Source of the DNA: a virus
Length of the DNA: 64,000 nt
Direction: 5' to 3' (one strand)
Virus record (IMG/VR): IMGVR_UViG_3300043395_000996
Span: 115,991-179,990 of that record
A model generated the notes under the pieces. The model was not told where the DNA came from, did not search any database, and saw nothing but the letters and a program-made list of their open reading frames with translations. Positions 1-64,000 of this stretch are shown piece by piece; position 1 is the stretch's first letter; each line of letters starts with the position of its first letter. Both the position numbers and the translations under genes were made by a program.

Positions 1-270
1 TTCAAAATGTGATTTTATAAATTTAACAATCAATCCGTTAGAACCCATTTCTATAATATAATCTTTTGCACTTATTGATTGAGTGTTTATTAATATTTTA
101 ACTCTATCTTGTATTTCTCTATATTCAATTTCTCTCAAAATATCATTGAATTTCCATCCTTTAGCTTCCCAAATTGAATGATTGGAATCATTTAAATTTT
201 TGGAAACTAATTGTACTTTTTTTGGACTTCTACTTATTTTTTGAGTGATATCTAATAAGGTTCTTTTCAT
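1..270 (-). CDS. Hypothetical protein downstream of the neck genes, truncated by the window edge
   Basis: Not in the ORF track. The ATG at 270 overlaps the TAA of the upstream gene (TAATG). The frame MKRTLLDITQKISRSPKK...VKFIKSHFE stays open to position 1. Confidence 0.7.
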   Translation of the reverse strand, partial: MKRTLLDITQKISRSPKKVQLVSKNLNDSNHSIWEAKGWKFNDILREIEYREIQDRVKILINTQSISAKDYIIEMGSNGLIVKFIKSHFE

Positions 271-1373
271 TATAAATCTATAAATTTACCAGTTATCGAA
301 ATTTCATCAGTTGGAGTTACATTAAATCCTAAATTAGCGGTAATAAAATTTATACCCAAAGAATTTGATGCCATTGTTACATTAAAATGCGTTGTATGAT
401 AATAACGTACACCATTTATGTAAACTCTAATATCATATGTTGTATCGGAAAGTACAATTCCACCCGTTACAATTGACATTAATGATGTTGGTGTTTTTAT
501 AGGTTTAATATTTGAAAATGTTATTGTGTTATTAATTGTAGGATTTTGTATCTTACTATTATTCAAAGATAAGAAATCTATCAAATCTTTATTATCGTAA
601 TATGGAGAAGTTGTTGTTAAAAATCCTTCCAATCTACCATTTGCTGTCATATCGGTTTCGGTGGTAACTACAACTTTTCTAGTGCTTATAGATTTTTTTG
701 TAGTAGATTCTCCATCGAATTTTTCTGGCAATAAATAAGCATTTACATTTAATGAAAATTCCACTCTATTAATTCTATTAGTTCCTTCTCCTACTTCGTT
801 TACTACATTGTAATCCGTTACTAAAGTTCTAAACTTAAATTTATCTTTTGAACCCCAATATTGCGATGTGAAATTTAATGCTTCAATTACTGCATTTAAT
901 TGTTCTGTATAATCTGTCCAAACCATACATTCATATGATATTTGAACATATTCCGGCATCATAATATTATATAATTCCAATTTTGGTTTTGTAGCTCCAC
1001 CAAATGCTGTAAATCTATCATATCTATTATCTTTTGAATACTTTGTTACTGTTGGATACGAAACATGTCTATTCAACATAGGCATAGTATCATCCTTTGC
1101 AATAGATGTTCTACGAATCATCATTAAAGGTAATTGAATTTTACCTTTTGCATCTCTAAAAACGCCATCTCTTCTGGCTCCTTTCCATCTTTCGGAATTA
1201 CCATATATAACCGGAATACTAACGGATTTACCATTATAATCTAATTTTGGTAAAACAGTTTCTTCCAAATATGTCATCATAGCATAATCTACATCAAAAA
1301 GAGATACACTCTTTTTAACATCCCCATCATTTGACTTTATTTGGGTGGCTCTATTTATTTTATTTGATGCCAT
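270..1373 (-). CDS. Tail terminator / sheath-stabiliser protein, T4 gp15-like, with C-terminal extension
   Basis: IPVIYGNSERW and QLPLMMIRRTSI resemble gp15 motifs; it follows the gp13- and gp14-like genes. Confidence 0.65.
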   Translation of the reverse strand: MASNKINRATQIKSNDGDVKKSVSLFDVDYAMMTYLEETVLPKLDYNGKSVSIPVIYGNSERWKGARRDGVFRDAKGKIQLPLMMIRRTSIAKDDTMPMLNRHVSYPTVTKYSKDNRYDRFTAFGGATKPKLELYNIMMPEYVQISYECMVWTDYTEQLNAVIEALNFTSQYWGSKDKFKFRTLVTDYNVVNEVGEGTNRINRVEFSLNVNAYLLPEKFDGESTTKKSISTRKVVVTTETDMTANGRLEGFLTTTSPYYDNKDLIDFLSLNNSKIQNPTINNTITFSNIKPIKTPTSLMSIVTGGIVLSDTTYDIRVYINGVRYYHTTHFNVTMASNSLGINFITANLGFNVTPTDEISITGKFIDL

Positions 1374-1375
1374 AA

Positions 1376-1843
1376 TTAATCTATTCTTTCTTCAATATTT
1401 AATTGTGATTTTGGGACCATAAATGTAGAACATACGATACTCCAAGTTTTTTCAGAATTAGCGCCCGGCATACCACCTACAAATTGAACTTCATTTGTAT
1501 TATCAATTTCATAGTATGATTCATCAAAGTGTATTACATCACCAATTTCGGGATAAATACCTCTTTCTCTACACAATTCTCTATCAAATTTAAATTCTAT
1601 GTTTTGATTAGTATCTGCACCAAATCCTTCGTAGTTTACACTTTCAGGCTCTTTATCAATTAATACATACAATTCAACACCGGGATACCAAGTTTTATTT
1701 AAAGATTCTCCATATATGTTTACTTTTGTTTCATTTACATTTATTTTAAACAAAACGCAAGTATTTTGGATGACTGTATCAACCAATTCTCTGGCAAAAC
1801 TTCTAAATAAATCTATATCTCTACCTACTAAAAACTTTGGCAT
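1376..1843 (-). CDS. Neck / head-closure protein, T4 gp14-like
   Basis: NIYGES and YPEIGDVIHF..YYEI motifs; lies between the gp13-like and gp15-like genes. Confidence 0.65.
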   Translation of the reverse strand: MPKFLVGRDIDLFRSFARELVDTVIQNTCVLFKINVNETKVNIYGESLNKTWYPGVELYVLIDKEPESVNYEGFGADTNQNIEFKFDRELCRERGIYPEIGDVIHFDESYYEIDNTNEVQFVGGMPGANSEKTWSIVCSTFMVPKSQLNIEERID

Positions 1844-1844
1844 A

Positions 1845-3035
1845 TTATCCTACATATATTTTTAAAGGAACTTTTCTTAACATTTCTTGGTGGTGAGTTG
1901 ATTCGTGTGCTTGCTTTTCAAACACATTTTTTCTACTCATTTCTTCCAAATTTTCTCTCAATTGAGTTACCAACGCATCTTTTTCAACCTGTGCTTCTGC
2001 TCTCAATGCTGCACCATCCAATGATACTTCGCCATCTGGAATTGGAACTGAATTATATTTTTCTCTAATTGCTCCCAATAATTCTTTTGAAAGAGCCAAT
2101 GTATATTTTCTAATCCATTGTTTTCCAACTTCATTTATGTTAGAATATTGGATAAAATTATATGGAATATCGGAATAGTCTGAAAGAGAATCAGGTTGAA
2201 TAGTTTGAGAATCATGCTCAAACTCATCTCTACTCATATATTCAAAATATATTTTTTGAGCAGTTCTAGCGGTTGGTATTGGGAATATTTCTAATTTGTT
2301 ATTTACAATACCAAAACTATATTGAGATTTACGGATGTTATCATTGAATTCAATTTCTTGCATTCTTAATACATCTTCGTAAATTGGCATTAATAAAAAT
2401 TGTGCAGCCGGAGAATATGAACCAAATCCCATTTCATCTAGTAAATTCAATGTACCCTGTCCACCAACGGAATACGGGTCAAAGAAACGTTGAATTGCAG
2501 GAGTTGCTTCATAAAATACCTTTGTTACATCAATTCGAGAACCGCTTGTAAATATATCTGTAAATGATGCAGATGTTTCTACATCAATTGCTTCAGTTAA
2601 TAAATCATATCTTTGTCTACCTATTTCAACATCTATGTATGCTTTCTTTATATCAACATTACCACCAACACCCGCTTGTGTTCCATATTGTTGAGCCATA
2701 CGAATAGCCGTAGGTAAGAACGAACCATCTACCAATGTTTGTGAAAAGTTTTGATTTGCACCTTTACGTTGGCCTCTTAAAACATCAACGTTGTTACGAA
2801 GATTGAATTGATTTACCTGTGCAGAATATTCAGATGTTGCTTCTTCGAAACAAGCCCAAATTTGTTCATTATCCAATTCTACGTTTACAATAGGGTATCC
2901 CAATCTTTTTGCTACCCAAACTGATGTTTTTGGTGCATCGGCTGTAAATTGAGAATCCGCATCATAAATACCAAATGGCGTAGATGAACCCGAAACGAAA
3001 GTACCTGAACCTGACCAATATGTGTTTACGGACAT
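1845..3035 (-). CDS. Neck / head-tail adaptor protein, T4 gp13-like
   Basis: RLGYPIVNVELDNEQIWACFEEA matches the gp13 N-terminal motif. The C-terminus WIRKYTLALSKELLGAIREKY..IP..EVSLDG is also typical. Confidence 0.8.
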   Translation of the reverse strand: MSVNTYWSGSGTFVSGSSTPFGIYDADSQFTADAPKTSVWVAKRLGYPIVNVELDNEQIWACFEEATSEYSAQVNQFNLRNNVDVLRGQRKGANQNFSQTLVDGSFLPTAIRMAQQYGTQAGVGGNVDIKKAYIDVEIGRQRYDLLTEAIDVETSASFTDIFTSGSRIDVTKVFYEATPAIQRFFDPYSVGGQGTLNLLDEMGFGSYSPAAQFLLMPIYEDVLRMQEIEFNDNIRKSQYSFGIVNNKLEIFPIPTARTAQKIYFEYMSRDEFEHDSQTIQPDSLSDYSDIPYNFIQYSNINEVGKQWIRKYTLALSKELLGAIREKYNSVPIPDGEVSLDGAALRAEAQVEKDALVTQLRENLEEMSRKNVFEKQAHESTHHQEMLRKVPLKIYVG

Positions 3036-3061
3036 AATACGATTTTTATAAGTTTATTTAC

Positions 3062-3070
3062 TATAAATAT
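3062..3070 (-). promoter_or_regulatory. Putative phage late promoter motif ATATTTATA
   Basis: Intergenic, 27 nt upstream of the gp13-like start; the motif recurs upstream of many genes. Confidence 0.55.
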
Positions 3071-3072
3071 AA

Positions 3073-3109
3073 AAATAAAAAAAGAGTGGATATTTCTACC
3101 CACTCTTTT
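3073..3109 (-). terminator. Intrinsic terminator after the major capsid gene
   Basis: Perfect 10-bp stem AAAAGAGTGG/CCACTCTTTT (3080-3089 / 3100-3109) followed by a U-rich tract on the minus strand. Confidence 0.8.
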
Positions 3110-3148
3110 ATTTTATAAAGTTTATTAACCTTATCTTTTACTCAAAGA

Positions 3149-4762
3149 TTAAAGAGTTTCTAAACCATCAACGATAATCTTACCGTAGAACTCTGGTCTT
3201 ACGATTTTCTTAGCGTATCTAGTCATCACACCTCTTCTTGGAGTGAAGTTGATTGGGTCATAAACTAAAGGAGTCATAATCAACGGAACATATGGAGCGT
3301 AAACAGCACCTGTTTCGAAGAAGTTAGAACCTTTGAAACCTAATAAGATTACGTTTTCAGTCATATAAGGATTCTTATAAACATCGTATCTATTAGAGAT
3401 TGAACCGATGTTAGTTACACCTGCTGCGAATTGCATTGCATCCTTACCAGGATTTGCAGAGAAACCATTCATTGATTCTAAAATAGTTGCTACGTTTGGA
3501 GATACAACGATGAAGTTTGCACCACCTCTCATAGTTAATTGGTGAATCTTGTTAGATATCTTTTGTAATTTGATACCTAAAGTTTGATACCAAGTGTTCT
3601 TTGTGTAAGCACCTGCTGCTACTGCAGTTGAATCAGCTGCGAAACCAGCACCTGTCCAATCGTATCCAACTCTTGCAGACCAGTATTCAGTAGAGAATGC
3701 GTTTTGCTGTAACATCTCTAAAATTTCTAAATCAATCTCTAAAGAGATGTATTCAGATAACATTTGAGTTAATTCAGCTTCTGCATCTACAGAGTGGTAT
3801 GCGTTTAAGTCTTGCGCTAATTCAGGAGTCCAAATTGCTTTCAACTTACGAGTCTTAGCCACGATAGGCTCAGATTTCAATTCTAATTCAACTTCTGGGA
3901 TAGGTAAGTCAGCACCTCTATCTTCGAAATCACCACGAGAAATATCAGTTGGTTGTTTGTGGTATGCTAAAGTAGCACCTACAGTACCAAAAATTGTGTT
4001 AGCTGCTGCTACTTTCGCAACGAAAGTTACGTTTGTACCTTCAACAGATGTAAATTCAGGATATAAAGTGAAACCTGAACCAGATTGTGCTAAATCAAAT
4101 GCTCTAGCACCATTGAAATCAGCATCATCAGGTAATGCTACAGTCAAAGTCTTAACTTTGTCAGCTGCAAATGCTGCAGAGAACGCTGAATCAACCAAGT
4201 TGTAGTTAATATCTGATAAAGATGCAGATGCAACAGTTGCGTTTTTAGCTACTGCTGAATCGTTGATTGTGTATCCGAAACGTCCTGCTCCGTATAATCC
4301 ACCTTCAGCTGCTTGAGTAGAACCCAATTTGTTACCAGCTGGAGATAAAGAATCTTTACCGAAAGTACCGCCGTTACCGAACATTGATGAATTTTGAGCT
4401 GGTCTACCTGTATCAGTGTCAGTACCATACTTGAAATCCATATAGAAAATAAGACCTGAAGGTAAGTTCATTGGTTGAACTGAAACGAATTCTTTCGCTG
4501 CAATTGAACCGAAGATTCTTCTTACCAATGGTAAAGCTACACCAGCCCACTCTTCAGAACCTGCTGAAGTACCTGTTCTTGTAGCCTCATCTAATAATTG
4601 CTTAGCTTGGTTTTCTAACATTACTGCCATACCATGCTTGTTTGTTTCAGACTTAACGCCTTCTAACAAACCTGTTTTTTCCCACTTTGCTTTCAAACCT
4701 CTAGTTTGCTCAAGCATTAATGACTGTGGGTTTTTTCCTGTCATAATTGATTTTAAATTCAT
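3149..4762 (-). CDS. gp23: Major capsid protein, T4 gp23 family
   Basis: LPLVRR, VSVQPMNLPSGLIF, VAKTRKLKAIWTPELAQDL, DAEAEL and FTPRRGVMTRYA are gp23-family motifs. Confidence 0.95.
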   Translation of the reverse strand: MNLKSIMTGKNPQSLMLEQTRGLKAKWEKTGLLEGVKSETNKHGMAVMLENQAKQLLDEATRTGTSAGSEEWAGVALPLVRRIFGSIAAKEFVSVQPMNLPSGLIFYMDFKYGTDTDTGRPAQNSSMFGNGGTFGKDSLSPAGNKLGSTQAAEGGLYGAGRFGYTINDSAVAKNATVASASLSDINYNLVDSAFSAAFAADKVKTLTVALPDDADFNGARAFDLAQSGSGFTLYPEFTSVEGTNVTFVAKVAAANTIFGTVGATLAYHKQPTDISRGDFEDRGADLPIPEVELELKSEPIVAKTRKLKAIWTPELAQDLNAYHSVDAEAELTQMLSEYISLEIDLEILEMLQQNAFSTEYWSARVGYDWTGAGFAADSTAVAAGAYTKNTWYQTLGIKLQKISNKIHQLTMRGGANFIVVSPNVATILESMNGFSANPGKDAMQFAAGVTNIGSISNRYDVYKNPYMTENVILLGFKGSNFFETGAVYAPYVPLIMTPLVYDPINFTPRRGVMTRYAKKIVRPEFYGKIIVDGLETL

Positions 4763-4793
4763 TTTTATTTTTTTTTAAATTTTTTTACAAAAA

Positions 4794-6032
4794 TTACTTA
4801 ATGATACCTGCTAATTTTCTAAATCTTTCAGAGAAATCTGCTGATTCTGCAATTACTTGCTTAGCTGCTTTTGGTGCAGTTGATTTAACTGCTTTAGAAG
4901 CGATTCCTTCAGAGATAGCTTTTTTAGCTGGTTTGTTATTTGAAGTATATTTGAAGTTCTCTGCTAATGTAGAGAATACCAATTTAACCTCTCTAACTGA
5001 TTTAGTTCTATCCAAAGTTTCAATCACTTTAACTTTTTGTTCGTTAGTCATGTTGTGTGCTCTGAATAATTTGTTTGCGAATAACAACTTAGCGTTCAAT
5101 AAGTTCACTTCGTTGATAGTCTTTTGTAATGATTTGATAGTTTTGTAAGCTTCTTCTAATTCAGCTTCTTTTTCTGATTCTTCAGCTTCGTCTACTTTCT
5201 CACCATCTTTCATATCAGCTTCCATTTCTCTTAAAATTTCTTCCAAGTCAACTTCATCTGATTCTTCTTCTTCGTTAGTTACAACAACTTTAGGTGTTTC
5301 ACCTTTATCAGTTCCAGCTTCAGAACCATCTGCTAAGTCTTCAGCGATTGCTGGTTGCTCTTCTGCAGGCATTTCTTCTTCTGAACCTTCTTCATCACCT
5401 AATTGTGCTTCTAACTCTCTGATGATAGCTTCTAAATCCATGTCATCTTCAGTTGATTCTTCTTCATCACCTGTTGGCATGTAATCTTCGCCTTCACCTT
5501 CTGATGCGAATGGGTCAGCTTCTGCTCCCATATCATCACCACCTTCTGCTGCATCTGCTGCGAAAGGATTTTCTTCTTCTGAACCTTCACCTTCTAATTC
5601 TGCCAATCTCGCTCTTAATTCTGCGATTTCTGCATCTTTAGAATCTGCTTCAGGTTCTGCTTCCATACCGAACTCATCTTCTTCGTTGATATCTGCTACT
5701 TTAGTGTAGTCAGTACCAGCTTGTTCTGGCTTACCACTATCTTTAGTTACACCTACTGATAAATCAGTATCCGCATCTAATGTTGGTGTTGCACCAGGAG
5801 TTTCGGCATATCCAGCTTCTACTTTAGAACCGATTCCTGTTGAATCCAATTCTTCATCAACTTGCTCCTCATCACCTTCCATTTCAGCTTCAGCTCTCAA
5901 CTTTTGAGTCAACATAGACTGAAGTCTTGGTGTAAAGGCTTCTTCAAGAGCAAGCTTTGCGTTAGCCAATGCAGTTTCTTTAACCGCTTTAGCATCTGCG
6001 ATTGCTTCTTTTAACAATTTTGAATTTGCCAT
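4794..6032 (-). CDS. Prohead core scaffolding protein (gp22-like)
   Basis: Very acidic, low-complexity protein directly upstream of the MCP, with helical termini (LLKEAIADAKAVKETALANAK; NEVNLLNAKLLFANKLF). Confidence 0.75.
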   Translation of the reverse strand: MANSKLLKEAIADAKAVKETALANAKLALEEAFTPRLQSMLTQKLRAEAEMEGDEEQVDEELDSTGIGSKVEAGYAETPGATPTLDADTDLSVGVTKDSGKPEQAGTDYTKVADINEEDEFGMEAEPEADSKDAEIAELRARLAELEGEGSEEENPFAADAAEGGDDMGAEADPFASEGEGEDYMPTGDEEESTEDDMDLEAIIRELEAQLGDEEGSEEEMPAEEQPAIAEDLADGSEAGTDKGETPKVVVTNEEEESDEVDLEEILREMEADMKDGEKVDEAEESEKEAELEEAYKTIKSLQKTINEVNLLNAKLLFANKLFRAHNMTNEQKVKVIETLDRTKSVREVKLVFSTLAENFKYTSNNKPAKKAISEGIASKAVKSTAPKAAKQVIAESADFSERFRKLAGIIK

Positions 6033-6183
6033 TTTTTTTTGATTTTTGTTCCTGTGAAGTTATTGTAATTGTGGAACTTCAATGATATTATATTGGTTGT
6101 TCGGTCACACCTTATAGAGAAGGGTATTCATTAACCAACTATGTTTTAATCAAAAAATCCCAAATTAGTTGGGATATTTGAAA
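6033..6183 (-). promoter_or_regulatory. Long, structured 5' leader of the scaffold/capsid operon
   Basis: 150-nt non-coding stretch with three stem-loops: 6157-6175 (7 bp plus U-tract), 6093-6138 and 6055-6081 (7 bp). Confidence 0.45.
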
Positions 6184-6191
6184 ATAAATAT
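6184..6191 (-). promoter_or_regulatory. Putative late promoter motif ATATTTAT
   Basis: Intergenic between the bS21 and scaffold genes. Confidence 0.45.
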
Positions 6192-6217
6192 ATAAATTTT
6201 TTAGAAAACTAAAGAAA

Positions 6218-6415
6218 TTAATTGTTTTTATCAAAAATTTTCTTAAATTTCTCTACTCTAGCTACTTTTAGCTTTTGTTTTCGTTTGGTAACTGATGGTT
6301 TTTCGAATTCTTTTCTATCTCTTAATGATTCGATTTGCTTAACACTTTTTACTTTACTTTTGTAAACTTTAAGTGCTCTATCTACATTTCCATCTTTTAC
6401 ATCAATGATTAACAT
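6218..6415 (-). CDS. rpsU: Phage-encoded ribosomal protein bS21
   Basis: MLIIDVKDGNVDRALKVYKSK...LRDRKEFEKPSVTKRKQ has the bS21 signatures (DRALK, FEKPS..R) and the typical length of 65 aa. Confidence 0.9.
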   Translation of the reverse strand: MLIIDVKDGNVDRALKVYKSKVKSVKQIESLRDRKEFEKPSVTKRKQKLKVARVEKFKKIFDKNN

Positions 6416-6421
6416 AACGTA

Positions 6422-6793
6422 TTATTGGTGGTTTACTAATTTATATTTTGTAGAATATAATAATTCTTCAATATTATCAATTTGATTTTGTAAATAAGAT
6501 GCTTGTAATTTTTCATCTTTTCTTAACTTATCTAATGCTACACATAATTTTTCAAAATAAGAAATTATGTTTTTAATATCGTTATTTGTATCCAATCCAC
6601 TTACAGGTTGTAATTTAATCAAACCATATTTACCCTGATAAGATTCTACTAAACCATCTATGATACCACCAATTGAATCATAGTATTCACCTAATGCTTC
6701 ATGTGCTGAATGCGCTCCAATTCCTTTAACTCCTAAATGAAAAGCGTGCGCTTGAGTTCTACTATGTAAAAATAATGATGCTAATTGTTCCAT
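6422..6793 (-). CDS. Ferritin/Dps-like protein (DUF5856-like)
   Basis: HSRTQAHAFH...HEALGEYYD...DGLVESYQG four-helix metal-ligand pattern. Start moved to ATG 6793 (MEQLASL) because the ORF-track start overlaps the upstream gene. Confidence 0.6.
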   Translation of the reverse strand: MEQLASLFLHSRTQAHAFHLGVKGIGAHSAHEALGEYYDSIGGIIDGLVESYQGKYGLIKLQPVSGLDTNNDIKNIISYFEKLCVALDKLRKDEKLQASYLQNQIDNIEELLYSTKYKLVNHQ

Positions 6794-6798
6794 TTTAA

Positions 6799-7236
6799 TT
6801 ATTTTAATTTTTCGCAAGTTTTACATTCTTGTAATCCTAATCTTTGTTTCATTACATCTTCAGTTACTTCAGCTATTTCAAAGTATCTATTTAATACATG
6901 CCCCATATCTTCATAAAGAGCTTCTAATCTTTGTTCTTGTGCTTTAGCTTCTAAAGATTCTTTTTGGAATTTTTCATGCAATGCTTTCAATTCTTTCATA
7001 TTACGTTTAATAGTTACTCTATCAAACCAATCACCACCTTCTCTTAAAGTATATTCTTGTGCAGCATCTGCAATACCACCCAATGTTTCGGCAATATTTC
7101 TGATATCGGATTTTCTATTCATTTGCTCTCTAAATTGACCAAATGTAGAAATTATTTCCAAAAAATGTTTCTTAATATCAGTAGGTAATTGCTGATATGC
7201 TTCCTCTTCTTTAAGTAAATCTTTTAAACGTATCAT
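6799..7236 (-). CDS. Hypothetical head-cluster protein
   Basis: Helical 145-aa ORF with N-terminal MIRLKDLLKEEE. Confidence 0.6.
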   Translation of the reverse strand: MIRLKDLLKEEEAYQQLPTDIKKHFLEIISTFGQFREQMNRKSDIRNIAETLGGIADAAQEYTLREGGDWFDRVTIKRNMKELKALHEKFQKESLEAKAQEQRLEALYEDMGHVLNRYFEIAEVTEDVMKQRLGLQECKTCEKLK

Positions 7237-7242
7237 ATTATA

Positions 7243-7506
7243 TTATTTATGAGCGATTTTATATTTTTTCAATCTTTGAACCGCTTGTTGTAAATCTTGC
7301 GGAGTCATACCCAATGCATCTACTAATTTAGCCATTACCAATTGTTCTTTTCTTTTTGGTAAATTATATCCCTTAATTACTTCCAATGCTCTATCCAAAA
7401 ATTTTTCAACTTTTGCAGGAATTGTTACATCCATATCCTCCAAATCTTCGTTGATTTTAGCTACTGGCTCATAAGTGTTTACTGGCATTAAGTTTACTAA
7501 TTTCAT
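7243..7506 (-). CDS. Hypothetical head-cluster protein
   Basis: 87-aa ORF in the operon with N-terminal MKLVNLMP..KINED. Confidence 0.6.
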   Translation of the reverse strand: MKLVNLMPVNTYEPVAKINEDLEDMDVTIPAKVEKFLDRALEVIKGYNLPKRKEQLVMAKLVDALGMTPQDLQQAVQRLKKYKIAHK

Positions 7507-7513
7507 ATTTTTA

Positions 7514-8104
7514 TTAGTTTAATTCAATTATAATTTCTCTCATCAAGTCTTGTGCTTTGCAGAATTTTCCACATTCTTCTGCAACTTTAGCCCATTGTTT
7601 TGATTCGTTCATTGGTGCCATAAATGCTCCATGTGTAGATGGATTGGAAACAAAATCCCATCCAACTAATTCAAAATCTTCCTGAACCATTACAGTACCA
7701 TCGGAAAGTTCTTTTACTGAACCCAATCCTCTCGATGAAATCCCTAAACGAATGTTGTTTTTTAATAATTCTTTTAAGATGTTACCAGATGGAGTTGAAA
7801 GAATTTCCACTACACCAACTACGTCATCCCCATCCCATCCAATTTCTCTGATGTTATGTGATACGTTTTTTAAGTTGATTACGGGAGAATCTGGATGGTC
7901 TAATTCACCCAATGCTCTTCTTTCTTTAATAAGTTGCTCATACTTCTTACACTCTCTTTCCAAAATTTCTTTTGGATATCTTCTGTGGTTTTGATTTGGA
8001 GCACCAGCTCTTTGAAGAATACCCTTAACTAAATAAGTTCCGTTTTCTTCTTGCTGAAGTTTTGCTTCAAACAAATGAGTTTCTATTAATAATCCCTTAT
8101 TCAT
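7514..8104 (-). CDS. gp21: Prohead core protease, T4 gp21 family
   Basis: NQNHRRYP, ALGELDHP, NVSH, LGISSRGLGS and DFVSNPS are gp21/U9-family motifs. Confidence 0.92.
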   Translation of the reverse strand: MNKGLLIETHLFEAKLQQEENGTYLVKGILQRAGAPNQNHRRYPKEILERECKKYEQLIKERRALGELDHPDSPVINLKNVSHNIREIGWDGDDVVGVVEILSTPSGNILKELLKNNIRLGISSRGLGSVKELSDGTVMVQEDFELVGWDFVSNPSTHGAFMAPMNESKQWAKVAEECGKFCKAQDLMREIIIELN

Positions 8105-8434
8105 CTATTTCAAATCTTTTTTTACTTTTTCTATCACTTTACCACTATGCTGTGACCAAGTTTTTAAGAAAATGGTTTTTAATTCATTTTCTAATTCCGT
8201 TTCAGTTACCTCACCATTTGTACTATCAGAACCTTTGGTTATTTGAGTTTGTACATATGGTAATTTAACCATTTTAGATGCTATTGAATCATCGATACCT
8301 TTTTTGTTATCTAATAATTTAACAACATCATCTATAAATTTTTTATTAGATTCCAATGAACCCAATATTTTTTCTAAAACTTTCTTTGTTTCTTTTTTAT
8401 TACCCATTAAATAGTTTATTCCGTTTCCAGCCAA
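8105..8434 (-). CDS. Hypothetical protein; probably the C-terminal part of a frameshifted fusion with 8515..9036
   Basis: Starts at TTG, but the frame is open upstream to ~8535 through a hydrophobic segment and an 11-A run. Confidence 0.5.
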   Translation of the reverse strand: MAGNGINYLMGNKKETKKVLEKILGSLESNKKFIDDVVKLLDNKKGIDDSIASKMVKLPYVQTQITKGSDSTNGEVTETELENELKTIFLKTWSQHSGKVIEKVKKDLK

Positions 8435-8514
8435 TTCTATTAAGTAATAAAAAATAACTTTAGCAATTAAAATAGTACCAACAGTTGCTACTATATCAAA
8501 TGCTAAATCCTCAT

Positions 8515-9036
8515 TTATTTTTTTTTTTGAGATATTCTATTGAATACCTCTTTTAATCTCAATTTATCCGATATATCACTTATTTCGTTATAATCGGTTT
8601 CTTTAATTCCTCTTTCAATTTCTCTTCTACTGGCATTTGGGTCTGCACATACAGCTACTCCAATTTTTTTTCTACCATAATCACCGGCCATATCATACAT
8701 AGCCATAATTGCTTTGAAATGCCAATCGTTTGTTCCTACTTCGTTTGTAGCTCTTAATGCTTTTAAATCAGAACCCTCAATCTCTCCATCCTTATCTACA
8801 TCTAATTTCTTTTGCCCTGCTGTTAATTCAGCTTCATTGTATCCTCTTAATTTACCTTCGGATTTTGCTTTGTAAGCAGTATCTACCGCATTAAAGAATT
8901 TTTTCTTATCATCATCTGACATAGAAGTTATAGATTTACCACTTTTATCCAACATATGTTTAAATAATTGCTGATAATCTTGTTCTTCCCTAACAGTTTG
9001 CTTTACAAACTCTTTTAAATTTTTGGATACTTTCAT
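8515..9036 (-). CDS. Hypothetical head-cluster protein with an EF-hand-like loop
   Basis: DVDKDGEIEGSD matches the canonical 12-residue EF-hand loop; the ORF ends in an 11-A run. Confidence 0.6.
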   Translation of the reverse strand: MKVSKNLKEFVKQTVREEQDYQQLFKHMLDKSGKSITSMSDDDKKKFFNAVDTAYKAKSEGKLRGYNEAELTAGQKKLDVDKDGEIEGSDLKALRATNEVGTNDWHFKAIMAMYDMAGDYGRKKIGVAVCADPNASRREIERGIKETDYNEISDISDKLRLKEVFNRISQKKK

Positions 9037-9803
9037 TATTCTGAAATTTGTCTTATTTTTTGGTCCAATTTTAACAATCTCTCTTTTATTGTATAAATAT
9101 GGTTATTTGTTCTTTTCCAAAAACTTTTGTTGTTTATTCCACTTTCATTCTTAATTTTACCATACCAATTAAGAAATCTTTCCATTTCTGAAAGTTGTTT
9201 GCTGATATTAGAGATACCTTTTCCAATTTTTGAAACTGCCGATGAATCTTCTTTTTTTAATTCTAACCAACGATTTTCTTTCACAACACTATATCCCGTC
9301 AAATCGGCTTGTCTTTTACCTTTAGTTTTTTCATCTTCGGGCTTTCCAAACGCAAATGGAGTATTGTACTCACCTGCTGCTCCCGATGTATTCATTTCAT
9401 CTACTTTCAATTCAGCATCTTTATATAAGCCAGAAACCGAATCATCTAATTCTTTTTCCAATTGCTTTTTAGCAGTACCCAATTTTTTTAATTGTTCTAC
9501 ATACTTCTTTTCATTTGGAGTTCCTTTTGCTTTTTTATATAAATCTAAATATTGTTGAATTCCATCGATTACTTTTGCCAAATCTTTTGATATAGTACGA
9601 ACTGAACGAAGCTCTGCTAACACTTGCTCTTTAACATGGTCCGGTAATCCTTTATGAGAAGTCGATGCGAAATCTTTTGCATCTTTATCACTCATTGAAT
9701 CTGCTGCTTTTTCAACTTCTTTTGATGGGTTTTCTAAATCACCCTTTTGTGCAGCGTGAACCATACCCATAAATCTTTGTTGTGCTTTACTTTGTGCTGG
9801 CAT
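9036..9803 (-). CDS. Hypothetical protein with a DUF3008-like N-terminus
   Basis: N-terminal MPAQSKAQQRFMGMVHAAQKG motif; coiled-coil C-terminus. Confidence 0.55.
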   Translation of the reverse strand: MPAQSKAQQRFMGMVHAAQKGDLENPSKEVEKAADSMSDKDAKDFASTSHKGLPDHVKEQVLAELRSVRTISKDLAKVIDGIQQYLDLYKKAKGTPNEKKYVEQLKKLGTAKKQLEKELDDSVSGLYKDAELKVDEMNTSGAAGEYNTPFAFGKPEDEKTKGKRQADLTGYSVVKENRWLELKKEDSSAVSKIGKGISNISKQLSEMERFLNWYGKIKNESGINNKSFWKRTNNHIYTIKERLLKLDQKIRQISE

Positions 9804-10665
9804 TTTTCAATTCTTTTAAAAGTTCATAAGTCATCATCATTGCTGATAAATGCTCTTCTTTAATTTTTTTAGCCGTTTTGATTTTCTTAATATTAGAAAT
9901 GGTTTCTGCTAATTTAATTTTTGTAACTTTATCTGAAATTTTAGAGCCAACTTCTTTCAATGAATTAACTAATGTTGTTACTTCGTTTGAAACATATTCA
10001 CTCAATTTGCCAGTATTATTGATATTATTGATATATTCTTTTAATAAGTTTTTCTGATTTACTGATAAATTAGAATATTTTTTATTAAAATTTTCTACTA
10101 ATAATTTGTAAGATAACATTCTAACTTCATCATCTTGCTTTCTATATTCAACCAATACTCTATCGTTTATTTTCTTATCTTTATTTTCGATAGATGAATT
10201 AATCATATTTTCAACTATTGTAAATTTAGAATTAACAATATCTTTTGGTTCAAATGATTCGGTAGTAATTACTGCTTCAAATACTTTATATATTGATGCT
10301 AAATTTTTATAATTTGAAATAGGAGATTTTACAAATTCATCTATATTATAAGCCTCTTTGATTTGCTTAATAAGGTTATATTTCTCTTTTGTAAGTTTTG
10401 ATTCATCCAATCTCTTACGAGCTTCACAAACAGTATCTACGAATTTTTCAGCTTTTGCTTCTGAATTGTATGTTTCGTTAATAAGATATTGATATAACTT
10501 CAATTCTTTTGAAAGCTCTTTCTTCGAATTAAAAAATTCTTTTAAAATTTTCTCTGCTTTTGAAGATTGTTTGCCAGACAACATTTCTGATGTAATTTGT
10601 CTTACAAGCAATTCAAACAAAAATCCAGTGTTTTTAAATTTCGAGTGTTTAATATTTTTCATCAA
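9787..10665 (-). CDS. Conserved-looking helical head-assembly protein next to the portal
   Basis: 292-aa ORF (KHSKFKNTGFLFELLVRQIT) preceded by the late motif. Confidence 0.6.
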   Translation of the reverse strand: MMKNIKHSKFKNTGFLFELLVRQITSEMLSGKQSSKAEKILKEFFNSKKELSKELKLYQYLINETYNSEAKAEKFVDTVCEARKRLDESKLTKEKYNLIKQIKEAYNIDEFVKSPISNYKNLASIYKVFEAVITTESFEPKDIVNSKFTIVENMINSSIENKDKKINDRVLVEYRKQDDEVRMLSYKLLVENFNKKYSNLSVNQKNLLKEYINNINNTGKLSEYVSNEVTTLVNSLKEVGSKISDKVTKIKLAETISNIKKIKTAKKIKEEHLSAMMMTYELLKELKNASTK

Positions 10666-10685
10666 TTATATATATTTTTCTCTGA

Positions 10686-10694
10686 TATAAATAT
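10686..10694 (-). promoter_or_regulatory. Putative late promoter motif ATATTTATA
   Basis: Intergenic, 21 nt upstream of the start at 10665. Confidence 0.55.
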
Positions 10695-10711
10695 ACTTTT
10701 ATTATAGTTTA

Positions 10712-12439
10712 TTACTCTTTACCAAAATCTTCCATTAAAATAGTAGTTTTATTACCATTCATATCTTTGAAAATTTCTCTTGCTTCTCTTTGAGCTTTTT
10801 GTTTTAAAGTTTTAATTCCCAATGGGTCTCTTCCCAAAATGTGGTCATCTTTTTCATATCTAACCGGGTCTTTTGGTCTACCAACTTCTCCTTCTAATTC
10901 TAATTTCAATTTATTCAATTCTTCTTCAACATTTGTTGGTGCTTCAGTTCCCGTTTCTTTTGCCGGGTCAACACCTTGTGTTTCAATTGAAGTTAAACGG
11001 AATGCTTGTTTAGTATCTTCTATGATATCCAATGTTAATTCATCTTGCTCTTCAGGAGTCATATCCATAATTGCATCGTACATCCATTTTTTAGAGAACA
11101 TTTTTGTTTGTTGCATTTGCTGAATTAATGCTACTTTAGAAGTGTATAATTCAACTTTTTCTTGCTCATAAATTTTAGATGGAACAGTTAATTCTAATGA
11201 AAAATCTAAATCTTCTGCATTTTCTAAACCTTGTGAGTATAAGTGAACGATTGCAATCTTCGTTAATTCGGATACTAATACTTTTTGAATTCTTTCAATT
11301 GTTTTTGCAAAACGAACATCTTGTCCTGCCAAAGTGGCTTTACCACTTGTATCTTCCCCATATCCTAAAAATACTTTTGGAATTTTTAGAGCTGCCATCA
11401 TTTTATTTTTCAAATAATTGATGTCATTACTCATATCATATTCTAAACCTTTTAATGTATCGATATTAGTGCCATTATCGCTACCACGAACTGGCATATA
11501 ATAATCTTCGATTAAGTTTTGAATATTGTATTTTAAATTATATTCTCCCGTATTTGGGTCTATAAATGGAACTTTTTTAGAAGTATTGATAATCTTTTGC
11601 ATATAGTTATCAACTTCATTAGGTGGAATGTTACCAACATCCACTTTAAAAATTCTCTTTTCAGGAGCTCTCATAATACGATGGATTAACATCGCATCTT
11701 CCATTAAAGTTAATTGTTTCCAAACTCTTCTTGCGCCTTCTACCATAGATTTACCATATGGTAAGAAGTTTGAATCACCCATCAATCTAAAGTGAGCGAT
11801 TTCATAATTTTCATATTCTTGCTTTTGCCCCATCACATTACTTTGTGAGTATGCGCTGTTTGGATTTTGATATGGAGCATATACGAATTTAACTTTTTGT
11901 GGATTTAATGGGTCAAATCCTTCAACTCTCGATGTTTCATAAACTGAAAGTGGTTGGACATTTACAATACCCAATCCTTCTGCAATTTCTAAATGTAAAA
12001 AACAATCTCCGTATTTAACTAAATTTCTTGCCCAAGGCCAAAGTGTAAATTCAATGTTTAATACATCATAAAATAAATTCTTTAAAATTTCTTTAGTGTT
12101 TTCGTTTCCACAATTGATTTTAAGAATATCACCATACTCATTTTTAACAGTAGATTCATCAGCGTAAATATCCAAAGCAGATGTTATAATAGGGTCGTTA
12201 TCCATCCCATCATAATCTCTAAACAAATCAATACGAACTTGCTGATATGCCATCGTTGATTCAATCAAACCACCACTATATTGTGGGGTTCTCATACGTG
12301 TGAATCTATCAACCAAATTTGTTGTAATTTGTTGATATTCATCCGTATCTACTACTTTAATGCCTTTTGGTGTTTTACGAACAATAGTGTTCGTTGAAAA
12401 TAATTTTTGTAACCTACCAAAGAATGATTTATCTGCCAT
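10712..12439 (-). CDS. gp20: Portal protein, T4 gp20 family
   Basis: LMEDAMLIHRIMRAPEKRIFKVDVGNIP, EDYYMPVRG, IDTLKG and LKIPK are gp20 signatures. Confidence 0.95.
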   Translation of the reverse strand: MADKSFFGRLQKLFSTNTIVRKTPKGIKVVDTDEYQQITTNLVDRFTRMRTPQYSGGLIESTMAYQQVRIDLFRDYDGMDNDPIITSALDIYADESTVKNEYGDILKINCGNENTKEILKNLFYDVLNIEFTLWPWARNLVKYGDCFLHLEIAEGLGIVNVQPLSVYETSRVEGFDPLNPQKVKFVYAPYQNPNSAYSQSNVMGQKQEYENYEIAHFRLMGDSNFLPYGKSMVEGARRVWKQLTLMEDAMLIHRIMRAPEKRIFKVDVGNIPPNEVDNYMQKIINTSKKVPFIDPNTGEYNLKYNIQNLIEDYYMPVRGSDNGTNIDTLKGLEYDMSNDINYLKNKMMAALKIPKVFLGYGEDTSGKATLAGQDVRFAKTIERIQKVLVSELTKIAIVHLYSQGLENAEDLDFSLELTVPSKIYEQEKVELYTSKVALIQQMQQTKMFSKKWMYDAIMDMTPEEQDELTLDIIEDTKQAFRLTSIETQGVDPAKETGTEAPTNVEEELNKLKLELEGEVGRPKDPVRYEKDDHILGRDPLGIKTLKQKAQREAREIFKDMNGNKTTILMEDFGKE

Positions 12440-12459
12440 AATAATTTTTATATAATTTA

Positions 12460-12491
12460 CAAAGATAAGTAATTTATTCTAATTTTCCAAA
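12460..12491 (-). promoter_or_regulatory. Bacteroidota-type sigma-A promoter (TTTG-N20-TATCTTTG)
   Basis: -33 TTTG at 12488-12491 and -7 TATCTTTG at 12460-12467, upstream of the portal gene. Confidence 0.75.
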
Positions 12492-12495
12492 TAAA

Positions 12496-13263
12496 TTACC
12501 ACTTTCTACAACTCCAATATCTTGCTTTCCATCTTGGACCTGGAGTATCACAATTATGTCTTGCTCTGAATGATTTTCTTCTTTCTGGGTTAGATTTTTT
12601 AATTCTCATATTAGGGTCTCCAAAGTTTACCTTAACAACATTTCCTTTGTCATTCTTAACATATACTTTGAATTTTTTAACATCACCTTGCATTGGTTTT
12701 CCCAACTTAACACTTCTACCCTGATATTCAGCTTCGTACACACAATCGCAACTAGCTTCTGCTAAATATTGAGTGTATTCTCTCATAAACTGAATGAATT
12801 CTTTCATATCCTCTCCGTTCTCAACATCATATTCAATCGGTTCGTTTTCTTCAGCTTCTTTGATTGGAACACAATTGGGTACTTCTTTACCATCTTTCTT
12901 TTTTGTACCAACCATTTCGTATCCTTTCCAACAAGGATTATCCATTTCTTTTACAATATTTGATAATTTCATTTCTTTTTCATTTACATATGGAGAATTA
13001 ACTGGCTCATATCCTCTATTTACTTTGTCCTTTTTTGGATTGTATGGTTCTACTTTACCAGGATTTCTATCTTTTTCTTCATCATCAAAATCCGTTGTAT
13101 CCGTATCTGCAATATTTCCCATAAAATCGCCATACATTGAACCAGCATGGTGTGCATTAAAATCAGTTTCAGCTGGTGTATCATACTTACCTATCCCATC
13201 TAACGATTTTTGATTTGTTGTAGGAACTGCTTCCTTTAATGGTACTAAATCTACTAATTTCAT
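12496..13263 (-). CDS. Mosaic head-cluster protein with a C-terminal DUF6321-like domain
   Basis: CWKGYEMVGTKKKDGKEVPNCVP module plus a VNFGDP...SFRARHNC...ARYWSCRKW domain. Start moved to ATG 13263, 20 nt after the late motif. Confidence 0.65.
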   Translation of the reverse strand: MKLVDLVPLKEAVPTTNQKSLDGIGKYDTPAETDFNAHHAGSMYGDFMGNIADTDTTDFDDEEKDRNPGKVEPYNPKKDKVNRGYEPVNSPYVNEKEMKLSNIVKEMDNPCWKGYEMVGTKKKDGKEVPNCVPIKEAEENEPIEYDVENGEDMKEFIQFMREYTQYLAEASCDCVYEAEYQGRSVKLGKPMQGDVKKFKVYVKNDKGNVVKVNFGDPNMRIKKSNPERRKSFRARHNCDTPGPRWKARYWSCRKW

Positions 13264-13282
13264 AATTCTTATAGTTTCAACA

Positions 13283-13291
13283 TATAAATAT
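13283..13291 (-). promoter_or_regulatory. Putative late promoter motif ATATTTATA
   Basis: 20 nt upstream of ATG 13263. Confidence 0.55.
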
Positions 13292-13298
13292 ATAAAAA

Positions 13299-14906
13299 TT
13301 AACGAAGTAACCAAGTTAGGTTTTCTTTTTCACCTCTACCTATTTCCATTTCATATGGATTTTGTTGTTGCCAGTTAGAAGTATATACTCCTTCATTGTT
13401 TTGAATAGTTGTAGAATTTAACATACTTCTTGTCAAATCGATACCTTCTTGTCTTAATCTCAATGCGGTGTTTCTTACCCACAATCCAATACCCAATGCC
13501 ATTGTAAGGTCATCATTATATCCTTTCATAGCTTCTGCTCTACCACCATTCCAAATAAATGTAAATAATTCATCTATTAATCTATTAGAACGAATTAGAA
13601 TGTCTTTATCTCTAAAATATGTATCCAATGCTGATATAATAAGAGGACGAGTTTTGGTTGTAGTCGAAAATCCTGCAACCATGCTTTTTTCTTGTCTATA
13701 ATATTTGTTAGACATTTGTCTTTCAACATCCACATATTGTAAATCATTACTCATATAGAATAGATTAGGATATCCCCTATCAATTACTTGCTGAATACAT
13801 GCCCAACCTACGTTTGAGTTTTCAATTACCAATAATGCGTTATTATATTCGGTTGCCAATGATGTTAGAAAATTTCCAAAATCTTTTGTATCGATTTTAC
13901 CTCTATATTCTCCAACCTGCGATGAATCTTCAATATCAATAATTTGAGCAGTGGAATAATCACTTCCATCGCCCCTCGCCACGTCGGCGGATATCATATA
14001 TTGTCTATTGTAATTAGGATATTCCCATATCCATAAGTTATTATCAAATCCTCTCTTCTCTACCGGCTCCATAACGTATGTATCTTTATACCACGTTAAT
14101 AATGCCGGGTCGATTACAGTAGCACCAGAACCAACGAAGTCACAATCACATTCTTGTGCGGCTCCCTTAACTCCCAAAATACGAGTTTGTTCATCTCTCC
14201 ACGCTTGATTTCTTTCAGGGTGTACAGTCCAATGTAGATTGATACAATTGAATCCGTTTGTTCCACTTTCACCATCTACCCACATTTTATGAAACCAGTT
14301 ACCAATACCATTTGGTGTAGATAATACAATTGCCGAACCACCCGTTGATAAGGTAGATTGTGCTGATAACCAAATTTCATCGATATCTCTAATGAATGCC
14401 GCCTCATCCACAACCAATAGAGATAGGGCTTCAGAACGACCTGCATCAGGTGAACTTGCGATTGCTTTTACTTGCGAACCATTTTTTAATTTAAGTGATA
14501 GTTTGTTATCTTCAGCTGCTGCCGTTGAACCATCTCTTAACCAAACGGGAAGTAAATCGTGCATAACCCTTACTTTCTCTACAAGGTTTTTTGCAACAGT
14601 TACTTTAGTTGCAATAACCAAAGCATTGAAGTCTTGGTTAAATAACATCTTCCAAAGTATAAAGCCCGCCGATAGGGTTGATAAACCTAACTGACGGGAT
14701 TTAAGAATAATGTTAAATCTATTATCTTTAAAATCATCTAAACAATTCTCCTGAAATGGATATAAGTGAAAAGGTATTTTTCCTCTCGTTGGATGCTGAA
14801 TCACACAATACTTTTTCATAAAGTATATTGGGTCTAAAGCACACTTCTTATACTCATCAGCGATGATTTCTTTTAAATTCTTTTTTGGTTGCCCTTGTAT
14901 AGACAT
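13299..14906 (-). CDS. gp17: Terminase large subunit, T4 gp17 family
   Basis: Walker A-like LKSRQLGLST, Walker B LLVVDEAAF, STPNG, nuclease ADVARGDGSDYS and NDDLTMAL. Start moved to ATG 14906 (TAATG coupling). Confidence 0.95.
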   Translation of the reverse strand: MSIQGQPKKNLKEIIADEYKKCALDPIYFMKKYCVIQHPTRGKIPFHLYPFQENCLDDFKDNRFNIILKSRQLGLSTLSAGFILWKMLFNQDFNALVIATKVTVAKNLVEKVRVMHDLLPVWLRDGSTAAAEDNKLSLKLKNGSQVKAIASSPDAGRSEALSLLVVDEAAFIRDIDEIWLSAQSTLSTGGSAIVLSTPNGIGNWFHKMWVDGESGTNGFNCINLHWTVHPERNQAWRDEQTRILGVKGAAQECDCDFVGSGATVIDPALLTWYKDTYVMEPVEKRGFDNNLWIWEYPNYNRQYMISADVARGDGSDYSTAQIIDIEDSSQVGEYRGKIDTKDFGNFLTSLATEYNNALLVIENSNVGWACIQQVIDRGYPNLFYMSNDLQYVDVERQMSNKYYRQEKSMVAGFSTTTKTRPLIISALDTYFRDKDILIRSNRLIDELFTFIWNGGRAEAMKGYNDDLTMALGIGLWVRNTALRLRQEGIDLTRSMLNSTTIQNNEGVYTSNWQQQNPYEMEIGRGEKENLTWLLR

Positions 14907-15556
14907 TACTTTTTTAATTTGATTTTCCAATATACTCCACCTCTAATATATGGTGTTAGATACCCATTTGTACCATCGGTTGTTTTATTATTAACACCAA
15001 TACCCAAATTGTATATTTTATTAGAGTTAGAATTTACCATTACACCAATGCCAATAAAATTTACATAATCGGCTTGATTAAATCCACCTTCAAATCCAGC
15101 ATAAACTTTACGTTTAAATGGTTCTGGTATTATGAGTGTATCTATTTTAGGTGTAATTTTGGTTGTATATTTTCTACCTATTATTTTATTTTTACTTATT
15201 GTATCAATGATTGTAATTGAACCCTGTTGTTTATCAAATTTATAGGTGTTTGTAAATACATTCACATTATTCAAATATTGATTTATGATAGAATTTGTAT
15301 CTACTTTTATTTGAATCGTATCATGTACTGCGTATGGTATTGGTTTTTCGACTTCTACCGGTACTTCTACATCATAAGGCACTTCCACTTCAATTGTATC
15401 GTGAATTGGATGTAAAGATTGACCATCAACTTTAACTATTTTTTCAATAGTTTTGTTTCTATTAGGCATTACACCAAATGGGTCAAAAGATACCAATGAT
15501 AATATAATCACTAATACAACAATGATAATATGTCTTATGTCAAATAGTTTCTTCAT
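14906..15556 (-). CDS. Membrane-anchored envelope protein, spanin-like candidate
   Basis: N-terminal TM segment; C-terminal amphipathic beta-strands ending in GVYWKIKLKK. Confidence 0.5.
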   Translation of the reverse strand: MKKLFDIRHIIIVVLVIILSLVSFDPFGVMPNRNKTIEKIVKVDGQSLHPIHDTIEVEVPYDVEVPVEVEKPIPYAVHDTIQIKVDTNSIINQYLNNVNVFTNTYKFDKQQGSITIIDTISKNKIIGRKYTTKITPKIDTLIIPEPFKRKVYAGFEGGFNQADYVNFIGIGVMVNSNSNKIYNLGIGVNNKTTDGTNGYLTPYIRGGVYWKIKLKK

Positions 15557-15966
15557 TACTTAATCAAAAATAATACGGTCATTACTAAAGCAATACCAGA
15601 ACCAGCTTTATAAACAGCGGTTTTAAATTTCTGAACTTTTAATTCTTTCAATAAACTATTAGATTTTTCTCTCTCCAACGCAAATTGTTGGTCTTTCTTA
15701 TCTATAATAGTATTTAGGTTGTTGATTTTTTCATCTTTCAAAGTATCCTTTTGTTTATATAGGTTAATTTGTAGATTTTTTTCATCCAACGCTTTATACA
15801 CTTCCTTTAATTCAGCTTTTGCACCATCACCGCTAAGAATATCCTTAATGACTAACTTGGCCGTTGGTACTTTTAGAGGCACTATCGAGTCCGTTTTCGT
15901 AACGGTCTGCGAAAAACTTGATAAGGTCGTGAATAGTATAATCACTAACAGCATTAACTTTTTCAT
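15556..15966 (-). CDS. Secreted coiled-coil protein with a C-terminal TM (spanin-like candidate)
   Basis: Signal peptide (MKKLMLLVIILFTTLSSFSQ), coiled coil and hydrophobic C-terminus; overlaps the upstream gene by 122 nt. Confidence 0.5.
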   Translation of the reverse strand: MKKLMLLVIILFTTLSSFSQTVTKTDSIVPLKVPTAKLVIKDILSGDGAKAELKEVYKALDEKNLQINLYKQKDTLKDEKINNLNTIIDKKDQQFALEREKSNSLLKELKVQKFKTAVYKAGSGIALVMTVLFLIK

Positions 15967-16225
15967 TTGTATGTGTTTTTATTTCGGTTATATTTTTGTT
16001 GATTGTTGTAATTCTAGTTTCTACTACGTTTATTTCTTCATCTACTTTTGCAATATGTCCATCAATTACTTTGTTTGCAGTTTCAACCGAATCTATTTCA
16101 TGTTGTAAAGAATCAATTTTACGATTATATGCTTCAACATCAGTTTTGATGCCATTGTTGGTAAATAAATTATAACCAACTAAAACAATAAGAATTACTA
16201 ATATAATATTCTTTATATATTTCAT
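15845..16225 (-). CDS. Inner-membrane coiled-coil protein (Rz/i-spanin-like candidate)
   Basis: N-terminal TM (IILVILIVLVGY) followed by a long heptad coiled coil. Confidence 0.5.
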   Translation of the reverse strand: MKYIKNIILVILIVLVGYNLFTNNGIKTDVEAYNRKIDSLQHEIDSVETANKVIDGHIAKVDEEINVVETRITTINKNITEIKTHTNEKVNAVSDYTIHDLIKFFADRYENGLDSASKSTNGQVSH

Positions 16226-16231
16226 AATTTT

Positions 16232-16900
16232 TTAATTTTTTATAAGCTCTGGATGATTTAATTCTCGTAACTTATCTTCTAATGCTGCTTTCCTTTCCAA
16301 TAGAGCTTCAATTGCTTCGGTAGCACCATTTATATCTCTCTGAATATCTTCTCTTACTTTATCTATATCGATATCATGTGACCACGTTTCAGTTGAACCA
16401 TCTTCATTTATGATTTCAAATGTGGTCTTTACATTAACCAATGCTTCTTCAAATTTCATTTTCATATCCTTAACATAACTCAACTGATTACAACTTATTT
16501 TGTAATCTTCGTAGTAAGGAAATGTTCCATCATCTTTTAATGTAAATTCTAACTTTTGTAAACAACTTAAACACAATCCACTTTTTCTAATTGTTTTTTT
16601 ATCTAAATGGTCGTATTTTATTGTTTTACAATCATCCGATGAACACGTATTCAACTTATCTAAATAAGCTCTTACCTCATCGAATTTAGATACATTTATT
16701 TTATACCCTTCTTTTTGCTCCCATTCTACACCTTCGGCATCAGTCCATCGTTCACCTACTTCTCTTTTCTTTTCAGCCTCTCCTTCAAATCCAAATACTT
16801 TTTGATTATTATCTTCTCTGCCAAAAACAGTATCAATAATCAATTTACGGGATTTATGCATCCCTTTACTTTTCTCATCCCAACTTTTTCTCTTTGTCAT
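16232..16900 (-). CDS. Hypothetical protein with a putative Zn-binding Cys motif
   Basis: CSSDDC...CLSC motif; coiled-coil C-terminus. Confidence 0.55.
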   Translation of the reverse strand: MTKRKSWDEKSKGMHKSRKLIIDTVFGREDNNQKVFGFEGEAEKKREVGERWTDAEGVEWEQKEGYKINVSKFDEVRAYLDKLNTCSSDDCKTIKYDHLDKKTIRKSGLCLSCLQKLEFTLKDDGTFPYYEDYKISCNQLSYVKDMKMKFEEALVNVKTTFEIINEDGSTETWSHDIDIDKVREDIQRDINGATEAIEALLERKAALEDKLRELNHPELIKN

Positions 16901-16948
16901 ATCCGTTTATTATAACTATTTGTTTATATATACATATATATATAAAAT

Positions 16949-19900
16949 TTATCTTCCAAACTTAAAAATTCCTAAAATTTGATTTAACGGAGCGAATGTG
17001 CCCGTTAATTTATAAGTATTTCCTTTATAAAAGAATACCAATCCTTCGTTTGGAACTAACTTATCAAATCCACCAATAGCATTTAATCTAGCTAATTCTT
17101 TTTCTAATCTTTTAATTTGAGATTCGCTACCACCACTTCTAATATCAGATATTGATGATTCTAATGATTTTCTAATAGATTGTAATGCTGAATCAGGTTG
17201 AGCAGTTAATACTGAACCCATAAATGATAATACTTCTGCACCTACTCCCAAAAAGATATCTTCAAATTTACGAAGATTTCCTTTCATAATTTTATCTTTT
17301 GCATCTTTATCTACTCCTTCTGCCCATTTTCTAGCATCCTCATCTGCAATTGATTTAATCGTGAATGATTTATTGTCAAACGCCCATCTTCTTGCCAATC
17401 CTTCTTTTTCCAATTGTGCAAGATTCTTTTTAGATTTGTTTACAAAATTCATCCACCAAGCATAGTGATAATCAGCTACACCATCTTTATCACCTAAATT
17501 AAATTCAGATTGTAATTTAGATAGCATACTATTAAATTTGCCTTTTTGAGAACTTAATTTCTCATCTTTTGGTAATTTAGTAATTGGTGGTCCCTGTATA
17601 GTATATTTTGATTGAACATCCGCATTTACCTTTTTAATCATCGATGCCAATTTACTTTCTGCTCCTTTTACTCCACCAATTGCATTTCCTTTTTCATCAT
17701 ATTCTACAACGTTGTGGAACACTAATAGATTTTGTCCATAAGGAATTACATTTGCATTTTCAGGGTAAATTACTTCTAAATTACAAAATGCCGAACCATC
17801 TTTGAATATACTTTGTCTTTCCTTTTCACCCAATCCACTTATTGCAGAATATAAATCTTTCATTGCGAAATTATATGCATCAGCTAAAGCACCTCTACCA
17901 TTGAATTTATCTGCTAATGCTGCTGCATCTAATGCGTTTTCTCCACTATTTGCCAAATGTCCTTTGTTACGAGCCGCAATCAATCTACCATTTTTCCAAC
18001 TTATTGCTAATGCCTGTCCATCGGTTTTTTCTCTAACTACTCCTAAATTACCATCCAAAGCGTTGTTGATAATTTTTTTCAAATCACCAAATGTAAGATT
18101 CATTGAAATATCAAACGGATGATTCATATGCCCATACGCCCCACCTTCCATTATCAATTCTTTTGATTGATTTACGGATTCATTTATAATTGAACCACCA
18201 TTGGTAGTTATGAAGTTTGCTATATCTGCTTCATTTTTTGCAACTACTACTCTCGGATACTTTTGTTTAAGTTTTTGTATGGTTTTTTCAGTATCCTCTT
18301 TATTTTCCATATCAAAATCCCAGCTTCCAACTTTAACATTTGTTTTCAAAAGCCAAGGTACAACTAAAATACTTTCAATTTTAATTTGATTTAAAACTAC
18401 TTCGTTCCAATCCGAATCGTAGTATAAACCATTTGAATTTAGGTATTTATCCTGAAACTCTTTTTTCTTACTCAACATATATCTATCGGCTGCATCAATG
18501 TATTTCTTAATAAATTCAGCTTTTTCTTTATTTGTAGCTGGATTATCATACATATTTTTCTTCCAATCTTCTTTGTATGGTTTTAATTCGGGTGCAAAAT
18601 TAAATACTACATCTTGCTCTCTTCCCAATCCCGAAATTATAGTACCAGGATTTACCCATCTCATTCCTTTTTTATCAGGCTCTGTCCATAAGTCCATTAT
18701 ACTTTGTGCTAATACAGTGCCTGATAATGCTACAATGATACCACCCTTTGTATGCATTCCTTTACCTTGAACAAGCTTTCCCCATTTAGTAGTTTTTGTA
18801 AAAGTAGAAATAGATTTTTGTTTTCCTTGCAATGCATCTACTTGTGGTAAATGTTCAATATCAGTAGCATGTAATGAAGTTGTTCGTATTGGTTCAACTA
18901 TTTTTTTAATAATATTAAGTGAAAGGGGCAATTTACCCAACATACATTTATCATATGCGCTATCTTCCCATTTAACTTCATTTAAGGATTCTTTAAAAGC
19001 AGATGGAGTTTTTATCTTTCTCCAACCTCCTGTAAATCTGAATATTCTAGCAGGTATTGGAAGCGTTGAACCTATTGGAAACTTATGAAAATATTTACTA
19101 TCAATGTGAATTATCTTTGTTATAAATTGATTTGTTTTATTATCAGCACCTATTAATTCTACTTCTATTGGTACTACAACTCCGTTTATTTTAAGATTTC
19201 CAGCATATAATTGACCCTTTGTAAATGCTTCGTTTGTAATTGTTTTAGAAGATGTTTGAAAATCACCTTTTCTCATTATAGTTTTGGCAATAACTTTATT
19301 AGCCATTTTTACAAATGGAATATTGATATCACTTCTACTATCTTTTACTACAATTTGATTGTATTTATCTAATAGATTTAAAAATTCTTTTTTGTGTTTT
19401 GATGCCAATCTTTTAAAAAAGCCAGTTAATTCTGGTTCTGAAATATCTTTACCATTTCTAGCATCGTTTACTCTATCGAAAAAATGTTTACTAAATTCTA
19501 TATCAGCGGGTGATAATTCTCTATCGGCATATCTCTCTACACTATCCAAATCAGCTTTAGCCATCTCTTCGGTTGTTCTGAATGTGGTTGCTTGCTTACC
19601 ATTGATAGTTGGCATTCCGTGGTCATCTTTACCAATATCTTTAACTTGTACTTTTTTGTTTTTGAATTTACCCATCAAAACAACATCACCTTTATCAACA
19701 TCTACATTAACATCTTCGTAAATATGTGAGTTTAATTTACCAAAATCTCTTAAAAGAATTCCGGCTGCTGCATTTGCTTCGTTTTCTACATCTGAACCCG
19801 TAGCACCATCTTCTACTCCACCAATATATCCACTTTGTCTTTGTTTAAGATGAACTAATTCGTGTGCCAATGTTCTTAAAATATCGGGTAAACTTCTATT

Positions 19901-22249
19901 CGTAACATATACATAAATGTTATCAGTATGTGGGTCATATCCACCAAATGATTTGTATAATGTTGCAAATTCATTATCTTTAACTAATTGAATGTTAAAT
20001 GGCATTTTTTCCAACTCCAATCTATGGGTTGCAAATTTAATGAATTCACCTATGGTTTGAGCTTTACTTTTTTTTTGTGCCAAATCTTCTCTCAACAAAT
20101 CCATTGCTGCATTTTTAGCATCCATTTCCGGTTTGTTCTTTTTATATGATTCGATAGATGCCAACATTTGTTCATCTGACATTTTGAATGTTGCCATTCT
20201 CTCACCTATTTTCTTTATTAGGTTCATCATCATATTATGTGGATTAGGTTGGGTTGAATCTACACCTTCCGCAAGTCCGCCCGTTACAATACTCAATGCA
20301 GCACCACCTACGCCGGCTTGAGCCGCATTAGCTCCTACTGCTTCAAATGCAACGTGCTTAACCATATCCTTACCCAAATGTGCGCCAAATCCCCATGCAC
20401 CGTGAGTAAATGCGCTTGTTGCACCATGTAGTGCCGCCTGTCCTATCGTACTTGCAGTAGCTCCGGCGGTTGTAGCCGCTCCGTATGCCGCTGTTCCAGC
20501 TCCAGCTGTCATCATACTAGCACACATAATAGCGGCATCTTTTGCAGTACCAATTAAACCTTTCTTTTGCTCTTGATGTTCATACCAAGACTTTTTAGCT
20601 AATGCCAATTCGTGTTTAGATAAATCTTCTCTGAATACGGGTTCTTTTGTAGTTTTTGGTCTACCTCTCCAATCGGTTGCTTGTACGGGATTACCATTTT
20701 CATCGTGAACATCATGCCCATGCTTATCTTTTTTATAAACAGGCACTTCTTTCATTTTAGAACCCCATCCTTCAGCTGCACTTCCACTTTGTGTATAATC
20801 AGACCAATGTGCTTTTTTGCCCGTTTTAGGGTCTTTTATTGTTCCTAATTTACCCGATGTTGCAAAAGAATATATTCCTTTGCCAAATTCTTTATATTGG
20901 TCAACTTTATGTGCAATCACATGCCCAACTGCTTTACCAACCGCATGTAATTTCTTACCTGTCCAATCGTTTAATTTTGAATACCAACCCTTTCTCATTT
21001 CTGATTCGGGATTATTTGCATCATCAGCCGCTTTTCTATCCTCTTCAGATAAACCAGCTTTTGCTTTATGTAATTTTTCTTTTACTTCGGATGCTGCTCC
21101 ACCTTTTTCTTTTTTCTCTGCCGAAGATTTTAATTCTGCTCCACTTAATTTTTGCTCAGGCGGTGGCGCTTGTTGACCCGGTTGCTCTCCACCATTTGGA
21201 GTTCCATCTATTTTACCCTGTGCGGTTTGTCCTTTTTTAACAGGTTGACCTGGCTGTGCTGGCTTAGCTGATTGAGTTGCCGCTTTTCCCTTTGGTTCAT
21301 TAACCGGTGCATCTTTTGGCCCTACTAATTTAGCGGCTTGAATATGTGCTTCGTGGTCTTTTGGTAATCTCAATGCACCTCTTACAGTAATTTTCTTTTT
21401 CTTACCATCTTTGGAAGTATAACTGATTTCCTTATCCATTATAGGATTTGGTTCTTCTTCTAAAAAATATTCTTCTATGAAATTATCTGCTTCAAATACC
21501 AATTTTGCTATTTGTTCAGCGATAGGGTCATAATAATCATCTTTATTAGAGTATTCTATTTCGTGTCTTGTAGGATGTGGTTCTGGTCTCATTTCTGATG
21601 ATGGGTTTGTATTATTACTTTCCTCAACCGAACCCGTTGGTGCACCATTGATATATCCATTTGGTAAATTTAACCCAACTCCGATTCCACCAGGAAATCC
21701 TTCATTTAACTTTTTTGTAATCATTTTAAAAATATCTTTATCAAATTTTGGATATGCTTTTGTGAAGAATTTTTTTGCAGTTTCTTCATCGCCACCCAAT
21801 CCCTTACGGACATCCGTTCCACTAATAGGATTTGATTCAGGTGGTACTATATAAGTATAACCAATCTCATCGTAACCATATCCAGCTTTACCATTATATG
21901 GTTTAAAGTATTTACCTTGCAATCTATTTGCATCTTTCTCACCTACTGCTGCAATATATTGAGTAGTTTTACCATCAAATTTAGAAAGTACTTCTTTTGG
22001 AGAGTATGGGTTTGCTACTTGTACAATTTTGCTTGGCGGAATACCAAACATTTTACCCATTATGATAACCTTTTCTTTGAAATTAAATGGAGATTTATCG
22101 TTATCCGTTTTATTAGACGTAGCAATATAAACATTATCCTTACCGAATTTAGATACTAACTTCTCATAAGCGGCATAATGCCCTTTATGAAAGGGTTGAA
22201 AACGGCCCGAATATATTACAACGGTCTTTGTTACTTTTGGTTTATCCAC
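16949..22249 (-). CDS. 1766-aa multidomain protein: HIGH nucleotidyltransferase + zincin metallopeptidase + putative RNase + putative ADP-ribosyltransferase + ligase-type nucleotidyltransferase
   Basis: Motifs SGRFQPFHKGH; LAHELVH..ENEAN; FSKHFFDRVNDAR; LHAT/SISTF/WNEVV; EKTDG...EGLVF...YKL. GTG start 23 nt after the late motif. Confidence 0.75.
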   Translation of the reverse strand: MDKPKVTKTVVIYSGRFQPFHKGHYAAYEKLVSKFGKDNVYIATSNKTDNDKSPFNFKEKVIIMGKMFGIPPSKIVQVANPYSPKEVLSKFDGKTTQYIAAVGEKDANRLQGKYFKPYNGKAGYGYDEIGYTYIVPPESNPISGTDVRKGLGGDEETAKKFFTKAYPKFDKDIFKMITKKLNEGFPGGIGVGLNLPNGYINGAPTGSVEESNNTNPSSEMRPEPHPTRHEIEYSNKDDYYDPIAEQIAKLVFEADNFIEEYFLEEEPNPIMDKEISYTSKDGKKKKITVRGALRLPKDHEAHIQAAKLVGPKDAPVNEPKGKAATQSAKPAQPGQPVKKGQTAQGKIDGTPNGGEQPGQQAPPPEQKLSGAELKSSAEKKEKGGAASEVKEKLHKAKAGLSEEDRKAADDANNPESEMRKGWYSKLNDWTGKKLHAVGKAVGHVIAHKVDQYKEFGKGIYSFATSGKLGTIKDPKTGKKAHWSDYTQSGSAAEGWGSKMKEVPVYKKDKHGHDVHDENGNPVQATDWRGRPKTTKEPVFREDLSKHELALAKKSWYEHQEQKKGLIGTAKDAAIMCASMMTAGAGTAAYGAATTAGATASTIGQAALHGATSAFTHGAWGFGAHLGKDMVKHVAFEAVGANAAQAGVGGAALSIVTGGLAEGVDSTQPNPHNMMMNLIKKIGERMATFKMSDEQMLASIESYKKNKPEMDAKNAAMDLLREDLAQKKSKAQTIGEFIKFATHRLELEKMPFNIQLVKDNEFATLYKSFGGYDPHTDNIYVYVTNRSLPDILRTLAHELVHLKQRQSGYIGGVEDGATGSDVENEANAAAGILLRDFGKLNSHIYEDVNVDVDKGDVVLMGKFKNKKVQVKDIGKDDHGMPTINGKQATTFRTTEEMAKADLDSVERYADRELSPADIEFSKHFFDRVNDARNGKDISEPELTGFFKRLASKHKKEFLNLLDKYNQIVVKDSRSDINIPFVKMANKVIAKTIMRKGDFQTSSKTITNEAFTKGQLYAGNLKINGVVVPIEVELIGADNKTNQFITKIIHIDSKYFHKFPIGSTLPIPARIFRFTGGWRKIKTPSAFKESLNEVKWEDSAYDKCMLGKLPLSLNIIKKIVEPIRTTSLHATDIEHLPQVDALQGKQKSISTFTKTTKWGKLVQGKGMHTKGGIIVALSGTVLAQSIMDLWTEPDKKGMRWVNPGTIISGLGREQDVVFNFAPELKPYKEDWKKNMYDNPATNKEKAEFIKKYIDAADRYMLSKKKEFQDKYLNSNGLYYDSDWNEVVLNQIKIESILVVPWLLKTNVKVGSWDFDMENKEDTEKTIQKLKQKYPRVVVAKNEADIANFITTNGGSIINESVNQSKELIMEGGAYGHMNHPFDISMNLTFGDLKKIINNALDGNLGVVREKTDGQALAISWKNGRLIAARNKGHLANSGENALDAAALADKFNGRGALADAYNFAMKDLYSAISGLGEKERQSIFKDGSAFCNLEVIYPENANVIPYGQNLLVFHNVVEYDEKGNAIGGVKGAESKLASMIKKVNADVQSKYTIQGPPITKLPKDEKLSSQKGKFNSMLSKLQSEFNLGDKDGVADYHYAWWMNFVNKSKKNLAQLEKEGLARRWAFDNKSFTIKSIADEDARKWAEGVDKDAKDKIMKGNLRKFEDIFLGVGAEVLSFMGSVLTAQPDSALQSIRKSLESSISDIRSGGSESQIKRLEKELARLNAIGGFDKLVPNEGLVFFYKGNTYKLTGTFAPLNQILGIFKFGR

Positions 22250-22271
22250 TATAAATCCTAAATTATTTGTA

Positions 22272-22280
22272 TATAAATAT
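22272..22280 (-). promoter_or_regulatory. Putative late promoter motif ATATTTATA
   Basis: 23 nt upstream of the 1766-aa gene. Confidence 0.55.
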
Positions 22281-22294
22281 TCTAAAACTTAACT

Positions 22295-22414
22295 TTAGAA
22301 ATTTTTATATACAAATGGGTCTCTTTTTTTAAGTTCTTCTAATTTTTTCTTAATTCTTTTTTTCATTTTATACTTTTCGTATAATTCTTTTAAATATTTA
22401 AATGGATTTATCAT
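22295..22414 (-). CDS. 39-aa basic protein (MINPFKYLKELYEKYKMKKRIKKKLEELKKRDPFVYKNF)
   Basis: Not in the ORF track. ATGA coupling to the upstream stop; fills the intergenic gap exactly. Confidence 0.6.
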   Translation of the reverse strand: MINPFKYLKELYEKYKMKKRIKKKLEELKKRDPFVYKNF

Positions 22415-23847
22415 AATATATCTATTTTTGGTTTACTTATTAAATATTCTCTATTTGTTAGAGCTAAAAAATGATTGTGGTCTAATGATATTTTTTTACT
22501 ACCAATTTTATACATTAATTCTTTATTATGTATTAGTCTTGGTAATAATTGTTTTACCATTTCGGAAAGCTCTTCTATTGAATAACTATTTAATCTTTTA
22601 ATTTCATTAAAAATCATAGATAATCTAATAGATGGGTCTTTTTTCGTATCATATCTTTCATCTATTATTGGATGAAATGTTTTGAACCCCATTTGTTTTA
22701 AAAATTTTAAAGAATTGTATGGGCCAATTAATACAAACGGATGACCATGTACAATTGGTTTCCAAATTTTTTCCGAAAGATATCCACTCTCTTCATAAAA
22801 TAAAGTTTCTGATACAATTGATATTAAAGATTTCATATAAACATCTTTATTTTCAAATCCATATCCCCATACATTTTCTAAATTATCATAATCTATTGTT
22901 CTTGGTGATGTTTGATTTAAATACGAAATAAAATCATTGTATTCATTTATATCCAATTTTCTTTTTAAATCATCTATTACACCATCTGTAATTAAATTAT
23001 AATCATAACTTATAAGATTAGATTCTAACATATTTTCTTTCCAAAGAAAATGCAATACTTCACTTCTATGAGGTCGTATTCTTCTATTAAAATTTAAAAA
23101 TTTAACAGATTTCATATTGAAATTTGCGATATCTTCCATATTAGAAAATGTATAGTTTGTTTTCTTCTCATCTTCTAACCAAAAATTATAATCATCTTGA
23201 TTTGATTTTTTGAAATATTCCTCTGCTTTAGAATTCAATGACCAACAAAAATGAATTAATTTTGGCATAAAATTACCAAAAATTGGTTTCATCATTTGTT
23301 CTAAATGAAAATCATTATGACAAATTATTATTTTATTTGGTGGTAGATTTAAATCCAATAAGCATTTATATAATTTTATTAATTGATTTTTTGATATATT
23401 ACCATCTATTACATAATTAATAACAAGCTTTCCACCATAATCTCTAATTTCTTCTAAAGTTTTTGAAGGAATAAATTTAGAAAATGGTATATTATGAGAT
23501 GTCTTATTCAATCCCAAAAAATTCGCAATATCACCATATGGTTCAATCAAATAATACCAATCGTAACAATTTCCACGTTCTCTTTCTCTAATAATTGCAT
23601 GAACCGAACGTGTTTCTATACCAAAATATCCAGGATTTCCTTCTTCATCATTTAATTGTACGTTAAATCGTGCATTAAATACAGACCAAAGTGCTTTATG
23701 TTTATCTTTAAAATAATTTTCTGATGTATCAAATGTATAATCTGTGTGGTATGCAAAATCCAAATATTTTGGATTTAAGCAATTTGGTACTTCATTGTAT
23801 GGAAATAAAATATCGTAACCAACTACAATTCTTTCATTATTGTTCAT
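22411..23847 (-). CDS. Putative GT-B glycosyltransferase (GT10/fucosyltransferase-like C-terminal motif)
   Basis: FLNFNRRIRPHR, SIVSET, SEKIWKPI and PFVLIG; paralog of 28910..30238. Start moved to ATG 23847. Confidence 0.5.
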   Translation of the reverse strand: MNNNERIVVGYDILFPYNEVPNCLNPKYLDFAYHTDYTFDTSENYFKDKHKALWSVFNARFNVQLNDEEGNPGYFGIETRSVHAIIRERERGNCYDWYYLIEPYGDIANFLGLNKTSHNIPFSKFIPSKTLEEIRDYGGKLVINYVIDGNISKNQLIKLYKCLLDLNLPPNKIIICHNDFHLEQMMKPIFGNFMPKLIHFCWSLNSKAEEYFKKSNQDDYNFWLEDEKKTNYTFSNMEDIANFNMKSVKFLNFNRRIRPHRSEVLHFLWKENMLESNLISYDYNLITDGVIDDLKRKLDINEYNDFISYLNQTSPRTIDYDNLENVWGYGFENKDVYMKSLISIVSETLFYEESGYLSEKIWKPIVHGHPFVLIGPYNSLKFLKQMGFKTFHPIIDERYDTKKDPSIRLSMIFNEIKRLNSYSIEELSEMVKQLLPRLIHNKELMYKIGSKKISLDHNHFLALTNREYLISKPKIDIL

Positions 23848-24379
23848 AATATAATTCAGGATATTCAACTAAACAATGTATTCCACCTTCTCCAATCGCA
23901 TATTCATATGAATTATAAATATCAAATGGCGTTTTTAAATCGTGAAATTCTATATTTTTGCAAAGCGATTTAAATTCTTCGATATAACTTCCTTTATGTT
24001 GATGACCAGGGTCTAATGGTTTATCTGAACCTTTACCTAATCTAATTATAATATTTACTTTTTTATCAGTCATCATTTCGTATTTATCCAAATGATTGAT
24101 TAATTGATTTGTTGCCGAAATGATGAAATCCCAACGAGGATAGAATGTAATAACTCGCTTACCAGTCATTGCTAATCCCAAGCTCATTCCCATTTGTGTT
24201 TCTTCCATCACAGGCACTTCAATCATTTTTTCTTTTGGTACATCTCCTAATGTTGTACTCATAGGATTTCCGGCATAAACTATTTGTTGTCCAATAAAGA
24301 TTGTATCATCCATTTTTGCTAATTTTGTCATAGCATTTGTTAGTGCATCTTTGTATGGAGAATATTGTGGTGTACTCAT
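23837..24379 (-). CDS. ThDP-dependent enzyme, E1-beta / transketolase pyrimidine-binding domain only
   Basis: IFIGQQI, EVPVMEETQMGMSLGLA, NQLINHLDK and DPGHQH motifs; lacks the C-terminal domain. Confidence 0.85.
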   Translation of the reverse strand: MSTPQYSPYKDALTNAMTKLAKMDDTIFIGQQIVYAGNPMSTTLGDVPKEKMIEVPVMEETQMGMSLGLAMTGKRVITFYPRWDFIISATNQLINHLDKYEMMTDKKVNIIIRLGKGSDKPLDPGHQHKGSYIEEFKSLCKNIEFHDLKTPFDIYNSYEYAIGEGGIHCLVEYPELYYEQ

Positions 24380-25218
24380 ATTAATTTATATTTTGCATTT
24401 TCTATATTTTTAATAATGCTATCTGCTATTATTTTATGACATTCCATAGATGGATGTTCATCGTTTGGCGTATTTTCTTCAAAAAATTTTTTATTATTTA
24501 TAATTTCAAATTCAGGTTCAAATTCAATTAAATTTTGAATACATTTAAAAACATTATTATCATATTCTAAATGAATTAATCTTTTTGATAAAAATGTATC
24601 AGTTTTAATATATGGTAAATATTCATCGGTCCAACATAGCAATCTAGTATTTATGTTAAATGCTTCTTCGTAGAGAGATAATTTTTGTTTAATATTTTCA
24701 ATATTTGAAACTATGAAATCAGAATACCATTCTTCAAATGTTAAATCAATACTTTTTAAATATTTACAAAATATATTAAATGTAGCTTTATGAGATGGAT
24801 GATGAATTCCACTTTCAAATACAAATTCTTTATTATCAAAAATTAATTTATATGGATTTCTTAAAACTTGGCTTGTTTGAAATATTATGAAATTAAAATC
24901 TTTTGGTTCAAATTCTAATGGAAACAAATATTCATCTCTATCTAATTTATTTTTTAATCCTAATGTGTTATCGATAAATTCAATAGATAATGTATCTCTT
25001 CCTCCATTATATTTTTGTACTACTTCAAATGTATTAAAGTGATTTGCAACTAGTCTTGGAAAACGTTTGGATTCCATATATTTAATTTGAGCCAAACGTA
25101 AATCCATCATATTAAATTCTGAATTTTTATAAGATAGGTTACTGTTATCTAAATCAGAATAATAATATAATCCTTGTCCCCAAGTAAAAGAACAACCTGC
25201 AAATATTATACCTCTCAT
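24376..25218 (-). CDS. SGNH/GDSL-like esterase or acyltransferase
   Basis: FAGCSFTWGQG nucleophile block and NDEHP. Start moved to ATG 25218. Confidence 0.6.
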   Translation of the reverse strand: MRGIIFAGCSFTWGQGLYYYSDLDNSNLSYKNSEFNMMDLRLAQIKYMESKRFPRLVANHFNTFEVVQKYNGGRDTLSIEFIDNTLGLKNKLDRDEYLFPLEFEPKDFNFIIFQTSQVLRNPYKLIFDNKEFVFESGIHHPSHKATFNIFCKYLKSIDLTFEEWYSDFIVSNIENIKQKLSLYEEAFNINTRLLCWTDEYLPYIKTDTFLSKRLIHLEYDNNVFKCIQNLIEFEPEFEIINNKKFFEENTPNDEHPSMECHKIIADSIIKNIENAKYKLI

Positions 25219-25228
25219 AATTAAAAAA

Positions 25229-26221
25229 TTATGGTTTTGAGTTTGGGTTGTATTGATTTTTATTTTCTTTATACCACTCAATGGTTTCTTTGAGAGCTTG
25301 TTTTAAATCTCTTTTTGGAAACCAACCGGCATCGTTAATTTTCTTTGATGATAATAATCGAACCGGAATCATTGGTGCCTTATTGTTCACATATTCAATT
25401 GGATTGGTATTTCCATCTATTTCTTTAATCCAACCCAATACTTCATTCACACTAAATCCTTCACCATATGCAACGTTGAAGATATTAAATGTATCGTTGT
25501 TTTCAGCAACCCAAATAAATCCATCTGCCATATCTTCAACGTGTAATAAATCTCTTACTTCCGTACCATCACCCCAAACTGGGATTGGATTTAAACCATC
25601 TGCTACTTTACGAATATTTGCAGGAGTAACGTGGCACTTTTCAAAATCAAATTTATCATTAGGGCCGAATGCATTTGAAGGTCTAACAATCAAACACTGC
25701 ATTGGGTTATGAATTTGATGTGAGAAATAATCACATAATAATTCACCATATCGTTTCATATTACCAACTGCACCATAGATAGGAAATGTAGGTGTTGCAT
25801 GAACATTAATATCTTCAGTACAAAACTCATCCTTCATATCTGGATAGACAGTGTTAGATGAAATAAATAAGAATTTACCAACTTTATTTCTCCAACTTTG
25901 TTCCATTAAGTTTACGTTCATCTCCACATTTGGAGTAACGTGTAAAAGTGGATTTTCTTTTGTATCCAATGCGTTTGATGTGTTTGCTGCACAATGAAAT
26001 ACTACATCAACTCCTTCCGAAACTTCAGCACAAAATTTAGCATCTTGTAAGTTTCCTTTATATAATGGAATGTTTTCACATCCCTCAAAATCATTTCTCA
26101 ATCCTCTACTATGAGAAGTTGCACGTAAATTGGTGTAACCCTTCTGATGTAATAATCTTAATAAATGTGAACCAATAAATCCGCTTGCACCTGTAACTAA
26201 AATTTTGTCTGTTTTTTTCAT
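25229..26221 (-). CDS. NAD(P)-dependent sugar epimerase/reductase (GDP-L-fucose synthase-like SDR)
   Basis: TGASGFIG, YGAVGNMKR, RPSNAFGP and WGDGTEVRDLLHVED motifs. Confidence 0.85.
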   Translation of the reverse strand: MKKTDKILVTGASGFIGSHLLRLLHQKGYTNLRATSHSRGLRNDFEGCENIPLYKGNLQDAKFCAEVSEGVDVVFHCAANTSNALDTKENPLLHVTPNVEMNVNLMEQSWRNKVGKFLFISSNTVYPDMKDEFCTEDINVHATPTFPIYGAVGNMKRYGELLCDYFSHQIHNPMQCLIVRPSNAFGPNDKFDFEKCHVTPANIRKVADGLNPIPVWGDGTEVRDLLHVEDMADGFIWVAENNDTFNIFNVAYGEGFSVNEVLGWIKEIDGNTNPIEYVNNKAPMIPVRLLSSKKINDAGWFPKRDLKQALKETIEWYKENKNQYNPNSKP

Positions 26222-26227
26222 AATTAA

Positions 26228-26821
26228 TTATTTTTTATGTATAAATGCACATATTGCATATCTTTCTGAATTTTTTACTTTTGTAACTTCGTGTTCAACT
26301 GAATTTTCTGTATAATCTATCACAACAACTCTACCATATTCTGGAACTATTTTTGTTTTATTTTTTAAAATTAAACATCCACCATTATTTTCATCATAAT
26401 TTTTATTAAGATAAATTAATATTCCGGCGATTCGTTTTGGGTCTCTCCCATCATTGTGCGGAATTATAAAACATCCATCATTAAATAATGTAACAGAATC
26501 TAAAATTTCAATATCATTTATAGAATAGAATTTTAAATAAATACTTGTTAATAAATCATATATTTCGGTTTTTTTAGGAGAATCTACATACCAAATTTGT
26601 GCTAAATTTGGATGATTTAATAATTCATTTTTTTTAATATCTAAATTAGAAAAAGAATCATATGGTAACATATGGTTATGCCCTACATTGTTATAAGAAA
26701 CTCTTAATGTATGAAAATTATTATTTGATATTATAGAATGTATATTAGATAATAATTTTAATTCATTTTCATCTGTTATATCAAACGTTATAAACCCATT
26801 TTTTATTAATTCTTCTTTCAT
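26228..26821 (-). CDS. 2OG-Fe(II) oxygenase (prolyl-hydroxylase-like)
   Basis: PHND...LIYLN...GGCL...HEV...R.A facial triad and 2OG-binding Arg. Confidence 0.85.
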   Translation of the reverse strand: MKEELIKNGFITFDITDENELKLLSNIHSIISNNNFHTLRVSYNNVGHNHMLPYDSFSNLDIKKNELLNHPNLAQIWYVDSPKKTEIYDLLTSIYLKFYSINDIEILDSVTLFNDGCFIIPHNDGRDPKRIAGILIYLNKNYDENNGGCLILKNKTKIVPEYGRVVVIDYTENSVEHEVTKVKNSERYAICAFIHKK

Positions 26822-26827
26822 AATTTA

Positions 26828-26859
26828 CAAAGATACGACATTTATTTGATATTTCCAAA
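26828..26859 (-). promoter_or_regulatory. Bacteroidota-type sigma-A promoter (TTTG-N20-TATCTTTG)
   Basis: -33 box at 26856-26859, -7 box at 26828-26835. Confidence 0.75.
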
Positions 26860-27933
26860 TTAAAATAGTTCCCATTTTAAAATAATATCTTTTACAAATT
26901 TGTTATACATTTTTGCTGAAACATGCCCCAATGGACATCTCCAATCTTCATAATTTTCCAACATTTCATCAAATGTTTTAAATGGTTTATTATTTTTAGA
27001 TTGTTCCATAAACAAAATATTGTGATATTCTTGATTTGTAGATGTATCATTTATATCAAAATTTTTAATAGCCCATTCTGTAACGCCACCATATTTGTGT
27101 ATGTTTTCTTCTTCATAAAACCAAAAAGAATTCCAATCAATTAAATTCCAATAATAATTCAAATATGGATTATCTTTATATCTCATACTATCATTCCAAG
27201 TATTTGGAACATATTTGTTATATAATATTTCATATAATTCATTATGCTTACTATATTCAGGTTTAAATCGTGGAAATCCACCACTTTTTATTAAATTCAA
27301 AACATATGTATCTGAAAAATTATTGGCTATATTAAACATTTTGTATTTAATATTATTTGATTTTAAATACAACTGAAGCATTACAATTGTTTCCAAAAAA
27401 CATAACATTCGTTCTTCGTATGAATGTACCCATCCTAAATTTAAAGCCGCAAATTCCTTCATTGGGTTTTTAATATGTTCCATAAAAAATCCACCTGAAA
27501 GGAAATAATATCCATTTTCACCCATTTCACTTTTTTCTTCTACAAAGTCATTTATATGGGCATAATCATCATCCCACCTTCTTCGATGTTGTGGTAATTT
27601 TAATTTAGGATTTTCTTTTATTTTTGATGGAGAAACAAAAAATGAATTTCTATAAAAAGATGACCATTGAACTATAACCGATATATCGGATGTATCAATT
27701 CCTTCTTTTTTTAATTTTTCTATTTTATAGATAATACTTCTTGCTATTGATTGATTATCATTTGTAACATTTGCAACATTTATTACATTCAAATTTGGAT
27801 TCAGTATTTTTAATTGATGAGAAAAATAATAAATTTCCTTATGGTCCTCATTTAGAATATTATTATCTGTCACATCTATATTGATTCTACCTGCTCTAGT
27901 AAAAGAGCACCCACTTGTTACCAAATGTTTCAT
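26860..27933 (-). CDS. SGNH/GDSL-like protein
   Basis: TSGCSFT, VQWS and C-terminal GHVS. Confidence 0.55.
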   Translation of the reverse strand: MKHLVTSGCSFTRAGRINIDVTDNNILNEDHKEIYYFSHQLKILNPNLNVINVANVTNDNQSIARSIIYKIEKLKKEGIDTSDISVIVQWSSFYRNSFFVSPSKIKENPKLKLPQHRRRWDDDYAHINDFVEEKSEMGENGYYFLSGGFFMEHIKNPMKEFAALNLGWVHSYEERMLCFLETIVMLQLYLKSNNIKYKMFNIANNFSDTYVLNLIKSGGFPRFKPEYSKHNELYEILYNKYVPNTWNDSMRYKDNPYLNYYWNLIDWNSFWFYEEENIHKYGGVTEWAIKNFDINDTSTNQEYHNILFMEQSKNNKPFKTFDEMLENYEDWRCPLGHVSAKMYNKFVKDIILKWELF

Positions 27934-28934
27934 TATAATCTACTTTTATATTCTAAAATCGATTTAGTCAAACCTTCCTTTAAAGTAGTTTGTGGTAAAA
28001 TACCATATTTTGTTTGTAATTTAGAACCTAAACATCTAATTGGGTCTCCGTTTGTTTTAGTTTCATCCCAAACAATATTTTTAGTTTTGCCTGTAATTTC
28101 TTTATAACACTCAACAATAGTTTCAATTGTTTCTTTAATAGTTACTGCTTCCGCACATCCAAAGTTGATAATATCTTTAACTTCTTTTTTAACTACATCA
28201 ATTGTAGCCTGTGCAACATCATCACCAAATACAAAATCTCTTTTTGATGAACCATTACCCCAACATACCATATCATCTCCTTCTACATTGAACAATTTCC
28301 AAATATTAGATGAAATTACAGTTGCATCTTGCGCAAAATTATCGTTGATTCCGTAAATGTTTGAAGGTCTAATTACAGTCCAATTATCCCAACCATACTG
28401 AACTTTAAGAGCATCTAATGTAAGTTCTCCCATTCTCTTTGTCCAACCGGGATGCCAATCTAAACGTGATGGAGTTGATGCCCAAGTTTCTTGCTGATTC
28501 CAAATATCTTCTTCGTTCATTACATCTGCCGGCTTATACACTCCAACCGATGATAAATAAACAAACCAATCAACTTTTGCATCAAATGATGCTTTAATCA
28601 TATTGGTATTAAACATTAACATTGGGAATAGGTAATCGGCTGGATTTTGCGATGAACGAGCCGGCGAACCTTTTACACCTGCTATGTGGAGAACAATATC
28701 CATCTTATCCAATGCAAATAATTCTTCGCAATGAGAAAGATATGTCAAATCGGTTTTAACTAAAACCAATCTATCACCACCATATTGAGATTGTAAAAAA
28801 TTTAATTTATCACCAAATTTTAAGTCTACTGCGTAAACTTTTTCGGCTCCTTCTTCTAAACATTTTTTAACTGCCGGGAATCCAACCAATCCGTTTGCTC
28901 CAGTTATAACTACTTTTTTTCCTGTAAATTGCAT
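27933..28934 (-). CDS. NAD(P)-dependent sugar epimerase/reductase (GDP-L-fucose synthase-like SDR)
   Basis: TGANGLVG, RPSNIYG and WGNGSSKRDFVF. The YxxxK position reads PGWTK, so the catalytic Tyr is apparently absent. Confidence 0.8.
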   Translation of the reverse strand: MQFTGKKVVITGANGLVGFPAVKKCLEEGAEKVYAVDLKFGDKLNFLQSQYGGDRLVLVKTDLTYLSHCEELFALDKMDIVLHIAGVKGSPARSSQNPADYLFPMLMFNTNMIKASFDAKVDWFVYLSSVGVYKPADVMNEEDIWNQQETWASTPSRLDWHPGWTKRMGELTLDALKVQYGWDNWTVIRPSNIYGINDNFAQDATVISSNIWKLFNVEGDDMVCWGNGSSKRDFVFGDDVAQATIDVVKKEVKDIINFGCAEAVTIKETIETIVECYKEITGKTKNIVWDETKTNGDPIRCLGSKLQTKYGILPQTTLKEGLTKSILEYKSRL

Positions 28935-30238
28935 ATTTCTTTTATTTTTTGTAAACTGTTTGTAAATACATCATAATTTGTAAATGATAGTAAATGATTT
29001 CTATTATATATACATATATCTTTACACGATAAAATCATTTCATTTATTTCATCTATTGATAATTTTGATAATCTTAAAATTTCATCACACACTTTTTTAA
29101 ATCGTATATGGCTATTTTCTTCCTCATCATAACTCTCATCTATTATATGACCGAACGTTTTAAATCCAAGTCTACGAAGTTCAGCCAATTGACCGTTCGA
29201 TGCTATCATTATAAATGGTTGAAAATTTAAAATTGGATGAAATGTTTTTTCTGATATAAAAACCCTATTATTGGTAAATGTTGTCTCGGTGACAATATTA
29301 ATTGCTGTATCTTGATAATATTTTTTATAATAAATTACAGATGTTGGAAAGCTACTTAAAGTATTTTTATTTTTTAAAAAATTTGTATCAATTTCCATTG
29401 GTATTTTTGATAAAAAATTATCATGTATCTCACCATATGAATCAAATTTAGATTGCGGTATAGAATCTATTGCTTGAATTTCTCTTTCTCTTAAATTTAA
29501 AAATGTAAAATACCCTTTATCCCACAAATTGTGCTCTTCTAAAAATAACCCCAATGCATATCTATGTGTTCTATTTACAGTACGATTTAGAGATAAAAAA
29601 TGTTTTTGCTTTTTTATATTAAAAATATCATATCCAACTAATTCATTTTGAAATGAAAATTCATGTCCATCCAATACTTTATTTTTTAAAAAATATTTCA
29701 AAGTTTCTGCTGCATTTTTTATAAAAAAATGGTCTGATATATAATTTAATTCGGATGTGTTTCGTATATTAGCTGCTCCTGAAAATACAAAAAAATTTGT
29801 TATATCTAAATCGTATTTTCTACAAATTCTTTTTATATGCAAATTAAATGTTTCATCATATAATGGTTCGGCAAACCAATTAAATACAACTTTCAATTTT
29901 CCATCTTTTAATTTTTTAAAAGCTTTTTCGGATATATTTTCTATAAATTTATCATAATAATATGCCGGCGGATTAAATGATTCGCACAAATATATTAAAT
30001 TATCTTCATCTATATTTGTAGTAATTAAATTATATTTTTCAGCACATCCTCTATACCCATTTCCTAATAACTTTTCAGGAGACTCTCGTATTTCATAAGT
30101 TGTCCAATTATAATATTCTGAACATTTCTTTTTAAATTCTTCCTTTTCTGATGTTGATAAATTATTTGGTATAACTCTACCAAAATCATCTACATTTTCA
30201 AAATAAAATTTAAAAGGCAATCCACTTTCCAGTTCCAT
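28910..30238 (-). CDS. Putative GT-B glycosyltransferase (GT10-like motif), paralog of 22411..23847
   Basis: FLSLNR..HR, NIVTET, SEKTFHPI, PFIMIA and LGFKTF..IIDESYD. Confidence 0.5.
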   Translation of the reverse strand: MELESGLPFKFYFENVDDFGRVIPNNLSTSEKEEFKKKCSEYYNWTTYEIRESPEKLLGNGYRGCAEKYNLITTNIDEDNLIYLCESFNPPAYYYDKFIENISEKAFKKLKDGKLKVVFNWFAEPLYDETFNLHIKRICRKYDLDITNFFVFSGAANIRNTSELNYISDHFFIKNAAETLKYFLKNKVLDGHEFSFQNELVGYDIFNIKKQKHFLSLNRTVNRTHRYALGLFLEEHNLWDKGYFTFLNLREREIQAIDSIPQSKFDSYGEIHDNFLSKIPMEIDTNFLKNKNTLSSFPTSVIYYKKYYQDTAINIVTETTFTNNRVFISEKTFHPILNFQPFIMIASNGQLAELRRLGFKTFGHIIDESYDEEENSHIRFKKVCDEILRLSKLSIDEINEMILSCKDICIYNRNHLLSFTNYDVFTNSLQKIKEICNLQEKK

Positions 30239-30839
30239 AATGTGGGAATTTTGATTTATATTTATAATAGATTACATCTTCGGGTATTTCTCTTTTTTTA
30301 TTCCAAGTTGCTTCCGTTGGAGTGTAAGTTGAAACATCGTTATCTTCAACTATAAAGTATAGGGGTAAATCAAAGTTTCTTGCATATTTGTGAACCTCAT
30401 AAAATATACCACTTTCAAAACTCATATCACCAATAAAACACCACACTTTTTCATCACTTCCTTTTTCTTTAATTCCCATTGCTACACCTAATGCAATAGA
30501 AAGAGTTCCACCTACAATAGCAGATGAATAAAACTTTTCATCTATATTACATAATGTGATTGATTTACCTTTAAGAATTTCTTCTTCAATCCAAACAGGA
30601 CAAACTTCTTTGAGTAATGCATGATAATGAGAACGCCATGTACTGAATACCCAATCCGTTGTTTTTATTCTACTAAATATTTCAATCAATTGTTCTTCAT
30701 TACCATTTGATAAATGTATTGGTCCTCTGATTTTGGCATCTTCCCAATGTTTAACAATTAATTCTTCAAATTTAATTAAATCATTTGGCGTTTGTTCTAT
30801 CGACCTTACAATCGGATATTTTTCTAAATTTTGTATCAT
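30210..30839 (-). CDS. ThDP-dependent enzyme, E1-alpha-like (short)
   Basis: GPIHLSNGNE, WRSHYHAL and the ThDP/Mg motif GDM..ESG......VEDN. Confidence 0.85.
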   Translation of the reverse strand: MIQNLEKYPIVRSIEQTPNDLIKFEELIVKHWEDAKIRGPIHLSNGNEEQLIEIFSRIKTTDWVFSTWRSHYHALLKEVCPVWIEEEILKGKSITLCNIDEKFYSSAIVGGTLSIALGVAMGIKEKGSDEKVWCFIGDMSFESGIFYEVHKYARNFDLPLYFIVEDNDVSTYTPTEATWNKKREIPEDVIYYKYKSKFPHYGTGKWIAF

Positions 30840-31606
30840 ATAACTTTTTTTTGTATCAAACTTTTATTTATTAATTTTTTATAAATCATATTAGCAACTA
30901 TATTATGTCCTTCCATAGATAAATGTAAATCATTTTCAGGGCAATTTGGTATATCTGCCAATCTTAATTTATTTTTTTTAGCATATGCTCCTAAATTTTC
31001 TCCTTCAAATTTTATAAAATTATCATTATCTTCAAATTGAGATGAATTTCCATCATATGATAACCACAATGGATAAATATTTTTTTGAATTAACCAATTT
31101 GTATATAAATCAATATTTCTTTCAATGTTTTTTAATGCAATATCTTCATTATAAACAAATGATAAATAATTTGTATAATATTCATGTAATGGTTTATATT
31201 TTTCTTTATTTTCAAATGGTGGTTCTGAAAATTCTATTTTATTTAATTTTTTAAATTCTTTTGTATAATCGTAATAAACATGCTGTCTACTAAATAGTGT
31301 TATTTGACCGATAAACAATATATTTCTATCTGATAGATTTTCTTTTTTAAAATAATCATATGTTTTTTGGAAAATTAAATCATTGGATGACATAGATTCA
31401 GATAAATTGATGTACTCACAATTTAAAATTTTTGCCAAATATGCTATATAATTATTTTCCTTTTTAAATTGCATCGGAATTTCATTTGGCCAAGAATAAT
31501 CAACACCATCAGTTATTTTATTTAAAAACTTATAAATATTTGGATTATCAAGCCCACCACCTTCTGTAAAAGAACATCCTATTCCAACAATTAAATCATA
31601 TTTCAT
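30836..31606 (-). CDS. SGNH/GDSL-like protein
   Basis: GIGCSFTEGGG and NDLHLSMEGH. Confidence 0.6.
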   Translation of the reverse strand: MKYDLIVGIGCSFTEGGGLDNPNIYKFLNKITDGVDYSWPNEIPMQFKKENNYIAYLAKILNCEYINLSESMSSNDLIFQKTYDYFKKENLSDRNILFIGQITLFSRQHVYYDYTKEFKKLNKIEFSEPPFENKEKYKPLHEYYTNYLSFVYNEDIALKNIERNIDLYTNWLIQKNIYPLWLSYDGNSSQFEDNDNFIKFEGENLGAYAKKNKLRLADIPNCPENDLHLSMEGHNIVANMIYKKLINKSLIQKKVI

Positions 31607-32436
31607 ATTATATTTTCAGATTTTATTCTTTCATTACTTTTTAATTTATTCAAAATAAAATTAGTAAACCATATGTGTCCATTTTTTGATAAATGGAAAT
31701 CATGTATAGATTTATTACTATCATCCCATATAGTTAATTTCATTTTACGAAATGTAGTAAGCCATCCATAATTATATGTATCCAATCCCGTATGAATTTC
31801 ATCATGTAAATAAAAATTTTCCATAAATGAATAATCATTAAATATATTAAAAAATAAAGGTTGTTTATTTGGAATTTTATCAATTCTTATAGATTCTAAA
31901 TTCCAAAAAATAACATTTTTTACTATTTTTTTATTATGTAAATATTTTGCAATATTACATAAATTTACTATACCTCTCCTATAATAATATGTAGATGGTA
32001 AAATATATTGCATAAAATCTTTACTAGCATTGAATTCAAATTCACTTATAGTATTTCCATCATATGTTTCATAATCTTTTTTAATCATATCATATGTTAT
32101 AGAATCCATTTCATTTAAAAAATACATATATCCATCTGAAACATCTTTTACTTCTTTCTTTTTGTCATAAAAAGGAAATTCATATCGTGTTATAGTACTA
32201 CTTTGTATAATAACAATATCTTCTTCTTTAAAATTTTCTATATTATCCAATATTTTTAATAGAATTCTTTCATTTGGAATACCATTATCGCTGTAATCTT
32301 TTAAATTAAAATTTAATTTATTTGATAAAAGATTTGTCCATTTATAATTCTTATCAGCATTAATGTATTCTGGTATTTCTCCATTCATACCATGCCCTTT
32401 AGTAAAACTATCACCAAATGTCCAAAGTGTAGGCAT
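31603..32436 (-). CDS. SGNH/GDSL-like protein
   Basis: TFGDSFTKG and DFHLSKNGH. Confidence 0.65.
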   Translation of the reverse strand: MPTLWTFGDSFTKGHGMNGEIPEYINADKNYKWTNLLSNKLNFNLKDYSDNGIPNERILLKILDNIENFKEEDIVIIQSSTITRYEFPFYDKKKEVKDVSDGYMYFLNEMDSITYDMIKKDYETYDGNTISEFEFNASKDFMQYILPSTYYYRRGIVNLCNIAKYLHNKKIVKNVIFWNLESIRIDKIPNKQPLFFNIFNDYSFMENFYLHDEIHTGLDTYNYGWLTTFRKMKLTIWDDSNKSIHDFHLSKNGHIWFTNFILNKLKSNERIKSENII

Positions 32437-32972
32437 TATCTATCTCTTTTTTGTAATATTGGATTATTTGTAGGCCATTCCATTTGAAACTCCGGGTCAT
32501 TCCATTTAACTACACCCTGTTCATCCGCATCTACATATTTTCCATCATAAAATAAATTATAATGAAACATACAATCGGTTAATGCATAATGTCCGTTTGC
32601 AAATCCTGGCGGAACTATTACTTGCTGTCTATTACGTTCTGAAAGGATAAAAGATTCCCACTCACCATAAGTTAGAGAATCATTTCTCATATCTAAAACA
32701 ACTAAATAAATATCCCCCATTACAGCTTGAACTAATTTCCAAGTCTTATTATCCCAATGCAATCCTCTTAATACACCTTTATATGAACGAGAAAATCTTC
32801 CGTGAACTGTAATATTCAATGGTAATTTTAACATTACCGGATGTTCTTCGGTGTGTAATGTTGTAAAAATCTCACCTCTATATTCTCTATAAATCGATGG
32901 TGTATAGATTTCTACTTCATTTCCAAATTTTTTAGATGGAGTAATTTGGAACTCATCCCATTTATTGCTCAT
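32436..32972 (-). CDS. rmlC: dTDP-4-dehydrorhamnose 3,5-epimerase family (cupin)
   Basis: YRGEIF, SYKGVLRGLH, KLV, VLDMR..S.TYG and VPPGFANG motifs. Confidence 0.85.
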   Translation of the reverse strand: MSNKWDEFQITPSKKFGNEVEIYTPSIYREYRGEIFTTLHTEEHPVMLKLPLNITVHGRFSRSYKGVLRGLHWDNKTWKLVQAVMGDIYLVVLDMRNDSLTYGEWESFILSERNRQQVIVPPGFANGHYALTDCMFHYNLFYDGKYVDADEQGVVKWNDPEFQMEWPTNNPILQKRDR

Positions 32973-32973
32973 A

Positions 32974-33945
32974 TTAAAAATTTTGTGCGTATCCTAACGG
33001 GAATCCATTTCTAAATTCTGCTCCCATTTTAGGAACAATCATTTGATATCCCTGAATTAATTGTTTAATACCTCTATCTAAATCCCACTGTGGCTCCCAC
33101 CCAGTCGCTTCTATTTTAGCGTTTGATACGATGTAGTCTCTTTTATCGGGGTCCTCATAAAAATCGTTGTATGATACCGCAAAATCCTTTACATGATATT
33201 GTATCTTTTCCAACAATTCTTGCTTTGATAAATTTGCAGAACTCAACCCAACATTGAATACTTCACCTTTATATTCATCATAATTTTTTAACATAAAAAG
33301 AAACGCAGATGCCACATCCTCAACGTGAATGAAATTTCTTTTAAAATTCTTTTCAAACACAACAATGTATTTATCGGTAATTGCTTTGTAAGTAAAATCA
33401 TTTACTAACAAATCCGTTCTCATACGAGGAGATACACCAAATACAGTTGCTAATCTAAATATGATTGCATCGGTTGAAGTTCTTAAAAAATTTTCTGCAT
33501 CACACTTTGTTTGGCCATAAACTGATATAGGCGTTAGTGGTGATTCTTCTGTACACTCTGTTTGTCCTTCTGCAATACCATATCCACTATTTGTGTTTGG
33601 GTATAAAATTTTCTTACCTTTTCCGTTAGTAAATCTAACAATATTAAGAATTTGATGGAAGTTAATTTGTTTTGCTAATTCCGGCTCTGCTGCACATGCG
33701 GGAAATCCTACAATTGCTGCTAATGGAATAATTACATCGGCATCATTACATAGTTTTTCTAATAAAGATTCATTACGAACATCTCCGTGTATGAATTTAA
33801 AATTAGAATCAGATGTGTATTGTAAAAGTGAAGTTTGATTAAACAACAATTTATCCAATACCACAACTTGATATCCCATATTTAATAGTTTTCCAACTAT
33901 AACCGAGCCTAAATATCCAGCTCCACCTGTAACTAATACTTTCAT
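32974..33945 (-). CDS. NAD-dependent epimerase/dehydratase (SDR)
   Basis: VTGGAGYLGS, YGQTK, RLATVFGVSPRMRTDLLVN and NFIHVED motifs. Confidence 0.85.
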   Translation of the reverse strand: MKVLVTGGAGYLGSVIVGKLLNMGYQVVVLDKLLFNQTSLLQYTSDSNFKFIHGDVRNESLLEKLCNDADVIIPLAAIVGFPACAAEPELAKQINFHQILNIVRFTNGKGKKILYPNTNSGYGIAEGQTECTEESPLTPISVYGQTKCDAENFLRTSTDAIIFRLATVFGVSPRMRTDLLVNDFTYKAITDKYIVVFEKNFKRNFIHVEDVASAFLFMLKNYDEYKGEVFNVGLSSANLSKQELLEKIQYHVKDFAVSYNDFYEDPDKRDYIVSNAKIEATGWEPQWDLDRGIKQLIQGYQMIVPKMGAEFRNGFPLGYAQNF

Positions 33946-34679
33946 TATAATTTCTCTAAATCTTTACAAAATTTCATTATGTGATTGTTGTTTCCCGTCA
34001 TGTCCCAAAACTTATAAGGAGTTTCATTTTTAAAATCAAAACAACATAGTAATCCCAATTCTTCTTTATCTAAACATCTAAAACCATATTTATTTTCAGT
34101 AACAAATGAATCAATATTTTTTCTAAAATCATTTACAACCGAACCATCTAATTTTTTATCCGATACTATAAAGAAATCTGTATAACATTCTTGTGACCAA
34201 CTAAAATCTCCTTTGGTGTCAGCTGAACCTACAAAGTATGGTGCGTTTTCATAATTTCTTAATTTACCACCCAATGTTTCCGAATATACCAATTCATCAT
34301 CAATCCAAAATTCATAAGTATTTGTATCTGCATCCCAATTTAAAGTATATAAGTGCATTTCGTTCCAAAATGCTTCATCTTTGTAGAATAAGATTTTATC
34401 TGCATACTTTTCTTCATCACCTTCTACATACCAAAAATTCAACATTATCATATCCGGCTTTCTATAAACGATTCCGGTGTGTAAACCTCTTCTCATAAAG
34501 ATTCCAGCCATATCATCAGCTTTTGAATCATCTTCACTTCTTTTCCAAGTTCCACTAATTGTCCAACTCTTTTCATTCATTACATAAAACGCAGATGTAT
34601 CAATGATACCATAAGCGTTATGTGGCCACCAAGGCAAATCTGCTAATATCAATGGCTCTTTGTAAGGTACTTTATACAT
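33945..34679 (-). CDS. LamG / concanavalin-A-like lectin domain protein
   Basis: WTISGTW...HLYTLNWD...EFWIDDEL...YFVG...DMTGNNNH pattern. Confidence 0.55.
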   Translation of the reverse strand: MYKVPYKEPLILADLPWWPHNAYGIIDTSAFYVMNEKSWTISGTWKRSEDDSKADDMAGIFMRRGLHTGIVYRKPDMIMLNFWYVEGDEEKYADKILFYKDEAFWNEMHLYTLNWDADTNTYEFWIDDELVYSETLGGKLRNYENAPYFVGSADTKGDFSWSQECYTDFFIVSDKKLDGSVVNDFRKNIDSFVTENKYGFRCLDKEELGLLCCFDFKNETPYKFWDMTGNNNHIMKFCKDLEKL

Positions 34680-34680
34680 A

Positions 34681-36081
34681 CTATAACTTTATTGTTTTTG
34701 TAAAATGGTAAAATTCTTCTAATTCAGGGAATGTTTTGCAAAAATCAGTTCCTCTTCTTTTATCATGCTCACTAAAATATTGATAGAAATTGTATCTCGC
34801 TTTAAACAATGCACTATCTTCAATTGGAGAAATAGCCCAATCATATGTTCTTTTTAGCTTTTGAATTTCTAAATCAGAAAATCCAACATATCCTTTTGAA
34901 TAATATGGAATTCCGTGATAGAATGCTAATTGAGCTTGGTCTAAAATATTTTGCTTAAACTGATGTGGTAATACCTGAACAGTTTGATGACGAGGATGTC
35001 TTAAATAAGATGTATCCATCAATACAGGCGATAACCAATATCTATCATCTCCAGCATATTCTCTTTTTAATTCATACACTCCTTTGATAAATTTATCAAA
35101 ACTAAATACCGATAACATATTATATGTTACCATAAATGTAATAGTAATTTTCGGAACTTCTCTTAAAATTCTATTTACGTTATTCCAAAATCTATTAAAC
35201 TCTAAACCATTACGAATATATTCAGCTTGCTCCCCCCAACCATCACACGATGTAAATAATACAAATCCCTTTACTTTATCTTCTTCTGTAATTCTTTTTA
35301 GCTTTTCAATTAATTTTGTAATCAATTCATCCGGTACACCTAAATTTGAATTGATAGAAAAATCTAAATTTTTATTTGGATTTGGTTCATCAATGATATA
35401 ATCTAATACTTTCCAAGTATCTTTGTGCATCAATGGTTCACCACCCGTAATTCTAAATGTATGTAAATCTCTATACAAATCAGGCCACCATTTCCAAAAT
35501 GCTTCTACATAAGGATTATGTTCTCTCAATGGAATTGGCATCTTTTGTTCAGCTGCCAAATGTTTTAAATCGTTAAAACTATCTGTCGTTGGGTATCCAC
35601 CAAATTGCTGAATCTCTTCCATCCATTTTGTAGAGAAAGTTGGTGAACAATATGAACATGCGAAGTTACAAGCATTTGAAAACGCAACTTCAACATAGCG
35701 TGGGTTAAAGTCATCTCTCCAATTTGAATTAATAATTTGGTCTGCTAAAGGCCAGCTCCAATCTTCCGATGATTTAAATACTCTATCCGAATATAAATCC
35801 GAATTATCTTCTACACCCCAACAATAATCACATTCCGTAGGTCTAGCACCATTCATCATCTCTTTTCTTTTTTGCTTTTTAAATAAAGTATTGTGAAGAG
35901 CAGATGGGTTTCGTGCAATCTCTAATTCAGAAACTTTATGAGTGTTTGGGTGGTGACAAGAGTGATTGTGACCTGTGTGTAAATGTGTTGTAACTTGTGT
36001 CCATTTTGCTAAACACATTCCCTTACCCACATTATCTAATTTTGTCTTTACTTCTTCGTAAAGTGGTTTTTTATATGCCAT
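34681..36081 (-). CDS. Radical SAM protein with an auxiliary (twitch-like) Cys cluster
   Basis: CNFACSYC and ITGGEP; additional CLAKW..SCHH and CDYCW motifs. Confidence 0.9.
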   Translation of the reverse strand: MAYKKPLYEEVKTKLDNVGKGMCLAKWTQVTTHLHTGHNHSCHHPNTHKVSELEIARNPSALHNTLFKKQKRKEMMNGARPTECDYCWGVEDNSDLYSDRVFKSSEDWSWPLADQIINSNWRDDFNPRYVEVAFSNACNFACSYCSPTFSTKWMEEIQQFGGYPTTDSFNDLKHLAAEQKMPIPLREHNPYVEAFWKWWPDLYRDLHTFRITGGEPLMHKDTWKVLDYIIDEPNPNKNLDFSINSNLGVPDELITKLIEKLKRITEEDKVKGFVLFTSCDGWGEQAEYIRNGLEFNRFWNNVNRILREVPKITITFMVTYNMLSVFSFDKFIKGVYELKREYAGDDRYWLSPVLMDTSYLRHPRHQTVQVLPHQFKQNILDQAQLAFYHGIPYYSKGYVGFSDLEIQKLKRTYDWAISPIEDSALFKARYNFYQYFSEHDKRRGTDFCKTFPELEEFYHFTKTIKL

Positions 36082-37489
36082 AACCTATTGTTTTAACGTT
36101 AATCATCTTATGTCTATTATAAATAGTATCAATTGATAAAAGTTCGTAATTCATACTATTAATTCCGTCATTTTTATAATTTATTTCTCCTTGCTGCATT
36201 TGTAAAACGTATCTTCTTTCGTTTCTTGCAGTTGTTTCACCTTTTGCCCATTTATCGATTCCACCTTCTTTTATCAATCCCTCCGTTTGGTGTGGTAAAC
36301 ATAAAAATTTACCATCTCTTCTATATGGTAAAATGGTATGTGGAATTTGTATTTGCTCTTTAACTATTTCTACATTTTCTAAATTTTCCAATTCATCATC
36401 AAAATCATAATCCAATATTAATCCATTTTGTGGAATTTGTTTGTGCATATTTTTGATTTCAGTTTTACCCAAACATCTATCCCACATTTTGATATCAGAA
36501 ATATATCCTTTAAAAAATACTTCGGTTGGTGATTTGGAATAACCAATTGTAAATGGCTCCATACCATATCTTTTCAATGGTTCATTAAAAAATAATGGAG
36601 ATTGTGTGCCAGTTCCTAATCTCGCATCACTTTCTCTACCATTCAAATAAAAATGTATTTTCTTTTTTTCAGAATCAACTGACATTGTAACCCAACTCCA
36701 TTGATTTTCATATCGTTTAATCCATTGGTATAAATGCCCTTTCATTCTATCCCAAAGTTGCATTGTATATGCTCTACTATTATTAAAAGATAATCCCCAA
36801 TCGTAACCAGGTTTTCTAAATATAGGATATTCTATAAATTGTCTTTCCCCATCCCCAATTAACCAAATTGGAACTTTTTCTATTTGCTGGTCTGCTTTTA
36901 CTAATACTGAAATTGTGTGAGAATTGGATAAACATTCTTTTAATTCTCTAGTTGGTCTATAAGTTGCTTTTGCATTTTCTCCATTAAAATATCCAACAAA
37001 CTTTTCTTCATTATATTCCAATTCCGTTTTTTCAACATAACCCTCCATCACACATCTCCAAAAAAGGTCATCATCTTCCATACCCCAATCCCAATAATCG
37101 TTTGAATAACCATTAGTTTTCTCCACTTGTTCTTTTGAAAAAATAACTGCTCCACCAAAGTATTCTTCATACTTTAATTGATAATCTGATTGTGAGATAC
37201 GAACTGCTATATGTTGTGGGTTATCGGTTGGAAACGAATAATCACAACTATCATCTTCCGGCACCATATCAATATCATGCCAAACGATGTAATCACATCC
37301 ATCATCGAATGCATGCTTAGCTGCAATGTTTTTCATTAAACCTCTATTAAAGAGTTTATCATCACATTGATGTGCTAAATAAATTGTATGCTCAATTCCT
37401 CTTTCTTCTAAAAATTTAGTAACGTGAGGAACAAACACTTTTAAATGTTCTTCTCTATTTCTATATGGAACGCATACTCCTAATTTCAT
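36071..37489 (-). CDS. GT7 galactosyltransferase-like enzyme with an inserted LamG domain
   Basis: VPYRNRE, FNRGLMKN, HDIDM, YFGG and GYSNDYWDWGMEDDDL, then a LamG insert, then the GT7 tail (PH...DGINSMNY). Confidence 0.8.
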   Translation of the reverse strand: MKLGVCVPYRNREEHLKVFVPHVTKFLEERGIEHTIYLAHQCDDKLFNRGLMKNIAAKHAFDDGCDYIVWHDIDMVPEDDSCDYSFPTDNPQHIAVRISQSDYQLKYEEYFGGAVIFSKEQVEKTNGYSNDYWDWGMEDDDLFWRCVMEGYVEKTELEYNEEKFVGYFNGENAKATYRPTRELKECLSNSHTISVLVKADQQIEKVPIWLIGDGERQFIEYPIFRKPGYDWGLSFNNSRAYTMQLWDRMKGHLYQWIKRYENQWSWVTMSVDSEKKKIHFYLNGRESDARLGTGTQSPLFFNEPLKRYGMEPFTIGYSKSPTEVFFKGYISDIKMWDRCLGKTEIKNMHKQIPQNGLILDYDFDDELENLENVEIVKEQIQIPHTILPYRRDGKFLCLPHQTEGLIKEGGIDKWAKGETTARNERRYVLQMQQGEINYKNDGINSMNYELLSIDTIYNRHKMINVKTIGYGI

Positions 37490-38901
37490 TATATACCAAC
37501 ATTTATTATTCTAATATTTTTATCTAATTTTTTAACACCATGTTCAATAAATTCTAAAGTAGATAATCCATCGTTTTTTAATAAATTATCATCATTACTA
37601 ACTTCATTTACAAATCTCAATTGATTCCATCTCGTACATTCATTTTTCCATTTATTATCAACAAATCCATTTTCTTCGTGTTTTAACGATTGAAATCTAC
37701 ATTTTTTTCTAAATGGTATTAAGTGATTTATTGATTGCGGTTCATTTGATTCGACAATTTCACAAGCTACAATTTCTGCATAATTTTTATTTCCAGATAA
37801 ATCTTTTAATCTATATTCATCTATTTTAGATGCATCATAATACATTTTTAATGATGTAGATTTTTGAATAGTTTCATCTAATTCAGTTCCTAATTTGTAA
37901 ATTTTATCATCAGATAAAACATCATCAAAATATGCGAATGATTTAAAATATCCTTTAAAAAAATTTGGAATTTTAATTCTTTCGGGATTTCCCACTCCAA
38001 TATAACAATTATTAACTATTTTATAATCTATTAAAAATTTTCGTATTTGAGCCGTTTCCCCTATATAAATTCCGTCTTGATAAACTTTTATTACTTTATC
38101 ATTTGCATCATATACAATTGTTATGTTTGTTAAATAATTTGGCTTTATTTCTGAATTTACAAAATGAGAATTCAGTTTATAATCAAATGCGCAAAAATTA
38201 TATCTATGAAAAGATGTATATGATATAGCAAAATCATATCCGGGTATACTGAATATAGTAAACTCATCGGATTCTTTTTTATGGTCTAATTTTAAATCAT
38301 CTGGGCAAAATGTAACGGATATTGTAAAATGATAATTGAAATCTATTACATTTTTTATTTTTATATGAGAGTCGATTCCATTAAGTTTTAATAATTTTCT
38401 ATTACCTATATTTTTAAAAATTTTAGAATCCAAAGATACATTATTCTTTTTGCATCTTAACAATAAATCATCATCTTCATACCCCCATCCCCAATACTTA
38501 TTTGAATAACCATCTATATTTTCAAAAATTTCGGTTGGAAACATAGTTACGCCACCAAAATATGTATCAAATATTTCTCTGTTTTTTTCTCCTTGAGAAT
38601 AATAAAAATTAGTAGCTAAATGTAATGGAATATGTGAATATGTGTAATCCACACTTAATGGAATCATATCCACATCGTGAAATACTACATAATCACATTT
38701 TAATTTTTTTGCATAAGTAAATCCAATATTAAGAAGCATACCACGATTGAATAATTTAGCATCATCTTGTTCAACTATTATTAATTCATAATCGATACGA
38801 CCATTATTGAAATAATTAACCAATGCTTGTTTAAATACTTCTAAATGTTCGTATCGATTTCTATATGGTACAATAATCCCTAATTTGTGATTACTACTCA
38901 T
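37489..38901 (-). CDS. GT7 galactosyltransferase-like enzyme with an inserted LamG domain
   Basis: VPYRNR, FNRGMLLNIG, HDVDM and GYSNKYWGWGYEDDDL, then a LamG insert, then KH...DGLSTL. Confidence 0.8.
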   Translation of the reverse strand: MSSNHKLGIIVPYRNRYEHLEVFKQALVNYFNNGRIDYELIIVEQDDAKLFNRGMLLNIGFTYAKKLKCDYVVFHDVDMIPLSVDYTYSHIPLHLATNFYYSQGEKNREIFDTYFGGVTMFPTEIFENIDGYSNKYWGWGYEDDDLLLRCKKNNVSLDSKIFKNIGNRKLLKLNGIDSHIKIKNVIDFNYHFTISVTFCPDDLKLDHKKESDEFTIFSIPGYDFAISYTSFHRYNFCAFDYKLNSHFVNSEIKPNYLTNITIVYDANDKVIKVYQDGIYIGETAQIRKFLIDYKIVNNCYIGVGNPERIKIPNFFKGYFKSFAYFDDVLSDDKIYKLGTELDETIQKSTSLKMYYDASKIDEYRLKDLSGNKNYAEIVACEIVESNEPQSINHLIPFRKKCRFQSLKHEENGFVDNKWKNECTRWNQLRFVNEVSNDDNLLKNDGLSTLEFIEHGVKKLDKNIRIINVGI

Positions 38902-39106
38902 TTTCTTTTACAAACTTTGTATGAAATTCTGCTAAATAATATTGTACTCTTTCGCTCCATTCATCTTTATCAATTTCTTCAAACCACACAGTTAAAGCAT
39001 CTAATGAATTTGCAATTTTTTCTAATGCTTTTACTTTTCTAGTTTCCAAAATCAATTGTTCATCGTTTGTAGGTATTGTTTCTGTTTTTTGTGTACTTTT
39101 TGCCAT
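38894..39106 (-). CDS. Small hypothetical protein
   Basis: 70-aa ORF with its own sigma-A-type promoter. Confidence 0.55.
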   Translation of the reverse strand: MAKSTQKTETIPTNDEQLILETRKVKALEKIANSLDALTVWFEEIDKDEWSERVQYYLAEFHTKFVKENE

Positions 39107-39127
39107 AATTATTCGTTTAAATTTTTA

Positions 39128-39159
39128 CAAAGATAAGTAATTTATTTTAATTTTCCAAA
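39128..39159 (-). promoter_or_regulatory. Bacteroidota-type sigma-A promoter (TTTG-N20-TATCTTTG)
   Basis: -33 box at 39156-39159, -7 box at 39128-39135; very similar to the portal promoter. Confidence 0.75.
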
Positions 39160-39996
39160 CTATATTTTAACTATTTCATTTATTAATGAATTCCATTGAC
39201 AATACGAACCAACACCCGATTTTTCTATTTTAAATTCGGGATTGGTAATGTCAATTTCAAAATTATTTCTCCTAATAGCTTGATACATTTTTAAATATTC
39301 TTTTGAAAATGCGTAATCCTTTCTAATATCAGCAACTGCTTTTATTCTTTCTACACAAGTACTATCCCATTTGAAATGATGTACCTGAACACTATACTCA
39401 TCTATTGGTGCAATTAATTTATTATCCGATTGTGGGCCCCAAAGAACTTCTCCATTTACTTTTGCATAATGCTGTCCATTGGTAATTTCAACATATCCTT
39501 TCATTACGCAAATTTTATTTGGACATGCTCCACTTAATGGGTATCTAAAGAATCCTGCTAATGGAAATTGTTCAAATATATTTTTATAAGGTTGTATTTC
39601 AGGAAAACTCCCACCTTCCCCAATTCTATCTACGAATCCACCTCTTACAATATCCCATCCATTTGTTTCACAATCTTCTATTAAAAATGGTAATGGCATT
39701 GGATACATATGAAATTCATCATCGTCTGCTATAACCCACCAATCATCGGGGTATTGTGATTTTATTTCATTATATAATTCAGTTACAACTTCCCAATTAA
39801 ACTTTTCTCTTTTTTCAACTTTTACAACTTTTGCTGATGGGAAATTTTCTAATATTTTTCCAACTTCTGCTAATATGTTAGTACCTTCCCATTCATATAC
39901 GACAACAAACATTTCATCAACTATGTGTCGATAATGATTCAACATATGCCAAAGTGTATTTGTGCGAGAACCCGTAACAGTTAATAATCTAGTCAT
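39160..39996 (-). CDS. GT-A (family 2-like) glycosyltransferase
   Basis: WWVIADDDEF DxD motif, RGGFVDR and VHHFKW. Confidence 0.7.
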   Translation of the reverse strand: MTRLLTVTGSRTNTLWHMLNHYRHIVDEMFVVVYEWEGTNILAEVGKILENFPSAKVVKVEKREKFNWEVVTELYNEIKSQYPDDWWVIADDDEFHMYPMPLPFLIEDCETNGWDIVRGGFVDRIGEGGSFPEIQPYKNIFEQFPLAGFFRYPLSGACPNKICVMKGYVEITNGQHYAKVNGEVLWGPQSDNKLIAPIDEYSVQVHHFKWDSTCVERIKAVADIRKDYAFSKEYLKMYQAIRRNNFEIDITNPEFKIEKSGVGSYCQWNSLINEIVKI

Positions 39997-40758
39997 TTAT
40001 TTTTTTGTTAGTATGCATAACCCAGTAGATGTAGGTAATTTGCCACTAAAGATACGAAAATTTTTTAAATTAACCAAATTCCATTCATCATTTTTTTCTA
40101 ATTCTTTTACAAATTTTGCAGGCCCATCAAAAGGTGCAAAATCTTTTTTAGCACTTTCGGTTACAACAAATGTATTATGATATTGTTGGTCTGTATCGTG
40201 GATTGTGATAATTCCATTTTCAGCCATTATTTGTGAATACAATTCAAAATCCTTTTTAACACCTTCGTATGAATGGTCGCCATCTATGTGTAAATAGTCA
40301 ATTTTAATATCTTGTCTTACGAAGTAATCATAAAATGCTTTTTCAGAAGTTTCTAAAATTATTTGCGGAGAGAAGTGTTGCCTTAAAAAAGAATTTTCAG
40401 AAGTCCAATCGGTAAATCCGCCAACACCATTTGCCGCATCTACTACTATTGTAGTTCCAACATCACCCCATTCATTTTGTGGATTCCCTTCGAATATTTT
40501 TTGGTGCCACAAATCTACACGAGATTGAGTCATAAGTCGTGGAATAAATCCACCACCGCTACCAATACATACGCATACTTTTGCTCTGATGAATTGTATT
40601 AAAGAATATACCATTAACCCATCACCCAAATGTAAATCGGTTGCACCATGTGTCCATCGATAATTTATTGGTGTATGAACTATATTACCATCTTCATCGA
40701 TGATATGATTATTGGTTAAATAATCTTTAACTATATTTAAATTGATAAGACTTTGCAT
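39997..40758 (-). CDS. Class I SAM-dependent methyltransferase (Methyltransf_24-like)
   Basis: CIGSGGG and IDYLHIDGDHSYEGV..D....GII.IHDT. Start moved to ATG 40758. Confidence 0.8.
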   Translation of the reverse strand: MQSLINLNIVKDYLTNNHIIDEDGNIVHTPINYRWTHGATDLHLGDGLMVYSLIQFIRAKVCVCIGSGGGFIPRLMTQSRVDLWHQKIFEGNPQNEWGDVGTTIVVDAANGVGGFTDWTSENSFLRQHFSPQIILETSEKAFYDYFVRQDIKIDYLHIDGDHSYEGVKKDFELYSQIMAENGIITIHDTDQQYHNTFVVTESAKKDFAPFDGPAKFVKELEKNDEWNLVNLKNFRIFSGKLPTSTGLCILTKK

Positions 40759-41717
40759 ATTTGAATAACCCAATTTTGTTTATTTGTATATTTTTCTAAT
40801 CCTTTTTTTAATCTGTCAAATTGTTTTTTATTTTTTTCAAATCCATCTTCTAATATTCTTAAATATTGATAATTGAATTGTTTTTTATTCATTGCTCTAT
40901 ATCGATATTTAATATCTTTCATCCAATCTGAATGTATTATAGGTAATTTACCATTATCAATTGCATCAAAGATTGCATAACCAAATGGTTCTTTTGTATA
41001 ACATCCGTGAAATATTTTGAAATCTTTTTCAAAGAATTTATAATGAAAACGATAATCAAATTCTATGAATGTATGTACATCTGCGTTTATCTTACTACCC
41101 TCCAACATTCGTTTGTAATCGTATTTGTTTGAGAATATAAAAGCAGGTATTCCATCCAAATAATGTGCGTTTTTTCTCGTTTCACATCTTGCGGCATATC
41201 CTACTTTATTACTTACTACATCCGTATATGGTTTGTTGTGTTTCCATTCATAATAATTTGTAATAGTAATTGTATTCGGAAAATAGGTATGAATAGTATC
41301 TTTTTCATAACCTATCCAAACTATATTTTTAGAATTGTCCAAAATATCCTTTTGCCAATGCCAATCTAATCTTGTCATTAGATTTTCATACTCATCATTT
41401 AATCCCAACATATCAGGTATGAAAGCATGAACAAATGTTGTGTGAGTTTTATGTAGATACTTTTTGATTATAGGATTTGGTTTATAAGAATGATGTAAGA
41501 ATACAATCTTATCACACTCATTTAATATCCTATCTATTTCATCATCGTTTTGGTAAGTGTATATTGCACCTTTTTCTGGCAACAAAGGTCTACCATCAAC
41601 TACAATTTTGTAATCTTCCGTAACTAATGGTAAAACGTTCTCTACAAAGTTGTTACACCATATATCCGAACCCCCTACTACATTTTTTCCGTAACCAGTT
41701 GTTATGAATACTATCAT
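40737..41717 (-). CDS. GT-B (family 4-like) glycosyltransferase
   Basis: GGSDIW, VGYAARCETRKN and EPFGYAIFDA (EPFG..x.EA-like motif). Confidence 0.7.
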   Translation of the reverse strand: MIVFITTGYGKNVVGGSDIWCNNFVENVLPLVTEDYKIVVDGRPLLPEKGAIYTYQNDDEIDRILNECDKIVFLHHSYKPNPIIKKYLHKTHTTFVHAFIPDMLGLNDEYENLMTRLDWHWQKDILDNSKNIVWIGYEKDTIHTYFPNTITITNYYEWKHNKPYTDVVSNKVGYAARCETRKNAHYLDGIPAFIFSNKYDYKRMLEGSKINADVHTFIEFDYRFHYKFFEKDFKIFHGCYTKEPFGYAIFDAIDNGKLPIIHSDWMKDIKYRYRAMNKKQFNYQYLRILEDGFEKNKKQFDRLKKGLEKYTNKQNWVIQICKVLSI

Positions 41718-41729
41718 AAATTATTTTAT

Positions 41730-43277
41730 TTAATTAATTGGTAATGAACTACCATCGCATTTAATTGCATCATATAATGTAGCACCATCCCAATACCTAA
41801 TCCATGCTCCATCTGAATAATATCCGAAACCGGGTGAGCCTGTTCCATTTGAATTCAAATGAAATTCGGTTGCCAATTTCCAACTACTATCATTCGGTCC
41901 TATGTAATAGGTACTTGTTGTAGAATTACATGCCGTTTGTGCATCGCCATCTACCCCCAAATATACTTCAGGATAATATACATACCCACAATCTGTTGAA
42001 TTTGTTTGAATATCTACCCAAATAATACCACAATTTCCATCATAATATCTTTGTTGTTTTGTAGTTCCACTACAACGATAATCGCTTGGAGATGTACCAG
42101 CTGGTCCATATCCTGGACATGCTACTGGGCAATTTTGTCTAGATGAAAATGGTTGAACAGTATTACCTGAATACGGCTTACCAACCGCAACGTATCTTCC
42201 ATTATATGATATCCACCCAATAATACTTCCCATTCCATATGAACTAAATGCTACAGACGTAAATGTACTTGCATTTTCAAAAGTAGCACCTTGTGGCATT
42301 TCTACTTCAATACCACTACCAATATCACATCCTCCATTTGTTCCGCTTGGTTCACCCCCATCATTTACACTTTTAAATCTAACTGATAGTAAATTTGGAG
42401 CAGGTGGTAGATTGAATGTTATTTCATTGAAACTTACAACATTTCCAGCATTATCTGCTAAAAAAGGTATATATGAACCATTTGCCAAATTGTATATATA
42501 ATCACCGATTGCTCTTTGAGTTGCATCTGTATTTAAATACCAATAATATCCAGCCCCACTACCTCCACTAGCAGTTGCAACTCTAATGTATCCTGAACCA
42601 GCATATCCTCCACCCGATTGAACTGTTCCTGTCAATGATGGGTAATTACAACTAATTGCAAATGAATATAAATTTTGAGTATTGCCAACACTATCTCTAA
42701 TTTGTATCATCCATGCGCCGTTTGATAATATTGCACCCGTAGTACCCGTACCGCTTATCCAATTAGAATACGATGAATCAGGTTCAGATTCTAATTTATA
42801 TCTAAAGCTATATGGTGCTCCACTACCACCACTATACGATGAAACATTTATATAACCTTTATTTGGTGCTTGAGTTTGACAACCATATGTTGTAGATGCT
42901 GATAAATATAATGTACACGTTCCGTTTGCATTTGCATATGCTTGTCCTTCTGAATTAAAATTTGCATCACCACTTGCCAATGAGTTTGCATTTGCTTGTG
43001 AAATATATGAAGTATAAGTTTTTGAATAAGTAACACTACTTGCGGTATATCCAGCTGAACAATTGTTTCTTGTAAACGTACCACTTCTTGTTGCTGTCCA
43101 ATATTGAGATGATTTACCTCTAAATTCTAACATTTGTAAATCATTAGTACCATCGGTTGTATATGAAACCGCATATGCAGTTCCTGCTGCAGCTAAATCT
43201 ATTTGAGTACCAGATGCAATATTTCTATCGGTATTAAATAGATTCATTGATATTTCGCCAGTATTAGGAATTGCCAT
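41730..43277 (-). CDS. Tail-fibre tip / adhesin with DUF5977-like and Cys-rich modules
   Basis: N-terminal MAIPNTGEISM; SGTFTRNNCSAGY...SQANAN...GQAYANANGTC (DUF5977-like); lies directly downstream of the fibre gene. Confidence 0.6.
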   Translation of the reverse strand: MAIPNTGEISMNLFNTDRNIASGTQIDLAAAGTAYAVSYTTDGTNDLQMLEFRGKSSQYWTATRSGTFTRNNCSAGYTASSVTYSKTYTSYISQANANSLASGDANFNSEGQAYANANGTCTLYLSASTTYGCQTQAPNKGYINVSSYSGGSGAPYSFRYKLESEPDSSYSNWISGTGTTGAILSNGAWMIQIRDSVGNTQNLYSFAISCNYPSLTGTVQSGGGYAGSGYIRVATASGGSGAGYYWYLNTDATQRAIGDYIYNLANGSYIPFLADNAGNVVSFNEITFNLPPAPNLLSVRFKSVNDGGEPSGTNGGCDIGSGIEVEMPQGATFENASTFTSVAFSSYGMGSIIGWISYNGRYVAVGKPYSGNTVQPFSSRQNCPVACPGYGPAGTSPSDYRCSGTTKQQRYYDGNCGIIWVDIQTNSTDCGYVYYPEVYLGVDGDAQTACNSTTSTYYIGPNDSSWKLATEFHLNSNGTGSPGFGYYSDGAWIRYWDGATLYDAIKCDGSSLPIN

Positions 43278-46200
43278 TATTTATTTTTTAATTCGTTTAT
43301 TTCGTTTTTTAATTCTTTTATAGCTTCAATTAAAAGTGGAACTACTTTTTCATATCTAACAGCTAAATATCCATCTTTTCTCTCAACAACAACTTCGGGT
43401 AAAACTTCTTTTATTTGTTGTGCGATAACGCCAACATCATGCTTTTTAACTAAAAGATTTGCATCAGGGTCATCTCCAATATGTTCTTGCATATATTCTT
43501 CAGTCCAATCAAATTCTACACCATTTAATTTATCAATTTTCTCCAATGCATTTTCAATAGGAATAATATTTTCTTTTAATCTTTCATCCGATGATGCATA
43601 TGCTATGATATTTCCTGTAGCTGATAAATCTCCTCCAATTTTAACATATGCTCCACTAAATGTACTTCTATCAATTCTAAAATATTTATCGGTTGCATTA
43701 ACTACTTGAAATCCTTTATCGGTAATTTCAGTTGCTTCTACCGATGAACCCAATGAAACATTTGAAGCGGAGCTACTTTTTGAATAAAATTGAGTAGTAG
43801 CAGTTGTATTACTATATAGAGTTCTATTCCAAACCAATCTTGCATAATATGTGCCAGATGTTGGTGCTGAAAATGCTATTGGATTTGTTGCAGCTGCTAT
43901 TGAAACTGTTCCTGCACTACTTATACCACCACTACTAATTGTACCATATCCGAGTATATTATTGAATCCGGCATCCGATGCTATTTGCCAAGCTACACCA
44001 ACATATAAATATCCACTCCATCCACCAGGGGTAGTTGCAACCCCACCAACTGCTGACATCGATATTGTTCCACTATATGTACCTCCGGCAGGTACACTAA
44101 ATGAAAAAGATGTACCATATAAAGATTGAGAACCTATATTTGATACCGCATCTGACCAAGAAAAGAAATTATAACTAGCAAATGGTATGCTTATACTATT
44201 ACCTGCTCCCAAATTCGTTAAATCACCTGCTCTTATTGTTAATTTTGGATTACCAGATGTATCATTTACAGCAATCAATGGTGATGGTGAAAATATTAAT
44301 CTACTATATCCACTACCATCTGGTGGTGAAGATAATTTATCAGGATTAATATTCCATCCACCAATTGTTCCTTGCGTAAATGTTGCAGTTTTACCTGTAA
44401 AATTCAATGCAGAAATATGAGAAGCATCTAAAGTATTTGCAACAACTTTACCCGTTGTAATAGAGTTATCATCTATATATGTGGCGTTTACACTATTCAA
44501 TGTTGATAATGTGCCCAATCCACTAACCTTTGTATTTGGAACAGTAACACCAGGTTGTAAAGTCAATGATGTTGCGGTTATTCCACCATTAATAGCTAAC
44601 GTACTACCATCAAATGTTAATTTATCACCTAATGAAAATATATTAGTAGAACCCGATTTAAAATAGAATGGTGTATTAGAATTATTATATGTACCAGTTC
44701 CAACATATATTGCTTTATTAGTACCATCCAATGTTATACCACCACTACCTACTTTTAAAACATTTGAAATATACCCATTTGCTCCTGCTATGACAGGTGA
44801 TATTATACTATCATTACTAATCAATGTACCACCATTGTATGAACCATTTGCTATACTATCCGCAATTGATTTTGCATTATTATATGCTACAGATGCCGAT
44901 AATGCTGCGTTTGAACCGGCAATCGAAGCTGCTGCTGAACCTGATGAAACTGCATTTGAACCGATAGTATTTGCATAAGTTTGAGTTGCCGCATTACCAC
45001 CTGTTACATTTATTGTTCCATTAACAGTCAGTGCACTACCATTCCAAAGTAACTGGTCTTTTAGTGAAAATTTGCCAGAACTATCCAAATAAACCGATGT
45101 ATCTGTATTATTGTAATTACCTACTCCTATGTATATTTTACGAGTTGTAGTTCTTGCATCTAAATTTATTTGCTGTGCAGATGTATCGCCAACTGTAAAT
45201 AATTCCTTTATGTATCCAACTTGCCCACCAATCGCAGGAGAATAAATTACAGTATCTCCTATAAATGAACCACTAAATTGACCATTTGCTAATTGTTGAA
45301 CTTTGGATAATGATGATGATAATATTAATACATTTGAAGCACTTACAGATGAACTTAATGATGTAATCGAAGATGATACTGAACCACTCAATGTTACAAT
45401 AGTTCCACTAACCGATGAACTTACATTTGTTAAACTGCCACTAATAGAACCACTCGTTACAACAATAGTTCCACTAATAGAAGATGATACGGCATATAGT
45501 TCTGCTAATGATGATGATTGAGATGCGCTTATAAAAATTAATGTTCCACCTAAATTATTATTACCACCGGTAAATAATGCAGATTGTGTTACGGCAACCG
45601 GCACATAGTTATTATTTACATCATAAAATTCAAAATTGAATTCATATGTTTCATTACCAATTACAGTTGGCATAGATGTTACAAATTCAATTTCGGATGG
45701 AGAAAACGCACTATCTTGTGTCAATTTTAAACTAACATTTCCTAAATGCCATTCGTTTTGTGATTGTGAGAAATATAAACTAGCCGTTGGCTCTGCTTTA
45801 GGTAAACTAAATTGAATTATTTGGTCTTTTAAATTTTTAGTAGGTGTTATACCATTTAAAGTTCCAATTAAATATTCACCATTATTAGAACCACTAATAT
45901 AAATTTCCAAATCACTTTCGGTTGATGCAGAATAAAAAGCATCCAATCCCAATTCATATACACTAACATCGGATAAATTCAAAGATGAACTATATTTGAA
46001 TTTACCAGCTCCATTTAATTTAACACCATTATCAATACGGCTTGATGTTAATTCAGTAGTTACACCATCTACAATCCATAATTTTTCTAAAGTTTCCGAT
46101 GTGAATAATCCACCATTACCAACTACACTACCACTCAACTCATAGGTTGATAATAATTCCTTTGATTCAACTAAAATATCTTGTATTAAATCGGAATCGG

Positions 46201-46876
46201 AAATATCACCTAAAGATGTTCTGAATACTTTTATTCTTTTAACATCTCCCGCAAAAGTTTCCATTTGCGATATTTTTATATTAGCAAATGAAGATACTAC
46301 ATTTGATTCAACTTTAACACCATTACTAAATGTATAAATTGGTGAAAGAGTTTCCGTAATAGTTGCTTGGGGTCTACGATAGAAACGAATTTTTGTTGTA
46401 TTAGCTAAAGCAGGGTTTACATTAATTTGCTTTTGCCATTTTACATTATATTGTCCTTCCCATTGAGTTGGAATAGGTGTAATTAATCCGTTATTATTAT
46501 AAGATGATAATTCTCCTAATATTGTAATTGTGGCAGGTCCATAAGATGTATCGGGATAAATGTGAACTGCTACAACTTTTGATATACCTTCATAATATTC
46601 GGTAACTATTTCAGTCCCACCAACTGATGATGAAACTATACCTTCACCTGGTTCGTGGTAAATTACATTTCCTTGCGAATCTTTTATTTCTATTTTCAAT
46701 AAAGTATCGGCTACCAAATATTCAGAACCCGCAATTAGAAATGCATTTTTACCACCTGTAAATGTATCGGGTAATTCGGTTATTTTAAAATATTCTGATG
46801 ATGGATTCGTATCTTCTACAAATACGTTATATCTTTCTAAATTCTCCGGAAATAATGTTTTCTTAACAACAGCCAT
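43277..46876 (-). CDS. Tail fibre protein with a C-terminal peptidase S74 intramolecular chaperone
   Basis: ASSDERLKENI...GVIAQ...YEKVVPLLIEAIKEL; Gly/Ser/Thr-rich shaft. Confidence 0.85.
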   Translation of the reverse strand: MAVVKKTLFPENLERYNVFVEDTNPSSEYFKITELPDTFTGGKNAFLIAGSEYLVADTLLKIEIKDSQGNVIYHEPGEGIVSSSVGGTEIVTEYYEGISKVVAVHIYPDTSYGPATITILGELSSYNNNGLITPIPTQWEGQYNVKWQKQINVNPALANTTKIRFYRRPQATITETLSPIYTFSNGVKVESNVVSSFANIKISQMETFAGDVKRIKVFRTSLGDISDSDLIQDILVESKELLSTYELSGSVVGNGGLFTSETLEKLWIVDGVTTELTSSRIDNGVKLNGAGKFKYSSSLNLSDVSVYELGLDAFYSASTESDLEIYISGSNNGEYLIGTLNGITPTKNLKDQIIQFSLPKAEPTASLYFSQSQNEWHLGNVSLKLTQDSAFSPSEIEFVTSMPTVIGNETYEFNFEFYDVNNNYVPVAVTQSALFTGGNNNLGGTLIFISASQSSSLAELYAVSSSISGTIVVTSGSISGSLTNVSSSVSGTIVTLSGSVSSSITSLSSSVSASNVLILSSSLSKVQQLANGQFSGSFIGDTVIYSPAIGGQVGYIKELFTVGDTSAQQINLDARTTTRKIYIGVGNYNNTDTSVYLDSSGKFSLKDQLLWNGSALTVNGTINVTGGNAATQTYANTIGSNAVSSGSAAASIAGSNAALSASVAYNNAKSIADSIANGSYNGGTLISNDSIISPVIAGANGYISNVLKVGSGGITLDGTNKAIYVGTGTYNNSNTPFYFKSGSTNIFSLGDKLTFDGSTLAINGGITATSLTLQPGVTVPNTKVSGLGTLSTLNSVNATYIDDNSITTGKVVANTLDASHISALNFTGKTATFTQGTIGGWNINPDKLSSPPDGSGYSRLIFSPSPLIAVNDTSGNPKLTIRAGDLTNLGAGNSISIPFASYNFFSWSDAVSNIGSQSLYGTSFSFSVPAGGTYSGTISMSAVGGVATTPGGWSGYLYVGVAWQIASDAGFNNILGYGTISSGGISSAGTVSIAAATNPIAFSAPTSGTYYARLVWNRTLYSNTTATTQFYSKSSSASNVSLGSSVEATEITDKGFQVVNATDKYFRIDRSTFSGAYVKIGGDLSATGNIIAYASSDERLKENIIPIENALEKIDKLNGVEFDWTEEYMQEHIGDDPDANLLVKKHDVGVIAQQIKEVLPEVVVERKDGYLAVRYEKVVPLLIEAIKELKNEINELKNK

Positions 46877-46897
46877 TTACAATATGTTTTACTTTAT

Positions 46898-46906
46898 TAT
46901 AAATAT
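46898..46906 (-). promoter_or_regulatory. Putative late promoter motif ATATTTATA
   Basis: 22 nt upstream of the fibre start; a second copy lies at 46917-46924. Confidence 0.55.
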
Positions 46907-46927
46907 CTTCAAAAAAATAAATATCCC

Positions 46928-46936
46928 ATATTTATA
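46928..46936 (+). promoter_or_regulatory. Putative late promoter motif ATATTTATA (plus strand)
   Basis: Upstream of the only plus-strand gene, oriented with it. Confidence 0.5.
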
Positions 46937-46940
46937 TAAA

Positions 46941-46981
46941 GAAAACTAATATACTCTTTAAAAAACTAAAGAAAACTAAAG
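46941..46981 (+). repeat. Three phased direct repeats (G/A)AAAACTAA
   Basis: Copies start at 46941, 46961 and 46971 (20- and 10-bp spacing), just before the RHH start codon. Confidence 0.6.
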
Positions 46982-46983
46982 TT

Positions 46984-47163
46984 ATGAAATACGCAATGTT
47001 ACAAATAAAAAAAGAAACCCACGAACTTCTCAAAAATTATTGTGAAGAACATGGGTTTAAGATGGGAAGTTTAGTAGAAAACTTAATTAAGAAACACGTT
47101 GGTGTAACTAAACCTCAAGCGGGTGTGTTAAGAGCTGACAAGGTTAAAAGTCAATCTTACTAA
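46984..47163 (+). CDS. Ribbon-helix-helix (Arc/CopG-like) DNA-binding protein
   Basis: Not in the ORF track. 59 aa, MKYAMLQIKKETHELLKNYCEEHGFKMGSLVENLIKKH..., with a strand-helix-G-helix pattern. Confidence 0.7.
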   Translation: MKYAMLQIKKETHELLKNYCEEHGFKMGSLVENLIKKHVGVTKPQAGVLRADKVKSQSY

Positions 47164-50100
47164 ATCCATCTACTTTCTTTATTTCAATCAATCCATCTAC
47201 GATATCTCTCATAGCATCTAAATGGGAAATTACCCATATGAAATCGAATTGAGTTTTTAAATACTGCATCATTCCAAATAAAGATGAAAGGTTATTACTA
47301 TCTAATGTTCCAAAACCTTCATCGATTACTAAAAAGTTAGGTCGAGGTAATCCACAAATGTTTATAAGTGCAACTCTAATTGCTAATCCACTAATAAACT
47401 TCTCCATACCACTACACATCTCCAAAGCCCATTCTTGGTCTTCGTAAACAATCTTAGCGTTAATAGATTTACCATCGACATCCATAACAATACCAAAATC
47501 AACAACCTGTCCTAATATATTATTAATTTCACTTTCAATAACTGGCATTGCTTTTGAAATTAATTCGTATGGAACACCATCTCGCTTAATAGCATCTAAA
47601 TAATATGTGTATAATCGATTCTTTTCTTCCAATTCTTTAACCTCATCCATTTTATCCTTTACATTATCTATAAACGATTGTATTTGAGTAATAGAACCTT
47701 TTAAATCGGATATTTTTTTATTCAAACCTTTTATTTCAGAATCTATTTCAGATTTAGTTCTAGTTAATCCTTCAATTACCGATTCTATTTGCTGATTCTT
47801 CTTAATAGTATCTTCATTGTCGTGATATTTTTGAATATCGTTATTTACTTGCTCTAATTGAGTATCATATAATTCTTTTTGAGTTTCAAATCCTTTTAAC
47901 TCAACAATTGTCTTTTCTTTGAGAACAATTGATTTTTGATATTTAGATTTTAATTCAACTAACTCTTCCCATTGCTCTTCTACATCTGCAATATATGATG
48001 CCTGTTGAATTAACGATTGATGTTTATTACCTAAATCGGATAACTCTTCTTCTTGCTTTTCTACAATTTCCTTTGTGGCGATGGCATCTTTTACAAAGAC
48101 GTTATCCATACAAAACTTACAATTTGGGTCATATTCATGCTTTTCCAAATGTGAAAGTTTCTCTTTATTTGTTTTTATAGATTGTTCTAATAACTGAATT
48201 TGATGTTCGGTTTCATTTATTTCATTTTTGTATTCATCCCATTCCTTTTTAGCATCTTCAATTGATTTTCCATTAATCGTTTTATGTTCTTCAATTGATT
48301 GTGATATTTCTGATATGGATTGAGTCATCGAATCCAATTTTTCATTTTTAGCTTTTTCTTCTGCTAAAACGTGTAAAATATCTCTACCAATTTGATTCTT
48401 TTTCTTTTCTAATTTTTCCAAATCCAAATTACCATCAATTGGAACTAATTCTTTTGTTAATCCCAATATTCTTTCCGATAAATCAGTTGAATCATTTACT
48501 TTATTTTCTAATTCCTTTTCTAAACCTCTTAATTCGGATTTCTTTGTTTGCTTTTCTAAACCCTTTTCAGCTAATTCGGTTGTAAAATCAGTTTTCTTAA
48601 AGTTTTTAATAAGAACACTTACTTCTTTAATATCCTCATTAGCAGTTTCATACAACTTATCAAATATATCCAATCCCATAAATTGTGCTAACAAATCTTT
48701 ACGTTCTGATTGTGATTTATCAATAAAGATTGAATTATTACCTTGTAGTGATAAAGCAGTTAATACAAAATCCTCATATCTACCTACATATTGTTCAATA
48801 GCTGCGTTTGTATCTCTTCTTTCAGTTCCGTTTAATAATTCCTTTTGTCCACCTTCTTCTTTCCAAAATTGAACATCAACTTTAACATTCTTTCCTTTAT
48901 TAATTGTTTTAGCAGTTCTTTCAATAAAGAAATCTACACCATTGATTTGAAATTGTAATTTACAATAGAAATCACTCTTACGATTATTCATAATGTTTTG
49001 AGCTTTAAATGCTCTACTACTTTTATCGTATAAGCAGAATGAAATTGCATCAAATAGAGATGATTTACCACTTGCGTTTGGTGCAAATAATCCCATCAAC
49101 CCACCTACTTTACTGAAATCAATTTTATTGTTCTCACCATATGAAAACATATTACTGAATTCAAATCTGATAGGTTTCCAATGAATATTTCTATGTAAAT
49201 CTTCTTTTTTAATTCTATTATTTACATCAGTATTGATTACTTCTAATGCATCCAAATCTTCCGTTGTTGTAAACGGCATCATTCTTTGAATATAATCTCT
49301 TAATAAAGAGTTTTGATATGATACATCGGAAATATCTTCAAAATCTAATTTTGATGCTCTATTACCCGTTTTAGATTTAGCCAATGAATCGGTTCTGATA
49401 ATTGTAAAATCATCAACACCATATCTCATTTTAATTTCGGTTACTACTTTCTTTGTATCAGCAGTATCGGTATTAGATAAACGAACTCGCAATCTCGGAT
49501 ATTTTGGCATATTTGTTACAACTGGCACATTTCCGTTATCAACATCTAATGTATAATATCCATAATCATTTTGAATATCAACGGATTCATAAGTCATTGT
49601 ATCCAAATCCCATACAACAAATCCATGCTTATCTAAAGTTTCACCAAAGTTTTGTTGAACCAAAGAACCCGCATAAACTACTTTACAACCTTTTGGAGAA
49701 ATCATCTCTTGTCGTTTGTGAATATCACCCAATAGGGCTAAATCGAATCCATCAAACATATCCGTTGTAAAATGTCTACTACTTACTACATAACCAATAT
49801 CAGTCATAGAATTATCAACTGGTCCGTGGAATAAAGCAATTTTCTTATTGCCAAACATTTTATCAGCAGTAATCCAATTCTTCTTATCATCAAAAATACT
49901 GAATACTGAAAAATCTACATCATCTATTGAATAAACTTGCGTATCTCTTAAATAATGAAAGTTTGGTAGGTTTAAAGCGTTTACAATTGGGGTTAGAACA
50001 TCCATTCTATCCAAATTGTTCATATTACAATCATGATTACCCGTAATAAGAATGGTTTCACAATGTTTAGAACATTCGGTAAACAACCAATTGATTTCGT

Positions 50101-50287
50101 TCACTAATTCGGGTGACATTTCCAATTTAGCATGAGCAATATCTCCTGCCAAATAAATGATAGAATCTTCCGTTCCTCTTTTACGGATTTCTTCAAACAT
50201 CTTTTCAAATACTTGTCTATATTCTTTGTGTCGTTGCACATTACGAATATGAACATCGGCAATGTGGTAAATTCGTTTTAAACTCAT
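47144..50287 (-). CDS. Fused Mre11/SbcD nuclease - Rad50/SbcC ATPase (gp47-gp46-like)
   Basis: DVH, GDIAH, GNHD and GDIH phosphoesterase motifs; Walker A PNASGKSS; zinc hook CKFC; signature CSGME; Walker B IDEGFG. Confidence 0.92.
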   Translation of the reverse strand: MSLKRIYHIADVHIRNVQRHKEYRQVFEKMFEEIRKRGTEDSIIYLAGDIAHAKLEMSPELVNEINWLFTECSKHCETILITGNHDCNMNNLDRMDVLTPIVNALNLPNFHYLRDTQVYSIDDVDFSVFSIFDDKKNWITADKMFGNKKIALFHGPVDNSMTDIGYVVSSRHFTTDMFDGFDLALLGDIHKRQEMISPKGCKVVYAGSLVQQNFGETLDKHGFVVWDLDTMTYESVDIQNDYGYYTLDVDNGNVPVVTNMPKYPRLRVRLSNTDTADTKKVVTEIKMRYGVDDFTIIRTDSLAKSKTGNRASKLDFEDISDVSYQNSLLRDYIQRMMPFTTTEDLDALEVINTDVNNRIKKEDLHRNIHWKPIRFEFSNMFSYGENNKIDFSKVGGLMGLFAPNASGKSSLFDAISFCLYDKSSRAFKAQNIMNNRKSDFYCKLQFQINGVDFFIERTAKTINKGKNVKVDVQFWKEEGGQKELLNGTERRDTNAAIEQYVGRYEDFVLTALSLQGNNSIFIDKSQSERKDLLAQFMGLDIFDKLYETANEDIKEVSVLIKNFKKTDFTTELAEKGLEKQTKKSELRGLEKELENKVNDSTDLSERILGLTKELVPIDGNLDLEKLEKKKNQIGRDILHVLAEEKAKNEKLDSMTQSISEISQSIEEHKTINGKSIEDAKKEWDEYKNEINETEHQIQLLEQSIKTNKEKLSHLEKHEYDPNCKFCMDNVFVKDAIATKEIVEKQEEELSDLGNKHQSLIQQASYIADVEEQWEELVELKSKYQKSIVLKEKTIVELKGFETQKELYDTQLEQVNNDIQKYHDNEDTIKKNQQIESVIEGLTRTKSEIDSEIKGLNKKISDLKGSITQIQSFIDNVKDKMDEVKELEEKNRLYTYYLDAIKRDGVPYELISKAMPVIESEINNILGQVVDFGIVMDVDGKSINAKIVYEDQEWALEMCSGMEKFISGLAIRVALINICGLPRPNFLVIDEGFGTLDSNNLSSLFGMMQYLKTQFDFIWVISHLDAMRDIVDGLIEIKKVDGFSKIDF

Positions 50288-51225
50288 AATGAATTTATTT
50301 TATTTAATAATAAATCTTCTGATGAAAATTCTTTTGTTTTATTTAATTCTTCGTAAAATTTTTCATAACCCATATCAGATGCATCTTTATCTTTTAGATA
50401 CATCATCTTTACATTGATTCCATTTTTTCTAAAATAATCAGCTGCTTTAAGTGCTTCATTGATTGCATCATTATCCAATGAAATTATGATATCACTTATA
50501 CCACTAATGAATATTTTTTCAACTAATTGTTTAGATGGAAACTTACCTAAAAGTGGAATAGCATTTCGTTTGATTGTTATAGCATCAAATACACCTTCAC
50601 ATAATATAATTGGTTCTTTCCAATTAACTTGCGATTCAAAACAAATTATATTTTTACTGATTGGTGGATTTTTGTATTTCATTTTCTCTTCTGGGTAATA
50701 TGAACGAGAAACAAAATAGTTTAATAATCCATCCGAATTATATGATGGAATTATTACTCGTCTCGCATACAATCCATCTTTACAATAACCAATATTATGT
50801 TTTATTATATCTTTTATAGTAATACCTCTTTCAGTTAAATAATACATAGCATGTTTATATTCGGGATTAAATCCCTTTGGTTCTTCTGCTAATGAAATAA
50901 ATTCTTTTGGGAGAGAGATGAATACCTTTGTTTCGGCATCTTCTTGTTGTGGTGTCCAATTACTATCACCATAAATTTCTCTAATTACGGATATAGTTTT
51001 TCTATCTACATCTAATTTACGAAGTAAAGATGTTAATTTTTTACCACCACTATTGCAAGTCCAACAATGCCATTTTTGGGTTTCAGTATTTATTTGTAAT
51101 TTGGGCTTATGATGGTTACAAAACGGGCAATAATATGCTATTTCGTTCCCTTTTAGGGAAACGCCACTACCCAACACATTATTTAGGGTATGTATTACCT
51201 TATTTTTGTCATTGCTACTTAACAC
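50284..51225 (-). CDS. DNA primase (Zn finger + TOPRIM), gp61/DnaG-like
   Basis: CPFCNH..CWTC, RVIIP, CEGVFD and LDND..D motifs. Start moved to the in-frame GTG 51225, downstream of the promoter. Confidence 0.88.
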   Translation of the reverse strand: MLSSNDKNKVIHTLNNVLGSGVSLKGNEIAYYCPFCNHHKPKLQINTETQKWHCWTCNSGGKKLTSLLRKLDVDRKTISVIREIYGDSNWTPQQEDAETKVFISLPKEFISLAEEPKGFNPEYKHAMYYLTERGITIKDIIKHNIGYCKDGLYARRVIIPSYNSDGLLNYFVSRSYYPEEKMKYKNPPISKNIICFESQVNWKEPIILCEGVFDAITIKRNAIPLLGKFPSKQLVEKIFISGISDIIISLDNDAINEALKAADYFRKNGINVKMMYLKDKDASDMGYEKFYEELNKTKEFSSEDLLLNKINSL

Positions 51226-51229
51226 AAAA

Positions 51230-51261
51230 CAAATATACGACAAATATTTTAAATTACCAAA
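51230..51261 (-). promoter_or_regulatory. Bacteroidota-type sigma-A promoter (TTTG-N20-TATATTTG)
   Basis: -33 box at 51258-51261, -7 box at 51230-51237. Confidence 0.7.
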
Positions 51262-51264
51262 TTT

Positions 51265-51678
51265 TTATGGTTCTAAAAACCAACTTTCTGGTATTTCTTT
51301 ATCTGCGTATTTAAATCCGTTTTTTTCACACCACAATGCATATGTGGTTTTAGAATTTTTACTGATTTTGTTCTTTGAATTCGAGAATACGAATCTGATA
51401 TCTAATTGCGGATTTTGCTCCTTAACTAACAAATGTTTTTTTCTATCTGCTGCAAGAAATCTACCTTTTGTTTCTACGAATATACCATTAGGCAACTTAA
51501 AATCAGGATTGTAAGTATGTTTAGAAGCAGGTACAATATAATTGACCTTTTCCGATTCATATTTAACTTCAATCCCCTTTCTTTCAATTTGTGTTGAAAT
51601 GTTTTCTTCAAGACCGGATTTAAATCCATATTTTCTAGCAACCCATGTGCTAGATTTTTTTATAACTTTTTTAGCCAT
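51265..51678 (-). CDS. T7 endonuclease I-like Holliday junction resolvase
   Basis: FKSGLEE, YE...Y....H.YNPDF.LPNGIFVETKGRF...DRKKH and DIRFVF motifs. Confidence 0.9.
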   Translation of the reverse strand: MAKKVIKKSSTWVARKYGFKSGLEENISTQIERKGIEVKYESEKVNYIVPASKHTYNPDFKLPNGIFVETKGRFLAADRKKHLLVKEQNPQLDIRFVFSNSKNKISKNSKTTYALWCEKNGFKYADKEIPESWFLEP

Positions 51679-51683
51679 TAAAA

Positions 51684-51893
51684 TTATTTTTTCTTCATAT
51701 CGGAGTATTTACCTCCAGCGATTTCACCACCTCTACCAGTTTTGAATTTTGCAGCAGTTAGTACTTGCTCATCTATTTTTTTCAAATCATTTGTAGTGTA
51801 TGGCGTTTTTGCATTAACACCGGCTTCATAAGAAATTTTATCAACTCCTAATGCTGCTTTGTTTGCTTCGTATAAATCTAAAATCTTTGACAT
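51684..51893 (-). CDS. Small hypothetical protein
   Basis: 69-aa ORF preceded by ATATTTAT at 51912-51919. Confidence 0.55.
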   Translation of the reverse strand: MSKILDLYEANKAALGVDKISYEAGVNAKTPYTTNDLKKIDEQVLTAAKFKTGRGGEIAGGKYSDMKKK

Positions 51894-51918
51894 AGTTTCT
51901 ATTGTTTAGTAATAAATA

Positions 51919-52602
51919 TTAAATATTTTTGTTTAATTCAAAAAATGTGGTATAAGCAAATCTAATAAATCCATTTTTAACAGGGTTTACACCATGTGTG
52001 ATATTACTATTTACAAATTCTAATAAAGAAAAATTTCCTAAAACAGGTTTTATACTAAATTCTTTTTTACTGTTTGTTATAATAGTTAATTCACCGCCGC
52101 CATCGTTATACTCTTCTTCTGGTGTTAAATATATAATTAACCCACAAACTCTACCATCGTTCAATCCATCCATATGTGGGCATATCATATCCCCATCTAA
52201 ATACATTGTAAAATTTCCATTATTTTTAAAATCTTCTATTTTATAATTTGAATTTGGATACATTGCTTTTACAATATCAAATCCAATTTTTCTGAAATAT
52301 TGATTTAATGTAAAATCACTATGAAATTCGTACCATCTTTGCCAAATATTCAAATTGTTTTCTTTTACAAATTTATTCCTAGCATCCACTTCATCAAATG
52401 CGATTGAATCTTCATAATTTTTTTCACCTGGATAATATTGATATCTGCATCTTATATCCGATGTATTTTCTTTTGCAAACTTTTTTAATAAATTAATATT
52501 ATTTAATAAGGTAGCATCATTTTTATCAACAAAATCAAATAAACTTCCAACATATACTCCTTCATTAATATAATCGTTTGGATTGATAGGTGTGCTTTTC
52601 AT
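51919..52602 (-). CDS. 2OG-Fe(II) oxygenase
   Basis: PHMDG...LIIYL...GGEL...HGV...R motifs. Confidence 0.85.
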   Translation of the reverse strand: MKSTPINPNDYINEGVYVGSLFDFVDKNDATLLNNINLLKKFAKENTSDIRCRYQYYPGEKNYEDSIAFDEVDARNKFVKENNLNIWQRWYEFHSDFTLNQYFRKIGFDIVKAMYPNSNYKIEDFKNNGNFTMYLDGDMICPHMDGLNDGRVCGLIIYLTPEEEYNDGGGELTIITNSKKEFSIKPVLGNFSLLEFVNSNITHGVNPVKNGFIRFAYTTFFELNKNI

Positions 52603-52605
52603 AAA

Positions 52606-53793
52606 TTATGTATCAAATCTAATAATAAAGTTTACAGGTATATCTGGTTCTGATTTAATAGGTTGTGGTAATTTTGCTACTGCTACCAAATCCATATCAT
52701 CATCATATAATCCGATTGTGGTTATAAATGGAGCAAGGAATGAACCCGTTGAATCCATAGAACCACTTAAATCGTAATGTTCGAATCCGGCGAATTTATT
52801 AGAATCAACTGATGATGTAAATCGATAATCCAACTCATTTCCATTATCTAATATAGATTTTTTACGAATATATTTTACACCAGGTTTTGTTATTGTTTGA
52901 TATATTTTACCATCCGAACCTATTAATTTTTCGGTTTCTTTTCCTACTTCTACAATTGCAGATGGATTTTGTGAAACATTAAATTCATCTTTATTAACAA
53001 TTAACAAATATTCATGTTCATAAATAGTTTGAGTAGATTTGTAACTTAAATCAAATGATGCAGTTAATATTTCTTCAACATCCTTTGTTATTACCAATAT
53101 ACCTTGATTATAAAATACATTACCAACTTTATAGTCTGCAGCAGAACCTATTAAGAATGGCATTTGTTTTACTTTCAATTTGCCAGTATTGATATCAAAT
53201 GATATCAATTGCATTTCGTAAGTATTTCCTTCATATTTTAATGTCAATGTATCATTTTGAATATCCATATCATCCAATCCGTTTAAAAACGTAGTATGAT
53301 ATTCTACACCATTTATATCTTCAAATAATAATTGATTAAATGAACCCGTATCAAATCCAGCTATTAAAGATGTTACACTAACCGAATCTCCGCTAGCATC
53401 TATTAAATTACCATTCTCATCATCGATAAATATTTTAGCCGATGAAGCATCGTTCAATATTAATGAACCCTTTTTAATTCCTTCCCCAACATATATTTGT
53501 GGAATAGAAAGTATTTTTGCATTTGACCCCAAATATCTTTCACCTGCACTACTTGTATCATATAAATTAGTTTTTGAACCCAATCTATAAAACGGATTAT
53601 CTTCGTTTCCATTATAAAATGCTGAACGTAGTGTTCCGTAGATTGAATTTTTGGGATATAAGCCGGAGAATTCGGATGAAGATACGTTGGCTTCTAATAA
53701 TGTAATCTCCGTAGAGTTTTCATCAAAGCTCCAATTCTTATACGCCTTAAACGGGCGAATACTAATATCTGATTTAGGTATTCTTTTTAACAT
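52606..53793 (-). CDS. Virion structural (baseplate/tail) protein
   Basis: C-terminal FITTIGLYDDDMDLVAVAKLPQPIK motif, shared with the neighbouring gene. Confidence 0.6.
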   Translation of the reverse strand: MLKRIPKSDISIRPFKAYKNWSFDENSTEITLLEANVSSSEFSGLYPKNSIYGTLRSAFYNGNEDNPFYRLGSKTNLYDTSSAGERYLGSNAKILSIPQIYVGEGIKKGSLILNDASSAKIFIDDENGNLIDASGDSVSVTSLIAGFDTGSFNQLLFEDINGVEYHTTFLNGLDDMDIQNDTLTLKYEGNTYEMQLISFDINTGKLKVKQMPFLIGSAADYKVGNVFYNQGILVITKDVEEILTASFDLSYKSTQTIYEHEYLLIVNKDEFNVSQNPSAIVEVGKETEKLIGSDGKIYQTITKPGVKYIRKKSILDNGNELDYRFTSSVDSNKFAGFEHYDLSGSMDSTGSFLAPFITTIGLYDDDMDLVAVAKLPQPIKSEPDIPVNFIIRFDT

Positions 53794-53799
53794 ATCACA

Positions 53800-53808
53800 T
53801 ATAAATAT
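53800..53808 (-). promoter_or_regulatory. Putative late promoter motif ATATTTATA
   Basis: 7 nt upstream of the start at 53793, immediately after a terminator. Confidence 0.5.
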
Positions 53809-53817
53809 CTTATTAAT

Positions 53818-53843
53818 GAAAAACCCAATCCTTTGAGATTGGG
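53818..53843 (-). terminator. Intrinsic terminator
   Basis: 7-bp stem CCCAATC/GATTGGG (53824-53830 / 53837-53843) followed by a U-tract on the minus strand. Confidence 0.75.
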
Positions 53844-53874
53844 CTTTCAGTTTTATATTTAGATTGTTCTCTGA

Positions 53875-55119
53875 TTAGAAATCTAATTTAACCTTAATAG
53901 AAACTTCTTTATCAAATGATTTTTCAATCGGTTTAGAAGTTTTTGCTACTGCTAATAATTCATTTGCATCATTGTATAAACCTACAGTTGTAATATAAAC
54001 ATGCGGGTCTTTTTCAAACGTTGCTTGAACAAATTGGCCAGTTGAGCCAGTTACGAATGTTGGGTTGTTTGAGAAGTTAAACTCTCTATTGTTTGCTCTT
54101 ACGAAGTAATGTGAAGTAGAAACGTTTTCAGTTCTACGAGCTTGGAAATCGTTTCCATTATCTAATGCTTTTAACAATGCTACACCACCAAAGTTTGCAC
54201 CTCTATTGATGTGGTATGTAGATGCTGCTGAAGATGTTGCTGCTGCTAATGCTCCTCCAACTGATGCTGATAAAGCGGTTGGATTTAATAAGATAACTCC
54301 CATATCAGGATAGAATAAACCATATCCTTGCTTTGTGTAAGTATCAGAATATTGTGCAACTGATGCAGTTGTAGCAACTCCAATATTTAATGAACCACTA
54401 ACTAAATTGTAAACTCTACCTGAAGCAGTTACATTTTCATCAGTTGCTCCACTATCATCAATCAAAGTTACAGTACCAGCGGTACCTGTTAATGTGATTG
54501 AAATGTTACCCGGGTCTAATCTTTCTTTGTATCTAGCTCTATTGATATTGATTACATAGAAGTTTGATAAATCGTATGCTGCTGCAGTTGAACCACTATA
54601 TACACTAAATGCGTTATCACCACTTCCTAACAATACGTTTTTATATTGGTTGAAAGTTGCGATTGTAGATAATGTTGAATTATCATCTTGTGTTAAAGTT
54701 GGTGCACCATATCCATTCACATCACCATAAGCGATTGAGAATTGAACTTCTGATGCTTCAGATGAAGTTAATCCATTATATACATCAATGTAGTATTTAC
54801 CACTTGTAGATGCTACTTGCGCTGAAGATGTATAAGTTGAATCTACTGATAATGAACCAGTATCACCACTCCATATACCTGAAGTTACAACTTCCGTTCT
54901 GTTAGTTACTTTATCGATGGCGCCAAACTTCTTATAAATTCCGTTTGATATTGTTGTCGAATCGGAGCTGATTTGTTCACCCGTTCCTAAAAATTGGTTC
55001 ATTAATTTAACCAATTCGTTAGTATCGATAGGTGTACCTGCTGTATTTGCTGCGCCTGCTAAATACTGCGAAATGTTACTTGCTAAAAGCGCTCCTCTAT
55101 TATCTCTTATTACTGCCAT
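53875..55119 (-). CDS. Virion structural (baseplate/tail) protein
   Basis: YFVRANNREFNFSNNPTF...YITTVGLYNDANELLAVAKTSKPI motifs. Confidence 0.65.
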   Translation of the reverse strand: MAVIRDNRGALLASNISQYLAGAANTAGTPIDTNELVKLMNQFLGTGEQISSDSTTISNGIYKKFGAIDKVTNRTEVVTSGIWSGDTGSLSVDSTYTSSAQVASTSGKYYIDVYNGLTSSEASEVQFSIAYGDVNGYGAPTLTQDDNSTLSTIATFNQYKNVLLGSGDNAFSVYSGSTAAAYDLSNFYVININRARYKERLDPGNISITLTGTAGTVTLIDDSGATDENVTASGRVYNLVSGSLNIGVATTASVAQYSDTYTKQGYGLFYPDMGVILLNPTALSASVGGALAAATSSAASTYHINRGANFGGVALLKALDNGNDFQARRTENVSTSHYFVRANNREFNFSNNPTFVTGSTGQFVQATFEKDPHVYITTVGLYNDANELLAVAKTSKPIEKSFDKEVSIKVKLDF

Positions 55120-55127
55120 AGTTTATA

Positions 55128-55751
55128 TTATTGAACGTATGTTACGGTTACCGGAATTGTTTGTGAACCACCCGTTTCGTTACCATAAACAGTTATAGTT
55201 GTTTTGATAGTCGAAGTTAATGATGGGTTTGGAATAAATTTGAAAGTTAATCCTTTTGCGATTGCTGCTGTTGCAGATACATCATCTCCAATAAATACTG
55301 GTACTGAACCAATATCAGATGATACACCTTCACCAATGATATCTCCGGCATTTTTATTAGATAAAACGATAGTATATCCTATTGTTCTATTACCTGCTGG
55401 CGATGTTGTTGGTGATAATGCAACTTCACCACTTTTTTGATTAACTGAAATGTTAGGAACACCAAATTCTACAACTGGGATTCTTGTAGTATTTTTTGGT
55501 AAAGTTACCAACTTATACTTCATTACTTGCGTTTCATCCGGATTTGCTTCTAATACTGGCATATTTTTAATTGCCGCATCATAATAAGCACTTCCAAGTG
55601 GATGAGCCGGTTCGTATAAAGAATAATCAACCTCATCATCTGCTAAAGCAAATTGAGTGATGTTTAATCCTTGTCCAGCTGCTAATTTTTCTCTTCCTTT
55701 TTTAGTAAGAATCGCATCTACTGTCAATTCTGAATTACTTAAATATCCCAT
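55128..55751 (-). CDS. Virion structural (baseplate/fibre attachment) protein
   Basis: ILTKKGREKLA...ITQFALADD resembles phage tail-collar N-terminal motifs. Confidence 0.6.
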   Translation of the reverse strand: MGYLSNSELTVDAILTKKGREKLAAGQGLNITQFALADDEVDYSLYEPAHPLGSAYYDAAIKNMPVLEANPDETQVMKYKLVTLPKNTTRIPVVEFGVPNISVNQKSGEVALSPTTSPAGNRTIGYTIVLSNKNAGDIIGEGVSSDIGSVPVFIGDDVSATAAIAKGLTFKFIPNPSLTSTIKTTITVYGNETGGSQTIPVTVTYVQ

Positions 55752-55779
55752 AATTTATATTATTATATCTTTTGTTAAT

Positions 55780-55788
55780 TATAAATAT
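55780..55788 (-). promoter_or_regulatory. Putative late promoter motif ATATTTATA
   Basis: 29 nt upstream of the start at 55751. Confidence 0.55.
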
Positions 55789-55806
55789 ATTATTTTTAAA
55801 ATTCCG

Positions 55807-58800
55807 TTATTCTACTTCCAAAATTGGTTCGTTAGCTGCTCTACCTGCTTTATTAACTTTCAATGTATTTGGATTAGTTACGAATGTTTCAATTGGTGAA
55901 CTACCATCTAATGTAGTTGCTGCAGTGTTTTTTGAACCTTTATAGAAAGAATTTTGTAATCCTCTCGTTAAATCGGTTGTATTTCTATAATGTGTTGGCA
56001 AATATCCATTTAATGGTTTTACATCTATAATATTTCCACCAATAGATGGAACATATGAGCCAGAGAATGGTTGGATATTTAATTTAGTTTCGGTATATGT
56101 TTGTATATCTGAAACAAAACCTCCTCTCGGGTCACCCATTCCCGTAGCCGAAGCCGTTACTGCAAATTTTGCTACAATTCTTTCTTTCTCTTCAGTTACT
56201 AATTGAACTCTAACTCTTTCTTTTGTTAGTTTTCCATTTTTATCAAAATATGTTCTTATAGCAGAACCATTTTGTGCATATATACCAAATCCAATTTCTT
56301 CATATGCAGTTTGTCCAACTACTTTGGATATATCATAAATATCAATTTCAGTTAATATTGTTGGATTATCCAATTTAGCGTTTATACTTACATCTTTAGA
56401 ATAAACTTCTCCTTCCACATTGGTATTTGAATTATAATCATATTCACTTTCTAATTGATAATTCTCTCCTATTAATTGATTATTTAATGTAGAATCAATT
56501 AGTGTTTCGTATTGATTATTTTCACCTATTAATTTTTCCGATAAATTTGCGTTCAATACAACATCGTGCTGATTATTTTCAGCCATCGTTAATATATGTT
56601 TAGTTGTATCTATTAACGATTCTTTTTGATAATCTTCTCCCGTTGGTTTAGTATGTGGAACTTTACTTCTTTCTAAAAAGTGTGGTTCAATTAATAAACC
56701 AGTAGTTGCTTTAACTCTAGCCGGCAACATCTTCTTAATATCTTCAAACATTGATTTCTCATATAGTTTGATTAAGTTGATGTATGCGTAAATATCTCTA
56801 CCATCGAATCTTTGGAAATAATATTTTCTCAAAGAATCTAATTTAGAATATGTAGATTTGTAGTTATCAGATGGGTCACCAATGTAATCATCTAAATTAA
56901 TACCACCAAATGATTTAGCAATATCAATATTCAACTCTTTTGTTGGAGAGAAGAATAATCCAACTCTATTTGAATCGGTTGGTGATTGGTCGAATGCTTT
57001 TTTAGTTGCTCTACCTTTTGAAGATAAATCGGAAACCAATGTTTGTGATTCGAATCTAACTTTATTTGTAGAATAACGAGATGAACCTGCATCAGGCATC
57101 GATAATACAACACTTCTATCGATTGCTTCAAATTGATATGGGTATGTATTTACATTTTCAAATCCACTTACCGATGCTGATAATAGTGGTGTTACGTTTT
57201 CCGAATATAATGGAGAATTTGAACCATTCTCATAATCATTTCTTGTCAAACTACCACTAAAGTATATATTAGTATCAACATTTATTAATGATTGAGTAGC
57301 GTGTAAATTTTTTGGATATTCAAAATCTAAACGGAAATATAAATCATCCGTTGAAGATGAAGTATGATTACCATTAATCATTTCAGGGAATGAAACGTGC
57401 TCAAAGAATCTACCATTTGCCAATACTTCCGACCATAAACGGAATTCATCTACACTACCACTATAATTACCTCCTAATTTAATAGTAGAACCATTATTCC
57501 AATTTGTTGGAGATTGATTACTAATTGTTTCTTGGAATATTGTTCTTTCTTTTTTAGCTTGTCTTAAAGATAATTGTAAACCATCTTCCGAACCACTATG
57601 AACCATTATACCAAAGAAATCACCATTAAATAATGGTAACAATGATGATGTTATTGAATTTGAATCTGAATAATTAAATATTGCTTTACCATAATCCGAA
57701 TTTAAAGAACCGCTCAATTGAACATTCCATCCACTACCCGAAATAAGAGTTTGTGTTTGGTTTAATTTATTTGGTTTAATAAATAATTCAATTGTATTTG
57801 GTTTTCTACCTTTATCGGTATTTTTCCATTCCATTTCAATCGAAGATGTTAAATTCATCTTCAATGCGGTAGTTATATTATCAAATTCATATTTAGATTT
57901 TGAATCGGCATGTATTTCTGGTCCGCCAAATTCTAAAATTGAAAGATTTGATGATGGGATACCATAACAAGCTAATAAAGCGTAAACACCCTTCCTTGTA
58001 CCTTTATGTTTTAATAAATAAGGTAAGTTGTTTACAATTCTTCTCCAAACTTCATTTGTTCTAGCTTTAGCAGGATTTGATTCTATTTCGTTTCCTTCTG
58101 AATCTTGTCCGAACACATATTTCCATAAGTTTGCATCTGCTGCAAGATTTTTTGCATCCCATCCAAATGATTGTAATGTATCATACAATAATTTATCAGA
58201 AATTCCGTTAGAAGAATTATAACCCAATCCTCTACTCTTCTCAATTGCCTTTGTATAATAGTAAATGTTATCAAAATGCTGACCAATCATTGAAGTGAAC
58301 AATAAGAATTGGTCATTTTCTTCATTATTTACAATGTATTGAGGGATATTATTCTGAACCCAATTTGGGTTTTCAATATCAAAATCTTCAGCTAATGTAA
58401 TAATCGTATCATACCAATTACCAACTTCAGCTTGAGTTGATGCTATTCTTTGCGTTCCATTATATGGCCAACTTAATGAAGATGATGTATATAAAAACTT
58501 TTCAAATCCATCAAATCCATTTACTAATTGGTCTTTTTTAAGTTGTTGTCTTTCTCTTTCTTGTACTGCTGCAATTGATGAAGTGTGAGCTAATCCCGTT
58601 GGATTTACATATGATGCTGATATAGCAGTTTCATAAACTTCTATCAATTGTACTTTATATACAAAGTTATCTACTCTTTCTTTTGCAGAGCTGAAGTGTA
58701 CAAAGTTATCCCATAAATATGTAGAACCACTTGCATATTGAATATTTAAATCATCAGTATTTACCAATGAAGAACTTAAATATTGCGATACTAATTGAGA

Positions 58801-60483
58801 TGAGCTTGAAACGGATGCGTTTAATATCAATGAATCCAATGATTCAAAATTTGTAGATTGACCCGTTGTAAAATCAACATCTAAATCAAAATTAGGTCCT
58901 TTTAATGGCGGACAATGTAAATTATCCTGCTCCGTTAATACAATCGTTTCAACTAATGGATTTGCCATCATTTTGGTAATCCAAAGAGTTGTATTGTTTG
59001 CTATATTAGCAGATAAAGGTGAATATAATTTTAAAATTAAAGATTTAACTTCATCTTCGGGCTTTACAAATATGTTACCCAATTCATCTTCTGATTTTTT
59101 GGATAATGTCCAATTATCCTCTTCCCAAGAAGAAATTAAACTTTGCTCATCATCTCCAAAATTTCCTAAATGAGTTAAATATTTACTTTCTTTATCCGGC
59201 TCTACGATTTTTAAAGATGTTGCAAATGCTTCAAATAAAGCAGAACTAATCATGGATTCATCTAAAAATATAGATGGTAAATCTAAATTAGTTACTATTT
59301 CATAGTCGTTACCAATTAATTCCTCTACACCACCTCTATTGAATGGTTTGAATTTTAATGTAATATCTTTACTACCAACCCAATTTGGATAAGATTCTTT
59401 TAATTTCTTTAGATTGATTTTAAAAGAGCCATTTGATGGTAATGAAGATAAAAATGGAACATATGAACCATCTTTTACTTTTAATATCACATTAACGCTT
59501 GTAGTTGAATATGATGAGTATTTTACTTCATATTCTAAATTGTAATCCGAAAACGCAGGTACTACTAATTTATCAACACTAACTACTTCGGTAATTGATG
59601 GAAAATCATTTACAGAAGAATATGTTATTAATATTTCTTTTCTTACACCTGCTCCGTATGAATTACCAATTGGTACGATTAAAATCTTTTTAGTACCATA
59701 AACTTCTGCAAAGTTTTTTTGAAAATAAACTTTAAATTGTTTATCAGATGCTGGCACATCCACATAATCGTTTTCTGAAAAATATACTCTAACAAAATCT
59801 GCGTTTTGAGATGCAAATGGTATTATAGTTTCTTTTTCAGTATCGGATTCTTTTACATAAACATTATATGTATCAGAATTTAATGTTAAAGTTGGTTCTG
59901 CGAATTTAATTACTTTCTCCAATTTAACAGCAACAATAATACTTTCACCTAATGATGATGCCGGTATTGAAAATGCGTAATTTTGTTTTGTTAGTTTACT
60001 GAAATCAAATGATACGTTGTTTCCGGCATTTTTAGTTAAACCATTGTATATTCCAACAATAGAATAACCATCTGGTAAATTTCCATTTACTTGAAGATTT
60101 ACTTTACCACCATTTAAAACATTTCTAGTTATTTGACCGGTTGCTGCGTTTCTACCACTAATAGTTTTACTATCAACTATTAAATCATCGGAAGTTACAA
60201 TATCATATTTTAATGATAAAGCAGAACCAATTTCGTTATCCAAATTTGATGCAAATACAATTTCATAATTGATATTTGGATTTGGGTTAGAAATCGTTTG
60301 TTTTTCAATTATCTCAATTGGTTGTAAAATCGGATTAGTTATTGGAGTAATTGGATATGTGATTGGTCCTACTTCGGGCACATAATTTCCACCACCGGTT
60401 TCGCCAACGGTATTTAAAACATCGAATGGAATTCCTCCATTGTTGTTAGGGTCATTTGAAAGTAAATCTATTGCTTTTTCCAA
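55807..60483 (-). CDS. Large baseplate wedge-like protein with a LamG-like domain
   Basis: 1558 aa; IGQHFDNIYYY, LLKHKGT..GV.ALLACYGI and MLPARV...GLLIEPH motifs; internal LamG-like segment. Confidence 0.6.
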   Translation of the reverse strand: MEKAIDLLSNDPNNNGGIPFDVLNTVGETGGGNYVPEVGPITYPITPITNPILQPIEIIEKQTISNPNPNINYEIVFASNLDNEIGSALSLKYDIVTSDDLIVDSKTISGRNAATGQITRNVLNGGKVNLQVNGNLPDGYSIVGIYNGLTKNAGNNVSFDFSKLTKQNYAFSIPASSLGESIIVAVKLEKVIKFAEPTLTLNSDTYNVYVKESDTEKETIIPFASQNADFVRVYFSENDYVDVPASDKQFKVYFQKNFAEVYGTKKILIVPIGNSYGAGVRKEILITYSSVNDFPSITEVVSVDKLVVPAFSDYNLEYEVKYSSYSTTSVNVILKVKDGSYVPFLSSLPSNGSFKINLKKLKESYPNWVGSKDITLKFKPFNRGGVEELIGNDYEIVTNLDLPSIFLDESMISSALFEAFATSLKIVEPDKESKYLTHLGNFGDDEQSLISSWEEDNWTLSKKSEDELGNIFVKPEDEVKSLILKLYSPLSANIANNTTLWITKMMANPLVETIVLTEQDNLHCPPLKGPNFDLDVDFTTGQSTNFESLDSLILNASVSSSSQLVSQYLSSSLVNTDDLNIQYASGSTYLWDNFVHFSSAKERVDNFVYKVQLIEVYETAISASYVNPTGLAHTSSIAAVQERERQQLKKDQLVNGFDGFEKFLYTSSSLSWPYNGTQRIASTQAEVGNWYDTIITLAEDFDIENPNWVQNNIPQYIVNNEENDQFLLFTSMIGQHFDNIYYYTKAIEKSRGLGYNSSNGISDKLLYDTLQSFGWDAKNLAADANLWKYVFGQDSEGNEIESNPAKARTNEVWRRIVNNLPYLLKHKGTRKGVYALLACYGIPSSNLSILEFGGPEIHADSKSKYEFDNITTALKMNLTSSIEMEWKNTDKGRKPNTIELFIKPNKLNQTQTLISGSGWNVQLSGSLNSDYGKAIFNYSDSNSITSSLLPLFNGDFFGIMVHSGSEDGLQLSLRQAKKERTIFQETISNQSPTNWNNGSTIKLGGNYSGSVDEFRLWSEVLANGRFFEHVSFPEMINGNHTSSSTDDLYFRLDFEYPKNLHATQSLINVDTNIYFSGSLTRNDYENGSNSPLYSENVTPLLSASVSGFENVNTYPYQFEAIDRSVVLSMPDAGSSRYSTNKVRFESQTLVSDLSSKGRATKKAFDQSPTDSNRVGLFFSPTKELNIDIAKSFGGINLDDYIGDPSDNYKSTYSKLDSLRKYYFQRFDGRDIYAYINLIKLYEKSMFEDIKKMLPARVKATTGLLIEPHFLERSKVPHTKPTGEDYQKESLIDTTKHILTMAENNQHDVVLNANLSEKLIGENNQYETLIDSTLNNQLIGENYQLESEYDYNSNTNVEGEVYSKDVSINAKLDNPTILTEIDIYDISKVVGQTAYEEIGFGIYAQNGSAIRTYFDKNGKLTKERVRVQLVTEEKERIVAKFAVTASATGMGDPRGGFVSDIQTYTETKLNIQPFSGSYVPSIGGNIIDVKPLNGYLPTHYRNTTDLTRGLQNSFYKGSKNTAATTLDGSSPIETFVTNPNTLKVNKAGRAANEPILEVE

Positions 60484-60496
60484 ACTAATTCTTTAT

Positions 60497-60505
60497 TATA
60501 AATAT
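60497..60505 (-). promoter_or_regulatory. Putative late promoter motif ATATTTATA
   Basis: 14 nt upstream of the TTG start at 60483. Confidence 0.5.
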
Positions 60506-60518
60506 CTTAATGATTATT

Positions 60519-61772
60519 TTATTTATAGTTGTATGTATTTCTTACAAATTTATCAAAATTTGTAATTCCACCATTTTCATTTACACCGGTATCTATCATA
60601 CCACCACCGCCTCCGCCGCCGCCAGTAGATGGTGGTAATACGGGTGTAGGCTCTGGTAGATTAATAACCGGAGTTGGTTGTGGTTCTAATGGAGCTGGTA
60701 GGGTTATCTTTTTCTCAATGACTTCAACAATTGGTGGTAATTCACTAACACCCCCAATATTTACATTAACAGAATCTGATGTAAATACATTTCTTTTTAT
60801 TTCGTTATATGTATTGAAAGTATTTAAATTATCTTGTATTTGCTTTCTCAATTCAACTACTGCAAACTCTTTTGGTAATTGATTGAATTCCACACTTCTT
60901 CTTTTCAATCTTTTTATATTGAAAGATATACAATTATTTAATATAGATTGTATTTGTGCCATCAATTCGGTAAAATCATATTTATCACAATCATCAAATC
61001 TCTCTTCAGATTTTTTACCAAAATTAGATTGTGTTATATCGTAATATCTATTATTTAACCAATTATGAATACTATCTCTAAAATTTTCAAATATTCTAGT
61101 TCTAAATGATTGAAAATCTCTTATTCCAAAATCGTTTCTCAATATTGAAATAAAATCATTTCCAAATTTATTAACCATCATATCATCGATTTTAGTTAAT
61201 AATTTGGTTTCAAATGAATCTAGCGAATCTAATATGTTTTTCTTATAGTATTTAAAATCCGCATTTAATTTAACCAAATCATCAAATTGTTTTTTTGTAT
61301 GATTAGTTATATTTTTATCAGTTACTTTCAATGGAATAACTCGTATCTCTTCTCTCGATGGAGATATTTCGTGTATCCAAACTCTAGTCAATTCATTATC
61401 AGTTCCTACACTATTTCTTACAAAATTAATATTAACTTTAAAAATACCATTTGTGAATCCAATAGTATTTAATAATTTCTCAATATCAATTGCTAATTCT
61501 TTTTGACCACCTTTATTTGTTATTTGATAAAGATAATTTTTAATATCGGATGTTTTGATGTAAGCAACTTTGTTTCCCGATTTTTGTGGTAATAAATTAT
61601 TATTAACATCATAAACGGAAACTTCCATTACATCATACTTACAATCACCAAATTCGGTATCATCGATTTGATTTTGATTGACAATAAACAAATCATCGGC
61701 TTGAAGAAACTTACCTTCATTTTCCGAATTAGTGTTAATTGATTCTATATTTGTATATTTCTTAATGCTCAT
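60519..61772 (-). CDS. Hypothetical structural-region protein
   Basis: 417-aa ORF; WIHEISPSREEIRV motif; Pro/Gly-rich C-terminus. Confidence 0.55.
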   Translation of the reverse strand: MSIKKYTNIESINTNSENEGKFLQADDLFIVNQNQIDDTEFGDCKYDVMEVSVYDVNNNLLPQKSGNKVAYIKTSDIKNYLYQITNKGGQKELAIDIEKLLNTIGFTNGIFKVNINFVRNSVGTDNELTRVWIHEISPSREEIRVIPLKVTDKNITNHTKKQFDDLVKLNADFKYYKKNILDSLDSFETKLLTKIDDMMVNKFGNDFISILRNDFGIRDFQSFRTRIFENFRDSIHNWLNNRYYDITQSNFGKKSEERFDDCDKYDFTELMAQIQSILNNCISFNIKRLKRRSVEFNQLPKEFAVVELRKQIQDNLNTFNTYNEIKRNVFTSDSVNVNIGGVSELPPIVEVIEKKITLPAPLEPQPTPVINLPEPTPVLPPSTGGGGGGGGMIDTGVNENGGITNFDKFVRNTYNYK

Positions 61773-61778
61773 ATTCTA

Positions 61779-62921
61779 TTAGTATGAAGATGGGTGATTT
61801 TTTGTAAATCTAGTTGGATACGTTTTTGAATCTTTACTACCATCGCCTCTAGTTACAGTCAATGTTATATTTGAATTATAATCAGCACTATGACCCCAAC
61901 CAGATAACCAACCGTGATATGATGATTCAATTCCATCTCCTGCATTTTTAGCTACACCCAATGTTAAAGTTTCTTCAGCTCCAGCTGCTAGTTGGAAAGA
62001 CCATTTTGGCGATGTAATCCATTGATTTCTCATATCGGATGGTTTTGGTGCTACAATTTCAATATTAACAGGTTGAGTATCGTTGTTTATAAACTTCAAT
62101 GCACCACCACTTTCAAATTTAGTATCACCATTTTTTGGATTCATTTTACCATGTAATTTTACATTAGGTGTATTTTTTGGTCCATCAAATGATGCAACTA
62201 CAACTTTATTTATAACATCTCCGCCGGCTGCTAATGCCTGTGATTGAGTTCCTTGCTGAATAGATTGTTGTTGTTGAACTGCTCCCAATTGAGCTTGTAA
62301 ACCTTTGATAATAGCGTTTAATGAATCGATTTGTTTTATTAAAGCATTAATTTGTGCTTTGAATCCAGCGTTTTGGGATTGTAAAGCCGCTCTTAAAATA
62401 GATTCATCAACCGATTTTTGTAGCGATGTTGCTATTTGACCCGTAATATCGGTTACAGTTCCTCCCAATGTTTCCAACTGATTAACTACTACATCGTTAG
62501 TTTGTTCAATGTTTAATCTTTGGTTTATTTCAGATTGAACTTGTGTTTTCAAATCAGAAACTTCTGCATTTAAAGTAGTTACTTCAGTAGTTAATTTTGT
62601 TACTTGCTTTCTTAAATCTTCATTAGTTGCAACCTCTTCATCATAAATTGGTTTTGGAACTAAATCACGATTTATTTTAGGAATATCAGGTTTTAATTCT
62701 TTTACTTCAACGTCAACTGCTTTTAATAATTCTTCTTCATCATATTTTGGTTTATTCAATGTTTTGAATACCAAAGATGATGCTACGTTTTTATCATCAA
62801 CAATTGTTACACCATATTCATTTTTAGCAATAGATTGAGAACCCGATACACTTAATATCGATTCTAATTTAGCTTTTCTTTCCTCTTCTAATTTAAGAGC
62901 TATTGCTTCTAAATTTGTCAT
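61779..62921 (-). CDS. Coiled-coil protein with a C-terminal beta domain
   Basis: Long heptad coiled coil (aa ~95-215) followed by an Ig-like region. Confidence 0.55.
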   Translation of the reverse strand: MTNLEAIALKLEEERKAKLESILSVSGSQSIAKNEYGVTIVDDKNVASSLVFKTLNKPKYDEEELLKAVDVEVKELKPDIPKINRDLVPKPIYDEEVATNEDLRKQVTKLTTEVTTLNAEVSDLKTQVQSEINQRLNIEQTNDVVVNQLETLGGTVTDITGQIATSLQKSVDESILRAALQSQNAGFKAQINALIKQIDSLNAIIKGLQAQLGAVQQQQSIQQGTQSQALAAGGDVINKVVVASFDGPKNTPNVKLHGKMNPKNGDTKFESGGALKFINNDTQPVNIEIVAPKPSDMRNQWITSPKWSFQLAAGAEETLTLGVAKNAGDGIESSYHGWLSGWGHSADYNSNITLTVTRGDGSKDSKTYPTRFTKNHPSSY

Positions 62922-62923
62922 TA

Positions 62924-63985
62924 TTAAACTATTTCAAATGTATGATGTTCATCAATTATAGTAGAGATACCATCTTCCACTATCTTTAATTTCAACTTAT
63001 ATACTCTATTTATTGGTAATGTTCCTAAATCCATTTTAAAATAATTACCTTCCGAATCACAACTTACTTTAGTATATTCGCCAAATGGAAATATGATTTC
63101 TCCTGTCTTATAATCTTCTAATTGATAATAAGTTGTTTCTGGCAAATACTTTGTTTGGTCATATTCAAATGAAGTTCCGAAATCTTTCAATGGATATCTA
63201 TCTCTACCTTTAACTCTGATTTTTACTACCGAATCTGCTTCGTATTTTGTTTTTAAATTCTTAACAACAACTTTATAATCATCATCGGAAATGGAACCCG
63301 TTACAGGTGATAAACTTCCCGTATTGAATATTGTATCGAAATGTACTACTTCTAATTTTGGTTCGTAAATTGTATTAGTTTCTTTTGAAAAGAATTTTAA
63401 TAAACCATAATCCAATGAATCATTTTCAGCATCTAAACTATGGTGAATTACAAATCCATTATTTGGTAGCGAACCACTTACCCATAATTTTACTATGTTT
63501 GTAACATCAATTCTAACATCATCAGGCTCATTATTGAATGATTGAGATGCCATTGAAGCCGTGTACCAAGTACCACCTTCAGCGTTTGCCGAACCCGTTG
63601 TTCCTGCTACATAATATGCCGTTCCACCTATTGTATTATCTTGCCAACTATTGATACCATCTCTATATTTCCAACTAATACCATCCGATGTTATGTTATC
63701 GAATTTAGTACCCGTTCCCATAGACCAGCTTTGAGATACTGCGTTTGCATAGATGGTATATTCTAATGGAATTTCTTCTGAATTAGCAGACTTTAAATTT
63801 AAATATACTCTACTACCTTCTAAATTGATATTAGATACATCGAATTTAATAAATGTTCTTGCTATATCTTTAGTAGAACCATAATATAGTTTACCAACCT
63901 CTAATATCTCATCTCTACCTGCGTTTTGTTCAGGTTGTTGTAGGTAGATACTGGCATCGTATGATGATGTGAAAAATTTATGCAT
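62924..63985 (-). CDS. DNRLRE/CBM96-like domain structural protein
   Basis: DASIY....NAG...LEVG....RTFIKFD...EPKLEV pattern. Confidence 0.5.
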   Translation of the reverse strand: MHKFFTSSYDASIYLQQPEQNAGRDEILEVGKLYYGSTKDIARTFIKFDVSNINLEGSRVYLNLKSANSEEIPLEYTIYANAVSQSWSMGTGTKFDNITSDGISWKYRDGINSWQDNTIGGTAYYVAGTTGSANAEGGTWYTASMASQSFNNEPDDVRIDVTNIVKLWVSGSLPNNGFVIHHSLDAENDSLDYGLLKFFSKETNTIYEPKLEVVHFDTIFNTGSLSPVTGSISDDDYKVVVKNLKTKYEADSVVKIRVKGRDRYPLKDFGTSFEYDQTKYLPETTYYQLEDYKTGEIIFPFGEYTKVSCDSEGNYFKMDLGTLPINRVYKLKLKIVEDGISTIIDEHHTFEIV

Positions 63986-64000
63986 ATTATAAAGCTCTTC

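Follow-up and report, generated by a model that had tools for sequence, protein, structure and literature searches.

The window analysed here (a 64,000-nucleotide stretch of viral DNA) comes from an uncultured phage of T4-like type found in a lake, and carries a predicted late gene that encodes a protein of 1766 residues as a single open reading frame (16949-22249, minus strand) with a GTG start and an AGGA 6 nt upstream of it. The gene shares its strand with the head genes; TerL (the large terminase gene, at a distance of about 2 kb), portal and MCP are located downstream on that strand, in agreement with the initial annotation, which had placed it near the head operon. This position next to the terminase genes is fixed, as all 60 family loci with enough DNA have TerL on the same strand and downstream (at 0.7-1.4 kb in the 50 nearest loci listed) and a gene for a 222-aa neighbour protein was found at 80/80 family loci. 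A candidate late-promoter motif, ATATTTATA (gene strand), precedes the GTG. It is also found upstream of seven other genes, including a head-tail adaptor, that is, upstream of 8 of the 17 genes with an intergenic gap in the virion-gene region, and its plus strand form, the 9-mer TATAAATAT, was counted 14 times where 7.1 +/- 2.5 would be expected. The gene had been proposed to be under the late motif; the motif seen here resembles the T4 late motif TATAAATA without being identical to it.

Two constant domains of the protein, a HIGH nucleotidyltransferase at its N-terminus and a KxDG domain of ~400 aa at its C-terminus, enclose a variable middle. Its predicted parts, together with the promoter motif and the protease proposed to process it, are the following:

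22272-22280, minus strand: candidate late-promoter motif ATATTTATA, 23-31 nt upstream of the GTG, at -30
21701-22249, minus strand: HIGH (HxGH) nucleotidyltransferase, NMNAT-like, aa 1-183, ending in KKLNE183
21296-21700, minus strand: FPGGIGVGLNLPNGYINGAP peptide followed by small acidic/helical blocks, aa 184-318, ending in PVNE318
21038-21295, minus strand: Pro/Gln/Lys/Ala/Glu low-complexity linker, aa 319-404, from the translation
20570-21037, minus strand: conserved block rich in Lys, Gly, His and Trp, aa 405-560, from homologue comparison
20267-20569, minus strand: Gly/Ala/Thr-rich hydrophobic segment with a conserved His, aa 561-661, ending in GLAE661
20087-20266, minus strand: spacer, aa 662-721, ending in DLLRE721
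19715-20086, minus strand: minimal zincin metallopeptidase, aa 722-845, with H796-E797-x-x-H800 and E822/E824 downstream, ending in HIYE845
19565-19714, minus strand: small four-stranded beta module ('SH3-like'), aa 846-895, ending in TTEE895
19229-19564, minus strand: HFFDR..PRN..INIPF module ('RNase-like', weakly RegB-like), aa 896-1007, ending in ITNE1007
18977-19228, minus strand: Tudor/SH3-like beta barrel, aa 1008-1091, ending in ESLNE1091
18179-18976, minus strand: well-folded alpha/beta domain ('ART-like'), aa 1092-1357, ending in IINE1357
18146-18178, minus strand: 11-residue spacer SVNQSKELIME with Glu sites on both sides, aa 1358-1368, pLDDT below 50 in both models
16952-18145, minus strand: constant C-terminal domain starting GGAYGHMNHPFD, aa 1369-1766, with a ligase-like motif order
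7514-8104, minus strand: prohead protease of gp21 type (Peptidase_S77), proposed to process the polyprotein (PF03420, 102.8 bits; phrog_207, 6e-53)

The translation of the N-terminal domain contains FHKGH (aa 20-24) and ISGTDVR (aa 142-148), and we take GRFQPFHKGH and ISGTDVR to be NMNAT motifs. Residues 1-183 match Pfam CTP_transf_like with 26.8 bits, above the gathering cut-off of 21, which confirms the assignment as a HIGH nucleotidyltransferase, and phrog_395 (5.8e-12); the closest PDB relatives are the archaeal NMNAT 1f9a (E 0.005) and NadM 2qjt. At the equivalog level there was no NMNAT match (NCBIfam TIGR01527, 23.2 bits vs 181; PRK01153, 25.7 vs 127). An NMNAT-like N-terminal domain is also what the protein has in common with the NARP2 pathway (Nampt + NMNAT; bioRxiv 10.1101/2024.02.11.579819), but a Nampt/NAPRTase-family gene is absent from the 95%-complete phage genome, and this weakens an NAD-rebuilding role of that kind.

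The region that follows (aa 184-318) contains the Glu sites IAE245, VFE253, IEE260 and LEE265 and is kept among homologues within the block 1-478, and its FPGG..GYINGAP peptide turns up elsewhere along the proteins of relatives. Alignments with homologues end at aa 465-487 and start again at aa 557-614 around the block at aa 405-560. An equivalent of the hydrophobic G/A/H segment is present in relatives (L047, L064), the Glu661 that closes it is retained at P1 in 111 of 120 aligned homologues, and aa 708-733 is a recurrent breakpoint.

The HExxH motif sits on the active-site helix of a predicted zincin fold (the minimal zincins SprT/Wss1, IrrE/M78 and minigluzincins), so that the zincin assignment is upheld by fold. 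The Pfam MPTase and MPTase-PolyVal models matched neither the polyprotein nor a stand-alone zincin relative, for which there were weak Pfam matches to DUF6782, Tox-MPTase3, WLM and M78. For the module described as SH3-like, four short strands are indeed modelled (model residues 133-159, pLDDT 64-80) but the fold searches gave no assignment; it relocates as an independent module among relatives, in which the equivalents of TTEE895 are VNE, LSE or INE. The HFFDR module was the most widespread one in a representative search, matches phrog_23027 (5.7e-11) and has D, H, R, N, E, K, Y and NIPF invariant in its alignment; its residues 966-1007 have a pLDDT below 50. It ends at aa 1007, that is, at 19229, the previously given border of 19227 being 2 nt out of codon register. 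An RNase-like nature of this module found no backing beyond weak hints, as the scores to Pfam REGB_T4 all remained below the gathering score of 27 bits (the best was 17.1 bits, E 0.0057; E 0.0021 in 4/14 members; also L035), hhalign of its profile gave no match to T4 RegB, the profile retrieved nothing from PDB and its stand-alone copies nothing from Pfam. The alpha/beta domain is predicted with a pLDDT of 81-96 across most of its length, and LHxTD, KxISxF, GxxTxGG, LSG, RW and WNE are invariant in its alignment (A4). The motifs LHxTD, ISxF and WNE could fit the ART pattern H/R - S/Y - E, but none of the searches lent support to the ART-like label: Pfam, PDB, PADLOC and ESM Atlas yielded no match, and the multidomain fold search barely reached aa 1092-1357.

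The C-terminal domain shows a ligase-like series of motifs (EK1408xDG, E1492, FH1512, E1735-G and K1742/K1747) in which a ~190-aa helical insert parts the last two groups. The E, K, D and G of motif I are invariant in two alignments (A1 and A3), as is EG..K..TG, and one homologue (P0239) has an intein inserted directly after the motif I Lys. No Pfam or PDB sequence match was obtained with the profile of this domain, hhalign to T4 Rnl2 aligned motif I alone (E 0.086), and in Foldseek searches with its model (pLDDT 65) RNA ligases recur at E 0.3-1.1, while the matches of the VIA-wide fold search were filled by a helical hairpin. The ligase-like description therefore stands for the invariant EKxDG and the ordered motifs but not for any significant sequence or fold match. 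Having an adenylyltransferase-like HIGH domain at one constant end and a Lys-nucleotidyl-transferase-like domain at the other suggests nucleotide or RNA-end chemistry. The count of five enzyme-like domains in the protein was overstated: the nucleotidyltransferase and the zincin are confirmed, and the remaining three are suggested by motifs or by weak hints.

More than 1,400 metagenomic homologues of 971-3091 aa, and shorter ones down to 792 aa, keep both ends of the protein, while the middle modules are permuted, lost or replaced at recurring breakpoints. These breakpoints are the borders drawn in the initial annotation, which had suggested looking for domain shuffling at the same junctions in related phages. 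In the case of the Mel-JY01 homologue, just the two end domains are present and IAE/GG is read ahead of the C-terminal domain (here and below a slash marks the border); a scan for close relatives of that C-terminal domain found none. Some relatives carry a DGHHR motif that is ParB-like as read by eye, and a scan of viral contigs with P0131 located its module mostly inside polyproteins. An intein reading of the ~1180-aa middle was dropped, as its borders have no Cys/Ser-His-Asn splice motifs and the middle consists of independent modules. When the whole protein was compared with Pfam, NCBIfam and PHROGs, the nucleotidyltransferase and two unnamed PHROGs were the sole matches; PDB sequence searches, run for the entire protein and for profiles of the C-terminal, 'ART-like' and 'RNase-like' modules, retrieved NMNATs only, PADLOC gave no match and ESM Atlas returned unnamed viral clusters and no named match. 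We found no paper describing this polyprotein family and no full-length member of it in any cultured phage. Two cultured phages carry shorter relatives: Microcystis phage Mel-JY01, whose two-domain form has 639 aa and the leader MGKLINILLSE, and Flavobacterium phage immuto, with a leader-bearing HFFDR protein of 252 aa.

All eleven peptides that had been listed as module ends are present (KKLNE183, LVFE253, FLEE265, PVNE318, LLRE721, HIYE845, TTEE895, ITNE1007, SLNE1091, IINE1357 and LIME1368). Counted over the whole protein, [LI]xE sites are not enriched (16 vs 14.5 +/- 3.4 in shuffles), and neither [LIVM]xE, [LIVMFT]xE nor the phiKZ-type [SAG]xE is enriched overall in the polyprotein. What carries the signal is the placement of the sites, which is far from chance: a hydrophobic-x-Glu (Phi-x-E) triplet is no more than 3 residues away from where a module starts in 89% (zincin), 71%, 74%, 85%, 93% and 98% (C-terminal domain) of the module occurrences against 10.9% at random positions, percentages that come from related homologues and hence not from independent events. 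The P1 Glu is kept in 41/42 aligned homologues at aa 183, 151/170 at 721, 193/204 at 845, 71/72 at 1007, 92/96 at 1091 and 118/121 at 1368, and [IL]xE stands immediately ahead of GGAY in 118 of 121. Both P1 Glu and the P3 hydrophobic residue hold irrespective of which module follows, whereas P2 is free. Among 47 distinct DNA contexts before GGAY, the 46 readable ones all have Glu at P1, I/L/V at P3 and a free P2, which indicates the peptide rather than the DNA as the target of selection. Sites 183, 721, 845, 1091, 1357 and 1368 are strict L/I-X-E, sites 895 and 1007 have Thr at P3 in the window copy and V/L/I in relatives, and ES[LI]NE recurs at junctions among relatives. T4 gp21 has this specificity, L/I-X-E (PMC9026906), as the initial annotation had proposed for the boundaries.

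We also compared the sites with two AlphaFold models, one multidomain (645 residues) and one of the C-terminal domain, for which Foldseek against PDB gave nothing at E <= 0.001. Sites 845, 895, 1091, 1357 and 1368 are in coil with a pLDDT of 41-59 (mean of 10-residue blocks), and site 1007 closes a stretch with a pLDDT below 50, whereas the non-junction sites 735, 938 and 1119 have block means of 71-93. The modelled junction sites are therefore in low-confidence coil between folded blocks, as expected if the Glu triplets belong to linkers and not to folded domains. Some conserved Phi-x-E sites do fall inside folded domains (735, 938, 1119 and 1475) and, together with the chance-level total, this means that the motif alone is not diagnostic.

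The S77 protease gene of the window encodes an N-terminus, MNKGLLIE8, that may be compared with LIE-9 of T4 gp21 (PMC9026906), and the protease was also present in 5/5 large relatives tested. Small stand-alone genes of the same modules bear leaders similar to the capsid-targeting sequence (CTS) of T4, which abut the same first module residue (MIRLGKLLNE/VKWE, MKLTELLKE/LKW, MIKLKTLVKE/MAFADL and MKKLKDLISE/NINIP, and MIKLKDLLKE/EPKF in a 28%-identical subfamily), and the 'ART-like' module exists in this form too. Scaffold/core genes of the window have the same leader type (MANSKLLKE, MIRLKDLLKE and MKVSKNLKE), its MCP has LLDE59/A, and most relatives of the polyprotein begin with MNLNE/VDKP or MNELSNFLVE/SILLE/, which can be set beside MKTYQEFIAE of T4 IPIII. 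When the P1 Glu of T4 IPIII is exchanged for Asp, processing is prevented while targeting persists. A leader was seen in only 18/57 short representative matches, compared with 8/53 window genes. The window copy itself has no N-terminal leader, as it starts V-DKPKV with no in-frame start upstream, and this leaves its entry into the prohead unaccounted for and counts against its being head cargo; the propeptide of T4 Alt is only 7 residues long (PMC9026906).

Taking together the modular anatomy, the conserved junction motif, the protease gene and the equivalence of modules to leader-bearing stand-alone genes, all of which are seen directly, we propose, by analogy with T4 and from sequence comparison, that the gene probably encodes a modular head-cargo polyprotein that is cut by the gp21-type protease at its junctions and whose pieces leave with the DNA (a probability of roughly 60%). 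The polyprotein would be made late, together with the packaging and head genes, and taken into the prohead core, where the serine protease would cleave after hydrophobic-x-Glu at every module junction. Besides two small beta modules, cleavage would yield the HFFDR module (13 kDa), the zincin (14 kDa), the NMNAT-like nucleotidyltransferase (21 kDa), the alpha/beta domain (31 kDa) and the KxDG domain (45 kDa), and low-complexity and hydrophobic N-proximal pieces would be released as well. The folded pieces might then stay in the head, exit with the DNA and act early in the next cell, as T4 Alt and the internal proteins do. Thus, the idea of a head-targeted polyprotein with prohead-protease junctions receives comparative support (shuffling, motif, leaders, S77 gene and coil sites) except for the missing leader in the window copy. 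Incorporation into the head, cleavage, retention and ejection would all follow from this proposal, and the pieces may have an anti-host or anti-defence role.

The polyprotein could instead be cut in the prohead and not injected, being either a core or scaffold accessory that is mostly expelled before packaging (as T4 gp22, gp67 and gp68) or a set of enzymes acting in the capsid or in the producing cell. The core proteins of T4 are indeed split into several pieces, which then exit the head (PMC9026906), the N-proximal third of the polyprotein is acidic or of low complexity as in a scaffold, many of the predicted fragments are small (5-14 kDa) and the gene is grouped with packaging genes. We consider this unlikely because the nucleotidyltransferase, zincin, 31-kDa alpha/beta and KxDG domains have no obvious scaffolding role, the quick turnover of cassettes recalls cargo whose change is driven by conflict, among it the IP genes that are not conserved in T4 relatives (PMC9026906), and the 'ART-like' module is joined to a Zeta-toxin domain in one relative.

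Two other explanations do away with the prohead protease. If the protein were an uncut cytoplasmic multidomain late enzyme, its Glu junctions would be linkers, domain caps or footprints of cassette recombination; the chance-level site total and the leaderless window copy would fit, and conserved short linkers, as the recurrent ES[LI]NE, could ease cassette exchange. Yet P1 and P3 are fixed and P2 is free across 47 DNA contexts, which indicates selection at the peptide level, the motif also closes the leaders of stand-alone genes, in which no preceding module exists that would need a linker, and it fits the specificity of a protease family encoded in the genome, so that we find this explanation quite improbable. 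Self-processing, in which the embedded zincin of a polyvalent protein cuts the junctions before or after transfer, has in its favour that the protein contains a zincin fold whose HExxH is intact, that almost every long member of the family has it too, and that Iyer et al. 2017 (PMC5512222) proposed autoproteolysis by MPTase domains. This seems very unlikely here, as six members without any HExxH (L038, L047, L064, L075, L082 and L083) keep leaders and junction motifs, Mel-JY01 retains its IAE/GG without a zincin module, the leader-bearing stand-alone genes of other modules listed above also do without HExxH, and the junction motif equals the S77 specificity, with no Pfam MPTase-PolyVal match.

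The head-cargo polyprotein that we favour resembles T4 Alt and IPI-IPIII in having a gp21-family protease in the genome and the same type of cleavage motif (PMC9026906), in the 9-12-residue CTS-like leaders of its relatives and stand-alone modules, and in being a late gene beside the head genes whose cargo varies fast between related phages (PMC9026906). It differs in that T4 cargo is made from separate genes with one leader each and without two constant framing domains, whereas members of the present family join up to a dozen modules in one ORF with a candidate site at each junction, and the window copy has no leader. The giant phages phiKZ, 201phi2-1 and SPN3US have gp21-like proteases (gp175, gp245). 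These diverged homologues process numerous ejected proteins of the head interior, cleaving behind the Glu of a short motif, but according to these articles the substrates are separate head and ejection proteins and not chained enzyme cassettes (PMC9026906, PMC10052503, PMC7411985). The polyvalent proteins (Iyer, Burroughs, Anand, de Souza, Aravind 2017, PMC5512222) are likewise large, mosaic, fast-changing multidomain phage proteins with a zincin peptidase, portal and terminase neighbours and a predicted packaging and delivery, and the polyprotein has at least two unrelated catalytic/effector domains (nucleotidyltransferase and zincin) and mosaic architectures in its relatives. In their case, processing was proposed to occur via embedded MPTase or HINT domains. 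That article holds nothing on a role of the prohead protease or on Glu-delimited junctions ('prohead' appears only in a reference title), a search of it by term did not find a constant frame of HIGH nucleotidyltransferase and KxDG domain among the domains discussed, and the Pfam polyvalent-protein domain models did not match the polyprotein.

If the head-cargo proposal is true, it would widen the paradigm of T4 Alt and the internal proteins to a protease-decoded polyprotein delivering many enzymes at fixed ratios, and would provide a processing route for polyvalent proteins distinct from the self-cleavage proposed in 2017. A more speculative version, which we regard as rather doubtful, is that the head protease decodes a single-gene 'operon' that brings stoichiometric, exchangeable enzymes to the capsid and then to the next host, the constant ends being a pre-loaded pair for nucleotide or RNA-end repair or modification that would work before phage gene expression; with one and the same protease site at leader ends and at junctions, cassettes could then pass freely between the polyprotein and leader-bearing genes that stand alone. 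Under the head-cargo proposal, at least three abundant protein families, represented by the HFFDR module, the alpha/beta domain of 31 kDa and the KxDG domain, would be likely first-minute effectors, and a hydrophobic-x-Glu leader or junction with an S77 protease nearby would become a rule for spotting injected proteins in uncultured T4-like lake phages. Engineers of T4-type capsids could also borrow this rule for the junctions as a natural design when several foreign proteins are to be loaded.

The polyprotein gene is a single unbroken ORF of 1766 codons (window:16949-22249, minus strand) with a GTG start codon and an AGGA 6 nt 5' of it, and the window (GC ~30%) is the final 64 kb of a 179,990-bp IMG/VR virus record that is ~95% complete. 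A word-indexed search retrieved, among the candidates scored, 1,497 homologues of 971-3091 aa, and a scan of viral contigs added 80 further loci. According to BLAST mapping, all members retain the N-terminal nucleotidyltransferase and the ~400-aa C-terminal domain, and the modules of the middle change order (SH3-like, then beta, then zincin is one example), are duplicated, drop out or give way to unrelated sequence, total length in this mapping ranging from 792 to >2,100 aa. The homologue of phage Mel-JY01 has 639 aa and consists of the two end domains only; the terminase gene of that phage lies ~2.6 kb downstream of it. The recurrent breakpoints (query aa 181-185, 465-487, 557-614, 708-733, 834-849, 891-904, 998-1015, 1087-1103 and 1337-1365) coincide with the module borders proposed in the initial annotation.

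The polyprotein contains 16 [LI]xE triplets vs 14.5 +/- 3.4 in shuffles, so there is no overall enrichment and the signal lies in the position of the sites. In aligned homologues the residue preceding the proposed cut (P1) is Glu at aa 183 in 41/42, aa 721 in 151/170, aa 845 in 193/204, aa 1007 in 71/72, aa 1091 in 92/96 and aa 1368 in 118/121; P3 is mostly hydrophobic and the module that follows differs (HIYE|SKQM, HIYE|MAQS, HIYE|DVNV; the bar marks the proposed cut). When module starts were mapped onto 460 non-identical, mutually related proteins, whose percentages are not independent counts, [LIVMF]xE ended no more than 3 residues from the start in 89% for the zincin, 71% for the SH3-like module, 74% for the HFFDR module, 85% for the beta module, 93% for the 'ART-like' domain and 98% for the C-terminal domain, against a background of 10.9% at random positions. 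Furthermore, 47 distinct DNA contexts precede GGAYGH, and all 46 readable ones encode Glu (GAA/GAG) at P1 and I, L or V at P3, while P2 can be T, M, N, S, L or K. Because P1 and P3 are fixed while P2 varies across DNA contexts, selection acts on the junction peptide rather than on a linker at the DNA level. T4 gp21 is reported to have this specificity, cutting C-terminal to Glu after L/I-X-E (PMC9026906).

An AlphaFold2 model of aa 724-1368, built from a 71-row alignment, had a mean pLDDT of 76.5, with values below 50 at aa 846-848, 889-894, 966-1007, 1082-1093 and 1358-1368. The junction sites 845, 895, 1091, 1357 and 1368 are in coil (10-residue block mean pLDDT 41-59) and site 1007 is the end of a poorly modelled stretch, whereas non-junction sites 735, 938 and 1119 fall in blocks with means of 71-93. 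As far as the model allows, the junction Glu triplets are thus predicted to lie in linkers and not inside folded domains, the latter being an outcome that the initial annotation had named as refuting its reading.

The evidence that weighs most for reading these sites as head-protease sites comes from the leaders of stand-alone modules. With aa 184-1383 as query, a full HMMER scan returned 3,933 proteins, many of them short and with one or two modules. Four stand-alone 'ART-like' proteins start MIRLGKLLNE|VKWE, MKLTELLKE|LKW, MKLTTILNE|LHG and MKLKTILNE|VSK, that is, with leaders of 9-10 residues whose hydrophobic-x-Glu end falls exactly where the polyprotein has the module start (ESLNE|VKWE). 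The same pattern is seen in a subfamily of only 28-31% identity, alone (MIKLKDLLKE|EPKF), internally (SNINE|VEPKF) and at the head of P0397 (MINE|AEPKF), a homologue in which the 'ART-like' module is joined to a Zeta-toxin domain (PF06414). Other stand-alone modules carry leaders too (MIKLKTLVKE|MAFADL, MKKLKDLISE|NINIP), and a 252-aa protein of phage immuto has a leader-type start, MKKSQLRQIIKE|. Leaders are not universal, being present in 18/57 short matches vs 8/53 window genes, and some short matches are probably fragments or other architectures. In the window, four head-cluster genes encode N-terminal peptides resembling the T4 capsid-targeting sequence, with hydrophobic-x-Glu at residue 8-10. 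These genes and the other neighbours, all downstream of the polyprotein gene and on the same strand, are:

16232-16900, minus: conserved 222-aa gene, 4 Cys (CSSDDC...CLSC) and a C-terminal coiled coil
14906-15556, 15556-15966 and 15845-16225, all minus: three small genes that separate the 222-aa gene from TerL, each with a hydrophobic N-terminus
13299-14930, minus: large terminase (TerL)
12496-13314, minus: 272-aa gene between terminase and portal
10712-12439, minus: portal
8515-9036, minus: candidate internal or core protein, leader MKVSKNLKE
7514-8104, minus: gp21-type Peptidase_S77 prohead protease (PF03420, 102.8 bits), N-terminus MNKGLLIE
6799-7236, minus: candidate internal or core protein, leader MIRLKDLLKE
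4794-6032, minus: scaffold-like acidic protein, leader MANSKLLKE
3149-4762, minus: major capsid protein

The capsid protein reads LLDE59|A, a site equivalent to the cleavage position of gp23. For comparison, T4 IPIII begins MKTYQEFIAE and T4 gp21 has LIE-9 (PMC9026906). A leader-type peptide is likewise present at the start of most polyprotein relatives (MNLNE|VDKP, MKLE|VDKP or MNELSNFLVE|SILLE|). The window polyprotein and its nearest kin start directly with V/M-DKP, without a leader, and therefore the leader evidence leaves a gap for the window gene; the propeptide of T4 Alt has only 7 residues (PMC9026906).

Cleavage of the junctions by the embedded zincin would be possible in principle, following the model of Iyer et al., who proposed such cleavage for polyvalent proteins (PMC5512222). 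However, family members without any HExxH retain both leaders and junction motifs, and the Mel-JY01 homologue, which has no zincin module, still reads IAE|GG ahead of the C-terminal domain. Moreover, the junctions carry the S77-family motif, and an S77 protease is present in the window genome and in 5/5 large relatives tested. Comparative genomics supports processing of the polyprotein by the head protease well, but biologically this processing is unproven. Its nearest counterparts are, on one side, T4 Alt with the internal proteins and, on the other, polyvalent proteins, but neither account includes many protease-delimited cassettes fused between two constant domains; the polyvalent-protein paper (PMC5512222) has no text on prohead-protease processing, and no description of this polyprotein family turned up in literature searches.

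Regarding the modules, the HIGH nucleotidyltransferase assignment (aa 1-183) is confirmed by a Pfam CTP_transf_like match above cut-off and by HxGH and ISGTDVR motifs. Among PDB entries, archaeal NMNAT and NadM are closest to it; equivalog models of NMNAT scored far below threshold, and no NAPRTase/Nampt-family gene was found in the ~95% complete genome. The HFFDR module (aa 896-1007) is very widespread and has invariant polar residues, and its 'RNase-like' label stands as a lead: Pfam REGB_T4 matched below threshold in 4/14 members and in the related locus L035, but hhalign against T4 RegB and a profile search of PDB were negative. The 'ART-like' domain (aa 1092-1357) is confidently folded in the model, with invariant LHxTD, ISxF and WNE, and had no naming match in Pfam, PDB, PADLOC or Atlas. 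The C-terminal domain (aa 1369-1766) has invariant EK1408xDG and EG..K..TG, and can be called 'ligase-like' at the motif level only, because the alignment with T4 Rnl2 motif I is weak (hhalign, E 0.086), the Foldseek matches, among which RNA ligases recur, are insignificant and the model is poor (pLDDT 65). Inteins are typically located in active sites, and the homologue P0239 carries a HINT/intein domain (PT-HINT 2.6e-07, Intein_splicing 9.3e-06) directly after the Lys of its REK|TDG motif (REK-CIAGDT...), which is consistent with this Lys being an active-site residue. DUF5661 (PF18905, up to 1.3e-13) is among the cassettes of four relatives (L038:5130-9194, L047:5025-9194, L064:5190-9185 and L083:404-3301), and L038 and L047 also have a DGHHR motif read by eye as ParB-like. 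The peptide FPGGxGVGLxLPxGYINGAP (window:21641-21700, minus strand; aa 184-203) is conserved family-wide and recurs at varying positions, with a Glu site in front of it every time; it might serve for docking or recognition.

Microcystis phage Mel-JY01 and Flavobacterium phage immuto are closest among cultured relatives by capsid protein (53-56% identity), and some family members are labelled by their sources as Bacteroidota or Flavobacteriaceae MAG proteins. TerL lies downstream on the same strand in 60/60 loci with enough downstream DNA, at 0.7-1.4 kb in the 50 nearest loci listed. The 222-aa gene is found in 80/80 related loci, where it separates the polyprotein gene from TerL, and had no PHROG match; its position suggests a candidate small terminase subunit. 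The three small genes next to it look like a local insertion, since the same interval holds only ~1.35 kb in most relatives. By eye, the 272-aa gene contains DFDD..K..PG...GYEP and CWKGY...VPNCVP plus I-K-E cassettes common to the polyprotein relatives L064, L083, L092 and P0251, and thus genes neighbouring the polyprotein may also hold cargo cassettes. On its upstream side the polyprotein gene has a gap of 161 nt, in which a 23-codon ORF (MKKRIKKKLEELKKRDPFVYKNF; window:22295-22366, minus strand) directly precedes the ATATTTATA motif. This motif, TATAAATAT on the plus strand, is found 14-36 nt ahead of 8 genes in the polyprotein/virion-gene region and is a candidate late promoter; the window has 14 copies vs 7.1 +/- 2.5 expected (twofold), 12/14 in gene-strand orientation (plus-strand positions 3062, 10686, 22272, 46898, 53800, 55780, 60497 and others).
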